A DNA stretch of 64,000 bases, taken from contig CAYZQE010000002.1 in the NCBI GenBank assembly GCA_964480635.1, positions 11,101-75,100 of the forward strand. The letters run 5' to 3'. Below, one piece after another: positions 1 to 64,000 of this stretch. The stretch comes from an uncultured Gammaproteobacteria bacterium (GTDB lineage: Bacteria; Pseudomonadota; Gammaproteobacteria; GCA-001735895). Numbering within the stretch: the first letter of the stretch is position 1; each line of letters opens with the position of its first letter. The position numbers and the translations under genes are program-made. The notes below the pieces were generated by a model that worked only from the letters and a program-made list of their open reading frames with translations, ran no database searches and had not been told where the DNA came from.

Positions 1-1014
1 ATGAAAACTAACATTTTTAGATTCACCGTCCGCTAAAATAACACTCGACGCTGATGCACCCCATTGGTTTATATTTGGAATTGGCAAGCCTAATATTGCC
101 CGTGCATGTAAAGCAAATTGGGACAAGTCTTGTGAAATCATCGTCACCATTCCCGTATCATGCGGTCTGGGTGATAATTCACTAAAAATAACATCATCAC
201 CTTTTATAAAAAGCTCGACACCAAACAAGCCATGACCGCCAAGTTCGTCGGTCACTGTTGTTGCTATTTTCTTGGCCTTGTCTAAGGCACTGTCACTCAT
301 CGCTTGAGGCTGCCAAGATTGTTGATAATCACCATTCACTTGGGCATGCCCAATCGGCTCACAAAACACTGTGTCGGTATGAGTTTTAATCGTTAACAGT
401 GTGATTTCGTAATCAAAATTGACATGACCTTCAACAATCACCTTACCCGCACCACTACGCCCACCTGCTTGCGAATAAGCCCATGCCTTTTCAATCTCAT
501 CGACCGATTGGATAAAGCTTTGGCCTTTACCAGAAGAACTCATGATGGGTTTTATAAAGCATGGGATGCCAATGTTGGTAATCGCAGACTCAAATTCATC
601 AAAAGTACTGGCAAATTGGTATGCTGATGTTTTTATGCCCAACTTTTCAGCAACCAAACAGCGAATGCCTTCTCGGTTCATGGTTAAATTCACGGCTTTA
701 GCACTGGGTATGATATGAAAGCCTTCCTCCTCAAGTTCTACTAAAGTTTGGGTCGCAATCGCCTCTATTTCTGGCACAATAAAATCTGGCTTTTCTTGCT
801 CAATAACGGCTCTAAGCAATTTACCATCTAACATGTTAATGACATGACTTCGATGAGCCACTTGCATAGCAGGTGAATTGGGGTAGCGGTCTACCACAAT
901 CACTTCCACACCATAACGCTGTAATTCAATCACAACTTCTTTTCCAAGCTCGCCACCACCGCATAATAAAACACGTTTTGATGAGAGGCTTAAAGGGGTT
1001 CCAATACTGGCCAT
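1..1014 (-). CDS. purT: Formate-dependent phosphoribosylglycinamide formyltransferase PurT (3' end truncated by window edge)
   Basis: Reverse-strand translation from ATG (complement of 1012-1014) reads [64 protein letters not shown]..., near-identical in motif order to E. coli PurT (ATP-grasp). The ORF runs off the window start, so it is absent from the ORF track. Confidence 0.85.
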
Positions 1015-1125
1015 AATCTATATTTTCCGTTGCTTTTTGTCATTAAATTAAAAATATTATAAACTGATCTATAAAGAATAAGATAATAATAAAAAATACC
1101 TTTTAATTCTCGATAAGGATGTGCA

Positions 1126-1971
1126 ATGAAACAGCTTTATAACCAAAAACAATTCTCACTAATCACTCTACTAATTGCTAGCCTGTTTAGTTTTAACGCG
1201 TTTGCTGATGCTAAACCCATTAAAATAGGCTTGTTACCCTATCTAAGCCCCGATTTTTTAATGACACGTTATGCACCTTTTATTAATTATGTTGGCGAGC
1301 AATTAAACTGTCCCATTTCTGTCGCCACTGCGCCTAATTTTCCAACCTATATAAAACGTGCTCATAATAATACTTATGATCTTTATGTTACAGCGCCTCA
1401 CTTTGCTGCCTTAGCAGAGCAAGAGCATGGCTTTAGACGCATTGCCAGACTAAGCCGTGAATTAGATGGTGCCATGGTGGTTCATGTCGACTCACCCTAT
1501 ACCAGTATTTCTCAACTAAAAGGTAAAAAACTAGCAACACCCGATCATCTAGCCATTATTACCATTTTAGGCGAGTTAGCATTACAAGATCATGGTATTG
1601 ACCCCACTAAAGATATCATTATAAAAAGCGCTCCTTCTCATAACACCGCTCTTTTAGAGGTCATCGAAAAACGTGCTGATGCCGCTGTCGTTTCTGCTGC
1701 GGTTTATGAAAGTATGGACCCTAAGCTTAAAAAGAAATTACGCTTAATATTTTCGACATCACGAGTGCCTCACATGATGTTTTTAGCCAGCCCAAATGTG
1801 AGTGATGAAGATTATAAAAAACTAAAAGAAGTTGTTTTACAATTTACGGCTAATGGTGATGGCAAAGCTTATTTTGAAGAGTCTGGCTATGTCGATATGG
1901 TGCCTATTACAGAAGCTGATATGACAAAAATGAAAGCCATGTTGCCTTTGCTAACTCCAAGGTTAAAATAA
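1126..1971 (+). CDS. Periplasmic substrate-binding protein (PhnD/SsuA-like type-2 PBP fold), probable sensory partner of the downstream GGDEF-EAL protein
   Basis: Signal peptide (LITLLIASLFSFNAFA), 281 aa, PBP-like composition. Stop lies 36 bp before the start of the membrane GGDEF-EAL gene. Confidence 0.5.
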   Translation: MKQLYNQKQFSLITLLIASLFSFNAFADAKPIKIGLLPYLSPDFLMTRYAPFINYVGEQLNCPISVATAPNFPTYIKRAHNNTYDLYVTAPHFAALAEQEHGFRRIARLSRELDGAMVVHVDSPYTSISQLKGKKLATPDHLAIITILGELALQDHGIDPTKDIIIKSAPSHNTALLEVIEKRADAAVVSAAVYESMDPKLKKKLRLIFSTSRVPHMMFLASPNVSDEDYKKLKEVVLQFTANGDGKAYFEESGYVDMVPITEADMTKMKAMLPLLTPRLK

Positions 1972-2007
1972 ATTATTCTTCCCCATTAACATATTTAATT
2001 ACTCTAA

Positions 2008-4371
2008 ATGAAAAAGCTCTCTTTTGGTTGGCACTCGTTAAGGTTCAAAATTGTTTTGTTTTCTGTCCTTATCGAGGTTGCCATGCTAAGTATTTTGGTA
2101 TGGAACAGTACCCGTATTGCCGAAGAGAGCTTAATTGCCCAATCACAAAATCAATTAACAGAAATTTTACCCATTTTAAATACTGCACTGTCTTCGCCTA
2201 TGTTGGCAGAAGATACGGCGACCTTAAAAGAAGTGTTAAATAAAATTGTTGCTGACCACAGTATTAACTATGTCGCCATTTATAACTCATTTAATGAACA
2301 ACTTTTAGAAAGTGGCTCTAGTAAAACAAATAAAATAAGCTCATGGGGGCGAGATTATTCTGCCCATTTACTCAATGAAGGTCTTGAAGCTCCCTATAGA
2401 ATGCGTATGTCCGTGCAAATTAGCGGTTATCCCCTAGGTAATTTAGATTTAGAGCTAGACACACAATTTATTAAAAAAACGACTGAAGATATTCGTAATC
2501 AAGGCCTATTAATCGCTGGCATTGCAATTTTACTGAGCATTTTATTACTCACTGCTCTTGGTTTTGCGCTGACTCGTAAACTTTATATATTAACTGAAGC
2601 TGCACAAAAAATGTCTACGGGTGATTTGTCCGTTCGTACCAATATACCGGGTAAGGATGAAGTCAGTGCCACCGCAGATGCCTTTAATAAAATGGCACTC
2701 TCTATCTTTCAACAAACGACTGAATTACATAAAAAACAAGAACGCTTAAATACATTGCTTGATTCTATGGAAATAGCGATTGTGTTTGAAAATAAAGAAG
2801 GCTTTATTGAATATTATAATGTTGCCTTTATGAAAATGTGGCAATTACCCCAAACAAGCATCATAAATAATGTAACTTTAGAGTCACTTCAAGGCCTTGC
2901 TCCTAATAAAGTCCTGCACACCTCTAAACCCGAAATTGTAAATTTACGCGCTGATAACCAGAAAAATATTTATCTTGATAACAAGCAAATTATTCATCAA
3001 TCCTCAAGAAAATTATTCACCGATGAAGAAACTCACTTTGGACGTTTGTGGCTGTTTGAAGATATCACTGAAAAACACAAGTCACGTCAAGAGCTCGCTT
3101 ACTTAGCAGAACATGATGCACTTACTGGACTTTTTAACCGTTATAAATTTCAACTTGAACTTGAAAATATGGCCAAAACAACCCAACGTCATAATCAAAT
3201 GTTGGTTTTATTTTATTTTGACTTAGACGAATTTAAAGCGATTAACGATAATTATGGCCACGACCAAGGTGACCTAGTACTGATTAAAATCGCAAAAGAA
3301 ATTACCTCAATTGTTCGTTCTGACGACATACTCTGCCGTATTGGAGGTGATGAATTTGCGATCTTAGCTAAAATGAATGATCACGATGAAACGCTTATTT
3401 TTGCCGAGCGTATCATCCATACCATTGCAAGAACCCCTTTTATCATTAATAAAAAAACATTGCGTATCACCTCTAGTTTAGGTGTTTCCAGTTACCCCGA
3501 TTTATCTCTTAGTCCAACAGATTTACAAACCCATGCTGATATTGCGATGTATGTGGCTAAGAATAAAGGTAAGAATGCCTTTTCTATCTATGATTCAAGC
3601 AGTGATGATATGGTCGCTTCACTTAACAGCTTAAGCTGGAATGAACGCATTGACCGAGCCTTTGACAACAATTTGTTTGAGTTACATTTTCAGGGTATTT
3701 ATCATGTTAAAGACCGAAGCATTGCTCATCTTGAATGCTTGATACGCTTAAAAGATGAAGAAAATAAAGGGCAACTCATTTCTCCTGCTGTGTTTATTCC
3801 TTATGCTGAAAAATCAGGTAAAATTTTAGATATTGATAAATGGGTCATAACCCAAGCCATCACGCTATTAGCGAGCAGTCTTGATGTTCCTTCTCTTGCT
3901 ATTAATATATCAGGGCGCTCTTTTGACCAAAAGGATTTACCTGATTTTATAGGTAAGTTAATTAAACAACATAAAATTGACCCACAAAGATTATTGGTTG
4001 AGCTCACTGAAACAGAAGCCGTATCGGATTTACAGGATGCCAAAATTTTTATAGATGCTTTACATAAAATTGGCTGTTCGGCTTGTTTAGATGATTTTGG
4101 CTCTGGGTTTTCATCTTTTGCTTATTTAAAACACATTAAAGTCGACGTGTTAAAAATTGATGGTATATTTATTCAAGACTTAGATACATCATACGAAAAT
4201 CAACTATTTGTAGAGAGCATGGTACATGTGGCTAAGGGCATGAAACAAGAAACCGTGGCTGAATTTGTTGAAAATGAAGCCATATTCAACAAATTAGAAG
4301 GCTTAGGTGTCACCTTAGCTCAAGGCTATTATTTAGATAAGCCCTCTAAAAATCACCCTGCTTTATCTTAA
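2008..4371 (+). CDS. Membrane-bound diguanylate cyclase/phosphodiesterase (2 TM + periplasmic loop, HAMP, PAS, GGDEF, EAL)
   Basis: Two hydrophobic segments flank a ~130-aa periplasmic region. GGDEF motif RIGGDEFAIL (~nt 3340-3370) and EAL motif ELTETEA (~nt 3995-4020) are both intact. Confidence 0.85.
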   Translation: MKKLSFGWHSLRFKIVLFSVLIEVAMLSILVWNSTRIAEESLIAQSQNQLTEILPILNTALSSPMLAEDTATLKEVLNKIVADHSINYVAIYNSFNEQLLESGSSKTNKISSWGRDYSAHLLNEGLEAPYRMRMSVQISGYPLGNLDLELDTQFIKKTTEDIRNQGLLIAGIAILLSILLLTALGFALTRKLYILTEAAQKMSTGDLSVRTNIPGKDEVSATADAFNKMALSIFQQTTELHKKQERLNTLLDSMEIAIVFENKEGFIEYYNVAFMKMWQLPQTSIINNVTLESLQGLAPNKVLHTSKPEIVNLRADNQKNIYLDNKQIIHQSSRKLFTDEETHFGRLWLFEDITEKHKSRQELAYLAEHDALTGLFNRYKFQLELENMAKTTQRHNQMLVLFYFDLDEFKAINDNYGHDQGDLVLIKIAKEITSIVRSDDILCRIGGDEFAILAKMNDHDETLIFAERIIHTIARTPFIINKKTLRITSSLGVSSYPDLSLSPTDLQTHADIAMYVAKNKGKNAFSIYDSSSDDMVASLNSLSWNERIDRAFDNNLFELHFQGIYHVKDRSIAHLECLIRLKDEENKGQLISPAVFIPYAEKSGKILDIDKWVITQAITLLASSLDVPSLAINISGRSFDQKDLPDFIGKLIKQHKIDPQRLLVELTETEAVSDLQDAKIFIDALHKIGCSACLDDFGSGFSSFAYLKHIKVDVLKIDGIFIQDLDTSYENQLFVESMVHVAKGMKQETVAEFVENEAIFNKLEGLGVTLAQGYYLDKPSKNHPALS

Positions 4372-4376
4372 AAACC

Positions 4377-5249
4377 TTATTCAACTAATAATTGTTCAAT
4401 GCTATTAATTGCCTTCTGAATATAACTACCACCAAAAAGATTGGCATGGTTTAAGATATGGTACACATTATAAAATAATTTCCGCATCTCATAACCATCA
4501 TCTATTGGCAATATTTCTTTATAGGCTTCGTAAAAATGGATGCCTGGATGGCCAAATAATTCCGTCATGGCTAGGTCTGTTTCATGATCGCCATAATAGC
4601 TTGCAGGGTCATAAATAACAGGATCCCCATGCGGAGTTGCCGACCAATTACCATTCCATAAATCACCATGTAATAATGAGGCTTTAGGTTGATAACTGCG
4701 AAAAAAATAAGGTGTTTTATCGACCAATTTTAATCCTAAATCTTGCAGTTCATGACTCAGCCCATTTTTATTTGCCAATTCTAATTGATAACCTAAACGC
4801 TGTGTTTGCCAAAAATCGACCCAACTGTTTGACCATGCGTTTACTTGAGGTGTTAAGCCAATAGAATTATCAATATCAAAACCAAAACGTTGCTCAATAT
4901 TGGTATGCAATTGCGCTAACTGCTGCCCAAACATGGCGCTATTTGGCTGGCCTTGAATGTCGATATAATTTAAAACCAAATAACTATCTGAACCGTAAAT
5001 ACCGTGTGCAATGACGTCAGGGACTAGAATTGAGTTAGCTTGGCGTAAAGTGTTTAAACTGGTTTTTTCAGCTTCAAACATAAACAATTGTGACTTTCGA
5101 TTGGTTTTAACAAAATAAGAAGCTATACCATCACTCACTTTATAGGCATTATTAATATCCCCGCCTGACAGAACTTGACGCTCAGTAATATGAAATAATG
5201 ATTGTGTTTCATCACTGATGACTTGTTCTAAATGTGGCCAAATCATCAT
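4377..5249 (-). CDS. Fructosamine/ketosamine-3-kinase family protein (YniA-like)
   Basis: 290 aa with FN3K/aminoglycoside-phosphotransferase-like motifs (HGDLWNGN). Converges on the GGDEF-EAL gene with only 5 bp between stops. Confidence 0.65.
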   Translation of the reverse strand: MMIWPHLEQVISDETQSLFHITERQVLSGGDINNAYKVSDGIASYFVKTNRKSQLFMFEAEKTSLNTLRQANSILVPDVIAHGIYGSDSYLVLNYIDIQGQPNSAMFGQQLAQLHTNIEQRFGFDIDNSIGLTPQVNAWSNSWVDFWQTQRLGYQLELANKNGLSHELQDLGLKLVDKTPYFFRSYQPKASLLHGDLWNGNWSATPHGDPVIYDPASYYGDHETDLAMTELFGHPGIHFYEAYKEILPIDDGYEMRKLFYNVYHILNHANLFGGSYIQKAINSIEQLLVE

Positions 5250-5253
5250 ATCC

Positions 5254-5796
5254 CTATACCGTTATTTTTTTAAATTCACCGGGCTGTAAATCATCTACCG
5301 CCCATTCATCAATTTTATAGCGAATGAGCCTTAAAGCAGGGTGATTGATAGCCGCTGTCATGCGGCGTACTTGTCGATTTTTGCCTTCTTGAATGGTTAT
5401 TTCTAGCCATTGATCGGGGATATTTTTACGCTCTCTAATAGCGGGTTCACGTGGCCATAAAATGCTCGGCGGCTCTATCATCTTCACTTTGGCTGGTTTC
5501 GTAAAACCATCTTTTAAACGAATGCCTTTACGTAATTTATCCAATGATTTTTCATCGGGGATATTTTCTACCTGTACCCAATACGTTTTGTTTTTATTAA
5601 AGCTTGGGTCGCTTATTTTTTGTTGTAGCTTGCCATCATCGGTTAACAACAATAAACCTTCACTGTCATAATCTAAACGCCCTGCAGGATAGACGTTTTT
5701 AATGGGCACATAATCCATTAAGGTTTTTTTTTCACCGTCAGTGGTAAATTGACTAAGCACTTGAAATGGCTTATTTAATAAGATTAACGTTGGCAT
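5254..5796 (-). CDS. rluE: 23S rRNA pseudouridine(2457) synthase RluE
   Basis: Collinear match to E. coli RluE: NKPFQVLSQFT, AGRLDYDSEGLLLLTDDG, YWVQVENIP, NRQVRRMTAA, LRLIRY. Confidence 0.85.
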   Translation of the reverse strand: MPTLILLNKPFQVLSQFTTDGEKKTLMDYVPIKNVYPAGRLDYDSEGLLLLTDDGKLQQKISDPSFNKNKTYWVQVENIPDEKSLDKLRKGIRLKDGFTKPAKVKMIEPPSILWPREPAIRERKNIPDQWLEITIQEGKNRQVRRMTAAINHPALRLIRYKIDEWAVDDLQPGEFKKITV

Positions 5797-6581
5797 AAGG
5801 GTAATTGCTCAAAACCCTTAACATCGTCATAAAGGCGTGTTAATTGTTTGTTAATGTCTAAACGTTGATAAAACTGATTCACTTGCTGATGCACAAAAAA
5901 AGCATTTCTAAATTTCATATCCTTAATGTTTTCTCGCTGTTCAATTATCTGTTCAATTGAGCCAAATTTTTTTAAGAGCTTCGATGCGGTATGTAACCCA
6001 ATGCCAGGAATACCCTTAATATTATCTGATTTATCGCCAGCTAAGGCTAACTGATCTGCAATTTGTTTTGGCTCAACACCTGTTTTTTTAATAATGTCTT
6101 TTTTTGATAAACGCACATCTTTTTGCATGTCCCAACAAAAATCATTGTCTTCTATCAACTGATAAAGGTCCTTATCATTACTGATAATAGTCATGGCATC
6201 AAACTTGTGACGGTTTTGCTTCATTATGCTCGCAATCACATCATCAGCTTCCACTTCATCACTACTTGCTTGCGCTAAGCCTTGTTGCTGTATCCATTGT
6301 TGGCACCAATGAAATTGTTTTTCTAACGCTTCGGGTGTGCCACCACGATGTTGTTTATAGCTTGGATATAATTGTTTACGTTTTGATGTTTTTAATCGCT
6401 GATCAAAAACAAAAACAATACAATTTGCCTGTTCGTTTTGCAGTAAATTTTGAGTAAATAACTTTAATGCATTAACCACATTAACAATCTCTCCTTGTTC
6501 GTTAAGCTCTTCTTTAGATGTTTTATACCAAAATTGATACATTAAATTGGTGGTGTCTATTAGGTATAACATTGGTGACAC
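5784..6581 (-). CDS. xni: Flap endonuclease Xni / 5'-3' exonuclease (ExoIX)
   Basis: PIN-like N-terminal domain with acidic residues (EADDVIAS) and H3TH region (GIPGIGLHTASKLL). Overlaps rluE by 13 nt (operon). Confidence 0.75.
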   Translation of the reverse strand: MSPMLYLIDTTNLMYQFWYKTSKEELNEQGEIVNVVNALKLFTQNLLQNEQANCIVFVFDQRLKTSKRKQLYPSYKQHRGGTPEALEKQFHWCQQWIQQQGLAQASSDEVEADDVIASIMKQNRHKFDAMTIISNDKDLYQLIEDNDFCWDMQKDVRLSKKDIIKKTGVEPKQIADQLALAGDKSDNIKGIPGIGLHTASKLLKKFGSIEQIIEQRENIKDMKFRNAFFVHQQVNQFYQRLDINKQLTRLYDDVKGFEQLPLCQR

Positions 6582-6589
6582 GATGAGAA

Positions 6590-7519
6590 TTAATAATCGG
6601 CTAATTGCTCTAAATCTGTTTTGATACTTTTTAATGAGGCATCAAACATTCTTTTTTCTTCATCGTTTAAAGGCAATTCAATGACACGCTCTAAGCCTTT
6701 AGCACCTAATACACAAGGGACACCCATAGCCACATCGGTTGCACCATATTCACCCTCTAATATAGCAACACAGGGCAACACTCGCTTTCGGTTATAAACA
6801 ATGGCTTCTACCATGGTTGTAATCGCGGCTGCCGGGGCATCATAGGCACTGCTGGTTTGACGTAAACTTAAAATTTCTGCACCGCCAAAACGAGTACGTT
6901 CGATAATCTCTTGTATCGTTTGTTCATCCACATAATACTCTAAAGGGATTCCAGCAATGGTGGTAAAACGCATCATCGGTACCATCGTGTCACCATGTCC
7001 GCCTAATACCATCGCATTTATATCTAAAACTGATAAGCCTGTTTCCATCGCAATAAAACTGGCCATTCTGGTTGAATCTAACACCCCTGCTTGTCCAAAC
7101 ACCTGATTTCGAGAAAAACCGCATTGCTTAAACATGCGAAACGTCATCGAATCAACGGGATTAGACACGATAATAATAATCGCATTTGGCGAATATTTTT
7201 TTATGTCTTGTGCAATCTGGTCCATTATTTTTACGTTAGTGCCTAAAATATCGGATCGCGACATACCCGGTTGGCGAGGGATGCCTGCGGTCACCACAAT
7301 TAAATCTGAATCTGTGATGCCTTCTGGACTATGGCAGCCATTGACTTGCGTATCAAACCCCAATAAGGGCGCTGTCTCTTGAATATCTAAAGCAACGCCT
7401 TGCGGCACCCCTTCTCTAATATCAATTAACATTAAATGACGGCACAGGTTTTTTTCTGCAATAAATTGTGCTGTTGATTCGCCAACACGACCTGCACCAA
7501 TAATTGATATTTTATTCAT
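6590..7519 (-). CDS. mdh: Malate dehydrogenase (LDH-like family, NAD-dependent)
   Basis: IIGAGRVGESTA Rossmann motif. The substrate-loop GIPRQPGMSRSDL retains the MDH-specifying Arg (Bacillus MDH has ARKPGMSRDDL). GGHGDTMVP present. Confidence 0.8.
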   Translation of the reverse strand: MNKISIIGAGRVGESTAQFIAEKNLCRHLMLIDIREGVPQGVALDIQETAPLLGFDTQVNGCHSPEGITDSDLIVVTAGIPRQPGMSRSDILGTNVKIMDQIAQDIKKYSPNAIIIIVSNPVDSMTFRMFKQCGFSRNQVFGQAGVLDSTRMASFIAMETGLSVLDINAMVLGGHGDTMVPMMRFTTIAGIPLEYYVDEQTIQEIIERTRFGGAEILSLRQTSSAYDAPAAAITTMVEAIVYNRKRVLPCVAILEGEYGATDVAMGVPCVLGAKGLERVIELPLNDEEKRMFDASLKSIKTDLEQLADY

Positions 7520-7683
7520 TTCATTATGCTCCTATGTCTCTTTATAATGTCGTAATGCTAGTTAAAAATAAATTCTACATTAACTTCTAAATTATGGTCT
7601 AAAATGAATATTTTACTAGGGGCCATTCCTAGAATAAAATAACGCAGTTTTTTACGTTTCATCAAAGATAAATATAAAATCAT

Positions 7684-8610
7684 ATGAATGCTTGGCTTTT
7701 CGTTTTACTTTTTAGTGTGTTTCATTCGGCATTTGCCTCCTTACCCGATTTAGAATCTCTAATCGCTAATAAAGACTATGCAAAAGCCATAAAATTAGGT
7801 GAATCCCTAAAACAACAAAACCCCAAATCAGCCTCTGTTTTATTTTATACCGCCCTAGCTTATCAACATAATAAGCAACCAGAGCAGGCCAAAAAGCTCT
7901 ATTTAAACGCCATACAACATAATGCCACTTTACCTGAGATATATAATAATTTAGCCAGTATCTATGTAAACGAAAAAAACTATCTTAAAGCGGCAGAAAC
8001 ATTAACCTTAGCGATTAATTCTGACAAAAGTATTGCCACAGCCTACGCTAATTTAAGTCAAATCTATCGTCTTCTGGCTAGCCAAGCCTATCAACAGGTA
8101 TTAGATGAAGATAGCCGAAAAAAACATTCAATGCCTCGCCTTCGCACTCAACTTCTTGTCTCGCTGAATTATCAAGAAACTTTAAATCCTTTAAAACCCG
8201 TTTTACAAACACCTATTGTTGTTGAGGTATCGCCACCACCTAGCATCACTCCCATTCAACAAATTGCTAAAAAACCTTCTGCTCAACAAGCCATCATCAA
8301 ATGGGCCTCTGCTTGGCAAGCGAAACAATATCAATCTTATGTGGATAGCTATTCTAAAACCTATGCGCCTAAAAACCTTACTCGTGACAAATGGATGACC
8401 CAACGCAAAAAACGTATACAACGCCCTGGTGATCTCTTTATTACGGTGAGTAATTTTGATATTAAACTGGCCAAGGCCAAAGCTTATGTGAATTTTGATC
8501 AGCATTACCGCTCTAAAACATATCAAGATAAAGTTAGAAAACGTATGCATTTAACCTTGATTGATGGTCAATGGCTGATCACCTCTGAAGTCACTTTATC
8601 TGTATTATAA
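7684..8610 (+). CDS. Secreted TPR-repeat protein
   Basis: Signal peptide plus tetratricopeptide-like repeats (AIKLGESL..., ALAYQHNKQPEQAKKLYLNAIQ...). Stop overlaps the start of the downstream gene. Confidence 0.5.
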   Translation: MNAWLFVLLFSVFHSAFASLPDLESLIANKDYAKAIKLGESLKQQNPKSASVLFYTALAYQHNKQPEQAKKLYLNAIQHNATLPEIYNNLASIYVNEKNYLKAAETLTLAINSDKSIATAYANLSQIYRLLASQAYQQVLDEDSRKKHSMPRLRTQLLVSLNYQETLNPLKPVLQTPIVVEVSPPPSITPIQQIAKKPSAQQAIIKWASAWQAKQYQSYVDSYSKTYAPKNLTRDKWMTQRKKRIQRPGDLFITVSNFDIKLAKAKAYVNFDQHYRSKTYQDKVRKRMHLTLIDGQWLITSEVTLSVL

Positions 8611-9776
8611 TGAAGCATCTATTCTTCATTATATGTCTCTTTAGCGCGCCATTTAGTTACGCTGAGTCTACCCATAAAAATAGCTATGAGCTTGAAGTTT
8701 TAAGCACTGCTCTCGACATTCAAAATGCACGAGTGGATGCTGCTTTAACTAAAAGTAAGGCCTTAACTGAAAAATACCCTAACAGTAAAGTCGCTCACTT
8801 AATGTATGCCGATATGTTATTAGCACATATTCAACCCTTAAAAACTATTGGTGCAGGCTTATCAAATAATAGCTTACAAATTTCTAACTTAAGCGCTGAG
8901 TTAAAAAAACGATTTAATCATAATCAGTCGTATTCATTTAAAGATATGATCCCCAGTGACGTTTTATTGTTAGCCAATAACCAGCCTTACGTCATTATTG
9001 CTGATATGACTGAAGCTAGAGTGTATGTGTTTCGAAATGAACAAGGCATACCCGTTTATGAAACAGATTTTTTTCTTACTATTGGTTTAAAAGGCTTTGG
9101 TAAAAATGTAGAGGGTGACCAAAAAACACCTTTGGGGGTGTATCACTTCATTAATTATATTGACGGGAAAAAACTACCTGATTTATATGGTACTGGCGCT
9201 TTCCCTATTAATTACCCCAATATATGGGATCGAAAACTAAAACGCACTGGTAGTGGTATATGGTTACATGGCACACCGTCCTATACCTACAATAGAGCGC
9301 CTCAAGCGAGTGATGGCTGCTTTGTTCTGAGTAATGCCGATATGCTTCGTATAGACCGTTATATTTCGACTGTGACCCACACACCTGTGTTGTTAGTTAA
9401 AAATATTTCTTGGGTGAGTACGGCACAATGGCAAGCTGAGCAATTAAAAGCACTACAAATGTTTTCTTTATGGCAAAAAGATTGGGAAAGTTTAAGTCAT
9501 GACAATTTAATGACTCACTACTCTAAAGATTATCTAGTCGACGGACGTAACTTTAAACAAATATCGGGTCATAAAAAATGGGTCAGCCGTAAAAAAGAAT
9601 ATATCCATATGGAATATTCTAATTTAAGTGTTTTCCAATATCCTGGCGAAAAGAACCTAATGCTTTTAAAATTTACTCAAGACTATAAGAGCAATAATTA
9701 TAATTCAATCACTGAAAAAGAATTGTATTGGACCAAGGATGATGATGGTGAATGGCGTATCCTCTTTGAAAGCTAG
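8610..9776 (+). CDS. L,D-transpeptidase family protein (YkuD domain)
   Basis: Signal peptide. C-terminal catalytic signature GSGIWLHGTP...SDGCFVLSNADM with the His/Cys dyad. Start is translationally coupled to the TPR gene. Confidence 0.7.
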   Translation: MKHLFFIICLFSAPFSYAESTHKNSYELEVLSTALDIQNARVDAALTKSKALTEKYPNSKVAHLMYADMLLAHIQPLKTIGAGLSNNSLQISNLSAELKKRFNHNQSYSFKDMIPSDVLLLANNQPYVIIADMTEARVYVFRNEQGIPVYETDFFLTIGLKGFGKNVEGDQKTPLGVYHFINYIDGKKLPDLYGTGAFPINYPNIWDRKLKRTGSGIWLHGTPSYTYNRAPQASDGCFVLSNADMLRIDRYISTVTHTPVLLVKNISWVSTAQWQAEQLKALQMFSLWQKDWESLSHDNLMTHYSKDYLVDGRNFKQISGHKKWVSRKKEYIHMEYSNLSVFQYPGEKNLMLLKFTQDYKSNNYNSITEKELYWTKDDDGEWRILFES

Positions 9777-9847
9777 CCCGAATATTGCCTGATAATGCAA
9801 TATTCGAGCTAGGTTGCTTTTCTTAAAAACACTTTATTCCAGACATA

Positions 9848-9873
9848 AAAAAACCAGCCTTAGCTGGTTTTTT
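9848..9873. terminator. Bidirectional rho-independent terminator between the L,D-transpeptidase (+) and rpsT (-) genes
   Basis: aaaccagc-ctta-gctggttt stem-loop flanked by A-run upstream and T-run downstream, so a U-tract follows the hairpin on either strand. Confidence 0.65.
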
Positions 9874-9893
9874 AAATGATAGACAATAAAGCC

Positions 9894-10157
9894 TTAAGCA
9901 ATTGCGACAACTTGCTTATTTAAACGGCTCTTTTGACGAGCTGCCTTATTAGCACTAATTAGACCTTTAGTTGCTGCCTTGTCTAAAATAGGAGAAACTT
10001 TTTTATAGGCTTCTTGAGCTTTCTCTTTATTTCCGCTAGCAATTTCTGCTAAAAGTTGTTTTACGTATGTACGCATCATAGAACGCTGACTGGCGTTACG
10101 TTGACGACGACTTTCCGCTGTTTTAGCGCGTTTTTTTGCAGATGCTGAGTTAGCCAT
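9894..10157 (-). CDS. rpsT: 30S ribosomal protein S20
   Basis: [34 protein letters not shown]... is a canonical S20. Confidence 0.9.
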
Positions 10158-10241
10158 GTTTATCCTAGGTATTCAATAAAAAATAAGGCGCGCATTATCT
10201 TTATTTGGCGCTCTACTGTCAACCATGTTTCATCATTATTG

Positions 10242-10436
10242 TTATTTATTTGTATTTTTAAACTGTAAAATTTTTGCAGTGGCATTATTTTCAATTTTTT
10301 TCGGCTTTTCTGTGTGAAATAATGATGCTAATTGTTTATTTAGATCCACTAAAGAATCCATCATTAACGCTAAATAACGGGCTTGTTCGGCCTCGATACT
10401 ATTCGAACGCCTTTTTTCACTTTGCATGATAAACAA
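10242..10436 (-). CDS. Small hypothetical protein (possibly fragment of a frameshifted gene together with ORF 10482-10667)
   Basis: ORF only, with no recognisable motifs. Lies in the 440-bp gap between fadD and rpsT. Confidence 0.2.
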   Translation of the reverse strand: MFIMQSEKRRSNSIEAEQARYLALMMDSLVDLNKQLASLFHTEKPKKIENNATAKILQFKNTNK

Positions 10437-10599
10437 TAAACCCTTTAATCGTTGTTGTTGGTTTTTCGGTGCATCTTCTACTCATTGACTCAACAATTGA
10501 TTGTGTAAGCGCTCCAACTCATAAGGGTCTCGTTGGTATAACAATTGCCATTGCTCAAAACTCCAATATTTAATACTGTCGCTTTGACTAATAAGCTTA

Positions 10600-12261
10600 T
10601 TAGTCACGTAATTCTCGACGTAATATTTTGCCCACATTCGTTTTTGGCAATTCTTGTCTAAACTCAATAATCTTCGGTACTTTATAGCCCGTTAATTGAT
10701 CTTTACACAATGCTTTAATGTCTGCTTCTGTTAATCGATCATTTTTCTTTACGATAACCGCTTTAACAATTTCGCCAGATTTGTCATCGGGCAATCCCAC
10801 CACCCCTACCTCAAGCACATCTTCATGGCTTGCGATAACGCCTTCAACTTCATTCGGAAATACATTAAAACCTGAGACTAAAATCATATCTTTTAAGCGA
10901 TCTACGATGTAGAAAAAACCATCAGCATCCATTGTGGCTATATCACCTGTATGTAACCAGCCATCTTTTAAACATAATGCCGTTTCCTCTTCTTGTTGCC
11001 AATAGCCTCTCATCACTTGAGGGCCTTTGACACAAAGCTCTCCCTTTTCTCCTTGTGGCAATATTTCATCTTGATCATTTTGAATGCACACTTGTGTTGA
11101 TGAAATAGGTAAGCCAATACTGCCATTATATTTCTTTGAATTGAGTGGGTTAATACAAACAGCAGGTGACGTTTCGGTTAAACCATAAGCTTCTAACAGT
11201 GGAGATTTTGTTTTGGCTTGCCAACGCTCAGCGACTGCTCTTTGCACCGCCATGCCGCCACCCAAAGTTATCTTAAGGTTATCAAAATTAATCTCTTCAA
11301 ACCCAGGCGTATTCATTAAGCCATTAAATAAGGTGTTGACGCCGGTTATAACACTAAAGTTTGTATTTTTTAATTCTTTAACAAAACCCGGCATATCTCG
11401 TGGGTTTGTTATCAAGTAATTCTCTGCACCAAATTTTAAAAAGGTTAAGCAATTAGCGGTTAATGAAAATATATGATACAACGGCAACGCGGTAATAATG
11501 CATTCTTTACCTTCGACAATCAGCTCTTTTATCCATTCAGATGCCTGTTGCATATTAGCTACCATGTTGCGATGTGTGAGCATGGCTCCTTTGGCAACAC
11601 CTGTTGTTCCACCTGTATACTGTAAAAACGCAATGTCATCGTGCCCTGTCGGCACATCAGTGAATGTTTGTTTACTGCCTATGGCTAATGCCTGTTTAAA
11701 AGTAACGGTTTTTTGTATCGAATATGCAGGTACCATTTTTTTTACATATTTCACTACCGCATTAACAATAAATGATTTTGGAAAAGATAGTTGATCACCT
11801 AATTGAGTGGTTATAACGGTTTCTATCTGAGTATCCTTAATAACTTTTTCTAAAGTACAGCAAAAATTTTCTACAATAATGATCGCTTTTGCACCTGAGT
11901 CATTTAACTGGTGCTTTAACTCTCTTACTGTATACAGCGGGTTGGTGTTAACAACGGTTAAGCCTGCTTTTAATGCCGCAAATATTGCAATCGGGTTTTG
12001 CAATACATTGGGCATCATAATTGCAATACGATCACCTTTTTTTAACCCTGCTACTTGTTGTAAATAGGCTGCTAATTGGTCTACCTTTTCACCAATTTGT
12101 TTATAATTCAGCGTTGTCCCTAAATTAGTAAAGCAGGGTTTTTGCTGATTTTTTATGACACTTTTATGAAATATTTCATACACAGATTGATATTCATTCA
12201 CGTCAATGTCTTGGCTTACATTGTCTGGGTAGCTTTTTAACCAAATTTGATCTTGTTCCAT
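10600..12261 (-). CDS. fadD: Long-chain-fatty-acid--CoA ligase FadD
   Basis: AMP-binding motif YTGGTTGVAKGAMLTHRN, fatty-acyl-CoA synthetase signature, C-terminal PKTNVGKILRREL. Its start overlaps the fadE stop. Confidence 0.85.
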   Translation of the reverse strand: MEQDQIWLKSYPDNVSQDIDVNEYQSVYEIFHKSVIKNQQKPCFTNLGTTLNYKQIGEKVDQLAAYLQQVAGLKKGDRIAIMMPNVLQNPIAIFAALKAGLTVVNTNPLYTVRELKHQLNDSGAKAIIIVENFCCTLEKVIKDTQIETVITTQLGDQLSFPKSFIVNAVVKYVKKMVPAYSIQKTVTFKQALAIGSKQTFTDVPTGHDDIAFLQYTGGTTGVAKGAMLTHRNMVANMQQASEWIKELIVEGKECIITALPLYHIFSLTANCLTFLKFGAENYLITNPRDMPGFVKELKNTNFSVITGVNTLFNGLMNTPGFEEINFDNLKITLGGGMAVQRAVAERWQAKTKSPLLEAYGLTETSPAVCINPLNSKKYNGSIGLPISSTQVCIQNDQDEILPQGEKGELCVKGPQVMRGYWQQEEETALCLKDGWLHTGDIATMDADGFFYIVDRLKDMILVSGFNVFPNEVEGVIASHEDVLEVGVVGLPDDKSGEIVKAVIVKKNDRLTEADIKALCKDQLTGYKVPKIIEFRQELPKTNVGKILRRELRD

Positions 12262-12263
12262 GT

Positions 12264-14708
12264 CTATTTCTCTTTTTGCTTTCTTTTTCTTATAGGTTTT
12301 TTGATAGTTTGCTCAAACTCATCAACCATAATGGCTTTTCTAATGGCTAGCTCTGCTTGTATCAATATATCTTTTTCTTTTTCATCAATTGTGTGCTCAT
12401 CCAACAATTGCAGCATCCATTCATCATTACTCATTAAATCGGGTTTGATTTTTTTCTGAGCTTTTAACCTCTTTTCAATGGGTTCCGCTAATTCTACTTT
12501 CTTAAGTGCATCTTCTAATCGCCCTGTTATGTCATTTTCATCTTCAGAGTTAAATAGACCTTCTGTTAGAGCATCTCTTGCAGGAGATGTTTTTATCATA
12601 CTTGCAGCAACTCTTTGGCCTTGTCGATCATTGGGTAAGCGTAAACTTAATCCCAGTGGAAATATAATCACTCTGATTATTAAACCAAATATTTTTGATG
12701 GGAAGTTTCTTAAAATTTCATCCAGTGCGATTTGAGTTTGATACAAACTGTATTTACAACTCCATTCAACAATAGCTAAGTCATATTTTGGCTGTCCGTC
12801 ATCGTTATATTTTTTTAACACCGCAGAGACATAAAACATATGGCTCAATGCATCGGCAAAACGCCCTGACAGTTTCTCTTTACGCTTAAATGCCCCCCCT
12901 AATATCATTAAAGCTAAATCAGAGATAACCGCAAACGCTGCACTCATTTGACTCAGACGTTTATAATATATAGCCACTCTGCCACCGACTGGTGACATGC
13001 CTAAATGACTACCGCTTAGTCCATAAATAAAGGCTCTGCTTATATTTTTAAATAAATAACCAATATGGCCTAAAAAGGCCTTATCAAAAAGTTGCTGCCC
13101 TTTCTTTTCAGAACCATGATTCACCGCTTCAATTTCTTTAATTAACCAAGGATGACAACGCATAGCGCCTTGACCAAATATAATCATAGTGCGGGTTAAA
13201 ATATTTGCGCCTTCAACGGTAATGCCTACCGGCACTGTTTGATAAGCTCTTGCCATATAGTTGGATGGCCCCATACAAATGCCACGACCACCATGAATAT
13301 CCATAGCGTTGTTAATCACATCGCGCATCATTTCTGTATTGTGATATTTTAAAATGGCTGTAATTACTGAGGGTTTTTCTCCGCTATCCAATGCCGATAG
13401 CGTTAATAAGCGACCTGCATTCATTAAATAGGTTTTGCCTGCTAAATTAGCAATCACTTCTTCTACGCCTTCAAACTTACCTATAGATGTTTTAAATTGT
13501 TTGCGTATTCGAGCATAAGCACCTGTTGTTCTTAAAGCATGTTTGCCAGCACCAGCACTCAGCGCAGGCAATGAAATACCTCGTCCCACCGATAAAGACT
13601 CGACCAACATTCTCCAGCCCAGGCCTATTTTTTCTTCACCACCAATTAACCATTCCATTGGTACAAACACATTTTTACCTTGATTTGGCCCATTTTGAAA
13701 TGCCGCGTTTAAGGGCATATGTCTATTACCTATCGTTATGCCTTTTGTTTTAGTCGGTATTAAAGCACAAGTAATGCCCAACTCTTGTTTATCGCCTAAA
13801 AGACCGTCGGGATCAAAAGCTTTAAACGCTAAACCTAGCACGGTAGCGACTGGCCCTAATGTGATGTATCTCTTTTCCCAATTGATTATAAATCCAAGTG
13901 TTTTTTTACCTTTGTATTGACGCTCACAAACAATACCATAATCAGGTATTGATCCTGCGTCAGAACCTGCACTAGGCCCCGTTAATGCGAAACAAGGGAT
14001 ATCTCTTCCATCAGCTAATCTAGGCAAGTAATGATCTTTTTGCTCTTGTGTCCCATAGTGTAATAATAGTTCAGCTGGGCCTAATGAATTTGGCACCATC
14101 ACAGTGACCGCTGTTGATAAACTTCTTGCCGAAATTTTCATCACCACATTGGAATGAGCATGAGCTGAAAACTCTAATCCACCATATTGTTTTGGAATAA
14201 TCATGCCAAAAAAGTTTTTTTGTTTTAAAAACGTCCAAACATTGTCTGGTAGGTCTTGTAACTCATGAGTGATTTGCCAATCATCTATCATGTGACAAAG
14301 TTCATTCACCGGCCCGTCTAAAAAGGCTTGCTCATCCTTTGTTAATGTTGGTTTTTTATAATTTAACAGTTTATTAAAGTCGGGATTTCCCTTAAATAAA
14401 TCGGCTTCCCACCAAACAGTTCCAGCTTCTATAGCCGCCCTTTCTGTTTCTGAGATTGGTGGCATAACTTTTTTAATGCGTTTAAATAAATTATTTGAAA
14501 TGTATTTTTGTCTTAATGAATTAAACGAATATAAAACAGCTAATGAAGCCCAAATAGCCCAAGCAAAATAACTAAATATTGAACCGTTATTAAGTATAAA
14601 AAATAAGCCAAAAAATATGATTAAAAGGTTTAACTGCGCCGATAATTCAAAACGAGTTTGTGCCCATAAAAAAATCAAAAACAAAAGAAAAAATATCAAT
14701 GTATCCAT
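12264..14708 (-). CDS. fadE: Acyl-CoA dehydrogenase FadE
   Basis: 814 aa with N-terminal membrane anchor and ACAD domains. Collinear with E. coli FadE (same length). Confidence 0.85.
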   Translation of the reverse strand: MDTLIFFLLFLIFLWAQTRFELSAQLNLLIIFFGLFFILNNGSIFSYFAWAIWASLAVLYSFNSLRQKYISNNLFKRIKKVMPPISETERAAIEAGTVWWEADLFKGNPDFNKLLNYKKPTLTKDEQAFLDGPVNELCHMIDDWQITHELQDLPDNVWTFLKQKNFFGMIIPKQYGGLEFSAHAHSNVVMKISARSLSTAVTVMVPNSLGPAELLLHYGTQEQKDHYLPRLADGRDIPCFALTGPSAGSDAGSIPDYGIVCERQYKGKKTLGFIINWEKRYITLGPVATVLGLAFKAFDPDGLLGDKQELGITCALIPTKTKGITIGNRHMPLNAAFQNGPNQGKNVFVPMEWLIGGEEKIGLGWRMLVESLSVGRGISLPALSAGAGKHALRTTGAYARIRKQFKTSIGKFEGVEEVIANLAGKTYLMNAGRLLTLSALDSGEKPSVITAILKYHNTEMMRDVINNAMDIHGGRGICMGPSNYMARAYQTVPVGITVEGANILTRTMIIFGQGAMRCHPWLIKEIEAVNHGSEKKGQQLFDKAFLGHIGYLFKNISRAFIYGLSGSHLGMSPVGGRVAIYYKRLSQMSAAFAVISDLALMILGGAFKRKEKLSGRFADALSHMFYVSAVLKKYNDDGQPKYDLAIVEWSCKYSLYQTQIALDEILRNFPSKIFGLIIRVIIFPLGLSLRLPNDRQGQRVAASMIKTSPARDALTEGLFNSEDENDITGRLEDALKKVELAEPIEKRLKAQKKIKPDLMSNDEWMLQLLDEHTIDEKEKDILIQAELAIRKAIMVDEFEQTIKKPIRKRKQKEK

Positions 14709-14804
14709 AGTGCGCCTTTAATTAGGAGTCTATGTTAATTGATAGCAGAAATATCGCAGAGTTCCAATGAATTTATAACTCGGTATTTAGCAGATTAAAA
14801 TATA

Positions 14805-15968
14805 TTAACGTTCCCAAGTCACAAAAGGTGCAAATTTTACCCATGCAAATTGATGATGATCACTGAGTCCTTTTTGTACCATTTTTGTTTGGTGCAGATA
14901 AAAACGCTCTCCAGGCCTGCGCATTTGCACTGCTGATTTATTGGTAATTAGGCGTATTAATGAAGATGTCACGTTATCTTTATTCGGCCCCTTTATGACA
15001 ACTCCTTTTTCTCTGCTTTCAAAATTTAATATAGAGCCAATTGGGGCGATTCCATTTATCTTTAAAAATAAACCACCTAAAATGGGGTCTAATTTTTTTT
15101 CTGAAAAAAGTTTGGTGAATACTCTACAAGGATTAAATAAATTATTATTGGATAATGCCTTATTTTCGGGCATCGAAATTCCTGCATAAATAAAAGGGGT
15201 TCTTAATATTAAAGCTTCAAATGAGGTATTTTCTAATGATGCCGTATTGTGGTTTTTTATAGCATCTAAGGTTACTTTATCTGCAACACCCATTTTTAAT
15301 GCAGCAGCAATACTTTGAATGGGATAGTTCTTTCTTAATTCTTTTTTCTCTTCTACCGTCAGTTTTAAATTATCATCATAGATATTTTTATTGCTTTGAA
15401 TCAAGCCTAAATTATAAATTAAAGCCGCTTGTAATAACGAAATTTTAATCTCTGAAGTAATGGCTTTATCAGGTAAATAATCATTAAAACGCTTTATTAA
15501 TTCTGTGATTGATGCCGCGATATATAAAGGTTTTATAAAATGATATTTCTTTATTTCTGACAAAAATAGTTCACCCAATACTTGGTTTATATCCTCATCA
15601 CATAATTCACTAAAGTTAATAATGATATCATCTAACTCTTTTTTTAAGGTCATATTAGCATCAGCTATCATTTTTGACTGTAACTGAGCATACTTAACAA
15701 TAAGTTTATCGATACGCCCATGTAACGATTTAGAGCTGACAAAATTAATATCAAAATTATTTTGTTGTTTACTTTTTGACTTATCTTCTTGAACTAGACC
15801 TTCGGCACGCATGCGTTCATAGTGCGCCTCACTAATTCGGCTACCTTCTTTGACTAGTAGCGTGCCTTTACTATCAAAAATATCTTTACGCGCAAGCCCA
15901 TTAACTATGTCAGTACTGTGTACTTTGCGATCATCAGATACAGCTATCATTTTATTATTACTTACCAA
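14805..15968 (-). CDS. Hypothetical protein with DUF3391-like N-terminus and degenerate HD-GYP-like region (no HD or GYP motif)
   Basis: 387 aa. Start overlaps the last 11 nt of mnmE. The N-terminal ~60 aa resemble the domain that precedes HD-GYP phosphodiesterases, but the metal-binding HD and GYP residues are absent. Confidence 0.35.
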   Translation of the reverse strand: MVSNNKMIAVSDDRKVHSTDIVNGLARKDIFDSKGTLLVKEGSRISEAHYERMRAEGLVQEDKSKSKQQNNFDINFVSSKSLHGRIDKLIVKYAQLQSKMIADANMTLKKELDDIIINFSELCDEDINQVLGELFLSEIKKYHFIKPLYIAASITELIKRFNDYLPDKAITSEIKISLLQAALIYNLGLIQSNKNIYDDNLKLTVEEKKELRKNYPIQSIAAALKMGVADKVTLDAIKNHNTASLENTSFEALILRTPFIYAGISMPENKALSNNNLFNPCRVFTKLFSEKKLDPILGGLFLKINGIAPIGSILNFESREKGVVIKGPNKDNVTSSLIRLITNKSAVQMRRPGERFYLHQTKMVQKGLSDHHQFAWVKFAPFVTWER

Positions 15969-17304
15969 TACAAAAACTAGAAAAAATCTTTCCTAATAAA
16001 TCTTCTGTATTAAATTCCCCTGTTATTTCATTTAACGATTTTTGAGCTTCTCTTAAATCTTCAGCCATTAATTCACCAGACTGAGTTTCAGAAAATAGTG
16101 TTATCGCTATATGTATATATTTTTGTGCCTGTAATAATGCATCTAAGTGCCTACGTCTGGCCAAGATCGTATTATTTTCATTTAAATTCTGGCTTGTTCC
16201 TGTAACCCAATGAATTAATTCATCTAACCCTTGTTTATTTATAGTCGATATTTGTAACTCAGCAACCCTATTTTTATTAGCTTCCTTATTTAATTCACAT
16301 TTTATTAAATCTATTTTATTATAAACAAGGGCATATTTTTGATCTTTTAATTGATCTATTATTGTTTTATCTTCTTGGGTAAACCCTTTTTGTGCATCAA
16401 TTAATACTAAAACAACGTCTGCATTTTTTATGGCATGCCATGCCTTTTTTATACCCGCTTGCTCAATAATATCGGTTGTTTCTCTTAAGCCTGCTGTATC
16501 TAATACTTTAATTGGTATCCCGTTTAAACTAATTTGCTCACTAATAATATCTCTAGTCGTGCCTTCAATAGGTGTCACAATAGCCGTTTCATAACCCGTT
16601 AAACAGTTTAATAAACTTGATTTTCCAGCATTGGGTAATCCCGCAATGGCGAGTGTTAAGCCTTCATTTAAACGACGACCATTGTCAGCTTCCTTAATTA
16701 TTTTACATAAATCATTATCAATAATTTTAAGCTTTTCTTCTATTTTTCCTTCTGCTAAAAAGTCTATCTCTTCTTCTGAAAAGTCTAATGAGGCTTCTAT
16801 ATAACAACGTAAATTAATAATTTGATCGGTTATCGTGTGGATTTGTTTTGAAAAGTCACCTTGTAGTGACCTCATCGCTGCCCTTGCTGCAGCTTGACTA
16901 CCGCTTTCAATAAGGTCTGCAATTGCTTCTGCTTGTGTTAAATCAATTTTATTATTTAAAAAAGCACGTTCAGAAAATTCACCTGGCTTTGCAGAACGCG
17001 CACCTAGTACATTAATTTCTTGCAATAACATATCTTGAATAACAGGCCCACCATGACCTTGAAATTCGATAACATCTTCACCTGTAAATGAATGGGGGGC
17101 TTTAAAATATAAAACGATCCCATGATCTATGGCTTCTTTATTTTGGTCGTAAAAAGAACAAAAGAGGATTTTTTTCGGCGTAATTGTTTTTGTAATTATT
17201 TGCTCGGCAATTGATATTGCACGAGCACCAGAAATGCGTATGACACCTATACCACCCACGCCATGTGGCGTGGCAATCGCCGCTATGGTGTCTTTAGGTG
17301 ACAC
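15958..17304 (-). CDS. mnmE: tRNA modification GTPase MnmE (TrmE)
   Basis: N-terminal THF-binding region, G-domain GLPNAGKSSLLN, C-terminal CIGK tetrapeptide. Confidence 0.9.
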   Translation of the reverse strand: MSPKDTIAAIATPHGVGGIGVIRISGARAISIAEQIITKTITPKKILFCSFYDQNKEAIDHGIVLYFKAPHSFTGEDVIEFQGHGGPVIQDMLLQEINVLGARSAKPGEFSERAFLNNKIDLTQAEAIADLIESGSQAAARAAMRSLQGDFSKQIHTITDQIINLRCYIEASLDFSEEEIDFLAEGKIEEKLKIIDNDLCKIIKEADNGRRLNEGLTLAIAGLPNAGKSSLLNCLTGYETAIVTPIEGTTRDIISEQISLNGIPIKVLDTAGLRETTDIIEQAGIKKAWHAIKNADVVLVLIDAQKGFTQEDKTIIDQLKDQKYALVYNKIDLIKCELNKEANKNRVAELQISTINKQGLDELIHWVTGTSQNLNENNTILARRRHLDALLQAQKYIHIAITLFSETQSGELMAEDLREAQKSLNEITGEFNTEDLLGKIFSSFCIGK

Positions 17305-17322
17305 AGCAAAATTTACCTTGGC

Positions 17323-18984
17323 TTATTTTTCAGCGTCTATACGTTTCGTAATAAAATACTGCTGTGTAATCGATAAAAGATTATTAACTACCCAATACAA
17401 AACTAAACCTGCGGGGAAAAAGGCAAAGAAAACAGTAAATACGAGAGGCAATGCCATCATCACTTTCGCCTGAATAGGATCAGGTGGTGCTGGATTCAAG
17501 CGCTGTTGAACTAACATACTGAGACCCATAATCACTGGCAATACAAAATAAGGATCCATTACAGATAAGTCATTAATCCATAAAATAAAAGGTGCTTGAC
17601 GTAATTCTACGCTTTCTAATAATGCCCAATATAATCCAATAAAGACCGGTATTTGAATTAAAATAGGTAAGCAACCACTCATTGGGTTGATCTTTTCCTT
17701 TTTATATAATTCCATCATGGCCTTATTCATCGCTTGACGGTCATCACCAAAACGTTCTTTTAACGCTTTTAAACGTGGGGCAACCTTTCTCATTCTTGCC
17801 ATAGAGCGATAACTGGTTTCTGACAATTTATAAAATACGCCTTTTATTAAAACAGTTAATAAAATAATGGCTACGCCCCAGTTACCAACATAACTATGAA
17901 TGTTTTCTAACAACCAATACAAAGGTTTAGAAATGACGGTTAAGTAACCATAATCAACCGTGAGGCCTAAGCCTTTAGACAACTCTTCTAACTTATGAAC
18001 TAATTTAGGCCCGACAAATAAATCACTACTGAAGGTAAATTCTGATTGACTGTTAACAACTCTGTTATCAGAGCGCATACCAATTGTATAGGTTGCAGGA
18101 TATGTCTTTAAATTCTTTAAACTATAAATAAGGTTATTTTCTGGCTCAGGCACCCAAGCCGCTAAAAAGTAATGCTGAATCATTGCAATCCAGCCAGCAT
18201 CTGATTTTAAACGAAGATTTTCATCTTCCATGTCATCAAAACTTACCTTTTCATATTTTATTTCTTCGTTATAAATAACGGCACCGGTATAGGTGTATAA
18301 CAACATTGATTCATCAAGTGGGCGTGAGCGTGTAATTTGGCGATATTGACTTCCAGACCAACTCTCATTTGATTGATTATTAACTTTATGAGTTACATTT
18401 ATGGCATAGCTATCACGACTAAATGTATAGGTTTTTGTAACGCTAATACCATTTTTTTGCCACGTTAACGGCACAATGAGTTGATCTTCATTTTCAGCTA
18501 AGGTGTAGCTTAACGAATTGGCTCGATAGATATCATGATGGGTCGGAGCGGCAGAATTTTTTGACCTTAAACCACTTTGAATAAGAAAAACTTCATCTTC
18601 ATTTTTAAACGCTAATGCTAAGTATTCATCTACATTATCAAGAGATACGGGATGTTTTTTTAGTTTTAATGATGTAATAACACCACCACGTGTATCAATC
18701 TCAATTTCTACTAAATCTGTTTCAACTTTAATTATTTTAGCGATCGTTGCCGCAGGTTCTGATATTTGAGATAAGCTAGCTGTTTGGTCTGTCGACGTTG
18801 ATATCGCCATTTCTGGCATATCATTTTGCATCATAGAATCTGATGCTAGTGGCATTCCTGTATTTTGCTGTGTGCTATTTTCAATAACAATAGGTTGTGG
18901 ACCAAAATCTATCTGCCATTGTTGCCAAATTAACATGCCTACAAATGCTAAGGCTGCATATAAAAATAATTTTTGATTATCCAT
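17323..18984 (-). CDS. yidC: Membrane protein insertase YidC
   Basis: N-terminal TM, large periplasmic domain and 5-TM C-terminal core (MMELYKKEKINP..., PILIQIPVFIGLYW). Confidence 0.9.
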   Translation of the reverse strand: MDNQKLFLYAALAFVGMLIWQQWQIDFGPQPIVIENSTQQNTGMPLASDSMMQNDMPEMAISTSTDQTASLSQISEPAATIAKIIKVETDLVEIEIDTRGGVITSLKLKKHPVSLDNVDEYLALAFKNEDEVFLIQSGLRSKNSAAPTHHDIYRANSLSYTLAENEDQLIVPLTWQKNGISVTKTYTFSRDSYAINVTHKVNNQSNESWSGSQYRQITRSRPLDESMLLYTYTGAVIYNEEIKYEKVSFDDMEDENLRLKSDAGWIAMIQHYFLAAWVPEPENNLIYSLKNLKTYPATYTIGMRSDNRVVNSQSEFTFSSDLFVGPKLVHKLEELSKGLGLTVDYGYLTVISKPLYWLLENIHSYVGNWGVAIILLTVLIKGVFYKLSETSYRSMARMRKVAPRLKALKERFGDDRQAMNKAMMELYKKEKINPMSGCLPILIQIPVFIGLYWALLESVELRQAPFILWINDLSVMDPYFVLPVIMGLSMLVQQRLNPAPPDPIQAKVMMALPLVFTVFFAFFPAGLVLYWVVNNLLSITQQYFITKRIDAEK

Positions 18985-18988
18985 AAGG

Positions 18989-19249
18989 CTATTTCTTTAC
19001 TTTATGAGTTGGCACGGGATCATATCCACCTTCATGCCAAGGGTGACAAGAGAAGATTCTCTTTATAGCTAACCAACTTCCTTTAAAGAATCCAAATGAT
19101 TCTATAGCTTCTATAGAATAATGTGAGCATGTTGGATAGTACCGACAGTTATTCGCCATATATGGGCTAATAACTATTTGATAAAATTTGATGGGTAATA
19201 TTAAGAGTTGACGCATAATTTTTAACATTGTGTCTTCACAGTTTGCCAA
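18989..19249 (-). CDS. yidD: Membrane protein insertion efficiency factor YidD
   Basis: 86 aa with conserved [10 protein letters not shown] and [12 protein letters not shown] motifs. Confidence 0.85.
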
Positions 19250-19575
19250 TTTTTTTGCATTAACTCAAAAATTTGCTGATTGGTCTGAAACATTATTTTA
19301 TGTTTCACCATAATCAGATAACTTTTATTAGGTAATTGAGATTGAGATTGACGAAAACTTTCTCTAAAAATTCTTTTCAATCTGTTGCGATCAACAGCTT
19401 TTTTAATTTGCTTTTTAGCAATAGCAAAGCCTAAACGTGGTCGCTTAGATGTTTGCTTACTGATCAATAGCGTCATCAATGAATTTCCAATTTTTAAATT
19501 AGACTTAAAAACTTGTTGAAATTCACCACCAGTAGTTAATCTACTGTGTCGCCGAAAACAAAATTGTTCGGCCAT
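19222..19575 (-). CDS. rnpA: RNase P protein component RnpA
   Basis: 117 aa, basic, with the conserved RNR-type motif ([18 protein letters not shown]). Sits in the rpmH-rnpA-yidD-yidC context. Confidence 0.85.
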
Positions 19576-19593
19576 TGTATTAGCCTGATATGC

Positions 19594-19728
19594 CTATGGA
19601 GTTAGGCGAGCTCTACCTTTTGCTCTACGTGATTTTAATACCTTGCGACCACCAGTGGTCTGAGTACGGGCTCTAAAACCATGTGTACGGGCTCTTTTAA
19701 TTTTACTAGGTTGATATGTGCGTTTCAT
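19594..19728 (-). CDS. rpmH: 50S ribosomal protein L34
   Basis: Complement translates to [44 protein letters not shown] (44 aa). Below the ORF-track size cut-off. Located immediately upstream of rnpA as in most bacteria. Confidence 0.85.
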
Positions 19729-19767
19729 GTTACTTCCAAAAGTGTCGACTTAAAAACAAGGCGCGAT

Positions 19768-19796
19768 AATATATAATTATACCCATACTTCGTCAA
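19768..19796 (-). promoter_or_regulatory. Candidate sigma-70 promoter of the rpmH operon (-35 TTGACG, 17-nt spacer, -10 TATATT on the minus strand)
   Basis: Read on the minus strand: TTGACGaagtatgggtataattaTATATT, about 40 nt upstream of the rpmH ATG. Confidence 0.35.
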
Positions 19797-19844
19797 TCTT
19801 TATTTTAACTAAGTGCTATTTATTCACTATAAGTTATATTAATT

Positions 19845-20050
19845 AAGAAATCTCTTAACATATCAATAAAATTTTAAGCGTTATCAAGCTGTCGGCAATT
19901 ACTCCTGCATTGCTCTACTAAGTTACATCCATGTGGCTTTCCTACAGGTCGCTGCCAAATTACCACCAGCGTTAGTTATCAAATCTTGTGGTATCTAGAT
20001 GACAATGATTTGGCTTAGATAAAAATTATGGACTTAATCAGAGCATCCTT
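19845..20050 (-). mobile_element. Degenerate, internally deleted copy of the TIR element (MITE-like) in the rpmH-dnaA intergenic region
   Basis: 20026-20050 is a perfect reverse complement of the 25-bp TIR AAGGATGCTCTGATTAAGTCCATAA of the copy at 54835-55145. The ~130 bp upstream aligns with the interior of that copy (CATCCATGTGGCTTYCCTACRGGTCG..TGCCAAAT...TATCTAGATGAC...TTTGGCTTAGATAAAAA), with a deletion between the internal inverted-repeat arms. The other terminus (19845-19880) is decayed (aagaaatctcttaacatatcaat vs AAGGATGCTCTGATTAAGTCCAT). Confidence 0.6.
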
Positions 20051-20097
20051 AAGCTTTTACTGTATCCTATTCTTTTATTTAATACTGAGTAATAGCT

Positions 20098-21435
20098 TTG
20101 TCTCATCCTATCTGGACCCAATGTCTTTCTTATCTTGAAGATGAATTAAGTAGCCAACAGTTCAATACTTGGATCTTACCCCTACAATTAGAATTTAATG
20201 GTAATAATTTTAAATTATTAGCCCCTAATCGCTTTATTTTAGACTGGGTAAAAAACAATAGTTTTTCTCGAATTATTGAAATTATTCAATTTTTAGATGA
20301 TAGCAAAGCAATACAAGTCACTCTTAATATTGGCACCACTCACAAAGTTGAAGATACTCAATCAAACGTACCACAAAAAAAGAAATCATTTATTTATCAA
20401 TCTGGCCTAAATGCTAATCATACTTTTAAAAGTTTTGTTGAAGGTAAATCTAACAGTATGGCTCGAGCTGCATCCATTAGAGTAAGTAGTTTAGTGGATA
20501 ACGAATATAATCCACTGTATTTATATGGTGGGGTTGGTTTAGGAAAAACGCATTTAATGCACGCTGTTGGCAATCAAATAAAAAAAGATAACCCCGATGC
20601 CGTCGTTGTTTATGTCAATTGTGAACGTTTTATTCAAGATATGGTTAAAGCTTTACAACATAATAAAATTGATGAATTTAAAAGTCATTACCGAGGGGTT
20701 GATGCATTACTCATTGATGATATTCAATTTTTAGCTGACAAAAATAGATCCCAAGAAGAGTTTTTTCACACCTTTAACTCACTGTATGAATCAAATGCAC
20801 AAATGATTATCACCTGTGATCGCTATCCGAAAGAAATTGAGGGCTTAGAAGATAGAATAATCTCTCGTTTAGGCTGGGGTTTAGCCGTCGATATAAAGCC
20901 ACCTGATTTAGAAACACGCGTTGCAATTTTATACAGTAAAGTTTCTCAATATCAAAAAAATAATACGGTACAAAGAGAAATACCCAGTGATGTTGCTTTT
21001 TTTATAGCGCAAAACTTTAAATCAAATATTAGAGATTTGGAAGGTGCTATCAAACGTTTATTAGCCCAAGCTGATTTTACTGATTCTACCATAACAATGG
21101 AATTCACTAAATTAGCGCTAAATGATTTATTATCGGTACAAACAAAAATTATCACTATTCAATACATACAAAAAACAATTTGTGATTACTATAAATTAAG
21201 GACATCAGATTTACTTTCTGCTCGACGTACCCGGTCCATCACAAGACCTCGTCAATTAGCGATGGCTTTATGTAAAGAATTTACGCGTCATAGTCTCCCT
21301 GAAATTGGTGATGCTTTTGGCGGCAGAGACCACACAACTGTTTTACATGCTTGCAGACAAATAAAAAAATTAATTTTAGAAGAACCCACTATAAAAGATG
21401 ATTATGAAAAATTGGAAAGAATTTTATCTACTTAA
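20098..21435 (+). CDS. dnaA: Chromosomal replication initiator DnaA (TTG start)
   Basis: MSHPIWTQCLSYLEDELSSQQFNTWILPLQ parallels the E. coli DnaA N-terminus. AAA+ Walker A GGVGLGKTHLMHAVGN and C-terminal DnaA-box-binding domain present. In-frame TGA at 20086 forces the TTG start at 20098. Confidence 0.9.
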   Translation: MSHPIWTQCLSYLEDELSSQQFNTWILPLQLEFNGNNFKLLAPNRFILDWVKNNSFSRIIEIIQFLDDSKAIQVTLNIGTTHKVEDTQSNVPQKKKSFIYQSGLNANHTFKSFVEGKSNSMARAASIRVSSLVDNEYNPLYLYGGVGLGKTHLMHAVGNQIKKDNPDAVVVYVNCERFIQDMVKALQHNKIDEFKSHYRGVDALLIDDIQFLADKNRSQEEFFHTFNSLYESNAQMIITCDRYPKEIEGLEDRIISRLGWGLAVDIKPPDLETRVAILYSKVSQYQKNNTVQREIPSDVAFFIAQNFKSNIRDLEGAIKRLLAQADFTDSTITMEFTKLALNDLLSVQTKIITIQYIQKTICDYYKLRTSDLLSARRTRSITRPRQLAMALCKEFTRHSLPEIGDAFGGRDHTTVLHACRQIKKLILEEPTIKDDYEKLERILST

Positions 21436-21477
21436 ATTTGATAAAATGAATAAATAATGTATTAATTGTTATTATAT

Positions 21478-21532
21478 TGTGGATAAGTAAAATGATTAAA
21501 ATAGTATTCAGTTTATACACGAGTTATCCACA
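21478..21532. promoter_or_regulatory. Pair of consensus DnaA boxes in inverted orientation (TGTGGATAA at 21478-21486, TTATCCACA at 21524-21532) in the dnaA-dnaN spacer, the second abutting a TATAAT hexamer
   Basis: Exact 9-mer matches to the R-box consensus. ccacaaTATAATg directly follows the second box, suggesting a DnaA-controlled dnaN/recF promoter. An AT-rich stretch follows (21600-21655). Confidence 0.6.
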
Positions 21533-21655
21533 ATATAATGAACAATAAATCACTAGTGTATACATTTAAAAAATCGCCTAACTTATTGAAAAGTAATAAG
21601 TTTATTGATTTACTCACAAAATAAAATTTACTAATAATAGTAATAAAGTATATAT

Positions 21656-22756
21656 ATGAATATATCTATTAATAAAGAAGACCTTCTAGTGCCTTTACAA
21701 CAAGTAATAGGCGCAATAGAAAAAAAACAAACAATGCCAATTTTAGGTAATTTATTATTTAAATCTTTAGGCAGTCAACTTCAAATTATTGGTACTGATC
21801 GTGAGCTAGAACTCATTAGTACGATTGAGCTTAATCAAGTATCTGATATTTTCACAACCATACCCGCTCGTAAATTACTGGATATTTGTAAAGCTTTACC
21901 AAATGATGCACTCATCAATCTAGAAATAAATGAAAGCAGAGCTATTTTAAAATCATCAAAAAGTCGTTTCGCCTTAAGTACATTGCCAGCTACTGATTTT
22001 CCATTATTAGATGAACTGGATTTTTTATTTAAATTTAATGTTAAACAAAATCAATTTAAAAAATTATTAGAAAAAACATCATTTGCAATGGCTCAACAAG
22101 ACGTTAGATATTATTTAAATGGCGTTATGTTAGAAATTGAAAGTAATCAATTAAAAATTGTTGCAACAGATGGTCATAGATTAGCACTTGGATCAATTAA
22201 TGGTGACTACCCTGTCGAATCAACTTTTCAGATAATTATTCCAAGAAAAGCAGTAATGGAGCTTTCACGTTTATTAACTATAGATAATGAAGAAATAACA
22301 ATTTCAGTTAGCAAAAATCATATTCGTCTTGAATTAAAAGATATTATTTTTACTAGTAAATTAATTGATGGTAAATTTCCAGATTATAATCGTGTAATAC
22401 CATTGGATTTAAATCAAGAATTAACAATAAATAAAGATACTTTGAAAGAGACGCTACAACGCATATCTATTTTGTGTAATGAAAAATATAGAGGTATTCG
22501 TTTAACGTTAGAAAATAACACATTAAACATTAAAGCTAATAACCCTCATCAAGAAGAAGCTGAGGAAGAAATATTAGTAGATTTTGACCAAACTAAAATA
22601 AACATTGGTTTTAATGTTATTTATCTAATAGATGTATTAAATGCTATAGATACAGAGGGTGTGAAAATTCATTTAAAAGATGCTAATAGTAGTTGTGTAC
22701 TAACGAATGAAAATAATGATGATTTTAAATATGTTGTTATGCCAATGAGATTATAA
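21656..22756 (+). CDS. dnaN: DNA polymerase III beta sliding clamp
   Basis: 366 aa with three-domain clamp architecture (MNISINKEDLLVPLQQVIGAIEKKQTMPILGNLL...). Conserved dnaA-dnaN-recF-gyrB order. Confidence 0.9.
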   Translation: MNISINKEDLLVPLQQVIGAIEKKQTMPILGNLLFKSLGSQLQIIGTDRELELISTIELNQVSDIFTTIPARKLLDICKALPNDALINLEINESRAILKSSKSRFALSTLPATDFPLLDELDFLFKFNVKQNQFKKLLEKTSFAMAQQDVRYYLNGVMLEIESNQLKIVATDGHRLALGSINGDYPVESTFQIIIPRKAVMELSRLLTIDNEEITISVSKNHIRLELKDIIFTSKLIDGKFPDYNRVIPLDLNQELTINKDTLKETLQRISILCNEKYRGIRLTLENNTLNIKANNPHQEEAEEEILVDFDQTKINIGFNVIYLIDVLNAIDTEGVKIHLKDANSSCVLTNENNDDFKYVVMPMRL

Positions 22757-22762
22757 AATTAT

Positions 22763-26243
<3,481 letters not shown>

Positions 26244-26271
26244 ATATTAAAAATAAAAGCAGAGAAAAAAA

Positions 26272-28296
26272 TTGCAAAACCCATTATTAAAACAAACTGA
26301 ATTTACTGAATTTAATAATATTGATACAGCTGATATAAAAGAAGCGGTAGAAAATATTATTGAAACTAATAAAAAAGCATTATTAGATTTATTGGCAATA
26401 GAAAATAAAACATGGAATAATTTTATTGACCCGATTGAACAATTAGAAAATTCATTAAATAATTTATGGTCACCCATAAGACATCTTAATTCAGTACTTA
26501 GTACCGATGAGTTAAGAATAGTTTATGAAGAATGTATTACACTTTTAACTGAGTACTCTACAGATTTAAGTCAAAACCCAGCGTTATTTAGTGCTTATGA
26601 AGCTATAAAAAATTCAGCTGAATTTAAAAGCTATAATGAAGCCAAGAAAAAAAGTATTACAGATGCCCTAACGCAATTTAAATTGAGTGGGATTGCTTTA
26701 AATAAAGAAGATCAAAAGTTTTATAAAGACATACAGCAAAAACTATCACAATTCAAAATATCCTTTGAAAACAACATCTTAGATAGTACTCAAGCGTTTG
26801 AAAAGGTCGTAAAGGATAAAAAGTTGCTGGATGGCATTCCTGGTTATGCCATTTCTATGTTTCAACAGTCAGCTAAGCAAAAGAAGAAAATTGGTTATCG
26901 TTTAACCTTAGACATGCCACACTATATTGCGATAGTCACTTATGCTAATAATCAACAATTGCGTAAAGAATTTTATACGGCGTTTACTAGCAGAGCGTCA
27001 GAATTTGGCAATAAGGATTGGGATAACTCTCAATTGATGGTTGATATTTTGCACTTAAGGCAAGAGAAAGCCAAATTATTAGGCTTTAAAAATTATGCAG
27101 AATTATCCTTACAAACAAAAATGGCTGATTCAGCAGAACAAGCTGAAGAGTTTTTAATTGATCTAGCGAACAAGGCTCAAATATCTGCAAAACAAGATGT
27201 TAAAGAGCTTAATGAATTTGCAAAAGGATTAGGCATGTTAGAAGTCAATGCATGGGATATTGCATGGCTTAGTGAGCAGTTAAAACAACAAAAATATTCG
27301 ATATCAGATAAAGAGATAAAACCATATTTACCAGAAAATAAAGTCATTGAAGGTTTATTTAAAATCACCCAAAAATTATTTAATGTCAGTATTTCGAAAA
27401 ACAACGATAACATCCAAGTGTGGCACAAAGATGTGACGTTTTTTGATGTCAAAAATGATAACAATGACATTATTGCCCACTTTTATTTAGATTTATATGC
27501 CCGTGATAAAAAGAGAGGCGGCGCATGGATGGATGAAAGTAAAAATAGATTTTTTAATGCTCAGCAACAACAACTGCCTATTGCATACTTAACATGCAAT
27601 TTAACGCCCCCTGTAGACGGCAAGGAAGCATTGTTTACGCATGATGAGGTCATTACCTTATTTCACGAGTTTGGGCACGGTATACACCATATGTTCACAA
27701 AAATAGATGAACCTTCGGTATCGGGTATTAATGGTGTGGAATGGGATGCCGTAGAATTACCGAGCCAATTTATGGAAAACTGGTGTTGGAGTGAAGAAGG
27801 CTTAGCTTTAATGGCAGAACATTATGAAACCGGTGAAAAAATACCCGCAGAATTAATCAACAAGATGCTTAAAGCCAAAAATTTTCAAAGTGGCATGCAG
27901 TTATTGAGACAAGTTGAGTTTTCTTTGTTTGACTTAGCCATTCATCAAAAAAATATAAAAACAGCTAGAGATATACAAAACATTCTTGATAATTTAAGAA
28001 AACAGATAGCAGTGGTGGTCCCACCTAAAAATAATCGCTTTCAACATGGTTTTTCACATATTTTTGCTGGCGGTTATGCGGCTGGCTACTATAGTTACAA
28101 ATGGGCAGAAGTTTTATCAGCCGATGTCTTTGCCGCTTTTGAAGAAGAAGGCTTATTTAGTAAAGAAGTTGGTCAAAGGTATAAGCGCTGCATTTTAGAA
28201 AAAGGTGGTTCTAGGCCTGCTATAGAATCCTTTGAATGTTTTCGTGGTAGAAAGCCAACAATAGAAGCATTGTTAAGGCATAATTCAATAGAATAA
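26272..28296 (+). CDS. prlC: Oligopeptidase A (M3 family zinc metallopeptidase)
   Basis: HEFGHGIHH zinc motif and overall M3A architecture. ~680 aa, as for E. coli PrlC. Confidence 0.85.
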   Translation: MQNPLLKQTEFTEFNNIDTADIKEAVENIIETNKKALLDLLAIENKTWNNFIDPIEQLENSLNNLWSPIRHLNSVLSTDELRIVYEECITLLTEYSTDLSQNPALFSAYEAIKNSAEFKSYNEAKKKSITDALTQFKLSGIALNKEDQKFYKDIQQKLSQFKISFENNILDSTQAFEKVVKDKKLLDGIPGYAISMFQQSAKQKKKIGYRLTLDMPHYIAIVTYANNQQLRKEFYTAFTSRASEFGNKDWDNSQLMVDILHLRQEKAKLLGFKNYAELSLQTKMADSAEQAEEFLIDLANKAQISAKQDVKELNEFAKGLGMLEVNAWDIAWLSEQLKQQKYSISDKEIKPYLPENKVIEGLFKITQKLFNVSISKNNDNIQVWHKDVTFFDVKNDNNDIIAHFYLDLYARDKKRGGAWMDESKNRFFNAQQQQLPIAYLTCNLTPPVDGKEALFTHDEVITLFHEFGHGIHHMFTKIDEPSVSGINGVEWDAVELPSQFMENWCWSEEGLALMAEHYETGEKIPAELINKMLKAKNFQSGMQLLRQVEFSLFDLAIHQKNIKTARDIQNILDNLRKQIAVVVPPKNNRFQHGFSHIFAGGYAAGYYSYKWAEVLSADVFAAFEEEGLFSKEVGQRYKRCILEKGGSRPAIESFECFRGRKPTIEALLRHNSIE

Positions 28297-28299
28297 AAT

Positions 28300-28935
28300 A
28301 TGAAAAATTTAACCGTATTGTTTTTATTATTAATTTCGTTTCAATCATTTTCTCAAGAAAGTGAAGATATTCAATATGTTACCGGAAAATTATATCTATC
28401 GTTATATCAACAAGCAGATTCAGGTAGTCAGGTTATTAAATCATTAGTGTCTGGTGATAGGCTTAATGTCATTGAAATTGCTGGACCCTATGCGAAAGTT
28501 ATTACCACAAAAGATCAACAAGGTTGGGTAAAAAAAGGTTTTATTGTTAAGTCAAAACCAGCAAGTGTTTTGTATAAAGAAGTGAATAGTGCTTATAAAA
28601 ATTTACAACAAGAAATGGAACGAAATAAACAAGAAAATAGCGCTAGCATAGACTTAAAAGAGGTCATACAACGTTTAGAAAAAGAAAATAAAAAACTCAA
28701 AGTCAGTAATGAGCTTTATTTAAGTAGACAAACATTACTGAATAAAGAGAACAACGTAGAAGAATTGGAAGATTCACACGTTATTGACTTAGAGACATTT
28801 AAACAGATTATAAATGAATATTTTATGTTTTTACTAGCCTCTTTAATTTTATTAATTTTAATTGGATTTAGAGTTGGCGAATTAAAAACTGAATCTGATG
28901 TTATTAAACACTTTGGTGGTGTTAGAGTATGGTAA
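28300..28935 (+). CDS. SH3-domain / coiled-coil / C-terminal TM protein (YgiM-like paralogue)
   Basis: Signal peptide, SH3b-like segment (VTGKLYLSLYQQADSGSQVIKSLVSGDRLNVIE...GWVKKGFI), coiled coil, C-terminal hydrophobic helix. Confidence 0.5.
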   Translation: MKNLTVLFLLLISFQSFSQESEDIQYVTGKLYLSLYQQADSGSQVIKSLVSGDRLNVIEIAGPYAKVITTKDQQGWVKKGFIVKSKPASVLYKEVNSAYKNLQQEMERNKQENSASIDLKEVIQRLEKENKKLKVSNELYLSRQTLLNKENNVEELEDSHVIDLETFKQIINEYFMFLLASLILLILIGFRVGELKTESDVIKHFGGVRVW

Positions 28936-28958
28936 TTAAAATTATATAAACCATATTC

Positions 28959-30422
28959 ATGCAATATAAAGATTTACGAGAATTCATAGCTGGCCTAGAA
29001 GAAAAAAAATTACTAAAGAGGGTCACACAATCGATTAGTCCTAATTTAGAAATGACTGAAATATCTGATCGAGTGTTAAGGGCTAAAGGCCCCGCTTTAT
29101 TATTTGAAAATGTCCCAAATACAAAAATTCCTGTATTAACCAATTTATTTGGTACAGAAGAACGTGTTGCACTCGCAATGGGTGCAGACGAAGTCAGTGC
29201 TTTACGAGAAATAGGAAAGTTACTGGCATTTTTAAAAGAACCAGAACCGCCCGCAGGTTTTAAAGAAGCATTAAAAACACTGCCAATCTATCGAAAAGTA
29301 CTCGATATGTCGCCAAAAGTGGTTAAAAGAGCACCTTGTCAAAAAGTAGTGATCGAAAAGGATGATGTTGATCTTTCCATGTTCCCTATTCAAACGTGTT
29401 GGCCTGGTGATGCAGCACCTTTAATTACTTGGGGTTTAGTGACCACCATAGGGCCTTTAAAAAAGCGTCAAAACATCGGCATATATCGCCAACAAGTGAT
29501 TGCTAAAAACAAAGTGATTATGCGTTGGCTGTCGCATCGCGGTGGTGCATTAGATTATAAAGAATGGGTGGCAGAATATCCTGATAAGCCCTTCCCTATT
29601 GCAGTGACTATTGGTTGTGATCCTGCAACTATTTTAGCAGCAGTAACACCCGTACCCGATACTTTATCTGAATATGCCTTTGCAGGTTTATTGCGTGGTG
29701 CAAAAACAGAGCTAACAAAATGTTTGTTATCGGATTTACAAGTCCCAGCAAGAGCAGAAATTATATTAGAAGGTTTTATTTACCCTAACGAAACAGCGGT
29801 AGAAGGCCCTTATGGTGACCATACGGGTTATTATAATGAGACGGATGAGTTTCCTGTTTTTACCATCGAAAAGATAACAACACGAAAAGACCCTATTTAT
29901 CATACGACTTATACGGGTCGTCCACCTGATGAACCTGCCATTTTAGGCTTAGCTTTAAACGAAGTGTTTATTCCTATTTTACAAAAACAGTTTCCAGAAA
30001 TTGTGGATTTTTATTTGCCTCCAGAAGGTTGCTCATATCGTATGGCAGTCGTGAGTATGAAGAAGCAATACGCAGGGCATGCTAAACGAGTGATGATGGG
30101 CGTTTGGTCTTATTTACGTCAATTTATGTACACAAAGTTTGTAATTGTTGTTGATGATGATGTGAATGTACGTCGTTGGGAAGATGTGATTTGGGCAATA
30201 ACAACAAGAGTCGACCCAGCAAGAGATGTGACAATGATTGAAAATACACCCATTGATTATTTAGATTTTGCATCACCGGTATCAGGTTTAGGCTCTAAAA
30301 TGGGCATAGATGCAACGAATAAGATAGATGGCGAGACGACACGCGAATGGGGAACAGTCATTGAAATGGATAAGGATGTAAAAATTAAAATTGATGAATT
30401 GTGGAAAGAGCTAGGTCTGTAA
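28959..30422 (+). CDS. ubiD: 4-hydroxy-3-polyprenylbenzoate decarboxylase UbiD
   Basis: [22 protein letters not shown]... with high collinear similarity to UbiD (prFMN-dependent decarboxylase). Confidence 0.9.
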
Positions 30423-30521
30423 TTCATTTTTTATTTACAATTTAACGACCCCCTAATGATAATAAGGGTTAAATATTGTAATAACTGTTAGCCTGCAAGG
30501 TTCATTAAAGTTTAATCTGTT

Positions 30522-31565
30522 ATGTCATACAAAATTAAAATATCTAATGCTGAAGTTTCATTTCAATGTGAACCTGAACAAGCAATTTTAGATGCTGCCC
30601 ATCAAGCAAATATCCTACTATCATATGGCTGTAAAGGTGGCCTTTGTGGTTCGTGTGAAGCTGTTGTTAATCAAGGTGAAGTCTATTATCCAGATGGCAT
30701 ACCAAAAGGCTTAAAAGAAGAAGACATAGCATTAGGTAAGGCTCTATTATGCAAGGCATTTGCGAAAAGTGATTTAGACATTGAAGCCCATGTTGAAAAA
30801 CCAGAAACACAACGCCCCTTACGCACCCTACCCGTTAAAATTCAGCAAAAAAACCTATTAGCTGATGATGTCATGCAGCTTATTTTACAATTGCCATCCA
30901 CCGATGAGCCCTTTGATTTTTTAGCAGGTCAATGGATGTATTTTGTGATGAAAGATGGCAAGAAAAGAGCTTTTTCAATTGCCAATACCCCCACTCAAGA
31001 AAAATTACTAGAAGTTCATATACGTCATGCAAATGGCGGGGTATTTACAGACTTTGTCTTTAATAAATTAAAAATAGGTGATATTTTAAAAATAGAAGGG
31101 CCACACGGAACATTTTTTTATCACGACGATTATAAAGACATTATTATGGTTGCTGGTGGTACTGGATTTGCACCCTTAAAAGGTATTATAGAAGCCTTAA
31201 TACAAAATAAAAATACACTTAAAATTAGTTTATATTGGGGTGTCCGCAGTAAAAAAGACCTTTATATGGAAGAGCTTGTTAAGCAGTGGCAAGAACAAGG
31301 ATTGATAGATTACATTCCCGTATTATCAGAGCCGACTCTTGAAGATCAGTGGCAAGGTGAAACAGGGTTTGTACATGAAGCGATTATAAAAAAATATAGC
31401 TCTTTAAGGAATCACGTGGTTTATATGGCGGGCCCACCACAAATGATTACGGCATCAAAAAAAGCATTTATAAAAAATGGAGCTCGTAGTAAAAAGATTT
31501 ATTTTGACTCTTTTGAATACTCAGATGATGCATCAAAAGCCATTGAAAAAAGTGGCAGCGACTAA
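30522..31565 (+). CDS. Ferredoxin-NAD(P)H flavin reductase fusion: N-terminal plant-type 2Fe-2S ferredoxin domain + FNR-like FAD/NAD(P)-binding domain (Fre-like, downstream of ubiD as fre is in E. coli)
   Basis: Cys ligands CKGGLCGSC...C in the first 80 aa. Followed by the flavin-reductase fold (RAFSIAN, GGTGFAPL, MAGPPQM). Confidence 0.7.
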   Translation: MSYKIKISNAEVSFQCEPEQAILDAAHQANILLSYGCKGGLCGSCEAVVNQGEVYYPDGIPKGLKEEDIALGKALLCKAFAKSDLDIEAHVEKPETQRPLRTLPVKIQQKNLLADDVMQLILQLPSTDEPFDFLAGQWMYFVMKDGKKRAFSIANTPTQEKLLEVHIRHANGGVFTDFVFNKLKIGDILKIEGPHGTFFYHDDYKDIIMVAGGTGFAPLKGIIEALIQNKNTLKISLYWGVRSKKDLYMEELVKQWQEQGLIDYIPVLSEPTLEDQWQGETGFVHEAIIKKYSSLRNHVVYMAGPPQMITASKKAFIKNGARSKKIYFDSFEYSDDASKAIEKSGSD

Positions 31566-31892
31566 AGTTTATTTTTAGGTTGTCATAGCATAACTGACGC
31601 CAACTCATTTTGACCTAAATCGATAATGCCGTTTTAACATAGTTGCTTTGTAGTCTACTACCCATGGATTAATAAGTTTTGATTCGTATTGTGCTATTAG
31701 ATTGGCCAGTAGATTTTTTAATTCTTCTTAATTCGTAATTTTAAAATTTTTGGGTTAATACATCGTATTTTATGAGAAAACTAAATTAGTGACACATTAA
31801 ATGATGATAAAAGAACTATTTAATCGTTTTTATTTCTACGGAAGGCTGCAATATGCTATAAATCGCATCATATTAAAAGAGTACAACAAGCA

Positions 31893-32393
31893 TTGACTGA
31901 AAAAAGCGCCAACCCTTTAATTGAAACCTTATTTAAAAGTTTAACAACACTCTTTTCTAAAGATGATGATCCCGTCATTATCGGCATAGATACAGGTGGT
32001 TATTGGGTTGCAAATGAATTACATAAACAGCTAAAACCAAGCACTAAACTTGGCAGGCTTAATATCAGCTTTTATAGAGACGATTTTTCTAAAATGGGCT
32101 TACACCCGACCGTAAATCCATCAGAAATTACAGAAAATATTGATGAAAAAACAGTTGTGTTAGTCGATGATGTATTACAAACAGGTAGAACCATACGCGC
32201 CGCAATGAATGAAATATTTGATTATGGGCGACCCAAAAAAATTATATTAGCTGTTTTAATTGATCGAAGTGGACGTGAGCTTCCCATTCAAACAGATTAT
32301 TGTGCATTAACAATGACGTTAAAAAACAATGAGCATGTAAAGCTCATTGGGCCAGACCCTATCACCTACCATGTGATTAATAATGAGCTATAA
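31893..32393 (+). CDS. pyrR: Pyrimidine operon regulator / uracil phosphoribosyltransferase PyrR (TTG start)
   Basis: [15 protein letters not shown]...FYRDDFSK...[49 protein letters not shown] is collinear with Pseudomonas PyrR. Confidence 0.8.
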
Positions 32394-33345
32394 AGCAAAT
32401 ATACAATTAAGCGATAGCGGTCAATTAAAACACTTTTTAAGCATAGAAGGCTTACCCCTCTCTATTCTTACTCAAATATTAGATACAGCAGAATCTTTTA
32501 CCTCTATAGGTGACCGTAATGTTAAAAAAGTCCCTTTATTACGCGGTAAAACAGTCGCCAATTTATTTTTTGAAAATAGCACAAGAACACGCTCAACTTT
32601 TGAACTAGCGGCACAGCGATTATCAGCAGATATCTTAAATTTAGACGTTAAAACATCAGCCACAGCTAAAGGCGAATCTTTACTAGATACCTTACATAAC
32701 CTACAAGCCATGCAAATTGATATGTTTGTGATCAGACATTCAGACAGTGGCAGCGCACATTTTTTCGCTAACCATGTTGCACCAGGTGTTAGTGTATTAA
32801 ATGCAGGTGATGGACAACATGCCCACCCTACTCAGGCTATGCTTGATATGTTCACCATACGTCACCATAAACAAGACTTTACAAAATTACGCGTGGCAAT
32901 TGTTGGCGATATTAAACATTCACGCGTAGCCCGTTCACAAATACATGCTTTAAATACATTCAGTACCGGTGAAGTTAGGGTGATAGCCCCTAAAACCTTA
33001 TTACCAATGGATACAGAGTCAATGGGTGTTAAGGTTTATAACAATATCAACGAGGGATTAAAAGATGTCGATGTGGTTATTATGTTGCGCTTACAAAAAG
33101 AACGTATGCAAGGCGCATTATTACCCAGCGAGTCGGAGTATTTTAGGCAATTTGGTTTAAGTAGTGAACGCTTAGCACTAGCTCATCCAGAGGCAATTGT
33201 TATGCACCCAGGCCCCGCCAATAGAGGCGTAGAAATCGCATCAAGTGTGATGGATGGAAAACAGTCAGTCATTTTACAGCAAGTGACTTTTGGAATTGCA
33301 GTCAGAATGGCAGTGATGTCGATGATAGTCGGTAGCAGTGAATGA
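32383..33345 (+). CDS. pyrB: Aspartate carbamoyltransferase catalytic subunit
   Basis: STRTR carbamoyl-phosphate motif ([19 protein letters not shown]) and HPTQ motif. Overlaps pyrR by 11 nt. Confidence 0.9.
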
Positions 33346-34610
33346 ATACTCTTATTAAAAATGGATTACATATCAACCCAGTGTCGGGGATATCTTGCCA
33401 GCAAGATATTTATATTGAAGGGAACTTGATAGCAGCCATTGGCGAAAAACCAAAAAACTTAGCAATAGACAAAGAAATTGATGCTAATGGCTGTTGGGTC
33501 ATCCCAGGAATCGTAGATATTAAAGTGCGTATTAGAGAACCTGGTTATACGCATAAAGCGACATTAGCATCAGAAACAAGAGCGGCAGCATTAAACGGCA
33601 TCAGTACTATTTGTATTCCACCTGATTCATCACCTGTTGTTGATCATGCAGCCATTGTGACTCAAATGCATCACAATAATGAGACGGCAGGAAATAAATC
33701 TCATATCTATATTATTGGTGCGTTAACGAAAAATTTAAATGGTGAAATACTAGCTAATATGGCTAGTTTAAAAGAAAAAGGCTGTATTGCGGTCACTAAT
33801 TCAGTGTATCCAATGCAAAATAATCTCATACAACGACGCGCAATGGAATACGCATCCGGGTTAGACTTAACAGTCATTATACAGCCGATTGATCATTCAT
33901 TAATGGGAGATGGCTGTGCTCACGAAGGTGCTTTTGCAACCCGCTATGGCTTACCTTCGATTGCAGAAGCTGCAGAAACAGCGGCGTTGGCGAAAGATAT
34001 AGAGCTAGTAGCACAAACAGGTGCTAAAACCCATTTTGGTCAAATATCATGTGCTCGATCAGTTGAAATGATTCGTCAAGCAAAAAAACACGGATTACCA
34101 ATTTCTGCCGACTGTACTATTCATCAATTGTTTTTAACAGATCAAGATATTGCGCAATTTGATACTAATAAACATGTCATACCCCCTTTACGCAGCCAAA
34201 GAGATTTAGAGGCTTTAAGGCATGGATTAACCGATGGCACGATAGATTGTATTTGTAGTGATCATCAGCCACATGAACTAGATGCTAAACTTAAACCATT
34301 TCCATCTTCAGAAGCAGGAATGAGTGGCTTGGATAGTTTTTTGCCACTTGCTTTTAAACTGGTGGATGAGGGTGTATTAACCAAAGAACAGTTAGTAAAA
34401 ACAATTACCAATAATCCAGCAAAAATATTTAACTTACCCGCTGGAAAAATAGAAAAAGGTGAATTAGCCGATATTTGTATTGTTAGCCCAAATGAATTGT
34501 TTCAGTTAGAAGCTAAAAATATTTTGTCAGCAGGTAAGAACAATGCTTTTATCAATTGGAACTTTTCACACAAAGCCGTTAAAACCTATATTGCGGGTAA
34601 ACTGGCTTGA
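33342..34610 (+). CDS. pyrC': Dihydroorotase-like protein PyrC' (non-catalytic; zinc-ligand His pair replaced)
   Basis: Amidohydrolase fold, but the metal-binding D-x-H-x-H is [10 protein letters not shown] (nt ~33514-33545). Overlaps pyrB by 4 nt, as in Pseudomonas pyrRBC'. Confidence 0.75.
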
Positions 34611-34645
34611 TCAAATAAAATATTGATCAAGCAGAGCAACTAAGG

Positions 34646-34843
34646 CTATTTACCAGCAGTACAGGCCATATCTTGACCGCAACACAGCGGTGATTTAATT
34701 TTACCATGGCCATTAGGACATTCAGAGACTTGTACGTCTGATCCATCGTCTAATTTTAATGAAGCATCAACTAAAGGTGCATCACATTCACCACAAGATG
34801 CATTAACGCTCATACCACAAAGATCACATTTATAAGTTGCCAT
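34646..34843 (-). CDS. Small cysteine-rich putative metal-binding protein
   Basis: 65 aa with 9 Cys (CDLCG...CGEC zinc-ribbon-like knuckles, then C..NGHG...CCGQDMAC). Confidence 0.4.
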   Translation of the reverse strand: MATYKCDLCGMSVNASCGECDAPLVDASLKLDDGSDVQVSECPNGHGKIKSPLCCGQDMACTAGK

Positions 34844-34877
34844 TTTTTACTTCCATTCAGTTAGTTAAATAATTTTT

Positions 34878-34911
34878 AGAGACCTTTTTTTTGTTTCGTG
34901 CAAAGGTCTCT
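34878..34911. other. 10-bp perfect inverted repeat (agagaccttt / aaaggtctct) immediately 3' of the YcgL-like gene stop
   Basis: Stem-loop with T8/A8 loop. No U-tract follows on either strand, so it is not called as a canonical terminator. Confidence 0.3.
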
Positions 34912-35186
34912 TATAGTTCATACAAATAGTCTTCATTTGGCAGTTGCAAATGAAAACCTAAATTCAGCAGATTATCGTAAACTTGTTTAGGGTCTTCTTG
35001 AGATAGCTGACGCGTTGGCGTGTGCTCGAACTCTAAGCTAAATTCACCTTCCCCAAATACAGTCATCAAAGATAAAGGTATTTTTTCAAAGTCATCTTTA
35101 GTGGTGACATATAGATAAGTATTGTCTTTTTTTAAGCTGCGATAAACATAACAGATAATTTTTTTTTCAGCGCTCATAATGCCCAC
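34911..35186 (-). CDS. YcgL domain-containing protein
   Basis: IICYVYRSLKKDNTYLYVTTKDDFEKIP...GFHLQLP parallels E. coli YcgL ([27 protein letters not shown]...GYYLQLP). Confidence 0.6.
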   Translation of the reverse strand: MGIMSAEKKIICYVYRSLKKDNTYLYVTTKDDFEKIPLSLMTVFGEGEFSLEFEHTPTRQLSQEDPKQVYDNLLNLGFHLQLPNEDYLYEL

Positions 35187-35569
35187 AGAATTGATTGATA
35201 GGCAGCAGCAGAGATATCAATTTGGTCACCATTTTGAATGTCCCATTGTTCTGCCCAGCCCAGTGTTAAAACAGAATTGATAGGTAAGCGATCTTTAATA
35301 AATTGTTTTTTAAGCGTCATATTAGAGTCATATAAAATAACGTGCACATTAAAAAGTGGCGCAGTATGAATGTTTTTAATATGAATATTTTTATCGCTTT
35401 TGCCGGTTAAGGCACTGATGAGCTCCCCACCAAGATTAGTGCCGACATTAACTTCTACGGGTACTGGTTTATAACCCCAACCCACAGGAATACGGTCAGG
35501 CGCAAAAATAAAAATAGAGAGAATAATGGCCAACATAAAGCCAATAAAAGAGGATAAAGTTCTAAGCAT
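35174..35569 (-). CDS. Hypothetical membrane-anchored protein
   Basis: N-terminal TM helix then a 100-aa soluble domain with no recognised motif. Overlaps the YcgL-like gene by 13 nt. Confidence 0.35.
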   Translation of the reverse strand: MLRTLSSFIGFMLAIILSIFIFAPDRIPVGWGYKPVPVEVNVGTNLGGELISALTGKSDKNIHIKNIHTAPLFNVHVILYDSNMTLKKQFIKDRLPINSVLTLGWAEQWDIQNGDQIDISAAAYQSILWAL

Positions 35570-35695
35570 AAGATATAAAGTAGTTAAAAATTAAAATGGA
35601 TCCACCTATTAACAAAAAAAACAGAAAACAATTTAATCAGTTTTGTAAAGGGCCTTTATAAAAAGATATTTTTGTCGTCTAAACAAACGACTTAA

Positions 35696-36463
35696 CTAAC
35701 CAAAAAAGAATGATTGGGTATGTAAGATACTTTCGTCAAAAGAACCAATTTCTTTTAGTTTTTCAATATCATGTATGGTTAAGCGTTTATTTTTAATGTC
35801 CATTAAACCTTGTTCACGTAAGGACTTTAAGGTGCGATTGACATGAATTTGAGTTAAACCTAAAGCATCACCAAGGTCTTCTTGGGTTAGAGGAAATTCA
35901 ATTTCATCTTTAATATTATCACCATAGATAAGTTTAATACGATAGAAAAGCTCAACACATAAATAAACAAGGCGTTCTTCTGCCGATTTTTGGCCAATAC
36001 CAACTAAATGGTTTTGGCAGATAGAGCTATCTCTAGTATGCATATCTGCCATACGTAAGGCTAAACCAACGTTTTCTTTAAACATAGCTTTCATGTCTTT
36101 ACTGGGAAAAGCGCATAAAACAGTATCTGTCAGTGCCATTGCTGTGTGGCGCATAGTGCCACCAAAATCAGCTTGAAACCCTAAAAAGTCGCCGGGTAAA
36201 GCAATTTTAGTGACTTGTCTTTTACCATTAGATAAGGTGGCATATTGTAATACCCAACCATGATACAGAGTAAACATATACTCTGAATGTTCAGATTCTT
36301 TATACAGTGTTTTTTTAGCTTTTATTTTAAATTGATCAGATCTAAATTTCTGTGTCCAAGACAAATCTTCTTCAGAAACACCTTTAAAAAGCGCTAAGCG
36401 CCTTACAGAGCAGTCAGTGCATTGGGTATGTTTATATTCAATGGGTAATAAATTTATATCCAT
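35696..36463 (-). CDS. Crp/Fnr-family transcriptional regulator
   Basis: Cyclic-nucleotide-binding-like beta-roll followed by C-terminal HTH (LTQEDLGDALGLTQIHVNRTLKSLREQGL). Confidence 0.7.
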   Translation of the reverse strand: MDINLLPIEYKHTQCTDCSVRRLALFKGVSEEDLSWTQKFRSDQFKIKAKKTLYKESEHSEYMFTLYHGWVLQYATLSNGKRQVTKIALPGDFLGFQADFGGTMRHTAMALTDTVLCAFPSKDMKAMFKENVGLALRMADMHTRDSSICQNHLVGIGQKSAEERLVYLCVELFYRIKLIYGDNIKDEIEFPLTQEDLGDALGLTQIHVNRTLKSLREQGLMDIKNKRLTIHDIEKLKEIGSFDESILHTQSFFFG

Positions 36464-36472
36464 AACTCACTC

Positions 36473-37282
36473 TTAGGGGTCTAATTTAAGCCAAATAGGT
36501 GCATGGTCAGATGGTTTTGTCATGCCGCGAATATCTTCGTCGATGCCAGCGTCTATCATAGATGATTGTAGAGCCTTTGACACTAAAACTTGGTCTATGC
36601 GTAATCCACGCCTAGGTTCGCGCTCAAAACCTTTACTGCGATAGTCAAACCAACTGAACTGATTATTAACCTCAGGATAGAGATGTCTAAAACTATCGCA
36701 ATAGCCCAAAGCAATCAGTCGTTCAAACCATTTGCGTTCTTCGGGCAAAAAACTGGTTTTACCCTGTTTTAACCAACGTTTTTCACTGTCGGCACCAATG
36801 CCAATATCATTATTAACGGGAGCAATATTAAAATCACCCATCATAATAACCGCTTCATGGTCATCAATAGATTGCAAAAAAATAGTTAAATCGGCATAAA
36901 ATTTTTCTTTAGCGGGGTATTTTGTTGCATGATGAATGCTTTCACCTTGAGGGAAATAACCGTTATAACAATGAATTCTTTTGCCATTAACCTCAAATAG
37001 ACCGCCAATAAAACGTTTTTGTGATTCATCGGTATCACCATCAAAACCATATTTTGGATCAATAACCTCAGTGCGTGATAAGAGAGCAACGCCATAGTGC
37101 GTTTTTTGCCCCATAAAAATAACGTGATAACCAAGGTCATTAATCGCTTCAATGGGGAAATCATGGTCTTGCACTTTGGTTTCTTGCAAGCCAATAAACT
37201 CAGGGTCATGTCGCTCAATTAAAGCGGCAAGTTGATGTAGGCGTAATCGAACGCTATTAACGTTAAAAGAAATAATTTTCAT
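36473..37282 (-). CDS. xthA: Exodeoxyribonuclease III
   Basis: MKIISFNVNSVRLRLHQL..., EFIGLQETK, C-terminal SDHAPIWL. Canonical ExoIII. Confidence 0.9.
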   Translation of the reverse strand: MKIISFNVNSVRLRLHQLAALIERHDPEFIGLQETKVQDHDFPIEAINDLGYHVIFMGQKTHYGVALLSRTEVIDPKYGFDGDTDESQKRFIGGLFEVNGKRIHCYNGYFPQGESIHHATKYPAKEKFYADLTIFLQSIDDHEAVIMMGDFNIAPVNNDIGIGADSEKRWLKQGKTSFLPEERKWFERLIALGYCDSFRHLYPEVNNQFSWFDYRSKGFEREPRRGLRIDQVLVSKALQSSMIDAGIDEDIRGMTKPSDHAPIWLKLDP

Positions 37283-38604
37283 ATTTTATGAATTAAAGTT
37301 GAAAAATTAGTGTTTAAAAAAGTATTGTCTAATGCCTGTTCATGTTGTTTCATTAAATCATCAATAAGCACATTTGTTGGTACAGAAGACTCACGGTTAT
37401 CCTTACCTTGGCGCGCGCAATTGATAATGTCTGTCACGTTAATGAGTTCAATGCTTATAGCAGGCAAATATTGTGCAGGTTCATCGTTAGTCGTTTTTAT
37501 AAAACGTGATTGCTCTAAGGACTTTATTAAAGGTAACAAGGTTTCAGATGGAATGCTTAAGTTTGTGCTGAGGTAAGGCAAGGTGATTAATTGATCGCTT
37601 TTTTGAGCGTGGCTTTTAGCAATTAATAGCATCATATGTAGCATACACTGTTCTTGTAAATGGCCACTTAATGTGAGCTTTTGTTTGTCCCATGTTAAAC
37701 GTTCGGGATGTTGATGATAATAGGCAATGTTGGCACCAGTGAGTAACACTAACCAACCCAAATAGAGCCAAATCATAAATAGAATTAAGATGGCAAAACC
37801 AGAATAAATTGCCGTATAACTGGTAGAGCCACTAGCAAAAGTCGCAAAGGCTCTGCCTAGTAACTCCCATACGACACCTGAAAAGAAAGCACCATAAAGC
37901 GCAGACTTAAATGTGACCTTAACGTTAGGCACTAAAAGATAAACAAAGGTAAAAGCAGCAATAATAAAGACAAAAGGGAGAAGATAACCCGCAAATTGAA
38001 GTATTTGCCCAAACAGAGCATATTGATTAAGTGCCTCAACGACTGAATTACTACCTAATGATGCGGTAATACCAATGGCTGCAAACATCATTACCGGCCC
38101 CACCATAACAATGCTTAAATAATTACTAAAGCGTTGTGCGGGCGATCGAGCGGAGGAAATACGCCATGTATAATTAAAGGCAGATTCAATTTTTGAAATC
38201 AGAGAAATGACGGTATAAATTAACATTATCATGCCAATTCCCCCAAGTACGCCAATTTTCATATTATCAACAAAGGATATGATCTGAGCAGTAAGCTGGG
38301 GGCCTTTGTCACCAAGTGGTAACAGCATGTTGCTGAGCATGGGCTCTATTTGATTATGAACACCAAAACCCTTTAAAACAGAAAAGCTCACGGCAATTAA
38401 AGGCACTAAAGAAAGTAGTGTCGTATAGACCAAACTCATGGCACGTAAAGACAACATACCACCCATTAAATCGCGCACGACTAAAGACGTTACTTTCAAA
38501 AAAAATATAAAATGACGCTTTATAGAAGAATCAGGTTCTTTGCTATGCCAAATAAAGTGCTGTAATTGTTCAGATAATGTTTGTGCAGACATGGGCGTTA
38601 CCAA
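37279..38604 (-). CDS. yihY: YihY/BrkB (formerly 'RNase BN') family inner-membrane protein with C-terminal extension
   Basis: Multi-TM core with the family N-terminal motif (LVVRDLMGGMLSLRAMSLVYTTLLSLVPLIAV) plus a ~130-aa C-terminal soluble tail. Overlaps xthA by 4 nt. Confidence 0.7.
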   Translation of the reverse strand: MVTPMSAQTLSEQLQHFIWHSKEPDSSIKRHFIFFLKVTSLVVRDLMGGMLSLRAMSLVYTTLLSLVPLIAVSFSVLKGFGVHNQIEPMLSNMLLPLGDKGPQLTAQIISFVDNMKIGVLGGIGMIMLIYTVISLISKIESAFNYTWRISSARSPAQRFSNYLSIVMVGPVMMFAAIGITASLGSNSVVEALNQYALFGQILQFAGYLLPFVFIIAAFTFVYLLVPNVKVTFKSALYGAFFSGVVWELLGRAFATFASGSTSYTAIYSGFAILILFMIWLYLGWLVLLTGANIAYYHQHPERLTWDKQKLTLSGHLQEQCMLHMMLLIAKSHAQKSDQLITLPYLSTNLSIPSETLLPLIKSLEQSRFIKTTNDEPAQYLPAISIELINVTDIINCARQGKDNRESSVPTNVLIDDLMKQHEQALDNTFLNTNFSTLIHKI

Positions 38605-39140
38605 TTTGATGTTTTTAAATAAGCGATTTCATCGGGAGTACTCTCTCTACCTAATTCGCCATTGCGATGTGGAAAGCGTCCAAAACGTTTAACAACATCA
38701 TAATGATGGCGAGCAAACTTAGCATTATCATCAAGCCCAGCAGCTTCAAATAGCTCAATAGCTAATTGTTGATCATTTAAATTTTCACTGTGCATAAACG
38801 GTAAAAACAAAAAAGCCTTATGCTTATCAGGCATAGCTTTGATTAAATCATGGTCAATTGCATAGTGGGCAATGTCACGAGATTTAGCTTCAGTAGAATA
38901 ACGCTTACCCTGCCCGCGAAACATATTAAGTGGTAATTGATCTAAAATAATAACCAGAGCAACGACCCCTTCGGCACTGGTTTTCCAGTGGTCTAACAGC
39001 CCATCACGCGCTTGTTGCCAAATAAGCTCATAACGTTGTGTTAATTCGGCATCAAATTCATCCGTAGACTTAAACCATAAAGGGGATACTTCATCAGAGA
39101 ACCAATGGGTTAAAAGGTCATTTATTAAGGTGTCGTTCAT
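38598..39140 (-). CDS. DUF924-like protein
   Basis: 180 aa with Trp/Phe-rich pattern. Translationally coupled on both sides (7-nt and 4-nt overlaps). Confidence 0.45.
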   Translation of the reverse strand: MNDTLINDLLTHWFSDEVSPLWFKSTDEFDAELTQRYELIWQQARDGLLDHWKTSAEGVVALVIILDQLPLNMFRGQGKRYSTEAKSRDIAHYAIDHDLIKAMPDKHKAFLFLPFMHSENLNDQQLAIELFEAAGLDDNAKFARHHYDVVKRFGRFPHRNGELGRESTPDEIAYLKTSNW

Positions 39141-39400
39141 GTTTCAAGCCACTTTTCTAAATAATAAATAAAGTGCCCTTCTGTCGATTTAGACGGCCCT
39201 AAAACCTTAGCGGCATAATATGAATCATTGGGTTTAGCCTCAGCAACGGCGAATTCTTCGGATGATTTAATAACCACACAATTGGCAGAAAAGCGTTTGT
39301 TTTTACGTTTCGATTTACTATGACGTTCGGGTGCATAAACAACAGCAGCTTGAATGGTAGACACTTTAGTCAGTGGGTCTGGTGGGACATAACCTTTCAT
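39137..39400 (-). CDS. Small basic hypothetical protein, first gene of the 39400->36473 operon
   Basis: 87 aa. ATGA overlap with the downstream gene. Only 63 bp separate it from the divergent radical-SAM gene. Confidence 0.35.
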   Translation of the reverse strand: MKGYVPPDPLTKVSTIQAAVVYAPERHSKSKRKNKRFSANCVVIKSSEEFAVAEAKPNDSYYAAKVLGPSKSTEGHFIYYLEKWLET

Positions 39401-39463
39401 AAATTTAAGAATTTGTGTAACAGCCTTTATTATAACCGAGAATCAAGTGTTAGAATACGCGCT

Positions 39464-40954
39464 ATGAAAATCATCCTATCGACACTCAATGCAAAATACA
39501 TCCACAGCGCCTTAGGCTTGCGTTATTTATATGCTCATATGGATAAGTTGCAGTCAGCAACTGAAATTATGGAATTTAATATCAGTGATCGAGTGGCAGA
39601 TATAGCCGAAAAGCTATTAGCAACAAAGCCTAAAATTATTGGCTTTGGTGTTTATATTTGGAATGTTGAGCAAACTACGGAATTGGTTTCCCTAATCAAA
39701 ATAATCCACCCTGACATTACTATTATTTTAGGCGGGCCAGAAATCAGTTATGAATATGAAGAAACAAAGCTCTATGAACTAGCAGACCATATTATTACGG
39801 GGCAAGCTGATGTCAGTTTTAAGCAAACCTGCGACAGCATTATTCATGGCTTTCCAGTTGATAAGGTGATTAATGCAGCAGTGCCAGCACCTGAGTCTTT
39901 AAAATTACCCTACGATTTTTATAATGATGAAGATATTAAACAACGCGTGCTATATGTAGAAGCATCACGTGGCTGCCCTTTTAAGTGCGAGTTTTGCCTA
40001 TCATCGCTGGATAAAACAGCCAAAGCGTTTGATATCGAACAATTTTTAAAGGCAATGGACGGGTTATATCAACGTGGTGCTCGCTCGTTTAAGTTTGTTG
40101 ATCGCACGTTTAATCTCAACATAAAATTTAGCTCACAAATATTAAACTTCTTTTTAGATAAAAAGGATGATGAATTATTTTTGCATTTTGAGCTGATTCC
40201 CGATCGATTACCCGACGCTTTAAAGGCATTAATATTAAAATTTCCAAAAGGCAATGTGCAATTTGAAATTGGCATTCAAACCTTTAACCCAGAGGTACAG
40301 CAACGCATAAGCCGAAAACAAGACCATCAAAAAACAGTCGATAACCTCGTGTGGTTATGTACTAAAACCGATGTCCATTTACACACAGACCTCATTGCAG
40401 GTCTACCAGGAGAAAGTATGCAAAGTTTTGGTGACAGCTTTAACTTGTTAATTAGTTTAGGCGTACAAGAAATTCAAATTGGCATTTTAAAGCGTTTACG
40501 AGGTACGCCCATCATTCGTCATAGCGAAGAGTTTCAACTTAAGTTTAGTGCTCAAGCGCCCTACACTATTTTGCAAAACAGCAATTTAAGCTTTGTTGAT
40601 ATTCAAGACCTAAATCGTTTTGCACGTTATTGGAATTTAGTCGGCAATTCAGGGCGGTTTAAAAACACCTTAGCAGTATTATTAAAAGACAAGCCATTTG
40701 AGCATTTTATGGCTTTTAGTCGTTGGGTATATAAAACCACAGCGCAAACCCATAAAATTGCATTACCACGTTTATTTAAATTAATTCATCAATATTTAGC
40801 GGATGATAAAGACATTTTAGACGTTTTAGAATTAGATTTTCAGCGCACGGGGATTAAAAAACAATTGCACCAAGTACTCGAACTAACTATGCCTAGTGCT
40901 CACTTAATTAAAGGCAATAAAGCCAGTTTACGGCAGCAAAGACACAGCGGTTAA
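39464..40954 (+). CDS. B12-binding-domain radical SAM protein (DUF4080-type)
   Basis: N-terminal cobalamin-binding-like region and CxxxCxxC motif (ASRGCPFKCEFC). Start placed at MKIILSTLNAKYIHS (39464) rather than the track's 39320, which overlaps the convergent... divergent operon. Confidence 0.7.
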   Translation: MKIILSTLNAKYIHSALGLRYLYAHMDKLQSATEIMEFNISDRVADIAEKLLATKPKIIGFGVYIWNVEQTTELVSLIKIIHPDITIILGGPEISYEYEETKLYELADHIITGQADVSFKQTCDSIIHGFPVDKVINAAVPAPESLKLPYDFYNDEDIKQRVLYVEASRGCPFKCEFCLSSLDKTAKAFDIEQFLKAMDGLYQRGARSFKFVDRTFNLNIKFSSQILNFFLDKKDDELFLHFELIPDRLPDALKALILKFPKGNVQFEIGIQTFNPEVQQRISRKQDHQKTVDNLVWLCTKTDVHLHTDLIAGLPGESMQSFGDSFNLLISLGVQEIQIGILKRLRGTPIIRHSEEFQLKFSAQAPYTILQNSNLSFVDIQDLNRFARYWNLVGNSGRFKNTLAVLLKDKPFEHFMAFSRWVYKTTAQTHKIALPRLFKLIHQYLADDKDILDVLELDFQRTGIKKQLHQVLELTMPSAHLIKGNKASLRQQRHSG

Positions 40955-41122
40955 TAAAAAGGCCTCTTTTTTAGCAAAACGACGGCATCTGAACAGAGAC
41001 AGCTTCAAACTAAATGGGCTTAAATGATGCTTAAAGCATAAAATTTTTAAAATGAACTAAGCTTTAATTAAGACGCTATTGTTCGAAAATGTAATTGTGT
41101 CTCCCTATTATTCATAGAGCCA

Positions 41123-42118
41123 ATGATGCCAAGCCTTCTAAAATTTAAATTCATCCAATTGTTATCTGCATTTATCTTAATGACACCGCTTCAAATCGGT
41201 ATTGCCGATTTATTACAACCCATCAGTGGGCGAGGTATTACGATTAATGAAATTTTACCCGCCGATGTATTAGCCAGAGTCGAGTTAATTAAAGAAGACC
41301 TTAATTTAATCAGACTAGAGCTGGGTAAACCCAATGTGTCAGAAGCGGATATTGATGTATTAGAAACAGCGCCTAGAGAAGTTTACTTTGTCGCCCAAGC
41401 TCTGTTTGTAAAGGCCAATCGTTTTGGATTTGAGCTTAATAAAACCTCTTTAGATGCGTTAACGCCAGTGAATGCTGCTACGGTAAAGCCATTTCATGTG
41501 TGGCAGGTTGTGAATGCGGCCTACCAACGAATTGAAGACATTAAGAAAAAATTAAACATTAAACAAGGCGGTATAGAGCGCCAACAAGCTATTGAAACAA
41601 CCCCCAATGATGTTATTCAATCATTATTAGACACCAATAAATTATTAAGCCATTTGCTCTTTACTAAGCTATCACCTGCCGATGCATATCAACAAATTAC
41701 GGCGAGTATCAATTTAACCGCACAATTACTAGCTCAGTTTGATGGTGTGAAACGTATTCCTGATGCGCCTGTTTATGAGCGACGTAAAACACCAGGTGAT
41801 GTTTATGCAAGGTTATATAATAGTTTTAGTCTCGTCAAAAGCATCGCTTCATCATCAAATTTATTAATGTTTAATTTTCAAGTCACGCATCTAAAAAAAT
41901 CTAAATCACCCAGCGATGTGTATGGTTTAGCGACCTTATTAAAGGCTGAACTTGCTTATTTTCATGCTAAGTTGCAAACCACCGAACAAGTCGCGAAAGC
42001 GTATTATCCGGGTATTAAAACACCTTCAGATGTTTTTCAACGCGTCGGAATACTAGAGCAGCAATTAAATACGTTATTAATTCAGGTGATTGATAACCCG
42101 ACTTGGTTAGAGCAGTAA
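41123..42118 (+). CDS. Secreted protein with five degenerate 'TPxDV[YF]' repeats, first gene of the HK-CheR-CheB-GGDEF cluster
   Basis: Signal peptide. Repeats ETAPREVYF, TTPNDVIQ, KTPGDVYA, KSPSDVYG, KTPSDVFQ are each followed by an amphipathic helix-like stretch. Stop lies 3 bp before the kinase start. Confidence 0.45.
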   Translation: MMPSLLKFKFIQLLSAFILMTPLQIGIADLLQPISGRGITINEILPADVLARVELIKEDLNLIRLELGKPNVSEADIDVLETAPREVYFVAQALFVKANRFGFELNKTSLDALTPVNAATVKPFHVWQVVNAAYQRIEDIKKKLNIKQGGIERQQAIETTPNDVIQSLLDTNKLLSHLLFTKLSPADAYQQITASINLTAQLLAQFDGVKRIPDAPVYERRKTPGDVYARLYNSFSLVKSIASSSNLLMFNFQVTHLKKSKSPSDVYGLATLLKAELAYFHAKLQTTEQVAKAYYPGIKTPSDVFQRVGILEQQLNTLLIQVIDNPTWLEQ

Positions 42119-42121
42119 CTC

Positions 42122-45100
42122 ATGTCGGTCGTTAATAATAGGGAGAATAAAGCGGAAGAATTAAAGCGCGGTTTATATGCCTCTTATTTTTCTTTAACAA
42201 TCGTTGGCCTAAGTTTATTGGTGGTTGGTTTAGTGACCAATATTTGGATCAGTAATCAGGCATTAGAAGTTATTAATGTCAGCTCACCCAAAGTGGCATT
42301 ATTAGAAAAAATAAACACATCTTTAGAAACATCAAGAGCAGATTTAAACGCATGGATAGGTGGCGGCGAATTACAATTTAAAATAAACCGTAAAAAAGCT
42401 TGGCAACAAGACATATATCTCGCGTTAGATAAACTTAAAGCATTAAATGACGATAACCATGAGAACCTTAAAAAATTAGAACAAAAGCTACGCAACGTAG
42501 AAATGTGGCAATGGAAAATTGAAGACGTTGCTCAAACTCAAGGTAATTTCCCATCGCAATATTTATTGGATAGCCAAACAAAAAAATTAATTAAAAGGAC
42601 AGTAAATGCCACAACAGCACTGATAGAAATAGAGCTATTAGGTCTTATATCTAGCCTTCAAAAACATGACGTTAATGTGTTAATTGAGTTTCGAGCAAAC
42701 CTTTTTGAGTCATTATCGCATTTAACCGACTATGTGAGGAATGACGTACATTCTTCAAGGTTTGAATTTAATCGTTCAATGGCAAAAGCAGAGATAAATT
42801 TTAAAGCGCTGTTGCAAATTAATAAAATGATCGAGGTTGATCAATTAGAACAGTTAATTATTATTAACGAAAATTTTAAAGCCTATCAATCGCAAACGTC
42901 ACAGATATTAACCATTAGAGAAGGTAATAATTGGAATATTGCTACCACTTGGGTTGAGCAAGAGCTGAATCCAAAAAAAGAGCAGGTTGAAAAGACACTA
43001 ATAGCCTTACTTAATGAAGAAAGAAAACGCCTACAAAGTGATGCCGATAGCATAAAAAAATTGGGCACTATAGTGCCCTTTATCATGTTTGGATTATTGT
43101 TTTTAATGGCTTTTGTGGCCTTTTACCTGGCCCGAAAAAGTACACATCGTTTTGTCGCGCCAGTGGTGAACTTAGAAATTCAAGATCAATTAAAATCAGA
43201 CGTTGCTGTCTTAAATAGTAATATGCTGGGAGTTAATAATATTAAAGAGTTATGCCAAAACGCTATCAAATATTTGGCTGAACAAACCCAAGCCGTAGGC
43301 GGTTCACTGTTTGTAGAGCAGGATAATCTTTTAAGACTAAAAGGCGCTTATGCGGTATCTAACCGTCAGCTTTTAGCTCATAGTGGTATTGAGTTGGGTG
43401 AAGGTTTATTAGGCCAAGCATATATCAATAACGACATTAAATTTATTAAACCAGAGCCTAACGATGACTTTGTTATTCAGTCGTCGCTGATAGAGGCAAC
43501 CCCAAAGCAGTTGATGATTGCACCTATTGAATTTCAAGGTAAGGTGACGGCGGTTATAGAGCTGGCTTCATTACATGACTTTAGTGATTATGAAATCACC
43601 TTTATTAAGCAATGTTTGATTGATATTGGCGCATCATTGAATGCTGTACAGCAAGGTGAGCTAATAAGAGAGTCTCTCGCTAAGTCACAGGCACAGTCGG
43701 AAGAACTGGTGAGCCAACAAGAAGAGCTTCGAGTTACTAATGAAGAGCTAGAAAACCAAAAAGAAGAACTAAGAGTGACCAATGAAGAGCTTTTGGTACG
43801 GGGTGATGCCATTCAAGATAAATCAGATTTATTAGAGCAAGCCAATAAAGATCTTTCTGAAAAATCTCAAAATTTAGAGCTTCAAGCAAATGTTTTAAAA
43901 AAGTCAGAAAAAGAGCTGGCAGACAAGGCCGCGCTGTTAGAAGAAGCGAGCCGTTATAAATCAGAATTTTTAGCCAATATGTCACACGAGCTACGAACGC
44001 CGCTTAATAGCTTATTAATTTTAGCTAAAATGTTAGCAGACAATGATGAAGAGAATTTAAATGAAGACCAAGTAGAGTCGGCAAGCGTCATTTACGATAG
44101 CGGCACTCACTTGTTAAATTTAATCAATGATATTTTAGACCTCTCTAAAATTGAAGCAGGCCGAATGGATGTGGTTAAGGAAACCTTTTTTATTGCTGAA
44201 TTAGCAAAAAGCATGGAGGCTCGGTTTACCCATATGGCAAAGGTAAAGGGTATTTTATTTAATGTGACTGGGTTAGATATTTCATTATTAAGCTTAATAA
44301 CTGATGGAGTGAAGCTCCAACAAATACTCACTAACTTAATTGGCAATGCCCTTAAGTTTACGTCGGAAGGTTCAGTCACATTAGATTTCTCAGTTATTAA
44401 AAATAATGAACATGATCAACAAATAGCGATTGCAGTGATTGATACTGGCATTGGCATAGAAGAAACAAAGCAAGCGGCTATTTTTGAAGCCTTTCAGCAA
44501 GAAGATGGTTCAATTAACCGTAATTTTGGTGGCACGGGTTTAGGCTTATCTATTTCAATGGCCTATTCAAAATTATTAGGTGGGCACGTTCAGCTTAAAT
44601 CTAAAAAAGGCATCGGTTCAACATTTACTTTAATGCTACCTTTGAACGAGCAACCTATTGAAGACGTTGTTATCCAAGAGCCAAAACCTCTCAAGCTTGT
44701 TGAGGGCGTTAAGAACAACCCTGAAATCGCCGAAGAAAAAAAACAATCTTGGGTCATCTCCCCTCCTCCATTTACCGATGATCGAGAACGGTTAAAGACA
44801 GAACTGCCCTTGTTGTTAGTGGTTGAAGATGACCCTAAATTTTCTCGTATTTTGTATAAAGAAGCACAAAAGCAAGGTTATCAATGTCTGGTTGCACCTG
44901 ATGCAGAAAGTGGGTTGATATTGCTAGATAAACATAAAGTTATGGGTATCTTGCTTGACTTAAGTTTACCGCGAATGGATGGCAAAGAATTTTTAAAACG
45001 AGTAATGGATAATAATGAGCTTGAAGATATTCCCGTACATATTATATCGGCTTTGGGTCGTTCAGGAGATGAGCTTGAACAGGGTGCAGTGGGCTATTTT

Positions 45101-45988
45101 ACAAAACCAGTCAATCAAAGCCAAATTGCAATAGCGTTAGGCCGGCTAATGAACACTCACTGTAGTTCAATAGCTCAAGTACTTTTAATCGAAGGTGATG
45201 AGGCATCTCGATTGGAAATGATGACGTTATTAATGAACGAAAATATAAAAATAACAGAAGCTTGTCATGCGGCTGAGGCCACAGAGTATTTAAAGACAAA
45301 AGAATTTAATAGCATTATTTTAGGTTTGAACTTGCCAGATCAAAGCGGATTTGAATGGCTAGATGAGGCTGCAAATAATGATGACTTCATCTTACCTCCA
45401 GTGATTATTTATTCGGGTCGCAATTTAAGCCTCGAAGAAGAAAGTCATTTAAAACACTATACCGAAAGCATTATTATAAAATCCTCTCGTTCTGCTGAAC
45501 GTCTATTGGATGAAGTGTCGTTATTTTTAAACAGCGTTAAAAGAACGAAACAAAAAACGCCTAACATTCAGAAAAAAATAAATAAAAGTCAAAGCGATGG
45601 TAAAGGAGAAACGCCAGAACTAAAAAATAAGAGGGTGCTTGCCGTTGATGATGACATGCGTAATACCTTTGCTTTATCTAAAGTATTACGCAACAGAGGT
45701 ATGGTTGTTGAAATGGCCAGTAGCGGAAAGTTAGCGTTGCAAAAACTCAATGACCAAGAACTATTTGATATCGTACTTATGGATATTATGATGCCAGACA
45801 TGGATGGTTATGAAACCATGCAGGCCATTAGAAAAATAGCACGGTTTAAAAACTTACCCATTATTGCTGTTACAGCAAAAGCAATGAAAGGCGATAAAGA
45901 AAAATGTTTAGAAGCAGGTGCCAATGATTATTTATCAAAACCTATTGATATCGAAAAGCTGCAAACTACCATGCTGACTTGGGTTTAG
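42122..45988 (+). CDS. Chemoreceptor-like hybrid sensor histidine kinase (2 TM + ~270-aa helical periplasmic domain, GAF, Glu/Gln-rich coiled coil, HisKA, HATPase_c, REC, pseudo-REC, REC)
   Basis: TM1 ~aa 20-42, TM2 ~aa 316-338. H-box SHELRTPLNS (~nt 43983). G-boxes (GGTGLGLSI). Receivers start at LLLVVEDDP (~44815), QVLLIEGDEA (~45178, phospho-Asp position is Gly in IILGLNLPD) and KRVLAVDDD (~45632, canonical LMDIMMPDMDG). Confidence 0.85.
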   Translation: MSVVNNRENKAEELKRGLYASYFSLTIVGLSLLVVGLVTNIWISNQALEVINVSSPKVALLEKINTSLETSRADLNAWIGGGELQFKINRKKAWQQDIYLALDKLKALNDDNHENLKKLEQKLRNVEMWQWKIEDVAQTQGNFPSQYLLDSQTKKLIKRTVNATTALIEIELLGLISSLQKHDVNVLIEFRANLFESLSHLTDYVRNDVHSSRFEFNRSMAKAEINFKALLQINKMIEVDQLEQLIIINENFKAYQSQTSQILTIREGNNWNIATTWVEQELNPKKEQVEKTLIALLNEERKRLQSDADSIKKLGTIVPFIMFGLLFLMAFVAFYLARKSTHRFVAPVVNLEIQDQLKSDVAVLNSNMLGVNNIKELCQNAIKYLAEQTQAVGGSLFVEQDNLLRLKGAYAVSNRQLLAHSGIELGEGLLGQAYINNDIKFIKPEPNDDFVIQSSLIEATPKQLMIAPIEFQGKVTAVIELASLHDFSDYEITFIKQCLIDIGASLNAVQQGELIRESLAKSQAQSEELVSQQEELRVTNEELENQKEELRVTNEELLVRGDAIQDKSDLLEQANKDLSEKSQNLELQANVLKKSEKELADKAALLEEASRYKSEFLANMSHELRTPLNSLLILAKMLADNDEENLNEDQVESASVIYDSGTHLLNLINDILDLSKIEAGRMDVVKETFFIAELAKSMEARFTHMAKVKGILFNVTGLDISLLSLITDGVKLQQILTNLIGNALKFTSEGSVTLDFSVIKNNEHDQQIAIAVIDTGIGIEETKQAAIFEAFQQEDGSINRNFGGTGLGLSISMAYSKLLGGHVQLKSKKGIGSTFTLMLPLNEQPIEDVVIQEPKPLKLVEGVKNNPEIAEEKKQSWVISPPPFTDDRERLKTELPLLLVVEDDPKFSRILYKEAQKQGYQCLVAPDAESGLILLDKHKVMGILLDLSLPRMDGKEFLKRVMDNNELEDIPVHIISALGRSGDELEQGAVGYFTKPVNQSQIAIALGRLMNTHCSSIAQVLLIEGDEASRLEMMTLLMNENIKITEACHAAEATEYLKTKEFNSIILGLNLPDQSGFEWLDEAANNDDFILPPVIIYSGRNLSLEEESHLKHYTESIIIKSSRSAERLLDEVSLFLNSVKRTKQKTPNIQKKINKSQSDGKGETPELKNKRVLAVDDDMRNTFALSKVLRNRGMVVEMASSGKLALQKLNDQELFDIVLMDIMMPDMDGYETMQAIRKIARFKNLPIIAVTAKAMKGDKEKCLEAGANDYLSKPIDIEKLQTTMLTWV
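43721..43792 (+). repeat. In-frame 42-nt (14-aa) tandem repeat encoding EELRVTNEELENQK / EELRVTNEELLVRG within the kinase coiled coil
   Basis: Two units encode an identical 10-aa core with many synonymous differences (cttcgagttact vs ctaagagtgacc). The identity is therefore conserved at the protein level, not a recent DNA duplication. Confidence 0.6.
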
Positions 45989-45996
45989 GCATTTAG

Positions 45997-46857
45997 ATGG
46001 CAAGAATAAGCATTCAACATGCATTGGATGAACTAAATTTGACCCAAGTTGAAGATATAGAGTTATCACTTTTTATAAAGGCGGTTGAAGCCCGTTTTGG
46101 TTATGATTTTAAAAACTATCAAAAGGCATCGTTAAAGCGTCGAGTGCAAGCATTAGTGGTTAGCCAAGAATTAAACGTCATTAGTGAATTACTGCCTAAG
46201 ATTTTATATGAAGAGGGTTTTCTAGAAGAGATTATTGCCAAGATATCAGTTGGGGTGACCGAATTATTTCGTGACCCATGGAGTTATGATGCCATTAAAA
46301 ACCATGTGTTTGCATACTTAGAGTCATACCCTAGCCTTAAAATTTGGCATGCGGGTTGTTCCACAGGTGAAGAAGCATTCTCTTTAGCTATTCTTTTACA
46401 AGAAGCAGAATTAATGAATAAGACCACGGTTTACGCCACTGATTTTAATGAAGCAACATTAAACATTGCCAAAAGTGGTGTATTGAATACAAAAATATCT
46501 AAAGAAGATGTTACAAACTATCAACAAGCGGGAGGTAAACATTCTTTAGTGGATTACTTTACATCTGCTTATGGTCATTCAAAACTTGAGCAAGGCCTAT
46601 TAAACAACATTAATTTTAAACTGCACAATTTGGTACATGATGAGGTTTTTTGTCAGGCAAATGTAGTGATGTGTCGAAACGTGACCATTTACTTTAATCG
46701 TAAGCTTCAAGCTAAGGTACTTCAGTTATTATCAGATTCGGTATGTCGAGGTGGGTTTTTAATTTTAGGGCCAAAAGAATCCATCATAGCCACGCCCATT
46801 GAAAAGCTTTTTAAAGTAATTGATCAAAAAGCAAAAATATTTCAAAAAATAGTCTAG
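45997..46857 (+). CDS. cheR: Chemotaxis protein methyltransferase CheR-like
   Basis: N-terminal helical subdomain and SAM-dependent MTase fold (IWHAGCSTGEEAFSLAILL, VVMCRNVTIYFN). Confidence 0.8.
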   Translation: MARISIQHALDELNLTQVEDIELSLFIKAVEARFGYDFKNYQKASLKRRVQALVVSQELNVISELLPKILYEEGFLEEIIAKISVGVTELFRDPWSYDAIKNHVFAYLESYPSLKIWHAGCSTGEEAFSLAILLQEAELMNKTTVYATDFNEATLNIAKSGVLNTKISKEDVTNYQQAGGKHSLVDYFTSAYGHSKLEQGLLNNINFKLHNLVHDEVFCQANVVMCRNVTIYFNRKLQAKVLQLLSDSVCRGGFLILGPKESIIATPIEKLFKVIDQKAKIFQKIV

Positions 46858-46858
46858 C

Positions 46859-47419
46859 ATGCATATTGTTTTAATTGGCGGTTCAAGCGGTAGTTTAAAG
46901 CCGGTTCGTTTATTATTACGAAACCTTAATGGTTCTAATTATGTGGTCATTATCATTTTGCACTTACCCTCACAAATTGATTTACCATTAGTTGAATTAT
47001 TAGCAGTAGATACTAAACTCCCTGTTAAAGAAGCAATAGATAAATCGTTAATAGATGTTATGAACGTATACGTTGCAGCAGGTGGCTATCATCTTTATAT
47101 AGAAGATGATCATAGTTTTGCTTTATCTTTAGATGAAAAAGTTAACTATAGCCGACCTTCAATTGACGTTTTATTTTCATCAGCTGCCGATGTTTACGGC
47201 CAATCTTGTATTGGCATTTTGTTGTCTGGAGCTAACAAAGACGGTGCAGAAGGACTAAAAAGAATGAAGCAACTAGGCGGAATGACGATAGCACAGCTAC
47301 CAACTGAAGCCGAGGTCAGTGAGATGCCAAAATCTGCGATTGACACAGGTAGTATCGATTTAATTGCAACAGTGGACGACATAGCTATAAAAATTAATCA
47401 ACTGATGAATAAAAGATGA
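46859..47419 (+). CDS. cheB: Protein-glutamate methylesterase CheB, catalytic domain only (no receiver)
   Basis: 186 aa. Carries GGSSGS (Ser), HLP (His) and SGANKDGAEG (Asp) catalytic elements. No N-terminal REC domain. Confidence 0.75.
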   Translation: MHIVLIGGSSGSLKPVRLLLRNLNGSNYVVIIILHLPSQIDLPLVELLAVDTKLPVKEAIDKSLIDVMNVYVAAGGYHLYIEDDHSFALSLDEKVNYSRPSIDVLFSSAADVYGQSCIGILLSGANKDGAEGLKRMKQLGGMTIAQLPTEAEVSEMPKSAIDTGSIDLIATVDDIAIKINQLMNKR

Positions 47420-47430
47420 CGCCACGATAA

Positions 47431-48417
47431 ATGAAAAATTTAACACCAAAAATACTCATTGTTGATGATATTAAAGCGAATTTAATCGCATTAAATGCGC
47501 TGTTAAAAAGGATGGATGTTGAAGTAATTCAAGCCAGTTCGGGTAACGATGCATTAGGCCTAGTGCTAGAACATGACTTTGCTTTATTTTTGTTTGATGT
47601 GCAAATGCCTGAAATGGATGGCTATGAATTAGCCGAAATTCTAATGCATGAAGATTCTACCAAAGATATTCCTGTTATTTTTATCACAGCAGCCATGAAG
47701 GATGAATTAAACAGGATTAAGGGTTATGAGCACGGTGCGATTGATTACATAGAAAAGCCGATTAATGATGCGATTTTAAAAGCAAAAGTGAAAATACTTT
47801 TAAATATGTGGCAACAACGTCAACAGTTAAATATTTTACTTGATGACATTGCTGAAAAAAACATTGCCCTACAAACCGAAGTGGCAGAACGAAAAAAAGT
47901 AGAGCAGCGCCTCAATCATATGGCGAGCTATGATTCACTGACTGAGTTGCCCAATCGCCATCAACTCGATAAAGAAGCAACGAAAATAATTTCTACAGCA
48001 AAACGTTACGATCATCGTGTTGCCTTTATGTTTTTAGATTTAGATGGCTTTAAAAAAGTAAATGATAACAATGGGCACGACATAGGCGATGCTGTTTTGG
48101 TCGAGTCAGCTTTGCGCATGCAAAAAGCAGTACGTGATATTGATGTAGTCGCTCGCTTTGGCGGCGATGAGTTTATAATTGTATTGCCTGACTGCCATAC
48201 TAATGCTGATGTCAGCATCATTGCCAAACGTATCATTGATCACATTAATCAGCCGTTAGAATCGGTTAATATTGTCGAAAAATTAGGCGTGAGTATTGGC
48301 ATAGCGATTTATTCTGAGGATGGAATGACAAAAGAAGAGTTGTTGACTTTAGCCGATAAAGCCATGTATGAAGCCAAAAAATCAGGAAAAAATCAATTTA
48401 AATTTACTTCTGAGTAA
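47431..48417 (+). CDS. Response regulator receiver-GGDEF diguanylate cyclase
   Basis: REC (ILIVDDIKANL...FLFDVQMPEMDG), coiled-coil linker, intact GGDEF (RFGGDEFIIV). Confidence 0.85.
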   Translation: MKNLTPKILIVDDIKANLIALNALLKRMDVEVIQASSGNDALGLVLEHDFALFLFDVQMPEMDGYELAEILMHEDSTKDIPVIFITAAMKDELNRIKGYEHGAIDYIEKPINDAILKAKVKILLNMWQQRQQLNILLDDIAEKNIALQTEVAERKKVEQRLNHMASYDSLTELPNRHQLDKEATKIISTAKRYDHRVAFMFLDLDGFKKVNDNNGHDIGDAVLVESALRMQKAVRDIDVVARFGGDEFIIVLPDCHTNADVSIIAKRIIDHINQPLESVNIVEKLGVSIGIAIYSEDGMTKEELLTLADKAMYEAKKSGKNQFKFTSE

Positions 48418-48602
48418 ATCAAACAACCCAGTTTGAGTATGGTGAAAAAAAGATAAAAGTTATATCGAAAGACGCCGTAAATACACTGAACAATTCAATA
48501 ACTATTTTTTAATAGTTGATATTAATTTATTATATAGACACATAAATTAATCGGTGTATAAGTTATATTTGTGCGTTTTTTAATCATTAACAATTTTTCT
48601 TC

Positions 48603-50096
48603 ATGACGATCATAAAAACAGATATTTTATTGGTAGGCGCGGGGTCAGTGTGTGCGACGCTTGGCTCTATGTTAAAGCAGTTAAACCCTAGCTTTTCTAT
48701 CACCATGGTTGAACGCCTTGACCAAATAATGCAAGAAAGCAGTGAGGGTTGGAATAATGCAGGCACAGGCCATGCAGCCTACTGCGAGCTAAATTACACC
48801 CCCGAACTTGAAGATGGCAGTGTTGATATTCATCAAGCTTTCGGCATTAATGCGCGCTATGAAGTGAGCCTGCAATATTGGTCTTATTTGGTAAAGTTAG
48901 GCGCCTTACCTTCTCCCGAACAGTTTATCAACCCAATCCCTCACGTCAGTGTTGTTTGGGGTGAAGCGAATATAGAGTTTCTAAAAAAACGTCATAAACT
49001 ACTCTCCAAACATCCCATGTTTGCGGCGATGGAATTTAGTGAAGACCCTGAGGTTCTTAAAACATGGTTCCCTTTAATTATGGAAGGTCGAGATAGCAGC
49101 GAAAAAGTAGCAGCGACCAGAGTAAAGCATGGCACAGATGTTAATTTTGCCGCCGTTGGCAAAGGCATGGTAGAGCATTTGCAAACCCTAGATAACTTTA
49201 ACTTAATGCTAAACACCTCTGTCGAAAACCTGCATCAAAAAGACGATAGTCGATGGTCAGTGTCTATCAAAGACACTAAAAATGGCACAATGCAAAAAAT
49301 GGATGCTGGTTTTGTGTTTATTGGCGCGGGCGGGGCTGCTTTGCAGTTGTTACAAAAATCGGGTATTCCAGAAATAAAAGGCTTTGGTGGCTTTCCGGTG
49401 AGTGGGCAATGGTTAGTCTGTGATAACCCTGAAGTCGTTGCGCAACATTCGGTTAAGGCTTATGGCAAAGCCCCAGTTAATGCACCACCAATGTCAGTGC
49501 CGCATTTAGATTTACGCATTATTAATGGTAAAAAAGCATTATTGTTTGGCCCTTTTGCAGGGTTTACCACTAAATTTTTAGTGAATGGTTCATTTTGGGA
49601 TTTAATGTCTTCTGTGCGTTGGCACAACCTGTGGCCCATGTTTAAAACCAGCATTAACAATGTGTCGTTAATTAAATATTTAATTACCGAAATACTGCAA
49701 ACCCAAAAATCACGAGTGACAGCTTTACGTGAATTTTATCCTACCGCTAAAAGTGCTGATTGGCGCTTAGCCATTGCGGGGCAGCGCGTTCAAATTATAA
49801 AAAAGTGCCCTATTTTGGGCGGTAAAATAGAGTTTGGAACAGAAACCATACATACCAAAGACGGTACTTTAGCAGGGTTATTAGGTGCATCACCCGGGGC
49901 ATCACTGTTAGTACCCATTATTTTAGAAATTATTGAAGAATGCTTTGCCGAAGAATTAAGTACAGAAGATTGGCATAAAAAAGTCAGAAAAATAATTCCG
50001 TCATACGGTATTTCTATCGTATCGAATAAAGAGCTGTTCATGTCTATTCGTGAAGATACTTTATCGACCCTAAAATTAGATATTTATAAAAATTAA
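48603..50096 (+). CDS. mqo: Malate:quinone oxidoreductase
   Basis: FAD motif DILLVGAGSVCATLG and overall collinearity with Mqo (~500 aa). Confidence 0.85.
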   Translation: MTIIKTDILLVGAGSVCATLGSMLKQLNPSFSITMVERLDQIMQESSEGWNNAGTGHAAYCELNYTPELEDGSVDIHQAFGINARYEVSLQYWSYLVKLGALPSPEQFINPIPHVSVVWGEANIEFLKKRHKLLSKHPMFAAMEFSEDPEVLKTWFPLIMEGRDSSEKVAATRVKHGTDVNFAAVGKGMVEHLQTLDNFNLMLNTSVENLHQKDDSRWSVSIKDTKNGTMQKMDAGFVFIGAGGAALQLLQKSGIPEIKGFGGFPVSGQWLVCDNPEVVAQHSVKAYGKAPVNAPPMSVPHLDLRIINGKKALLFGPFAGFTTKFLVNGSFWDLMSSVRWHNLWPMFKTSINNVSLIKYLITEILQTQKSRVTALREFYPTAKSADWRLAIAGQRVQIIKKCPILGGKIEFGTETIHTKDGTLAGLLGASPGASLLVPIILEIIEECFAEELSTEDWHKKVRKIIPSYGISIVSNKELFMSIREDTLSTLKLDIYKN

Positions 50097-50131
50097 CCTT
50101 TCATCAAAAGAGCCACAAAATAGTTAAAACC

Positions 50132-52405
50132 ATGGACAAAGACCTAGACCAAATAGCCCTTGATTATCATCGTTATCCTAAACCTGGAAAGTTAGAAATA
50201 ACGCCAACCACCAGTATGCTCACACAACGTGATTTGGCTTTAGCCTATTCACCTGGTGTGGCTGCAGCCAGTGAAGCGATTGCAAAAGATCCAAAATGCG
50301 CGATAGATTACACCGCAAAAGGCAACTTAGTAGCGGTTATCACTAATGGCACAGCAGTGCTTGGGCTAGGCAGTATTGGGGCACTCGCCTCAAAACCAGT
50401 GATGGAAGGCAAGGCTGTTTTATTTAAAAAGTTTGCCGCAGTTGATGCGTTTGACCTGGAGCTAGATACCACAGATATCGACCGTTTTGTCGATGCTGTT
50501 AGCTTATTAGAACCCACGTTTGGTGGCATTAATTTAGAAGATATTAAAGCCCCAGAATGCTTTGAAATAGAAAAACGTCTCAAAGCAAAAATGAATATCC
50601 CCGTGTTTCATGACGACCAGCACGGCACCGCTATTTGTGTTACTGCGGCGATTCGTAATGCTCTTATTGTTGCCAATAAAAAAATTGAAGACGTAAAGCT
50701 GGTTTGCTCTGGTGCAGGTGCTGCGGCCATTTCATGCCTTAATTTATTAATGGAGTCGGGTCTTAAAAAAGAAAATATCATTGTCAGTGACCGTTTCGGT
50801 GTTATTTATAAAGGCCGCAAAGAAGAAATGAACCCTTATAATTCAGCATTTGCCATAGAGACCAATGCGCGAACTTTAGAAGATATTATTGATGATGCCG
50901 ATATATTTTTAGGCCTATCTGCACCACGCGTGTTAAAGCCAGAATACCTCGATAAAATGGCAAAAAACCCAATTATTATGGCGTTAGCCAACCCAACTCC
51001 AGAAATATTGCCAGAATTGGTGATGGAAAGACGCCCAGATGCCATCATCGCTACAGGACGAAGTGATTACCCTAATCAAGTGAATAATGTTTTATGTTTT
51101 CCCTTTTTATTTCGCGGTGCGCTTGATGTGGGCGCAACTGAAATTAATGAAGCGATGAAAATAGCGGCGATGGAAGCGATTGCAGAGCTTGCAAGAAAAG
51201 AAGCAACCGATGAAGTGGTCTCAGCTTATGGCGGCGAACAATTTACTTTTGGCCGAAATTATTTTATCCCTAAACCCTTTGACCCAAGGTTAATGACTAT
51301 TATCCCACCACGTGTTGCCCAAGCAGCCATGGACAGTGGTGTAGCGACACGACCGATTACAGATTTTAAAGCTTATAACAAAAAGTTAGAAAGCTATGTA
51401 TTCAAGTCTGGCATGACCATGAAACCTATTTTTGATGCCGCTATTGCAGCGCCACAACGTATTGTTTTTGCCGAAGGTGAATCACAAAGGGTGATTAATG
51501 CAGTACAAATTTTAGTCGATGATAAAGTGTGTAAACCCATATTAATCGGCAACCCTAAAATCATTCAAAATAACATTGATACATATAATTTACGTCTAAC
51601 AATAGGTGAAGATATTGATGTTATTGACCCGACCAAAAATGAAAAAATGAAAAAATATGGCGATGAATTTTATCGCCTGATGCAACGTCAAGGCGTGACG
51701 CCGGTGTATGCAAAACGTGTCATTAGCACCCGTCGGACAGCACTAGCGGCTGTCATGGTTAGGTTAGGTGAGGCCGATGCGATGCTTTGTGGTGTCGAAG
51801 GTAATTTCTCATCGCATTTACGTTATATAAAATCGTTAATTGGCAATAAAAAAGAGGCTCAAAAAATCTCTTCAGTGTGCATGATGATTATTAAATCGGG
51901 CACCTACTTTTTAACCGACACGCATGTGACCCTAAGCCCCACGGCACAAGATATTGTCGATAACACCGTTTTAGCGGCAGAACTCATAAAACATTTTGGT
52001 TTCGAGCCAAAAGCCGCATTACTCTCGCATTCTAATTTTGGCTCTCGCAGTAATAAAAGCTCGGTAAAAATGCGCGAAGCTTTAAAAATATTACACGACA
52101 CTCATCCTGATTTATTAGTCGAAGGCGAAATGCATGCAGATGCGGCCTTATCATCTAAAATAAGAGATCGCTTATTTAAGGACTCTTCTTTTAAAGGCTC
52201 GGCAAATTTATTGGTATGCCCTTCTTTAGATGCCGGTAATATTGCCTATAACTTAGTGAAACAAACCAGTGACGGCGCAACCGTCGGCCCCATGTTAGTT
52301 GGTACTAACTACCCAGCGCATATATTAACCGAAAGTACATCGGTGAGAGGCATAGTCAACATGACTGCTTTTGCCGCAGTAGATGCCTTGCAACGGCATC
52401 AGTAA
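50132..52405 (+). CDS. maeB: NADP-dependent malic enzyme (malic enzyme domain + C-terminal phosphotransacetylase-like domain)
   Basis: 757 aa. N-terminal malic-enzyme motifs ([23 protein letters not shown]) and a PTA-like C-terminal half, as in E. coli MaeB. Confidence 0.9.
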
Positions 52406-52443
52406 TATCATGCGGCTTTTACTTGTTGTGAATAAAAATTACA

Positions 52444-52480
52444 AATTCAGCTGCTAATGATCTATTAGCAGCTGAATTTT
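52444..52480. terminator. Bidirectional rho-independent terminator between maeB (+) and the CDGSH gene (-)
   Basis: 15-bp perfect stem aattcagctgctaat / attagcagctgaatt with 5-nt loop. T-run downstream on + and A-run upstream (U-tract on the minus transcript). Confidence 0.7.
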
Positions 52481-52542
52481 AGTTTAACACGGTTGTGTTC
52501 TTGGCCTCTGTGACAGTGGCGCGTTTATTTTGCACAGCCAAT

Positions 52543-53181
52543 TTAGTTTTTGTCATCTTTGAATTCAATAGCCCAATGACTACCGTCACAAAATGGCTTG
52601 TTTTTTGACGCTCCACAGCGGCATAAGGCCGCTTGATTTTTTGCCGCACCTTCGCCCGACTTGGTATCAACTAACGCGATATCACCTGAAACAACATAGG
52701 GGCCATTAGGAGCAACCATGACAGCAGAGTTGGCATTGGCTTTGACATTATCATCGTCTTTTTTAAGGGTGTAACTCAAAGCCCCTGAAGGACATTTGTT
52801 GGTAATATGGGTGATTTCTTCGATGGATGCGGCATCAGCATCAACAAAAGGCTCTTGTTTTAGTCGAAAGACAGCGGCTAAGTTATCGGTACACACCCCT
52901 GAGTGAGCACAGATACTGCGGTTGTCGAATATGGTTATTTCTGCACCGCTATAGCTGTCTATTTTGTCCTCTAAACGCCCTTCAATTTTAGCTGAATTAA
53001 ACCCAATGGTTTGGTGAGACCCATCACAAAATGGCTTGTTTTTTGAAGCGCCGCAACGACATAAGGCGAGTGTTTCATCAGCGTCTATTAGACCCTTTAT
53101 ATTAAATAGCTTATCTACATTTTTGACGATGTAAGGCCCATTTGGCATGGGTGTTATAGTTGTTTTTGTAGCTGAACTCAT
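52543..53181 (-). CDS. Tandem CDGSH iron-sulfur domain protein (mitoNEET-like)
   Basis: Two copies of C-x-C-x2-S-x3-P-x-C-D-G-S-H (LALCRCGASKNKPFCDGSHQ and ALCRCGASKNKPFCDGSHW). Confidence 0.75.
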   Translation of the reverse strand: MSSATKTTITPMPNGPYIVKNVDKLFNIKGLIDADETLALCRCGASKNKPFCDGSHQTIGFNSAKIEGRLEDKIDSYSGAEITIFDNRSICAHSGVCTDNLAAVFRLKQEPFVDADAASIEEITHITNKCPSGALSYTLKKDDDNVKANANSAVMVAPNGPYVVSGDIALVDTKSGEGAAKNQAALCRCGASKNKPFCDGSHWAIEFKDDKN

Positions 53182-53228
53182 TTTAATCCCTCTTTTGTTG
53201 ATGTTTTTATTGAGTGCCTAAAAAGGCC

Positions 53229-53816
53229 TTATATTTTTTCTGCAAAAGCCTGCACCACAGCTCCTGTGCCGTTATGACATTCACCCTCGTGTATGTTGCG
53301 TATCTTTTCTTCCAAACTAATAAAATTAAGGCCATTAAATTCACGATTAAGAATATCACTATCCATCATCATAGCTGCATTCGGTGGGCCACCTGTTTGA
53401 TAGGTTAATTGTTGCGGTGTATAGGCCTCAAGTAATAACAAACCTTTATGACGAAGACCTGCCACACAATTGTTATGCACTTTTTCACGCAAGGGTGGCG
53501 GTAAATGGCAAAAAATTAAGATAATGGCATCCCATTGCTCTATGCCAATATCATATTCGGCAAGATCAGCATGAATGGTGGTTATCTTTACATCATTATT
53601 TTTTGCTAACAATTGCGCTTTTTTAAGGCCAACGGCTGATAAATCAACAGCAGTCACATCATGGCCTTGTTGTGCTAACCAAACAGCGTTTCTACCTTCG
53701 CCTTCAGCGAGACAAAGCACTTTACCAATAGGCAGTTCACTACCCATCGACACTAAAAAATCATTCGCTTTAGTACCATAGGCATATGTTTCACCGCTGT
53801 ATCGTTTATCCCACAT
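53229..53816 (-). CDS. Class I SAM-dependent methyltransferase, TehB/TPMT-like
   Basis: Motif I VLCLAEGEGRNAVWLAQQGHDVTAVDLS is similar to the TehB VLDLGCGNGRN... region. 195 aa. Confidence 0.6.
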   Translation of the reverse strand: MWDKRYSGETYAYGTKANDFLVSMGSELPIGKVLCLAEGEGRNAVWLAQQGHDVTAVDLSAVGLKKAQLLAKNNDVKITTIHADLAEYDIGIEQWDAIILIFCHLPPPLREKVHNNCVAGLRHKGLLLLEAYTPQQLTYQTGGPPNAAMMMDSDILNREFNGLNFISLEEKIRNIHEGECHNGTGAVVQAFAEKI

Positions 53817-53828
53817 TTTAGTCTCCTT

Positions 53829-54090
53829 AAGGAAATCCTGATTAACTCCATAATTTTTATCTAAGCCAAATTATTGTCAGCTAGGCATCGGATTGTAGTG
53901 TCATCTAGATACCACAAAATTCGATAACAACGCTGACGATCATTTGGCAACGACCCGTAGGGCGATCTATCAAGCCATTCTCTCCGTCGTTCCAACTTTC
54001 ACTAAGGACTCGTCATTAGTTTCAAGTTGCGCCTAGGATAGAACGGCTTGATAGATCGTAAAAGTTTATGGAGTTAATCAGGATTTCCTT
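53829..54090. mobile_element. MITE-like element copy A (262 bp) with perfect 25-bp terminal inverted repeats AAGGAAATCCTGATTAACTCCATAA
   Basis: Left TIR 53829-53853 and right TIR 54066-54090 are exact reverse complements. The interior is shared with copies at 54835-55145 and 19845-20050 (TTTTTATCTAAGCCAAA..., GGCAACGACCCGTAGGG..., internal 19-bp inverted repeat CGATCTATCAAGCCATTCT/AGAACGGCTTGATAGATCG). No ORF. Confidence 0.7.
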
Positions 54091-54104
54091 AAGAGTGTTC
54101 AAAA

Positions 54105-54488
54105 TTATTTAATGACTCGAAAAAAACCGATTTGGCGAATCGCAATTGCGGTGAAAAGCATGGCGATTATCCATAAAACTGGCCCAACAATACCAGGGAA
54201 CAAAGGAAAATGTTCTGGTACCAGTATATGAACGATATATCCAATATCTGAAATAGCTGCAATACTCAGATTAAGCCAAAAGCCAAGACGACTATTCTTC
54301 CAATTGAGCATTATGGCAATAATGCTCACCGCAATCGCGATGAATAGTAGATTCCAAGCATCCTGATAGACTCTGCCTTGAACAATTCCTGGTTCTAATA
54401 ACAACCCTAGCTGATAAGTTGCTATAGCTGCTTTTACATGTACCAAGCCCCAAAGCAGATAGAGTACAGAGCCTATTTTATGCATCAT
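54105..54488 (-). CDS. Hypothetical 4-TM membrane protein
   Basis: 127 aa, four hydrophobic helices. Flanked by MITE-like copies A and B. Confidence 0.4.
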   Translation of the reverse strand: MMHKIGSVLYLLWGLVHVKAAIATYQLGLLLEPGIVQGRVYQDAWNLLFIAIAVSIIAIMLNWKNSRLGFWLNLSIAAISDIGYIVHILVPEHFPLFPGIVGPVLWIIAMLFTAIAIRQIGFFRVIK

Positions 54489-54498
54489 GTCTTAATCC

Positions 54499-55802
54499 TC
54501 AGTCGACTCGAAGTGCCATGATGATTTTATAGCAATGATCTTTCGTCCAGATATCTACGCCACCTAATCTTTTAGTCCACTTAGGTTCAGTTAAGCTTGC
54601 GCACTTTAACGAGACGGCATTTAAATAGGTATCAAACAACAGTGAGGTATTTTCAAAACCGACTTTACCAGCAATTTCATAAAAACTGACTGTCTGTAGT
54701 GCTTTGCCAGCATTGGTTTGAATATCGAACATATACTGTTTTTGAACTTCAACATCATCACGTGTTGCTAGTCTGCCCCAATGACCTGATACCAAGGTGT
54801 TAAAATCATAAGATAAAATCACATCATGAGACTTAAGGATGCTCTGATTAAGTCCATAATTTTTATCTAAGCCAAATTTTACTCAGCTAGGCGTAGCATT
54901 GCAACGTCATCTAGATACCGTAAAATGCTAGAACGACGCTGGGTGAAATTTGGCAACGACCCGTAGGGAAGCCACATGGATGTGGTGAATGTCGATAATG
55001 CAGGAGCATTTATCGACCTAGCTATCAAGCCATTCTATCCGTCGTTCCAACTTTTACTAAGGACTTGTCATTAGCTTCAAGTTGCGCCTAGTATAGAACG
55101 GCTTGATAGCTCGTAAAATTTTATGGACTTAATCAGAGCATCCTTCATAAAGCCGATGCTATCTTCTGCTATGGCTAGACCTTTAAAGGGTGTCCAGCCA
55201 GGGAAAACAATATCAACCTTCATTAATACTTTTTGTTTTGGCGCATATACATAAATATTGCCCGGCTCATGATCATCGCCTTTATATTCAAGTTTTAAGG
55301 TTTGATTGCCGACGTTTAAAGTATAGTTGTCTTCAAAAGTAACAGTCGGCATTGGTACTGGTTTGCCACCAACAAACATGCCATAAGGAAAAGGCCTGTC
55401 CTTATCATTCATGCGCTCTAAACGATGTTTAGTTTGTACATGAGCAATGTATGTTGCATTTTTAGGAAAAAGATATGCCCCGCCGATATGGTCGGCATGA
55501 GCATGGCTATAAACAACATGAGTAATCGGCTCATCGGTTACCTCTGCAATCGCTTTTAGCATTTTGTCACCAAATGAAGGCGGTGCATCAACGACAATAA
55601 CGCCCTGCCCTGTGGTTAAAAACATGGCGGTATACGCACCTTCTGTTACCCAATACAGACCGTTATTAATTTCTTTTACGGCATAACCTTTATCTTGTGA
55701 AATAGGCACACCTTTGGCTATATCTGGAACGGGGGCGACGGCATAGGCTAATGAATGGCTCATTAAAAATGATAAAGCCAGTAAAATTACTTTTGTGGAC
55801 AC
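54499..55802 (-). pseudogene. MBL-fold metallo-hydrolase (subclass B3-like beta-lactamase family) split by insertion of MITE-like copy B
   Basis: N-terminal part (55802->55146) has a signal peptide and the B3-type zinc motif YSHAHADHIGG. It reads into the element TIR (…GFM then KDALIKSIKF… encoded by the element) and terminates there. The remaining C-terminal fold (…DVILSYDFNTLVSGHWGRL…) resumes in another ORF immediately after the element (54834 downward, GTG-initiated in the track). Confidence 0.65.
54835..55145. mobile_element. MITE-like element copy B (311 bp) with perfect 25-bp TIRs AAGGATGCTCTGATTAAGTCCATAA, inserted in the MBL-fold gene
   Basis: Left TIR 54835-54859 and right TIR 55121-55145 are exact reverse complements. 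No coding capacity. 311 is not a multiple of 3. The interrupted host gene is continuous in similarity on both sides. Confidence 0.75.
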
Positions 55803-55900
55803 TTTGTCTCTCCTTTAAAATTGAAAATAAAGTCTATTGTTTTATTTAAAAGACATATACTGCCTAACTGGCAACTCATTGTTTCCTTGGAGAGACCAAT

Positions 55901-56785
55901 ATGAACATACTTACGATGATGGAAACATTCGCCACTGTGGTAGACACAAACAGCTTTACTGCAGCCGCTGATCGACTTCAATTATCAAAATCGTTTGTTA
56001 GTAAACAAGTGTCTCAACTTGAAGCCGAGCTGGGGACACGCTTGATCCACCGTACAACACGTAAATTAAGCCTGACAGAAGAAGGTGCGATTTTTTATAA
56101 ACATTGCCAGCTCATTATTTCGGAGGCAGAAAATGCTAAAGCTGAAATTCTTGAAAGCCAAAGCTGTCCGCGCGGAAAAATTAAAATTACCTTACCGCAA
56201 AGCTTAATTATTGCTGGGGCCGGTGAAACACTGGTTAAATTTCAACAAACTTATCAAGAGGTTGAGTTAGATGTCATCGTTGGAGGGTCATTTTTAGATT
56301 TAATCGATAACGGCATTGATTTAGCAATAAGGATAGGCCAGTTGGAAGATTCAACCCTAATTTGTCGTAAACTTAGGGCATGTTTTTATCATGTTGTTGC
56401 TTCTCCAGACTATATAAAAAAGCATGGTTCACCGCAAAAGCCGATGGATCTTAAGGCACATAATTGTTTGATTTATGGGAAATCGGATGAAGCTAGCCTT
56501 TGGTCATTTCGTACAGAAAATAACGAAACCACAACGTTAAAGGCTAAAGGTAATTTAAGCACAGACGATGGTTTATTAATTGTTGATGCGGTGCGGGCTG
56601 GCATGGGGGTTGCCTTTGGACCCAATTTTTTATTCAATAAACACATAGAGTCGGGTGCTCTGAGCCTTTTGTTACCGACGTATGTGCAGCCCACAGGAGT
56701 ATTCGTAATTTATCCTGCCAACCGAAATCTTCCACAAAGAGTTAGAGTGCTGATAGACTTCCTTAAAGAACATTTATCTTTTTAA
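55901..56785 (+). CDS. LysR-family transcriptional regulator, divergent from the MBL-fold gene
   Basis: N-terminal HTH (FTAAADRLQLSKSFVSKQVSQLEAELGTRLIHRTTRKLSLTEEG) and LysR substrate-binding domain. 98-bp divergent spacer. Confidence 0.85.
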   Translation: MNILTMMETFATVVDTNSFTAAADRLQLSKSFVSKQVSQLEAELGTRLIHRTTRKLSLTEEGAIFYKHCQLIISEAENAKAEILESQSCPRGKIKITLPQSLIIAGAGETLVKFQQTYQEVELDVIVGGSFLDLIDNGIDLAIRIGQLEDSTLICRKLRACFYHVVASPDYIKKHGSPQKPMDLKAHNCLIYGKSDEASLWSFRTENNETTTLKAKGNLSTDDGLLIVDAVRAGMGVAFGPNFLFNKHIESGALSLLLPTYVQPTGVFVIYPANRNLPQRVRVLIDFLKEHLSF

Positions 56786-57774
56786 AAATTAGCCGTCATT
56801 CTTTTAAGTGGCGCTTGTTGAAGCTCGGAAAATTGCTCTCGTAATTCAAGGATATGCTCGCCCCAGTAGTTTTCTGTATTGAACCAAGGAAAGGCCATTG
56901 GAAAAGCGGGGTCAGCCCACCTTTTTGCAAGCCATGCGGCATAGTGCATCATTCTTAACGTTCGCAGCGCCTCAATAAGAACCAGTTCAGCATCGTTGAA
57001 TTCATAAAACTGTTCATAGCCTTCTAATATAACGTCTAATTGAAGCTCTCTGTCTTTACGCTCTCCACTTAGCAGCATCCATAGGTCTTGAATAGCGGGG
57101 CCTGAACGGCAATCGTCAAAATCGACAAAAGTGGGTTTATCATCGTGCCACAAAATATTCCCGGGATGGCAATCGCCATGCAAACGAATCGAACAATAAT
57201 CGACTTGTTCAAAAATGGAGATCATTAAATTAATGAGGTCTTGGCTCAGGCTCTCATATGCAGGCAGTAAAGATTTAGGGATGAAATTGTTATTGATTAA
57301 GAATTCACGGCTTTTAATGCCATAGCTTAAAATAGTTAATTCAGGCCTGTAAATAAAAGGACGCTCAGCGCTGATAGCGTGAAGTCGCCCTAAACTACGG
57401 CCTAAAACTAAAAGGGTATCTAAGTCGTCCAGTTCTGGGGCATGTCCACCCGCGCGTTCAAACAAAGTGAAAAGGAAGCCTTCATGTTGATGTAAAGAGT
57501 CCGCTTTTGCTTGTTTTATTGGAGGGACTAATGGCCATTCGGCATCAGCCAATTCAAAACAAAACTGATGTTCTTCTGATATTTGATCTTTAGACCAGCG
57601 ATCAGGTCTGTAAAACTTAGCAACAAGAGGTTTTTGGTCTTCAATGCCTATTTGATACACCCTATTCTCATAACTATTTAGAGTATTTATTCGACCATCG
57701 CACTGATACCCTAATGATTCTACTGCATCAAGGATATGCTCTGGTTTCAATTTACTGTAAGGATGCGCGTTCAT
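56782..57774 (-). CDS. srkA: Stress-response Ser/Thr kinase SrkA (YihE)
   Basis: Collinear with E. coli YihE: LNSYENRVYQ, RLHGDCHPGNILW, FVDFDDCRSGPAIQDLWMLL, RWADPAFP. Confidence 0.8.
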   Translation of the reverse strand: MNAHPYSKLKPEHILDAVESLGYQCDGRINTLNSYENRVYQIGIEDQKPLVAKFYRPDRWSKDQISEEHQFCFELADAEWPLVPPIKQAKADSLHQHEGFLFTLFERAGGHAPELDDLDTLLVLGRSLGRLHAISAERPFIYRPELTILSYGIKSREFLINNNFIPKSLLPAYESLSQDLINLMISIFEQVDYCSIRLHGDCHPGNILWHDDKPTFVDFDDCRSGPAIQDLWMLLSGERKDRELQLDVILEGYEQFYEFNDAELVLIEALRTLRMMHYAAWLAKRWADPAFPMAFPWFNTENYWGEHILELREQFSELQQAPLKRMTANF

Positions 57775-57921
57775 TTATTTAATAGAGTTTTTAAAAACCA
57801 AAAGTTAGTACAACATTAATGATAAAAAGCGGAATAGGGTTTCTTATCTTACCATCATACCGATTAACCTGCTTGTCGATGGTCGGTTATCAGATGAAAT
57901 AATGGGCTCTTAACTTAGCGC

Positions 57922-58596
57922 TTAAAACTCACCCCAAGAATCATTCTTTTTCCATTTAATGCGCGTGACAATGATGCCAATTAAAAAAGCGAGTAAAGAC
58001 ACGCCAGAACCTCTAATAAACCAATCCATAGCAGTGCTGTCTTTATAGCTATTATTTTCGGCTAATAACTGCGCTTTATCTGTTTCAAGTTGAAAGATAA
58101 GAGTTTGTTGGTCTTTGTTTTGTTCAATAATCGCAATCGTATTTCTTGTTGCTGATTTTAGTTGCTCTAATTCTTCGGCAGTATCTATTAGTTGAGTAGT
58201 TAATGATTTTGCTTGAGAGTCCGTGTTGCTATTGATTTGATTTAATTCTTTTAATTCAGACCTTAATGCCTTAATGGTTTCATTTTGTTTTTTACTTTTA
58301 ATGTCAAGTGTTGAAAACTGTTCGCGCCCTGATGGCAAGGTGTCGAGAAAACGAGTCAGTACATAACCTTGTTTACCCTTTGAAGTTTCAACCAGAGAGT
58401 ATTTAGTGGCGTCATCGTGCTCAATAAACTTAACGGCTTCGCCACTTTTTAGCATGGTTAAAATACTGTTTGTTGTGCTGGTGCCAGTTCGTAAAGTTAC
58501 TTTAAATTCATCGGTAATATAGCGCGTCTCTGCCCAGCTAAGAGAAGATGATGATAATGCAGCTAAGATGATTATTTTTAAAATTGAGAATTTCAT
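57922..58596 (-). CDS. SH3 domain protein, YgiM/TIGR04211-like (signal peptide, SH3b, coiled coil, C-terminal TM)
   Basis: MKFSILKIIILAALSSSSLSWA signal, SH3b-like YITDEFKVTLRTGTS...GYVLTRFL, long coiled coil, C-terminal GVSLLAFLIGIIVTRIKW. Confidence 0.6.
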   Translation of the reverse strand: MKFSILKIIILAALSSSSLSWAETRYITDEFKVTLRTGTSTTNSILTMLKSGEAVKFIEHDDATKYSLVETSKGKQGYVLTRFLDTLPSGREQFSTLDIKSKKQNETIKALRSELKELNQINSNTDSQAKSLTTQLIDTAEELEQLKSATRNTIAIIEQNKDQQTLIFQLETDKAQLLAENNSYKDSTAMDWFIRGSGVSLLAFLIGIIVTRIKWKKNDSWGEF

Positions 58597-58847
58597 AAGA
58601 GTCAGTTAAATTAAGTTGTGAAGTGCCATTATTTTATTAATAACAGGAATTTAATTTATTCAGTGCGTTGATAAATGGTGGGATAGAGCCGTGAATATAG
58701 CTTTGCATAAGAGAAAAAATAATAACAACGGGTTCAATTTTTCTTTATATTTAGAGCTATATTAGAATATTAACATAATCTTAAAATATGATGAAGAAAT
58801 TTATGTCGACCTCTATCGTTGGCGTAAATGAGAAGAAAAACACCGAT

Positions 58848-59231
58848 TTATTTCTCAGTTAATAATTCTATTTGGTAACCATCTGGGTCTTCAACAAAAG
58901 CAATGACTGTTTGTCCTGCATTCATCGGCCCCGCTTCGCGTAAAATTTTACCCCCCATCGCTTTGATTGATGCGACGGCTTTATAAACATCGTCAACAGC
59001 AATGGCAATGTGGCCAAAACCATTGCCTATATCATAGCTGCTTGTGTCCCAATTAAAAGTAAGTTCAAGAGCGGCCTGCTCTTTTTCATCACCATAACCC
59101 AAGAACGTATTGGTAAATTTGCCATCAGGGTATTCTTTTTGGCGTAGCACGGTCATGCCTAAAATATCGGTATAAAAAGAAATGGATTGTTGTAAATTGC
59201 CAACTCGTAGCATGGTGTGAAGAATTCTCAT
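58848..59231 (-). CDS. gloA: Lactoylglutathione lyase (glyoxalase I)
   Basis: MRILHTMLRVGNLQQSISFYTDILGM...GHIAIAVDDVYKA...IELLE. Canonical 127-aa GloA. Confidence 0.9.
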   Translation of the reverse strand: MRILHTMLRVGNLQQSISFYTDILGMTVLRQKEYPDGKFTNTFLGYGDEKEQAALELTFNWDTSSYDIGNGFGHIAIAVDDVYKAVASIKAMGGKILREAGPMNAGQTVIAFVEDPDGYQIELLTEK

Positions 59232-59460
59232 TTTGACCGTCTTTATATCGTGTTAGTTAAGGAGACATTGAACAAGTCCAATAATTTTGAACTTGCTAAA
59301 ACTGCCGATATTTTCACCGAAAATCGCAGCAATAGAGCGACTATTACGACTCATTTCGACGAAAATAGCGACAGTTTTTTCTGCGCTCAAATTTTATTAA
59401 CTTAATCAAAGGCTCCTTAATGTTACATTATGACGGATAATTTTAAAGAGAGAGAGAAAA

Positions 59461-59694
59461 ATGAAAAAATTTGTGTTAATTACTTTATTGATGGTTTCAT
59501 CTAATGTTGTTGCAGGGACTTGGGATGTACTTTCTGGTTTTATTAAAGATTCAGTTGAGCCTGTTGCTTATGTGGTTGAAACATCAGGTTCTAATTTGCG
59601 TGTTTATGAGTGGGAAACGCCAACGGGTAAGGTGTGCACCTCTGTTATTTCTAGTCTAGGGATTGCTATGGATTGTGATTGGAAAAGAAAATAG
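59461..59694 (+). CDS. Small secreted hypothetical protein
   Basis: 77 aa with signal peptide and 2 Cys. Followed at 59716-59733 by a perfect 8-bp stem hairpin (gagctttt tt aaaagctc). Confidence 0.35.
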   Translation: MKKFVLITLLMVSSNVVAGTWDVLSGFIKDSVEPVAYVVETSGSNLRVYEWETPTGKVCTSVISSLGIAMDCDWKRK

Positions 59695-59834
59695 CAGGCT
59701 ATCAACGTAGCTAGAGCTTTTTTAAAAGCTCGTATAATTTGTTTTATTGTAAAAACCACTAGGGTTTACTGTGACCACTGGTTATTGAAAATGCTCTGCT
59801 ATACTTGCCATGTCTCTTCACTAAAACAATTAAA

Positions 59835-60704
59835 ATGACGCCATTAGAGAAATTATTATCGCAATCAACAGAGCTGCCTTCGCTTCCTGAAATTTATATT
59901 AGAGTGTCAGAACTGTTGGAATCAGATCATTCTTCGGCCAATGAAATTGGTGAGGCAGTTCAAACCGACCCTTCATTAACATCAAAAATCTTAAAAATGC
60001 TTAATAGTGCTTACTATGGCTTACCTAGTGAGGTGACGTCAATATCGCAAGCAGTTTCATTATTAGGGCGTCAGCAGTTAAAGCAACTGTTAATGGGCTC
60101 AGTGTTAGCGGGTTTATTTAAAGATATGAATCACGCGAGCTTTTCAATGCGTGAATTTTGGCAACATAGCATTAAAACAGCCATCATTGCTAGGCATTTG
60201 GCGCTGCAAAATGCCAGTGTTATTGATCATGACGCCTTTTTTACAGCAGGCTTATTGCATGATATCGGTCGTTTAGTGATTGTCAGTGAATTGCCTGACT
60301 CACTGAGCGATGTAGAGCAACTGATGATTGATGCTGGTATAGATACCGTGATGGCTGAAAATAAAATTTTGGGGTTCACGCATATGGACGTTAGTCGAGA
60401 AATCATGAAGAACTGGAAATTGCCAAGTATGTTGGTTCAATGTGCACTAAAGCATCATGACACTGAGCATGAAGGCCCCTTTGCTATAGATACTTGCATC
60501 GTTTATGTCGCCAATATGCTCAGTGAAAAGGAGCTACCTGAAGAAGAAAGTGACGTCGCAGTGATTTTAGAAGGTATTGAAAATTGGCAACAAACCAAAT
60601 GTACACTCGATCAGATTACAGCGGCATGCCAATTGGCACAAGAACAGGCACATGACGTTATGGAATCATTAGGCATGGTTGATATAGAGATAAGCGAAGA
60701 ATAA
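59835..60704 (+). CDS. HDOD-domain signalling protein
   Basis: LPSLPEIYIRVSELLE N-terminus typical of HDOD proteins. Degenerate HD fold (GLLHDIGRLVI). Start chosen at MTPLEKLL (59835), whereas the ORF track allows 59805. Confidence 0.65.
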   Translation: MTPLEKLLSQSTELPSLPEIYIRVSELLESDHSSANEIGEAVQTDPSLTSKILKMLNSAYYGLPSEVTSISQAVSLLGRQQLKQLLMGSVLAGLFKDMNHASFSMREFWQHSIKTAIIARHLALQNASVIDHDAFFTAGLLHDIGRLVIVSELPDSLSDVEQLMIDAGIDTVMAENKILGFTHMDVSREIMKNWKLPSMLVQCALKHHDTEHEGPFAIDTCIVYVANMLSEKELPEEESDVAVILEGIENWQQTKCTLDQITAACQLAQEQAHDVMESLGMVDIEISEE

Positions 60705-60988
60705 AATACTTAAGTTTATTTAATTTGAAGGCTATAAAGACCGCTTATCCGAGATAGATTGTCATCTATCTTCAAATACTAGCCTGAACTCACTTCTGAA
60801 CTATACTGCAAAAAACTATCCCTTGGCTTTACAATATTGGACTTGCTCAGAGGCTCCTTTAGGGGTTGCCGCAATAATAGCGTCTGTGGCAGTACCAAAT
60901 ATGCAAGACTTTGTTGAAGAGGAGATGAACATGCCAAAGTACTTAGTATCTCAAGAATGGGGCGTGTTCGCCGTTCAGGTACGGCATC

Positions 60989-61468
60989 ATGCTAAAAAAT
61001 AAACATCTTGAATTGGGAATGTCAATAATTGAGGCAATGATTGCTTTAGTGATTATATCGGTTGGATTATTGGGTATTGCGGCGTTACAAATTGTTGCAT
61101 TACAACAAAGCGCAAGTAGTCAATGGCATAGTAAAGCGGTGTGGTACAGCTATGAAATGAGTGATCGTATTTTGGCAAATGAAACACAATTTGCAAATTA
61201 TTCAGGTATTGATACGTTAAATGATTATTCACAAGACTGCCAAAGTAATGCGTGTTCAACCGCAGGGTTAAGAATTTCGGATGCTGCTGACTGGAAGCAG
61301 CGGGTATCAGATTTGCCCAGTGGGCAGGGCATTATAACTTCTTCTGCAGCAGCTCAGTTAACGGTGACTGTCATGTGGGACGATGAAGGTACTGGGGCTT
61401 CTGGCACTGGTTGTTCGGCCAATCATGATGTCGATCTTACTTGCTATAGTGTGACGATAGTACAGTGA
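60989..61468 (+). CDS. pilV: Type IV pilus minor pilin PilV
   Basis: Prepilin leader ...HLELG|MSIIEAMIALVIISVGLLGIAALQ is collinear with the P. aeruginosa PilV N-terminus. Confidence 0.75.
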   Translation: MLKNKHLELGMSIIEAMIALVIISVGLLGIAALQIVALQQSASSQWHSKAVWYSYEMSDRILANETQFANYSGIDTLNDYSQDCQSNACSTAGLRISDAADWKQRVSDLPSGQGIITSSAAAQLTVTVMWDDEGTGASGTGCSANHDVDLTCYSVTIVQ

Positions 61469-62523
61469 ATATAAAGCAAATTAGCGCTCTGAAATTAAAA
61501 CGACAAAGAGGCATTTCTTTAGTTGAAATTATGGTGGCCATGGTCATTAGTATTTTTTTACTAGGTGGTGTTATTCAAGTTTATCTTGCCAATAAATCAT
61601 CCTATCGATTTACTGATGCAACCACCCGAATTCAAGAAAATGCACGATTTTCTTTAGATACCATTGCTTCAGACCTTCGAATGGCAAGTTATTGGGGTTG
61701 CGCGCAATTTGACGCTAGCAATAATGATCATTTACGTAATAACTTAAATACGGCGTCAGGGCAGTACAACGTAAACCTACATGATTTTATCGGTTTAGAT
61801 GCGATTTCTATGACGGCTAATGATGGCTTAAATGGCTCTGATAGCATCACAGTTATTGGCAGTAAGCCAGGGCAAAATGTTATTAGAGCGCCTTACATGT
61901 CGGACACTGATGATAACATTGAAGTTTTAAATACAAGTGCAATAGAGGCTAATGATTTTGTTATCATTTCAAACTGTTTTGGTGCCGATATCTTCGAAGT
62001 CAGTTCTATCACTGGATCAGCAGTTGGCGGACAAAGTGTTATCTTTCATTCAACACAGGCCCAAACTGGAACACCCGGCAATACTAATTTAGCAGGTTGT
62101 ACAGCAGTAGGGACGAATCAGTGCTTATCACAAACTTATGGTTCGACAGCGGCAATTTCTATTTTGCAAACGATTACCTATAGTATTCAAGCAGGCGCTA
62201 GTGGAGAGCCTGCCTTATGGCGTTCTTTGAATGGCGTTGATGACGAGTTGATAGAAGGTGTTGAGCAGATGCAAATATTATTTGGCTTAGATACTGATGA
62301 TGATGGGACACCCAATCAATATTTAGCAGATGCCAATGCAATAGCGGCGAATTCAGAACAAATTAGTGCGGTACGAATATTTTTGGTAATGCGCTCAAAC
62401 CTAAATAATATTACCGACAATGCTCAGGTTTATAATTTAAATGGTACAGATGTGACGGCAACTGATAATCGATTGCGTCAAGTTTTTTCTATTACTATAG
62501 CGTTAAGAAACAGGTTGAGATAA
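61465..62523 (+). CDS. pilW: Type IV pilus assembly protein PilW
   Basis: Prepilin-type N-terminus QRGISLVEIMVAMVISIFLLGGV. Size and context match PilW. Overlaps pilV by 4 nt. Confidence 0.75.
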   Translation: MNIKQISALKLKRQRGISLVEIMVAMVISIFLLGGVIQVYLANKSSYRFTDATTRIQENARFSLDTIASDLRMASYWGCAQFDASNNDHLRNNLNTASGQYNVNLHDFIGLDAISMTANDGLNGSDSITVIGSKPGQNVIRAPYMSDTDDNIEVLNTSAIEANDFVIISNCFGADIFEVSSITGSAVGGQSVIFHSTQAQTGTPGNTNLAGCTAVGTNQCLSQTYGSTAAISILQTITYSIQAGASGEPALWRSLNGVDDELIEGVEQMQILFGLDTDDDGTPNQYLADANAIAANSEQISAVRIFLVMRSNLNNITDNAQVYNLNGTDVTATDNRLRQVFSITIALRNRLR

Positions 62524-63056
62524 TGAATTTACAAACTAATAATAAACGCCAAATAGGCGCTGTGCTGCTTGTTAGCATGGTTATTTTAGTCGCCTTAACC
62601 ATGTTAGGCGTCACATCAATGAAAAGCTCCTTATCAGAATTAACTATGGCGGGTAATTTACGTGAATCAGTCTTAACTTTTCAAGCGGCTGAAGTGGGTT
62701 TAAAAATAGCGGAAGGAATTATAGAAGATAGTGTTTCTACTAATATGTTTAATGGCGCGACAACAAGTTTACTAAATGTATCGACTAATGACCCCGATTA
62801 TTTGGATGAAACATCTTGGGACAATGCGACCAATGCGAATATCGCTTTAGAAAACATATCAACTAGCCCTAAATATATTATTCGTTATTTAGGCCCAAGA
62901 CCTATTGATCCAAAAATTAAGGGGCTGAATGTTGGTGGTGGCTATGGGCAGTATCGGCTCAAAGAGCTAGAAAATTTTCGCGTGACTTCGCGTGGAACAG
63001 GACAAACAGGTAATTTCTTTAGAGTGCTTCAATCTTATTATGCAAAGGAGTACTAA
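62523..63056 (+). CDS. pilX: Type IV pilus assembly protein PilX
   Basis: PilX N-terminal domain (RQIGAVLLVSMVILVALTMLGVTSM...LTFQAAEVGL). Confidence 0.7.
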   Translation: MNLQTNNKRQIGAVLLVSMVILVALTMLGVTSMKSSLSELTMAGNLRESVLTFQAAEVGLKIAEGIIEDSVSTNMFNGATTSLLNVSTNDPDYLDETSWDNATNANIALENISTSPKYIIRYLGPRPIDPKIKGLNVGGGYGQYRLKELENFRVTSRGTGQTGNFFRVLQSYYAKEY

Positions 63057-64000
63057 AATTATAAAACTCGTATCAAAATTTTTGAAGTATTTTTTGCAAA
63101 TTGGATTAATAAGTTTTAGTTGTTTTGGTTTATCTGCAGATGAGCTTAATCTTACTGCTTTTCCATTGTTTGTTTCTTCTAGCATCGAATCTAATGTTTA
63201 TTTTATTCTAGATGATTCGGCTAGCATGGATTGGGGGCTAATGATTGGTAGTGATATTGTTGATGATGGTGTTGCGAATATTGATGGCGTTATGCTAGCA
63301 GCGGGTAATTATGGTGCAAATAATGGTCTTGCTATTATTGATGATGATATTCGTCTTTACATGCATCCAAACTTTGTCGGCAAAGCTAATTGGGTTGTGG
63401 TGCCAACCGTAGAAACAAACCCCGAAGCTTGGTTGCTTAGAAACTCTATTGCTAATCCTTTATATTATAATCCTGAAACAAACTATGTGCCTTGGCCTGG
63501 CACAGACTCTAATGGTAATAATCTTTATTCTAATGCCATTCCTACCGCTGCTCGTAATTTTCCATATAGAAATGCAGGTGAAGTCGCGGACCTAACTCAG
63601 GATGTAGGTTATACAAAATGGTGGTGGGATGGAGGATGGCAGAGCTCAGAACATGATATTTATTTTGCGGTTTATTATAAATGGGTTGACGATGGTGATG
63701 GTATCGTTGAGCAATCTGATTCTTATATTGAAGTTGAGATAAAGCAAACTAATGCAGCACTATTTGAGACAGTTAATGTGACAGAGTCAGATGGGTCAGT
63801 TTCTATTAGAAAGCGGACCTATACGGAAGAAATGCAAAACTATGCAAACTGGTTTCAGTATTATCGTAAAAGAGAGTTTTTAGCAAAAGTAGCCATTGGT
63901 CATGTTGTTTCTGGAACGGATTCTGTTCGAATGGGCTTAAGCAGTATTAATGGTGGGCATATTTTCGATGCAAAAAGCATGAGTGACCCAGAAAATAGAG
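63040..64000 (+). CDS. pilY1: Type IV pilus tip adhesin/biogenesis protein PilY1 (5' portion; continues beyond window)
   Basis: ATG at 63040 overlaps the pilX stop. Signal peptide. Open frame to the window end containing the PilY1 signature NYANWFQYYRKREF. Confidence 0.75.
   Translation, partial: MQRSTKIIKLVSKFLKYFLQIGLISFSCFGLSADELNLTAFPLFVSSSIESNVYFILDDSASMDWGLMIGSDIVDDGVANIDGVMLAAGNYGANNGLAIIDDDIRLYMHPNFVGKANWVVVPTVETNPEAWLLRNSIANPLYYNPETNYVPWPGTDSNGNNLYSNAIPTAARNFPYRNAGEVADLTQDVGYTKWWWDGGWQSSEHDIYFAVYYKWVDDGDGIVEQSDSYIEVEIKQTNAALFETVNVTESDGSVSIRKRTYTEEMQNYANWFQYYRKREFLAKVAIGHVVSGTDSVRMGLSSINGGHIFDAKSMSDPENR

Follow-up and report, generated by a model that had tools for sequence, protein, structure and literature searches.

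A CfcA/BmsA-type gene cluster of an uncultured gammaproteobacterium with a hybrid kinase coiled coil as the candidate substrate of its CheR and CheB proteins

A five-gene locus from an uncultured gammaproteobacterium of low GC content represents a variant of the CfcA/BmsA-type cluster of Pseudomonas, an arrangement that is already known. In the reading we favor, to which we assign a probability of roughly 55%, it is a sensory operon of this type in which CheR and CheB would act on the EE-L heptads of a coiled coil in the accompanying kinase, with c-di-GMP as the output. The locus was analyzed within a window of 64 kb (the whole stretch of DNA under study) and lies ~20 kb from the chromosomal origin. 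All features are on the + strand: gene1, encoding a secreted helical-repeat protein (41123..42118, 331 aa), a hybrid sensor histidine kinase (42122..45988, 1288 aa), a CheR-type protein-glutamate O-methyltransferase (45997..46857, 286 aa), a receiver-less CheB methylesterase/deamidase (46859..47419, 186 aa) and a REC-GGDEF diguanylate cyclase (47431..48417, 328 aa). The intervening spacers measure 3, 8, 1 and 11 bp, so the ORF coordinates bear out the co-directional packing with 1–11 bp spacers described in an earlier, sequence-only reading of this DNA. From this spacing alone we infer a single operon; promoter and terminator scans at the locus gave results no better than those from shuffled sequences. 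The domain calls of that reading were also right, and every domain scores above its Pfam gathering score.

The arrangement had been presented as unusual, which it is not: it is of the Pseudomonas cfcABCDE/bmsA type, and relatives of the kinase cluster were found in eight phyla. In P. putida, cfcA encodes a CHASE3/GAF hybrid kinase with two transmembrane segments and three receivers and is followed by cfcB and cfcC, which encode CheR3 and CheB3; the bmsA-type cluster of P. alkylphenolica has the same gene order. CfcA controls the cyclase CfcR, whose activity requires CfcA His496 and CfcR Asp65. The locus described here shares the 2-TM hybrid kinase with a cytoplasmic GAF domain and three C-terminal receivers, the cheR and cheB genes directly after it and, by inference, kinase control of a REC-containing diguanylate cyclase, a likeness to CfcA that is drawn from its description rather than from direct sequence comparison. 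The kinase is 37–42% identical to CHASE3/GAF kinases residing in CfcA/BmsA-type clusters. It differs in that its periplasmic domain is not CHASE3, HAMP is missing and a dedicated gene for a secreted helical-repeat protein precedes it; the cyclase is a REC-GGDEF protein lacking EAL and is encoded within the operon, whereas P. putida cfcR is unlinked. Among 55 kinases of the family for which the downstream sequence was long enough, CheR is encoded immediately downstream in 25, accompanied by CheB in 16, compared to none of 24 loci that match only the generic HisKA region. One locus, from a member of the Nevskiaceae, has the identical order of kinase, CheR, CheB and REC-GGDEF.

The kinase is organized as TM1, a periplasmic domain of ~264 aa, TM2, GAF, a long coiled coil, HisKA, HATPase, REC1, a pseudo-REC2 and REC3. 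Kyte-Doolittle windows place TM1 at residues 17–45, the periplasmic region at 46–309 and TM2 at 310–339 (42170..43138). No HAMP, CHASE3 or 4HB_MCP domain was detected in the kinase at significance by Pfam (4HB_MCP_1, E = 0.42), nor does the periplasmic region carry any significant Pfam domain, and its earlier description as chemoreceptor-like is not upheld; a single-sequence AF2 model of this region, at a pLDDT of 45.5, was too poor to use. The region is homologous to those of two other kinases encoded after gene1 homologs (L086 and L087), and weakly to that of a third (L088). The gene1 product has a signal-peptide-like N terminus with a hydrophobic segment at residues 10–31, followed by eight helical repeats, each N-capped by P-x-D-V-[YF]. 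As gene1 homologs precede the kinase genes in all three of these loci, this conserved adjacency makes it probable that the gene1 product works with the kinase sensor domain as its partner in the periplasm.

On the cytoplasmic side, the GAF domain (residues 373–504, 43238..43633) was detected by both Pfam GAF_2 (E 6e-7) and GAF above the gathering score. The kinase core (43958..44647) comprises HisKA (residues 613–680, E 1.5e-20) and HATPase_c (residues 728–842, E 7e-26), with the phospho-acceptor His622 (nt 43985–43987) in the H-box MSHELRTP (residues 620–627) and with G boxes DTGIGI and GGTGLGL found by motif search. Three Response_reg stretches follow (44813..45967, Pfam E 3e-56), REC3 spanning residues 1172–1282 and the boundaries of REC1 and REC2 being approximate. 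An alignment of the kinase with 16 relatives (31–42% identity over the C-terminal ~72%), together with motif searches, identified acceptors at Asp946 in REC1 and Asp1221 in REC3; in REC2 the acceptor Asp is replaced by Gly1068, and thus only two of the receivers look phosphorylatable. The system had been called a phosphorelay with three receivers. The three receiver stretches are present, but REC2 is degenerate and the cluster contains no HPt domain, so a phosphorelay is not literally assembled here. The kinase's own receivers are probably phosphate sinks or regulatory modules.

The CheR protein matches Pfam CheR_N (7e-7) and CheR (1e-34), has B. subtilis CheR (5FTW, E 3e-26) as its best solved relative, and contains the motifs ELFRD (89–93), GCSTGEE (120–126), ATDFN (147–151) and CRNVTIYF (226–233), by which it is apparently catalytically intact. 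The CheB protein consists of a CheB_methylest domain only (residues 4–178 of 186, E 5e-47), with no receiver detected by Pfam, and aligns with the catalytic domains 7ESG, 6YMZ, 1A2O and 1CHD (E 1e-22 to 1e-25). A predicted catalytic triad is retained, made up of Ser in GGSSGS (7–12), His35 in LHLP and Asp128 in NKDGA, the roles being assigned by eye from conserved motifs in the PDB alignments. That the two enzymes are evolutionary relics without a present-day substrate, in an operon that is a plain kinase-to-cyclase two-component system, is very improbable given these intact catalytic and SAM-binding motifs. Both ORFs are also full-length and tightly packed and are conserved at 39–44% identity across distant lineages (the CheR at this level to CheRs of kinase-linked clusters), indicating purifying selection; against this, roughly half of the kinases in the family work with no CheR/CheB next to them, and cfcA alone complemented the cfcA phenotype in P. 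putida. The absence of a CheB receiver, correctly noted earlier, had been taken to mean constant demethylation, which is an overstatement. CheBs of this family normally have no receiver (16 of 16 related clusters, and a length of 185–215 aa for most of the nearest 150 representatives), and a missing receiver alone need not prevent adaptation, since selectivity for the conformation of the substrate can provide the feedback, as in E. coli.

Pfam searches spanning the entire window, run on ~48 ORFs no shorter than 100 aa, detected no MCPsignal, CheW, H-kinase_dim or Hpt domain, and phmmer searches seeded with E. coli Tsr and CheW gave zero matches in the window while recovering an MCP in a control locus. 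The earlier statement that no MCP, CheA or CheW gene lies in or beside the cluster therefore extends to the full 64 kb, flanks included. The Wsp system of Pseudomonas (WspA-F and WspR) also combines operonic CheR/CheB homologs with a REC-GGDEF output and serves c-di-GMP signaling rather than motility. Wsp has an MCP (WspA), two CheW proteins, a CheA-type kinase and a CheB (WspF) with a receiver; the present cluster has none of these, and its kinase is a HisKA-type transmembrane sensor. CheR and CheB could instead serve chemoreceptors encoded elsewhere, in a dispersed chemotaxis or Wsp-like system, their operon position reflecting co-regulation only. Of the 81-kb contig the window takes in 64 kb, the presence of type IV pilus genes in the vicinity makes some motility-related signaling plausible, and both proteins are bona fide members of their Pfam families. 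We nevertheless consider this quite unlikely, as the adjacency to the kinase is kept in eight phyla, no CheR-bearing family locus has an MCP or CheW match within 10 kb, the orthologous Pseudomonas pair CheR3/CheB3 has no chemotaxis role, and CheA cannot control a CheB that lacks a receiver. Both proteins also fall far short of the NCBIfam equivalog cutoffs for chemotaxis proteins (68 vs. 435 bits for CheR).

The coiled coil between the GAF and DHp domains of the kinase, rich in Glu and carrying EE-L heptads, is likely the best candidate substrate for this CheR/CheB pair. The candidate methyl-accepting segment read from the sequence (residues 524–559, 43691..43798) contains five consecutive heptads, AQSEELV, SQQEELR, VTNEELE, NQKEELR and VTNEELL, with Glu pairs at 527/528, 534/535, 541/542, 548/549 and 555/556; E528, N540 and L543 are conserved at 90% or more in the alignment of the kinase with its relatives. 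The kinase has five [EQ]E[LM] motifs, where shuffled sequences give an expectation of 0.96 (P = 0.0007). The distance from the end of GAF to the phospho-acceptor His equals 5 modulo 7 in 53 of 53 kinases while ranging from 89 to 159 aa, and 63 of 70 EE[LM] motifs fall in one register relative to this His. In CheR-linked kinases the linker is ~2.5 heptads longer than in CheR-free ones (137 vs. 119.5 aa, p = 1.5e-5), and these kinases carry more [EQ]E[LM] motifs per protein (3.84 vs. 0.97, p = 8e-8; 0.52 in unrelated hybrid kinases), in statistics that take related sequences as independent and in which many CheR-negative members are from Streptomyces and its relatives. EE[LM] is present in the PAS-type kinase L087, which has CheR, and in L002, a CHASE3 kinase with CheR/CheB but no GAF, and is missing from the HAMP-type relative L088, which has neither enzyme. 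In these sequences the motif appears to track CheR rather than the sensor domain; in three HAMP-array kinases that have CheR only, there are 0–2 copies.

As in the methylation helices of MCPs, the coiled coil is long, varies by whole heptads and displays Glu/Gln pairs along one face at seven-residue intervals. Unlike an MCP, the kinase lacks an MCPsignal domain, a hairpin and a CheA/CheW interface, its coiled coil running straight into DHp, and most of its sites read x-N/Q-E-E-L. The MCP consensus [ASTG]xx[EQ][EQ]xx[ASTG] is fitted by a single site in the window kinase (AQSEELVS) and by the five AEELQAQ heptads of L086, its closest full-length relative; CheR-linked kinases show no enrichment for it (0.84 vs. 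0.57, p = 0.19). CheB-CheR fusion kinases (such as P0057, P0061 and P0092), with the layout CheB_methylest-CheR_N-CheR-PAS-HisKA-HATPase-REC, likewise couple CheB/CheR to a HisKA kinase with no MCP involved and have five to six [ST]xNEEL heptads with the same N-E-E-L core. They are single cytoplasmic polypeptides with the heptads directly after CheR, whereas here three proteins are involved, one of them a membrane kinase. Another sequence, P0042, was dropped as a kinase-CheR-CheB fusion when its gene model turned out to be a merged one.

No published case of any CheR methylating a histidine kinase was found in the literature. The premise that MCPs are the sole targets of CheR and CheB does not strictly hold, as the CheR of Salmonella methylates a response regulator, PhoP, at acidic pairs in its receiver. 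For this reason the earlier claim that no substrate other than the coiled coil is plausible goes too far, although the heptad-exact linkers, the EE[LM] heptads that track CheR and the fusion kinases give it real, if indirect, support as the best candidate. The pair might instead modify a kinase receiver, including the degenerate REC2, or the cyclase REC, leaving the EE-L heptads as a structural signaling helix only. The PhoP precedent, the three receivers, one of them without an acceptor Asp, and the lack of enrichment of the MCP consensus all fit this possibility. We hold it to be rather unlikely, however, as CheR-free family members retain the three receivers and a C-terminal RVWL motif, while CheR-linked and CheR-free kinases differ in heptad count and linker length, and the fusion kinases place NEEL heptads right beside CheR.

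The REC-GGDEF protein is presumed to be the output response regulator of the operon. It has Pfam matches to REC (2.5e-23) and GGDEF (1.9e-48), the acceptor Asp56, an I-site RDID (235–238) and the active site GGDEF (244–248). Its gene takes the position of a REC-histidine kinase gene in other clusters, and its receiver is 42–47% identical to the receivers of those proteins; with the REC-GGDEF protein of the Nevskiaceae cluster it shares 42% identity over 321 aa. In the mechanism we propose, the secreted repeat protein and the kinase periplasmic domain would jointly sense a periplasmic cue, as their conserved adjacency suggests, and the signal would cross the membrane and pass GAF and the coiled coil, rigid and heptad-exact by comparison with its relatives, to reach His622. 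From operon position and the CfcA-to-CfcR precedent, the kinase would then phosphorylate Asp56 of the cyclase, probably by direct His-to-Asp transfer since no HPt is present, and the cyclase would in turn make c-di-GMP. Least certain are the steps in which CheR would methylate the paired Glu residues in the five EE-L heptads (residues 527–556), which all share one coiled-coil face, and CheB would demethylate, and possibly deamidate, the same pairs. Charge neutralization there would alter helix packing and so may set kinase gain or provide adaptation, as in chemoreceptors, within what the evidence supports as a two-component pathway with a predicted c-di-GMP output rather than a chemotaxis system.

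The five ORFs of the cluster lie on the + strand at 41123-48417 of the window, exactly where the sequence-only reading had placed them, and are separated by spacers of 3, 8, 1 and 11 bp. Scans for promoters and terminators returned nothing better than shuffled sequence, so it is this close spacing that suggests an operon. Every Pfam domain in the cluster scored above its gathering score, which bears out the domain calls made earlier. In the 1288 aa kinase these domains are GAF, HisKA, HATPase_c and three Response_reg stretches. Hydropathy places two transmembrane segments (residues 17-45 and 310-339) on either side of a periplasmic stretch of ~264 aa, for which Pfam gave no significant match (4HB_MCP_1, E = 0.42) and a single-sequence AF2 model had a pLDDT of 45.5, too low for use. 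The kinase had been described as carrying three receivers; three Response_reg stretches are present, but the second has Gly1068 at the acceptor-Asp position (REC2, IILGLNLPD, residues 1065-1073, window 45314-45340). This position is Asp in almost all aligned relatives and Glu in one, and REC2 is probably a pseudo-receiver confined to this lineage.

The third gene encodes a protein with CheR_N and CheR domains and intact ELFRD, GCSTGEE and CRNVTIYF motifs. In the fourth, CheB_methylest spans the whole 186-aa protein and Pfam detects no receiver; its GGSSGS, LHLP and NKDGA motifs line up with conserved blocks of 6YMZ, 1A2O and 7ESG, and the Ser-His-Asp triad that it appears to share with canonical CheB was assigned by eye from these motifs. 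Canonical CheB also has an N-terminal receiver that is phosphorylated by CheA, whereas the window protein consists of the catalytic domain only. The scores of both CheR and CheB fall far below the NCBIfam chemotaxis equivalog cutoffs. The fifth gene encodes a REC-GGDEF protein in which the acceptor Asp (Asp56), RxxD I-site (RDID, 235-238) and GGDEF motif (244-248) expected of WspR/PleD-like cyclase regulators can all be recognized. The catalytic motifs of CheR, CheB and the cyclase thus look intact.

The window covers a chromosomal origin region (15958-26243), with mnmE-yidC-rnpA on the − strand followed by dnaA-dnaN-recF-gyrB on the + strand and a change of sign in GC-skew at about 20-22 kb. 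Between 22001 and 24000, where the 3' end of dnaN and recF lie, GC content is only 0.255, compared with about 0.36 outside this stretch. A B12/radical-SAM gene precedes the cluster, and mqo and maeB follow it. At 90% identity, every protein tested from the cluster and its surroundings is a singleton; the best named relatives of GyrB, at about 72%, carry the name "MAG: Gammaproteobacteria bacterium". Pfam detected no MCPsignal, CheW, CheA-type or Hpt domain in the ~48 window ORFs of at least 100 aa, and phmmer searches with E. coli Tsr and CheW as seeds had no match in the window, while an MCP was detected in a control locus. The claim that no MCP, CheA or CheW gene lies near the cluster therefore holds for the full 64 kb. 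The wording "phosphorelay" needs correction, as no HPt domain is found in the whole window. The cluster shares CheR and CheB with chemosensory pathways of the chemotaxis and Wsp/ACF types, but their MCP, CheA and CheW were not found in the window.

Several other genes of the window are of note. A second c-di-GMP gene, encoding a 787-aa HAMP-GGDEF-EAL protein (2008-4371), is directly preceded by a gene for a periplasmic solute-binding protein of the phosphonate-binding type (1126-1971), and the two could form another sensor pair. An HDOD-domain protein (59805-60704) is encoded ~11 kb 3' of the cluster, and the type IV pilus minor-pilin genes for PilW (61465-62523) and PilX (62523-63056) lie up to ~15 kb 3' of it; these proteins could be candidate targets of c-di-GMP control. 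Two SH3_3 proteins, of 211 aa (28300-28935, +) and 224 aa (57922-58596, −), carry the domain at residues 33-82/84 in both and are apparently paralogues.

The nearest relatives of the kinase, which share 31-42% identity across its C-terminal ~72%, come from Bacteroidota, Cyanobacteria, Proteobacteria and Firmicutes and are proteins of ~1200 aa with a CHASE3/4HB/NIT-HAMP-GAF-HisKA-HATPase-3xREC architecture. In published accounts of the Pseudomonas systems, cfcA, the first gene of P. putida cfcABCDE, is described as encoding a hybrid kinase that has 2 TM segments, CHASE3/GAF and three receivers; BmsA is described in P. alkylphenolica, with a cluster order of kinase-CheR-CheB-hybrid kinase; and the orphan CheR/CheB beside CfcA-type kinases are stated to have been shown not to serve chemotaxis. 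A hybrid kinase that controls c-di-GMP and is accompanied by orphan CheR/CheB therefore has genetic precedent. The window kinase agrees with CfcA (PP_3761) in its two transmembrane segments, cytoplasmic GAF, HisKA/HATPase and three C-terminal receivers, a likeness drawn by description, homology having been computed against unnamed CHASE3/GAF kinases in equivalent clusters. As in the CfcA/BmsA type, cheR and cheB follow directly 3' of the kinase on the same strand (8 and 1 bp in the window), and the order kinase-cheR-cheB recurs in the genome loci L002, L003, L006-L010, L035 and others. The CfcA/BmsA type has CHASE3, with HAMP in most relatives, whereas the window kinase matches neither in Pfam even at E up to 10; and where that type usually has a REC-histidine-kinase gene, the window has a REC-GGDEF gene, whose REC shares 42-47% identity with that of REC-kinase proteins in other clusters. 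From kinase to cyclase, the window order is reproduced in L035, from a Nevskiaceae MAG, with a CHASE3-HAMP-GAF kinase, CheR, a 188-aa CheB and REC-GGDEF. The window locus is thus a variant of a known, widespread cluster, with a non-CHASE3 input and a helper protein, and with the cyclase output in cis. No explanation of the role of the methylation enzymes in CfcA/BmsA-type clusters was found in the literature searched, and searches on the NEEL motif, CheB-CheR fusions and histidine-kinase methylation returned nothing relevant.

The spread of this linkage was followed in the neighbourhoods of four relatives and in a sample of 80 genome loci (at least 80 exist), annotated with phmmer. Among the loci listed, CheR is encoded directly 3' of 25 of the 55 family kinases whose downstream sequence extends for 1.5 kb or more, and CheB as well in 16; in all 16 of these clusters CheB is without a receiver. 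The CheR-linked loci come from Bacteroidota, Gamma- and Betaproteobacteria, Cyanobacteria, Nitrospirota, Bacillota, Gemmatimonadota, Eremiobacterota and Eisenbacteria. No CheR-bearing locus among those listed had a phmmer match to MCP or CheW within 10 kb, and CheR/CheB were found in none of 24 loci that matched the generic HisKA segment only. In a search of the full library, the 150 representatives nearest the window CheB are mostly stand-alone proteins of 185-215 aa, so receiver-less CheB is a large family and not peculiar to this window. Among the loci listed, CheR-free family kinases belong mainly to Actinomycetota, Acidobacteriota and Alphaproteobacteria, and have in place of CheR a gene for a receiver protein or a further kinase 3' of them. 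The Actinomycetota kinases (Streptomyces, Nonomuraea and Actinomadura; L015-L017, L021-L023, L028, L030, L033, L037, L038, L060 and others) form a distinct sub-architecture, with linkers of 117-124 residues, no CheR/CheB and a following receiver-domain protein of roughly 200-300 aa. A C-terminal RVWL[YF] sequence was considered as a CheR-docking pentapeptide; it occurs in 25/25 CheR-linked kinases but also in 21/27 CheR-free ones, and is therefore a family trait and not CheR-specific.

Between GAF and HisKA, residues 524-559 of the window kinase form five heptads in a row (AQSEELV, SQQEELR, VTNEELE, NQKEELR, VTNEELL), each with a Glu-Glu-Leu core. Five EE-L motifs in this segment compare with a mean of 0.96 in shuffles (P = 0.0007), and in the family alignment E528, N540 and L543 reach a conservation of 90% or more. 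Measured from where GAF ends to the phospho-accepting His, the linker has a length of 5 mod 7 in all 53 kinases in which both anchors were found (loci L003-L063; window counterpart 43691-43987); eleven different lengths occur, the shortest 89 and the longest 159 residues. A continuous coiled coil thus joins GAF to the His region, and its length evolves in whole-heptad steps only, as in the cytoplasmic domains of chemoreceptors. With related sequences treated as independent, linkers average 137 residues in kinases with an adjacent CheR versus 119.5 in those without (p = 1.5e-5), and [EQ]E[LM] motifs average 3.84 versus 0.97 per kinase (p = 8e-8), while unrelated hybrid kinases average 0.52; per-locus values give means of 4.4 in CheR + CheB clusters and 2.8 in CheR-only clusters, and three CheR-only kinases have only 0-2 motifs each. 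The EE[LM] register relative to His is identical in 63 of 70 motifs of CheR-linked kinases, which places the Glu pairs on one helix face.

The motif tracks CheR rather than the sensor domain. Five AEELQAQ heptads stand in the closest full-length relative (L086, gene order gene1-kinase-CheR-CheB), and three EE-L heptads with one QEL in a PAS-type kinase accompanied by CheR (L087). A CHASE3 kinase with CheR/CheB and no GAF (L002) also has EE-L heptads, whereas a HAMP-type relative with neither enzyme (L088) has none. CheB-CheR-PAS-kinase fusions carry five to six [ST]xNEEL heptads straight after the CheR domain, and the x-N-E-E-L run of the fusion kinases P0057, P0061 and P0092 resembles window residues 524-559; these fusions are single polypeptides, whereas the window has three separate ORFs, each with its own stop. 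Another protein, P0042 (eukprot, 1748 aa), was considered as a Rosetta-stone fusion of kinase, CheR and CheB. By Pfam, this "eukaryotic" gene model holds a CHASE3-GAF kinase, a gliding-motility domain of the GldC-like kind and truncated pieces of CheR and CheB. Neighbouring bacterial genes on Bacteroidota contaminant DNA have most likely been merged in it; P0042 was for that reason discarded as fusion evidence, and serves as an example of database "fusions" that mislead.

The heptad-exact linker, the correlation of motif with CheR, the single register and the NEEL heptads of the fusion kinases together make the kinase coiled coil the best candidate substrate of CheR/CheB on comparative sequence grounds. 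The earlier proposal that CheR/CheB act there gains from this comparison, but CheR-linked kinases show no enrichment of the canonical MCP methylation consensus (p = 0.19), and MCP-type sites are not claimed. Receiver domains are a credible alternative target to the kinase coiled coil, by analogy with the response regulator PhoP, a demonstrated substrate of Salmonella CheR. For the coiled coil as target, the more general proposal is that the EE-L block is a portable methyl-accepting module: it would be inserted, in whole heptads, after a sensor domain (GAF, PAS or CHASE3-HAMP) and in front of DHp in ordinary histidine kinases, with a dedicated CheR and a receiver-less CheB to modify it; we give this roughly even odds (about 0.5).

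For gene1, which encodes the 331-aa secreted helical-repeat protein, the family numbers at least 113 members, unannotated and about 330 aa long. Three of six homologues examined lie directly 5' of a hybrid kinase, whose periplasmic domain is clearly homologous to that of the window kinase in two cases and weakly in the third; of the others, one is 5' of a Ser/Thr kinase, one is 5' of a PilZ protein and one is alone. Gene1 was therefore rejected as an obligate kinase partner, and the adjacencies suggest that its product is a periplasmic co-sensor partnered with signalling proteins of the membrane.

The analysis shows the domains present, their intact catalytic motifs, a conserved gene linkage, a linker built of exact heptads and a correlation of the motif with CheR; from these we infer the following signal flow and methylation target. 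Gene1 and the kinase sensor domain would detect a periplasmic cue, and the signal would pass through GAF and then the coiled coil to His622, which would phosphorylate Asp56 of the cyclase and so lead to synthesis of c-di-GMP. CheR and CheB would set the methylation of the EE face, and with it the gain or adaptation state of the kinase. A receiver-less CheB would act without CheA-type feedback. In E. coli, CheR and CheB favour opposite receptor conformations, which is enough for adaptation; the constant, unregulated demethylation that the sequence-only reading deduced from the missing receiver is therefore not the sole prediction. Taken as a whole, that interpretation is partly supported.

By itself the locus is a modest result, one more member of a known cluster with its input and output modules swapped, although it draws attention to an uncharacterised, structurally novel family of periplasmic proteins paired with membrane kinases. 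The locus is chiefly valuable as a compact example for the testable idea that a dedicated heptad module of ordinary histidine kinases is methylated by CheR/CheB; the predicted sites are five candidate Glu pairs, from 527/528 to 555/556, lined up on one side of the heptad-exact coiled coil leading to the phospho-accepting His. If the module is real, reversible glutamate methylation and the sensory adaptation or memory it provides would not be confined to MCP/CheA arrays and would occur in classical two-component systems of eight or more phyla, among them lineages that are not known for chemotaxis; the window operon would be a compact example in which a methyl-accepting module is linked directly to c-di-GMP synthesis. 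Confirmation would extend methylation adaptation from chemoreceptor arrays to two-component kinases that control biofilm signalling.

Follow-up and report, generated by a model that had tools for sequence, protein, structure and literature searches.

Results

A family of structured non-coding elements

Within the window, i.e. the whole 64-kb stretch of DNA analysed, we located five loci of one family of elements, designated A to E (Table 1). Element A lies between the stop codon of a gene for a 127-aa protein (54105) and the start codon of a methyltransferase gene (53816), B lies inside a gene encoding an MBL-fold hydrolase, C is found in the intergenic region between rpmH and dnaA, 45 nt upstream of the dnaA start, and D precedes the start of a glyoxalase gene (59231, minus strand) by 26 nt. 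A, C and D all sit 10-45 nt upstream of start codons and, judged by this placement, may change the expression of the methyltransferase, dnaA and glyoxalase genes.

Table 1 Elements of the family, their TTAA flanks and the interrupted gene. Coordinates refer to the window.
Feature	Coordinates	Strand	Remarks
Element A	53829..54090	+	262 bp; core 53831-54088
Element B	54835..55145	+	311 bp counting AAGG...CCTT; longest copy; GG...CC core 54837-55143
Element C	19843..20052	-	about 206 bp; inverted, decayed; core 19847-20048
Element D	59257..59420	+	about 160 bp; diverged relative; core 59261-59416
Remnant E	60822..60859	-	left end: TIR and start of hairpin 1; weak evidence
TTAA left of A	53827..53830	.	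right partner 54089-54092; read directly
TTAA left of B	54833..54836	.	right partner 55144-55147, reading TTCA
TTAA flanks of C	19843-46 and 20049-52		
MBL-fold hydrolase, N-terminal 219 codons	55146..55802	-	interrupted by B
MBL-fold hydrolase, C-terminal 111 codons	54499..54834	-	other half of the same gene

The first-pass annotation had counted three copies in the 64 kb. The repeat finder and direct reading confirmed a shared non-coding repeat with matching termini at A, B and C, while the count itself rose to five with the addition of D and E; C was indeed a decayed copy, in inverted orientation, and its extent was corrected from 19845-20050 to that given in Table 1. A and B share approximately 84% of their sequence and are linked by two direct-repeat families with 81% and 90% identity (repeat finder). 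A lacks a 49-nt two-hairpin module that is present in both B and C. The right end of C is identical to that of B and its left end is degenerate; also missing from this copy are hairpin 2, the second of the large hairpins, and 24 nt of hairpin 1. D carries TIR-like arms (left arm AAGGAGACATTGAACAAGTCCA; right arm, as reverse complement, AAGGAGCCTTTGATTAAGTTAA), and its right end matches B at 25 of 30 positions, with a score of 20 against a random maximum of 13. Its interior differs from that of the other copies, yet it is also palindromic. Remnant E agrees with the terminal 22-mer of B in 18 of its 22 nucleotides, and apart from the full copies no other stretch of the window matches as well; it was also detected by nhmmer at model positions 1-42, with an E value of 1.3, and is followed by TTTA. 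A, B and D lie on the plus strand to the right of the GC-skew minimum and C on the minus strand to the left of it. An orientation bias with respect to the direction of replication was considered and rejected, as remnant E breaks the pattern (n=5).

Terminal inverted repeats and target site

The perfect TIR of B measures 25 bp (AAGGATGCTCTGATTAAGTCCATAA), while that of A reaches 28 bp with the flanking CTT/AAG included (CTTAAGGAAATCCTGATTAACTCCATAA); perfect 25-bp TIRs had been proposed for each intact copy, a length that is exact for B and too short for A. With mismatches allowed, the repeat finder extended the arms of A to 33 nt (53826-53858/54061-54093, 94%) and those of B to 30 nt (54835-54864/55116-55145, 93%). 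The arms of C and D are degenerate. The TIR core CTGATTAASTCCATAA occurs five times in the window, against 0.19 occurrences expected from shuffled sequences. The TIR opens with a conserved AAGG tip, and further in it carries the conserved sequence CTGATTAA-S-TCCATAA; the short block between the two (positions 6-9) is variable, as is position 18. A and B differ from each other at positions 6-9 and 18, and direct comparison bore out the earlier observation that all five differences are mirrored in both arms of the same copy.

All complete copies sit at TTAA. D is flanked by this tetranucleotide on both sides, and the pattern T-TA-A fits seven of the eight ends of A, B, C and D. TTAA is palindromic, so that in a filled site duplication of TTAA looks the same as insertion at TT|AA of an element with AA...TT ends. 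The closest intact homologue of the hydrolase gene (L092, 90% amino acid identity) reads ATC AAA at the point corresponding to the second TTAA of B and is uninformative on the sequence that preceded the insertion.

Filled and empty sites

B separates the hydrolase gene into two parts (Table 1). The open reading frame of the N-terminal part continues into the element for 22 codons before a stop at 55077, giving a truncated product of 241 aa (P0075) with a 22-residue element-encoded tail. Removal of the core plus one TTAA (311 bp) puts the C-terminal codons back in frame, and the rejoined protein of 330 aa aligns at 78-85% identity with the full length (100%) of intact 330-aa homologues. The insertion of B inactivates the gene. 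In the annotation the split gene appears as the 241-aa product and an orphan 107-aa open reading frame.

Related genomes were compared at the same sites. A syntenic metagenome contig (L086) carries genes for LysR, the MBL-fold hydrolase, a 126-aa protein, a methyltransferase and a CDGSH protein in which the hydrolase gene is intact, i.e. without B, and only a 75-nt spacer is found at the place of A. Its empty A site reads TTTTAGGAGA, where the window has CTTAAGGAGA, and its empty B site holds a single CTTAAG at 10652-10657. Furthermore, four syntenic rpmH-dnaA loci of relatives with 82-90% DnaA identity showed no C-like element: C is missing from three of them (L159-L161) and from the examined stretch of the fourth (L162), although the exact empty site of C is not placeable, the intergenic region of the relatives being too diverged past the first approximately 100 nt beside rpmH. 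Since B splits a conserved gene and the same sites are empty in related genomes, the copies are insertions.

An intron could account for the position of B in another way. B would then be a self-splicing intron or other intervening sequence, and the hydrolase gene would stay functional; B does interrupt coding sequence, the frame is restored exactly when it is taken out along with 4 bp, and small group I introns can be of this size. However, no group I or group II intron was matched in Rfam at permissive thresholds, introns are not built with a perfect terminal stem of 25 bp, and A, C and D are intergenic, with TTAA-flanked borders as in a transposon. We therefore consider an intron very improbable.

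Coding content and search for a parent element

The element has stop codons in all six frames, and among 5.8 billion proteins a six-frame peptide query hit solely the truncated P0075 of the window itself. Pfam scans of the open reading frames of at least 100 aa in the window detected no transposase, integrase, Y1 or RAYT domain, which upheld the earlier statement that the window holds no transposase; likewise, neither TnpA nor TnpB was found in the window. The earlier description of a non-coding, TIR-bounded, non-autonomous mobile element family is thus supported by the gene split by B, by the empty sites and by the lack of an enzyme in the window.

Outside the source genome, pattern scans of public collections gave a single relative, a truncated copy in a metagenome-assembled genome of the Gammaproteobacteria (L002); these scans required an exact match to a 21-nt pattern, and a diverged parent would be missed by them. 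Out of nine loci returned by the TIR scan of the genome collection only L002 was real, while the 70 loci from the metagenome collection (BLAST screen) and the six from the viral collection were all chance matches. Viral scans with two interior motifs returned nothing, and BLAST searches of the plasmid and phage collections, run with B and with a 46-nt end, yielded either no match or chance 18-24-mers. In sum, neither an autonomous parent nor a transposase bearing matching ends turned up in the window, in the plasmid and phage collections or by the pattern scans of the genome, metagenome and viral collections. The neighbours of L002 were considered as a source of the parent transposase and discarded, these being cytochrome c biogenesis genes. 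A Logan contig from this organism, or one almost identical to it, breaks off within the TIR of A.

Fold and covariation

In B a terminal stem containing the perfect 25-bp TIR encloses five internal hairpins, and across the copies the whole-element fold consists of a terminal stem closing 2-5 hairpins. The fold of B has a minimum free energy of -134.9 kcal/mol as RNA (z -12.4) and a z of -12.9 as DNA; A has z values of -15.3 and -14.1, and D folds as DNA with a z of -5.7. The interior had been called highly structured on first reading, and the folding of A and B, with z values of -12 to -15, agrees, as does strong covariation. The 19-bp internal inverted repeat noted then is real (repeat finder). 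The pairing of GAACGACG with CGTCGTTC, which had been listed among the structured arms, is perfect in B only: A has TAACAACG, with two uncompensated mismatches, and this pairing thus lacks support.

Explicit pair counting revealed 15 base pairs in which both partners had changed, where slid controls had 0-2. Of all cells 94.5% were paired, compared with 33-41% in the same controls, and none of 500 shuffles attained such values. The compensatory changes fall in at least five separate helices and thus extend beyond the TIR, and approximately 60% of the substitutions between two copies lie in compensated base pairs, on either strand. Folding is equally strong on the two strands, whose G-U counts are also close (5 vs 3 and 5 vs 4).

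Such a very stable fold with strong covariation could also belong to a functional structured RNA, either an sRNA or a cis-regulatory mRNA element, the fold of which is under selection while mobility is secondary or ancient. The short distance from A, C and D to the start codons downstream of them would agree with this, and MITE transcripts elsewhere in bacteria form stem-loops and yield sRNAs (PMC10969869). Nevertheless, B destroys a conserved gene, copies are absent at the orthologous sites of relatives, and orientation relative to the neighbouring genes is inconsistent. Scans for promoter-like and terminator-like sites showed no enrichment, and the expressed structured RNA suggested by the first-pass annotation gained no support from strand asymmetry, the two strands being alike in fold and in G-U counts. 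Rfam at gathering thresholds gave no match in the whole window, and at E values up to 10 only chance matches to miRNA and snoRNA families appeared in 53700-55300, so that no RNA family is recognised even there. A functional RNA is in our view improbable. Neither a known structured RNA nor an attC site, the two identities named beforehand as contrary to a mobile element, came to light: no Rfam family is matched and the attC features are absent.

Discussion

Mode of mobilisation

The elements are, with a probability of about three in four, a new MITE family that targets TTAA and is moved in trans. B would represent the full form of approximately 311 bp, A a derivative by internal deletion, C a decayed copy, D the ends only and E a solo end. 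A transposase encoded elsewhere would bind the conserved block of the TIR and integrate the element at TTAA, either with duplication of the 4-bp TTAA or into the centre of TT|AA. By analogy, the most likely enzyme would be a DDE transposase of the IS630/Tc1-mariner type, which we put forward as a lead only; it is favoured since ISHsp2, a gammaproteobacterial member of IS630, is reported to make TTAA repeats. The finding that D combines the same TIR and TTAA flanks with another interior is expected if the enzyme recognises the ends.

There is no obvious reason why a plain cut-and-paste MITE should accumulate compensatory changes in its internal hairpins. The arm-to-arm matching may reflect a need for a hairpin or cruciform in propagation, or correction from arm to arm at the DNA level, rather than a role as RNA. 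One hypothesis, already raised in the first-pass annotation, is end-to-end templating during mobilisation.

Alternatively, the elements might move as folded single strands, i.e. as ssDNA hairpins handled by a structure-specific enzyme, either an HUH/Y1 enzyme (IS200/IS605, RAYT) or an attC-like tyrosine recombinase. Such an enzyme would read the multi-hairpin shape of the ssDNA intermediate, and not duplex TIRs as a DDE transposase does, and cut at TTAA, which would then be its cleavage or target tetranucleotide and no duplication; the variable block near each tip would change only in both arms together. The spread of compensatory changes over at least five helices rather than the TIR alone points in this direction, as does the lack of G-U strand asymmetry, which is expected of DNA rather than RNA; moreover, the TTAA/TTCA flanks of B can be explained with no subsequent mutation if the tetranucleotide on the right is the element's own. 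REPINs, thought to be moved by RAYTs as ssDNA, share the compensatory changes (PMC3116915). On the other hand, long perfect TIRs spanning the whole element are not the architecture of IS200/IS605 or REP elements, and the open reading frames of at least 100 aa in the window encode no Y1, RAYT or integrase domain. D possesses the ends without the internal hairpins, which argues for recognition of the ends, and the orientation relative to the GC-skew minimum, consistent at four of the five loci, is not significant. We regard movement as folded ssDNA as unlikely. If it were true, the family would stand for a mobile element of a new kind, specified by structure and targeting TTAA, instead of having arisen by deletion from an ordinary DDE insertion sequence.

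For the MITE family moved in trans, several implications follow. With respect to annotation, the elements explain a split and misannotated hydrolase gene together with several oversized intergenic regions, including the one upstream of dnaA. The family adds a TTAA-targeting MITE from a poorly sampled, low-GC gammaproteobacterial lineage, and its compensated substitutions, found on either strand, offer a clean natural test of whether MITE propagation needs hairpin formation. Should its parent enzyme turn out to be structure-specific and not DDE, the family would gain in general interest.

Comparison with known systems

Integron attC sites are characterised by R''/R' core sites (RYYYAAC ... GTTRRRY), an adjacent intI and a length of 57-141 bp. 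The elements resemble them in that the copies vary in sequence and yet their two arms stay complementary, and they could be read as attC sites bounding gene cassettes: they are imperfect palindromes with arms that co-vary between copies, and A and B bracket a short run of open reading frames on the same strand. In contrast, they contain no RYYYAAC/GTTRRRY core sites, the ends being AAGGA...TCCTT and ...GGAGTTAATCAGGATTTCCTTAA without GTTRRRY, and with 262-311 bp they are well above the usual attC size. No integrase domain was found in the window's open reading frames of at least 100 aa, B lies inside a gene, and the supposed cassette between A and B consists of a syntenic chromosomal gene and half of the hydrolase gene, not the context of a cassette array. 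The missing core sites and integrase already refute an assignment to attC, to which we give hardly any credence.

PATEs derived from IS200/IS605 have subterminal hairpins and asymmetric ends, carry neither TIR nor TSD, and insert 3' of a fixed tetra- or pentanucleotide. In A, B, C and D a fixed TTAA on the left would agree with this description, whereas the long perfect TIRs do not.

REPINs, which are mobilised by RAYTs, are comparable in part: they too are non-autonomous and non-coding, with the whole element forming one long hairpin, compensatory changes and an enzyme encoded elsewhere in the genome. In REPINs, compensatory changes are frequent across the hairpin (PMC3116915), and they are composed of two short REPs with conserved GTAG- or CGTC-type tags (PMC3733652); the two REPs, 20-40 nt each, are inverted, and a RAYT is associated with them. 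Unlike our elements, REPINs are approximately 100 nt long and have no TSD and no 25-bp TIRs; the elements described here are three times longer, with nested independent hairpins. A 25-bp TIR and nested hairpins over 262-311 bp, together with a window devoid of a Y1_Tnp domain, place the family outside the REPIN/REP class, with which it has only the compensatory changes of the hairpin in common when judged by these defining features.

Among the IS630/Tc1-mariner elements, ISHsp2 of Halomonas sp. ZM3 (IS630) is reported to produce 4-bp TTAA direct repeats and has 26-bp terminal IRs (PMC3606827). Similar to our elements are the target centred on TA and the gammaproteobacterial host; in contrast, our elements carry no transposase, and the IRs of ISHsp2 contain 10 mismatches where those described here are perfect. 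We take ISHsp2 as a lead only.

Prokaryotic MITEs are exemplified by Correia/NEMIS of Neisseria, RUP of S. pneumoniae, QMITE1/2 of Coxiella burnetii and ERIC. Our elements share with them a length below 500 bp, TIRs of approximately 25 bp, AT-richness, the absence of an open reading frame and a stem-loop of the whole element. Also shared are the intergenic location, with occasional copies inside genes or at their 3' ends that add element-encoded protein tails, and size variants arising through gain or loss of internal modules. A prokaryotic MITE has been defined as shorter than 500 bp, with TIRs of 4-30 bp, flanking direct repeats and stable stem-loops (PMC10969869). This published definition fits the elements in length, TIRs and stable stem-loops, and the TTAA on both sides of A, C and D may represent the flanking direct repeats. 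Short length, TIRs, absence of coding capacity and evidence of mobility, i.e. filled and empty sites and gene disruption, are found together in the family. The differences from described MITEs are the lack of sequence similarity to any element in the collections searched and the TTAA flanks, as opposed to TA in Correia/RUP and 7-9-bp repeats in QMITE2. A further difference is the multi-hairpin interior with its unusually high share of compensated substitutions. As it stands, the family is well documented and unsurprising, an ordinary kind of element that is unusual mainly for the strict preservation of its hairpin shape.

Gene disruption and empty sites

The loci of the element family in the window (Table) are insertions, as is seen at B, which splits a gene for an MBL-fold hydrolase. 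The upstream ORF takes its final 22 codons from B and the ORF directly beyond B carries on the same protein. Joining of the halves after removal of the GG...CC core of the element and one TTAA (311 bp) gave a 330-aa protein whose whole length (100%) aligned to intact homologues of 330 aa with 78-85% identity, and the truncated 241-aa product (P0075) is a singleton in the protein collection. In the syntenic metagenome contig L086 (LysR, MBL, a 126-aa membrane protein, methyltransferase, CDGSH protein) the MBL gene is unbroken and the spacer at the place of A measures just 75 nt. The B site reads GGTTTT-CTTAAG-GCGCATGATG in L086 and GGCTTT-ATGAAG-[G...C]-CTTAAG-TCTCATGATG on the minus strand of the window. 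Nothing like C was found in the syntenic rpmH-dnaA loci of relatives (L159-L162; DnaA 82-90% identical), whose spacers are too diverged for placing its exact empty site.

Loci of the element family and associated features in the window
Feature	Position	Strand	Flanks	Remark
A	53829-54090		TTAA (53827-30), TTAA (54089-92)	arms 53826-53858/54061-54093
B	54835-55145		TTAA (54833-36), TTCA (55144-47)	arms 54835-54864/55116-55145
C	19843-20052	opposite to A/B	TTAA (19843-46), TTAA (20049-52)	right end identical to that of B, left end degenerate
D	core 59261-59416		TTAA (59257-60), TTAA (59417-20)	arms related to family
E	60822-60859	minus		weak candidate for a left-end remnant; nhmmer E 1.3
MBL-fold hydrolase ORF	55802-55077	minus		
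MBL continuation ORF	54834-54499			
127-aa ORF	54105-54488	minus		hydrophobic, no Pfam match
Chromosomal origin region	19222-26243			
dnaA start	20098			apparently TTG

The 127-aa ORF beside the MBL gene is probably genuine, since its position is kept in L086 (126 aa) and L089 (123 aa); in L092, the closest intact MBL homologue (90% aa), the methyltransferase follows the MBL gene directly. L086 also encodes an IS110-family transposase (DEDD_Tnp_IS110 and Transposase_20; 13233-14276) just downstream of the CDGSH gene, where the window has maeB; a link to the element is not evident.

Besides the split gene, three genes have an element shortly before the start codon: A precedes that of the methyltransferase gene by 10 nt, C that of dnaA by 45 nt and D that of a glyoxalase gene by 26 nt. 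The element showed no enrichment of promoter-like or terminator-like motifs. The rpmH-dnaA spacer is 368 nt long, and C makes up over half of it. The origin region has the gene order mnmE, yidC, rnpA, rpmH (minus) and dnaA, dnaN, recF, gyrB (plus), and the cumulative GC skew minimum falls at ~20-22 kb. The dnaN-recF stretch (21500-24000) has a GC content of 24-28% compared with ~36% for the whole window. In contig L162, which opens 196 nt before dnaA, the stretch 1-196 is richer in GC and unrelated to the usual AT-rich spacer; it may represent the border of another insertion in the same hotspot.

Terminal repeats and family members

A repeat finder detected arms of 33 nt (94% complementary) in A and 30 nt (93%) in B, and linked both copies by two direct-repeat families with 81% and 90% identity. 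By direct reading, A has 28 bp of unbroken TIR complementarity (CTTAAGGAAATCCTGATTAACTCCATAA) and B has 25 bp (AAGGATGCTCTGATTAAGTCCATAA), which confirms the family with matching arms proposed in the first-pass annotation. The shared core CTGATTAASTCCATAA occurs 5 times in the window, with 0.19 expected from shuffles. At TIR positions 6-9 and 18 the arms of A are unlike those of B, and each difference is mirrored in the partner arm, as had been noticed earlier.

Of the three copies originally counted, A, B and C are real, and a search by BLAST, nhmmer and Hamming scan added two further loci, D and E. In C the second large hairpin is missing, and the first has lost 24 nt. The right end of D agrees with that of B at 25/30 positions (alignment score 20, maximum of 2,936 random windows 13), and its interior differs from the other copies, yet is palindromic too (DNA fold z -5.7). 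E matches the terminal 22-mer of B at 18/22 positions, the top window match outside the full copies.

Exact-pattern TIR scans gave one genuine relative, L002, which is the left part of an element in truncated form (86-92% identity over 59-93 nt) and adjoins cytochrome c biogenesis genes; the Gammaproteobacteria MAG that carries it is visibly richer in GC. All hits from metagenome and viral collections proved to be chance matches, and searches of plasmid and phage collections gave no family match. In L086, ATACTTATTCAGAGCTTCCTTAAG (3625-3660) resembles a solo right end (BLAST match at 3634-3655 with 20/22 positions or 90.9%, E 0.006 from a small database) and may be left over from this family, which was otherwise not found in ~90 kb of DNA from relatives. 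Logan contig L091 (SRR9822617), whose source is the same organism as that of the window or one nearly identical to it, encodes an identical CDGSH protein and terminates (1-28) exactly at the inner edge of the 28-bp TIR of A; this suggests an assembly break from repeat or hairpin and proves nothing on copy number.

The block near the TIR tips (positions 6-9) has several variants among the copies: in left-arm reading including the preceding A5, AAATC in A, ATGCT in B and C-right, AATCT in L002 and C-left, AGCCT in D-right and E, and AAGCT in the L086 relic. Among all copies, both arms are intact and matching only in A and B.

Hairpin fold and compensatory changes

The folds of A and B consist of a terminal stem around several independent hairpins, of which A has two large ones and B has five, with RNA energies of -125.3 (plus strand) and -124.7 kcal/mol (minus) for A and -134.9 and -132.7 kcal/mol for B. 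RNA fold z-scores ranged from -12.4 to -15.3, and B folded as DNA gave -12.9. A comparison of A with B shows 12-13 base pairs that remain paired after changes on both sides, and 2-7 that are broken. The internal pairing GAACGACG/CGTCGTTC, earlier ascribed to the family, is perfect in B only; A has TAACAACG there, uncompensated. In the A/B/C alignment on the structure of B, there are 15 pairs with changes in both partners and 94.5% paired cells, compared with 0-2 and 33-41% in slid controls, and 0/500 shuffles attained the observed values; the B-derived structure inflates the paired percentage, not the count of double-sided changes. Hairpin 1 (at both its levels), hairpin 2, the hairpin specific to B and C, and the terminal stem all contain compensated pairs. 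Folding either strand gives a similar number of G-U pairs (A 5 vs 3, B 5 vs 4), so the structural constraint is not strand-specific, which speaks for a cause at the level of DNA (formation of hairpins or cruciforms, or correction of one arm by the other) and not for selection on one RNA.

Stops are present in every frame of the element, and a search of 5.8 billion proteins with its six-frame peptides matched only the window's own ORF tail. The first-pass annotation had raised a known structured RNA or an integron attC site as other identities. Rfam gave no match for the whole window at gathering thresholds or for the locus at E up to 10. The attC reading was rejected, the element ends being without attC core sites, its size outside the attC range and one copy lying inside a gene. 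An intron was likewise rejected, with no intron signature and most copies intergenic.

Target site and mode of movement

TTAA occurs at the element ends far beyond chance in a sample of 8 ends. As TTAA is a palindrome, three readings of the target remain. A 4-bp TTAA duplication needs one later mutation at B. Alternatively, an AAGG...CCTT element would have entered TT|AA at its centre, with no duplication. The third is a 3-bp AAG duplication. At the ends examined the AA adjoining the element is always kept, and two ends (B right, L002) have lost the outer TT, so that AA/TT as part of the element is mildly favoured. L092 has ATC AAA at the site and does not settle the pre-insertion state of B.

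Pfam identified no transposase, integrase or Y1 domain in window ORFs of at least 100 aa (5 window ORFs had no Pfam match), in line with the absence of a transposase reported at first. Together with the split MBL gene and the sites empty in L086, this supports the mobile MITE-like family proposed earlier, and the best-supported reading is a family of non-autonomous DNA transposons that is mobilised in trans. A trans-acting enzyme would recognise the conserved TIR block and integrate the element at TTAA; end recognition is supported by D, which combines family ends and TTAA with a different interior. A plain cut-and-paste model leaves the mirrored TIR differences and internal covariation unexplained, which gives room for movement by a structure-dependent single-strand mechanism, in our view an unlikely one.

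The family is a new MITE, a known kind of element, notable for TTAA targeting and unusually strong, strand-symmetric structural covariation. Compensatory change of the same kind as in the A/B/C hairpins is described for REPINs (PMC3116915). ISHsp2, an IS630-family member from Halomonas, has 26-bp IRs and is reported to create TTAA direct repeats (PMC3606827); by this analogy, an IS630-like transposase would be the leading candidate for the parent enzyme.

Follow-up and report, generated by a model that had tools for sequence, protein, structure and literature searches.

A gene for a periplasmic hydrolase with the metallo-beta-lactamase (MBL) fold has very probably been knocked out recently by a non-autonomous IS5-family MITE that inserted at a TTAA site. 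The gene is located on the minus strand of the window, the whole stretch of 64,000 nucleotides (64 kb) that was analysed.

An element of 307 bp (54837-55143) breaks the MBL-fold gene behind codon 219. The gene's native N-terminal part (55148-55802, minus strand) was defined by ORF calls and by a 79% alignment to positions 5903-6658 of the metagenome contig L001. It begins with a GTG at 55802, upstream of which an AAGGAG ribosome-binding site is located, and encodes a Sec-type signal peptide (MSTKVILLALSFLMSHSLAYA, followed by VAP) as well as H100-x-H102-x-D104-H105, H178 and D197. The last nucleotide of codon 219 is 55146. As the sequence-only reading had described, the frame then continues into the element and stops, and the remainder is found in a separate ORF. 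The N-terminal ORF (55802 to 55077, minus strand) has 241 codons, 219 native ones and 22 read from the element (KDALIKSIKFYELSSRSILGAT), and this element-encoded tail with its stop occupies 55077-55147 on the minus strand. The C-terminal part (54499-54832, minus strand) comprises residues 220/221 to 330 and the stop codon. It carries the invariant H237 (in SGHWG), which is the last metal ligand, and a helical C-terminal domain with the invariant residues H319 and C320. Its frame is open back to the element, and the ORF called here (54822 to 54499, minus strand) encodes 107 amino acids from an internal GTG, which is the sole possible start; this part lacks a ribosome-binding site.

Taking out the element together with one TTAA gives the exact frame back and restores a protein of 330 amino acids, for which more than 100 intact full-length homologues were found (75-85% identity, 100% coverage). 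The Pfam Lactamase_B match itself stops short of the junction between the two halves, and the SoxH-like and VarG models span it. The full-length homologues and the junction-spanning models show that the two halves are one gene, and both fall into a single family, so the proposal that a MITE splits one MBL-fold gene holds. P0075 resembled the same truncation in another genome but was rejected as such, since it is the source genome's own 241-aa product. The source is a metagenome-assembled genome, so part of the population may still have the gene intact.

Membership of the restored protein in the MBL superfamily is clear from the match to Pfam PF00753 (59-60 bits, gathering threshold 22.7) and from the motifs D72, HxHxDH, H178, D197 and H237; the residues H100, H102, D104, H105, H178 and H237 are invariant in the family. 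The AlphaFold model of an orthologue has a pLDDT of 91.8. The sequence-only reading had labelled the gene as B3-type, partly because of the sequence YSHAHADHIGG. This sequence is indeed present (residues 98-108), but its HxHxDH core is a general motif of the MBL superfamily.

If the label were correct, the split gene would be a subclass B3 MBL similar to L1, GOB or FEZ under the control of an AmpR-like LysR inducer, and thus a resistance determinant that has been switched off. The signal peptide agrees with this, as do HxHxDH, H178 and H237, the same ligand set as in the Zn1 and Zn2 sites of B3 enzymes, and a divergent LysR gene adjoins the MBL gene. MBLs under LysR control are known from VarR-VarG (PMC5595328) and CARR-blaCAR-2, the latter with a B3 enzyme (PMC12434095). 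However, the restored protein scores only 30.4 bits against the NCBIfam model bla_subclass_B3 (NF033105, cutoff 240), with a match limited to residues 44-183, and all NCBIfam beta-lactamase models stay far below their own cutoffs. For B3 enzymes we asked for the ligands H116/H118/H196 and D120/H121/H263 and a non-ligand, usually Ser, at position 221; the six ligands are present, but position 221 is an Asp. This is Asp197, which HMMER aligns with that position of 2NXA, a C221D mutant of BcII; 2NXA outscores wild-type BcII against the protein, as does the BcII R121H/C221D mutant. The Asp197/221 pattern fits a general hydrolase-type site. B3 enzymes are not the nearest solved structures: L1, GOB-18 and AIM-1 are the weakest PDB profile matches (E 6e-5 to 7e-4, N-terminal part only), and the Foldseek top 50 contain no B3 enzyme but comprise 8D2Z, Chd, B1/B2 enzymes and SdsA1. 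In addition, the protein has an extra helical domain of about 90 residues that resembles those of 8D2Z, chlorothalonil dehalogenase and SdsA1, and the partner genes (CDGSH protein, TehB/TPMT methyltransferase, cytochrome b561, DrsE_2) do not look like resistance genes. We consider a silenced B3 resistance gene improbable; by these comparisons the protein is not classifiable as a beta-lactamase of subclass B1, B2 or B3.

The neighbouring LysR-type regulator (55901-56785, plus strand) has 294 amino acids with HTH_1 and LysR_substrate domains. It is separated from the MBL gene by a divergent promoter/operator spacer of 98 bp (55803-55900), which is intact and contains one block conserved with L001 and L004. 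LysR genes that are divergent to MBL homologues encode proteins with 85% (L001), 54% (L119), 52% (L004) and 44% (L120) identity to the one in the window; at the MBL loci of L121 and L122 the divergent LysR gene is absent. Since the divergent LysR gene is conserved together with the hydrolase in relatives, the two are likely a regulatory pair. The similarity to ampR/bla pairs that had been proposed applies to this architecture alone: the regulator is closest to YafC/AaeR-type models (best NCBIfam model YafC, 231 bits, cutoff 470). An AmpR-like identity was rejected, with 61 bits against the beta-lactamase regulator model PenR (cutoff 625).

The inserted element, copy B (54837-55143, plus strand; 307 bp, GG...CC), was delimited by its inverted repeats, its folding and comparison with IS5 ends. 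Its terminal inverted repeats are 30 nt long and follow the pattern GGATGCTCTGATTAAGTCCATAA; the arms at 54835-54864 and 55116-55145 are 93% complementary, and the element contains no transposase ORF. Comparison with the empty site places the target-site duplication at 54833-54836 on the side of the C-terminal fragment (TTAA) and at 55144-55147 on the side of the N-terminal fragment (TTCA on the plus strand). The duplication is imperfect: on the gene strand it reads TTAA and TGAA, with one mismatch. Because TTAA is palindromic, a duplication and a longer inverted repeat look alike within the window alone.

Three copies of the element are present in the window, and every one is flanked by TTAA. 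Copy A (53831-54088, plus strand; 258 bp), identified by repeats and folding, is located between the gene for a protein with four hydrophobic segments (4-TM) and a methyltransferase gene, with TTAA at 53827-53830 and 54089-54092; its repeat region (53826-54093) has 33-nt arms that are 94% complementary. The corresponding spacer in L001 has 75 bp and is free of the element. Copy C (19847-20048, minus strand; 202 bp), recognized by the repeat core and its flanks, has one degenerate terminal repeat and is located in the AT-rich rpmH-dnaA spacer between TTAA at 19843-19846 and 20049-20052. According to the BLAST coordinates it is missing from a related genome with an 89% identical GyrB (L192). A 21-nt core of the terminal repeat occurs five times in the window, where 0.05 occurrences are expected. 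Single-strand folding gave z-scores of -11.8 for copy B, which forms a strong hairpin, and -13.8 for copy A. The elements are thus short (307, 258 and 202 bp), non-coding and bounded by inverted repeats, occur in multiple copies and have empty sites and a target-site duplication, as MITEs do. Copies A and B have the same orientation and bracket the C-terminal fragment and the 4-TM gene, as had been noticed before. Recombination or deletion between them, which had been suggested on this basis, is conceivable but disfavoured because the longest identical run is only 26 bp; overall the two copies are 73-90% identical, with direct-repeat families D1 and D2 at 81-90% identity.

Further searches with the element returned little. 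The Rfam search of 53000-56000 yielded no family, just miRNA matches at chance level, and a promoter/terminator scan found no excess over shuffled sequence, which gives no support to an outward-facing promoter within the element. No relevant match was obtained with blastn of copy B against plasmids, with a 34-nt pattern against metagenome contigs or in a literature search on the repeat sequence. When genome contigs were scanned with a 16-nt repeat core, the matches listed were almost exclusively chance single matches; among them were also a 93-nt partial copy (L051) and a few matches of the repeat type.

The terminal repeat GGAWNCTCTGATTAAGTCC is of the IS5-family type. It starts with GGAAG..GA..AAGTCC, and the ends of E. 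coli IS5 agree with it in register at 15-16 of 24 positions. Small elements from other bacteria that share this terminal repeat were compared; of 42 distinct ones, 32 have two identical flanks of 4 bp, and 31 of these carry perfect YTAR duplications, 15 of which are non-palindromic TTAG or CTAA pairs. For IS5 itself, duplication of YTAR has been documented (PMC5009759). On contig L168, IS5-like transposase genes with 43-52% identity to E. coli IS5 InsH carry this repeat type with TTAA and CTAA flanks, and an IS5-family copy from Nitrobacter begins with CTAA followed by GGAAGCTCTGA. As a class, the repeat type therefore shows what characterizes the IS5 group of the IS5 family, a 4-bp YTAR duplication and GGAAG-type ends together with an IS5-family DDE transposase. 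Within the 64-kb window neither transposase similarity nor a cognate autonomous element was found.

The uninterrupted locus that was to be sought in relatives is present on L001. There the order is LysR, the divergent and uninterrupted MBL gene, the gene for a 126-aa TM protein, methyltransferase and CDGSH, the same as in the window, and no element is present. The window is colinear with L001 on both sides of the element, and in the empty site, GGTTTTCTTAAGGCG, the point of insertion coincides exactly with TTAA. Element-free sites for copies A and B were found in L001, L004 and L116. The closest relative (L116, 90% identity) carries ATCAAA instead of TTAA at the copy B site, so TTAA is only the probable ancestral target. 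The Logan contig L118 (SRR9822617) is 100% identical to 55110-59298 of the window and starts 36 nt inside the element; it thus independently assembles the junction between gene and element on the N-terminal side. This independent assembly support applies to the N-side junction only.

Apart from the insertion the coding sequence shows no decay. At 94 near-invariant columns of the family the restored protein never deviates, the 990 nt contain neither a frameshift nor a stop codon, and dN/dS against relatives is 0.03-0.05, as low as between intact orthologues. With no other decay and only one changed base in the duplication, the insertion is evolutionarily recent, as had been proposed. An old and tolerated interruption, leaving either a functional split enzyme or a long-standing pseudogene, might explain the changed base and the divergence of copies A and B, which indicates that the element family is not freshly expanded. 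But the intact reading frame, the unchanged conserved columns, the low dN/dS, the C-terminal fragment's internal GTG and missing ribosome-binding site, and the separation of H237 and the C-terminal domain from the remaining metal site argue against it, so that we regard an old insertion as unlikely. A repeat misthreaded into the gene when the metagenome was assembled or binned is least probable of all: the contig is metagenome-assembled, repeats break assemblies and L118 ends inside the element, but a chimera would not make a target-site duplication at TTAA, removal of the element gives the exact frame back, and L118 contains the gene-to-repeat junction at 100% identity.

The recent insertion of an IS5-family MITE would have proceeded as follows. 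A non-autonomous element jumps into TTAA inside the periplasmic MBL-fold gene and, having no transposase, would be mobilized in trans by an IS5-group transposase that recognizes the GGAWNCTCTGATTAAGTCC ends and duplicates YTAR. The 307 bp and the 4-bp duplication, 311 bp in total, shift the frame and introduce stop codons. The disrupted gene yields at most a 241-aa product that lacks H237 and the whole C-terminal helical domain, and because of this truncation the enzyme is almost certainly dead.

The 4-TM gene (54105-54488, minus strand; 127 aa) accompanies the MBL gene on its downstream side as a conserved partner and is probably under-expressed too. It starts 10 nt past the MBL stop codon, which is overlapped by a GAGGA; this spacing and overlap make translational coupling of the two genes probable. 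The protein is 67-75% identical to the partners in L001, L004, L119 and L120 and has no Pfam or NCBIfam family. Further downstream, genes for a TehB/TPMT-like SAM methyltransferase (53229-53816, minus strand) and a CDGSH/Fer4_19 iron-sulfur protein (52543-53181, minus strand), the last of the conserved cluster, were identified by domain search and the gene order in L001. The usual module consists of divergent LysR, MBL and 4-TM genes, often with the CDGSH iron-sulfur protein and the methyltransferase. Across Gamma-, Alpha- and Zetaproteobacteria, Nitrospiria and Omnitrophota the hydrolase keeps 75-80% identity, which makes it more strongly conserved than GyrB within the source lineage. Judged from its homologues, the family of the disrupted gene is widespread and very highly conserved and has a periplasmic zinc-hydrolase fold.

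We tentatively suggest, with somewhat more doubt than confidence, that the broken gene is a copy of an uncharacterised, horizontally mobile periplasmic module of LysR, an MBL hydrolase with a helical C-terminal domain and the 4-TM protein, often joined by a CDGSH iron-sulfur protein, a TehB/TPMT-like methyltransferase and cytochrome b561. If so, the conservation of the hydrolase would point to a specific, strongly selected chemistry rather than beta-lactam hydrolysis, for example one that detoxifies a xenobiotic or a small compound of sulfur, selenium or tellurium or processes it by redox reactions, and the loss of the module through a MITE would mark it as dispensable in the source habitat.

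The insertion is an ordinary gene knock-out by a known kind of element, and the conserved uncharacterised module of MBL-fold and 4-TM proteins deserves more interest. In annotations, the two ORFs should be joined and marked as a single pseudogene, which is neither a B3 beta-lactamase nor a resistance gene. With this element, a defined MITE family of the IS5 type (GGAWNCTCTGATTAAGTCC ends, TTAA/YTAR target) is added that shows activity in a gammaproteobacterial lineage known only from uncultured members, and the locus is a dated example of MITE-driven gene loss.

With E. coli IS5/InsH the elements share the GGAAG-type ends and the 4-bp YTAR duplication; unlike members of the IS5 family they are only 202-307 bp long and without a transposase, and their internal sequence is unrelated to IS5. 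Among classical bacterial MITEs, the Correia elements of Neisseria and RUP of Streptococcus pneumoniae disrupt or reshape genes. These are likewise short, AT-rich, hairpin-forming, bounded by inverted repeats and multicopy, are inserted between or within genes and vary in presence between relatives, but they use a TA target and a different transposase superfamily, whereas the target in the window is TTAA/YTAR. The locus resembles VarR-VarG of Vibrio cholerae, in which a LysR regulator is divergent from a B1-like MBL (PMC5595328), in the pairing of a divergent LysR gene with a periplasmic MBL-fold gene. VarG is also among the best NCBIfam matches (residues 40-271, E 2.6e-20, spanning the insertion site), but with 73 bits against a cutoff of 750 the protein is not a member, and the locus has other partner genes and no adjacent efflux pump. 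Subclass B3 MBLs (L1, GOB, FEZ-1, AIM-1) have the MBL fold, HxHxDH and the periplasmic location in common with the protein, which differs from them by the Asp at 221, the extra C-terminal domain and a core nearer to B1/B2. The best full-length sequence and fold matches are Chd (6UXU) and 8D2Z, an uncharacterised MBL superfamily protein of Burkholderia cenocepacia for which a literature search found no published function. Identity to them is only 14-20%, and Chd is a dehalogenase; nevertheless both matches cover the MBL core and the C-terminal helical domain, for 8D2Z with a Foldseek E of 8e-17, a TM of 0.63-0.67 and a profile E of 8e-18.

The MBL-fold gene is read on the minus strand as two open reading frames, an N-terminal part of 241 aa with the motif YSHAHADHIGG (55802..55077; Pfam Lactamase_B, 60 bits) and a C-terminal part of 107 aa in the same direction (54822..54499). 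Downstream follow genes for a hydrophobic 127-aa protein (4-TM; 54488..54105, minus strand), a TehB/TPMT-like methyltransferase and a CDGSH iron-sulfur protein; a LysR-type regulator gene (55901-56785) is located divergently behind a spacer of 98 bp. The genes adjoining the split gene keep their full length. The two MBL reading frames are separated by a repeat whose inverted terminal arms, each 30 nt long, are 93% complementary. Deletion of 311 nt (54835-55145) fuses both frames to a 330-aa protein. About 2000 database relatives of this restored protein were found; among the best 120, most are 327-335 aa long and more than 100 cover 91-100% of the query with 58-85% identity. Two NCBIfam models, SoxH-related (residues 63-269) and VarG (residues 40-271), bridge the junction. 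The 241-aa entry P0075 was rejected as a second truncation case, as it is the same genome's own truncated product. The JGI metagenome contig L001 encodes a protein 85% identical to the restored one in the same order (LysR, divergent from MBL, 126-aa membrane protein, methyltransferase, CDGSH), and the element is absent both from its MBL gene and from the spacer. The window DNA is colinear with L001 on either side of the insertion (copy B) at 79% identity, and the empty site there, GGTTTTCTTAAGGCG, has TTAA exactly at the copy B position. The in-frame fusion, the full-length relatives with models spanning the junction and the uninterrupted L001 gene confirm the sequence-only reading that a MITE splits one MBL-fold gene, and argue against two neighbouring genes of different families or two frames that lie apart without a repeat. 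An IS110-family transposase gene is located directly downstream of the conserved cluster in L001 (9233-10276).

Copy B (54837-55143; 307 bp, GG...CC) lies between TTAA (54833-54836) and TTCA (55144-55147). Copy A (53831-54088), in the same orientation between the 127-aa and methyltransferase genes, and the shorter, inverted copy C (19847-20048) have TTAA on both flanks. A 21-nt repeat core occurs five times in the window (0.05 expected), and copies B and A fold into long hairpins (z-scores -11.8 and -13.8, respectively); an Rfam search of the element region gave no family match. Since copies A and B are only 73-90% identical, the family is older than the copy B insertion. Copy C lies between rpmH (about 19600-19730, minus strand) and dnaA (20098, plus strand), in the region of the dnaA promoter and, possibly, of the replication origin. 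It is absent from a related genome (L192, GyrB 89% identical), which has 30 bp where the window has 231 bp. A partial copy in Gammaproteobacteria bacterium MAG.318 (L051, 5507-5597; 93 nt, 86% identity) is a solitary left end lacking the right end and flanked by GGAA in place of TTAA, and is probably a truncated remnant. These presence/absence differences support mobility of the element. At copy A the native spacer is only about 24 bp and the target TTAA overlaps the methyltransferase ribosome-binding site (TTAAGGAGACTAAAATG; 53814-53835, 54085-54100); duplication of the TTAA has restored the AAGGAG sequence there, and the translation signals are thus kept.

Because TTAA is palindromic, the window alone cannot separate a target duplication from a longer inverted repeat, and same-ended elements were therefore gathered from metagenomes. 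Among 42 distinct small elements bounded by GGAAGCTCTGATTAAGTCC, mostly 131 or 158 bp long, 32 have identical 4-bp flanks; 31 of these are CTAG, TTAG, CTAA or TTAA, and 15 pairs are non-palindromic. YTAR duplication has been documented for IS5 (PMC5009759), and the flank pattern is of this type. The window-type ends match those of E. coli IS5 in register at 15-16 of 24 positions. The 1.2 kb metagenome contig L168 (JAAUXY010119084.1, 1-1205) carries two nested IS5-like elements, one inserted at TTAA within the transposase gene of the other, with ends TTAA|GGAATCTCTGATTAAGTCC and GGAACCTCTGATTAAGTCCATAA|CTAA. Its transposase shares 43-52% identity with InsH and has relatives annotated as IS5 family in a plasmid collection; a Nitrobacter copy of such a relative starts CTAA|GGAAGCTCTGA. 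Flanks, ends and these copies together identify the window elements as IS5-group MITEs. No transposase gene was found in the 64-kb window, which suggests that they would have been moved in trans by a transposase from elsewhere. Dozens of 131- and 158-bp MITEs with the same ends and YTAR flanks are present in one GC-rich bacterium (L033, L080, L095, L099 and many Ga0194061/Ga0194049 contigs, L123-L190); the label "Bordetella parapertussis" on MAG MaH-09apr19-245 (L033, L080, L095, L099) looks doubtful.

An assembly chimera is argued against by the duplicated target and the exactly restored frame. In addition, the Logan assembly contig L118, 100% identical to window 55110-59298, begins 36 nt within copy B and thus independently reproduces one of the two junctions, that on the N-part side. 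All 94 columns that are near-invariant among 61 family members are unchanged in the restored protein, and its dN/dS against relatives (0.03-0.05) is not above the values between intact orthologues. One base differs in the copy B duplication, and the codon at the site is ATG (Met) in the window versus ATC (Ile) in the closest relative. The simplest history would start from ATT-AAG in the ancestor, followed by insertion at TTAA and then a single T-to-G change. With halves and neighbours otherwise intact, the insertion is recent, as had been proposed, though not brand-new.

The 311-bp insert would cause a frameshift, and the truncated product would be without the last metal ligand, the invariant H237, as well as the helical C-terminal domain visible in the AlphaFold model (pLDDT 91.8). 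No ribosome-binding site precedes the C-part. The MBL stop is followed after 10 nt by the start of the 4-TM gene and is overlapped by a GAGGA; with this close spacing, premature termination 700 nt upstream should lower 4-TM expression. A promoter scan did not support an outward promoter within the element. Copies A and B are, as noted from the sequence, direct repeats enclosing the C-part and the 4-TM gene. The deletion envisaged between them is possible but would be inefficient, as their longest identical run is only 26 bp; composite movement of the segment would need a transposase. The closest relative, L116 (MBL gene 90% identical), lacks the 4-TM gene and has the methyltransferase gene 72 bp behind the MBL gene (849-922); it was rejected as a product of such a deletion because its MBL gene is intact and without element.

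The assignment to subclass B3 did not hold; the split gene is predicted to encode an MBL-fold protein outside this subclass. NCBIfam scores are far below cutoff for every beta-lactamase model, with B3 at 30/240 bits, B1 at 52/200, B2 at 40/240 and the class-B core at 54/100. Among PDB structures, 8D2Z, an uncharacterised protein from Burkholderia cenocepacia, ranks first whether compared by sequence, profile or fold; chlorothalonil dehalogenase, B1/B2 enzymes and alkylsulfatase SdsA1 come after it. B3 enzymes give the weakest PDB matches, and none appears in the Foldseek top 50. The alignment places Asp197 at BBL position 221, and BcII scores higher as the R121H/C221D mutant than as wild type. 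The predicted metal site has the pattern H-x-H-x-D-H / H / D / H that is generic for MBL-fold hydrolases. Copies labelled Methylococcaceae, Methylophagaceae, Ghiorsea, Nitrospiria, Bauldia and Omnitrophica (P0001-P0120) share 75-80% identity with the restored protein. For GyrB of the source organism, an uncultured gammaproteobacterium, identity to most gammaproteobacterial sequences (P0126-P0244) is only about 72%; its nearest matches reach 89% and 83%, others ("Gammaproteobacteria bacterium") about 73%. This comparison suggests horizontal spread or extreme constraint of the MBL gene. LysR proteins beside MBL homologues are much less conserved (44-54%).

The locus is thus an ordinary MITE-caused pseudogene, and the IS5-type MITE family is new. 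Insertion, recency, LysR pairing and copy orientation stand from the sequence-only reading; the B3 beta-lactamase identity does not. The most interesting by-product is the conserved uncharacterised module that was hit. The 4-TM partner is conserved across four further loci (67-75% identity), and CDGSH, TehB/TPMT, cytochrome b561 and DrsE_2 genes are recurrent neighbours in relatives; this context points away from a resistance role. In two contigs (L119, 3440-3964; L120, 2701-3928 and 6192-7094) the cluster also includes a cytochrome b561-like gene, a DrsE_2 gene and another MBL-fold gene, which may hint at the pathway of the module. With a divergent LysR gene in four of six relatives (44-85% identity), the pairing with the enzyme is, judged from gene neighbourhoods, real and conserved. 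Its proposed likeness to ampR/bla is one of layout, the regulator being closest to the NCBIfam YafC/AaeR models and not to beta-lactamase regulators. The layout is analogous to that of VarR-VarG (PMC5595328) and CARR-blaCAR-2 (PMC12434095).
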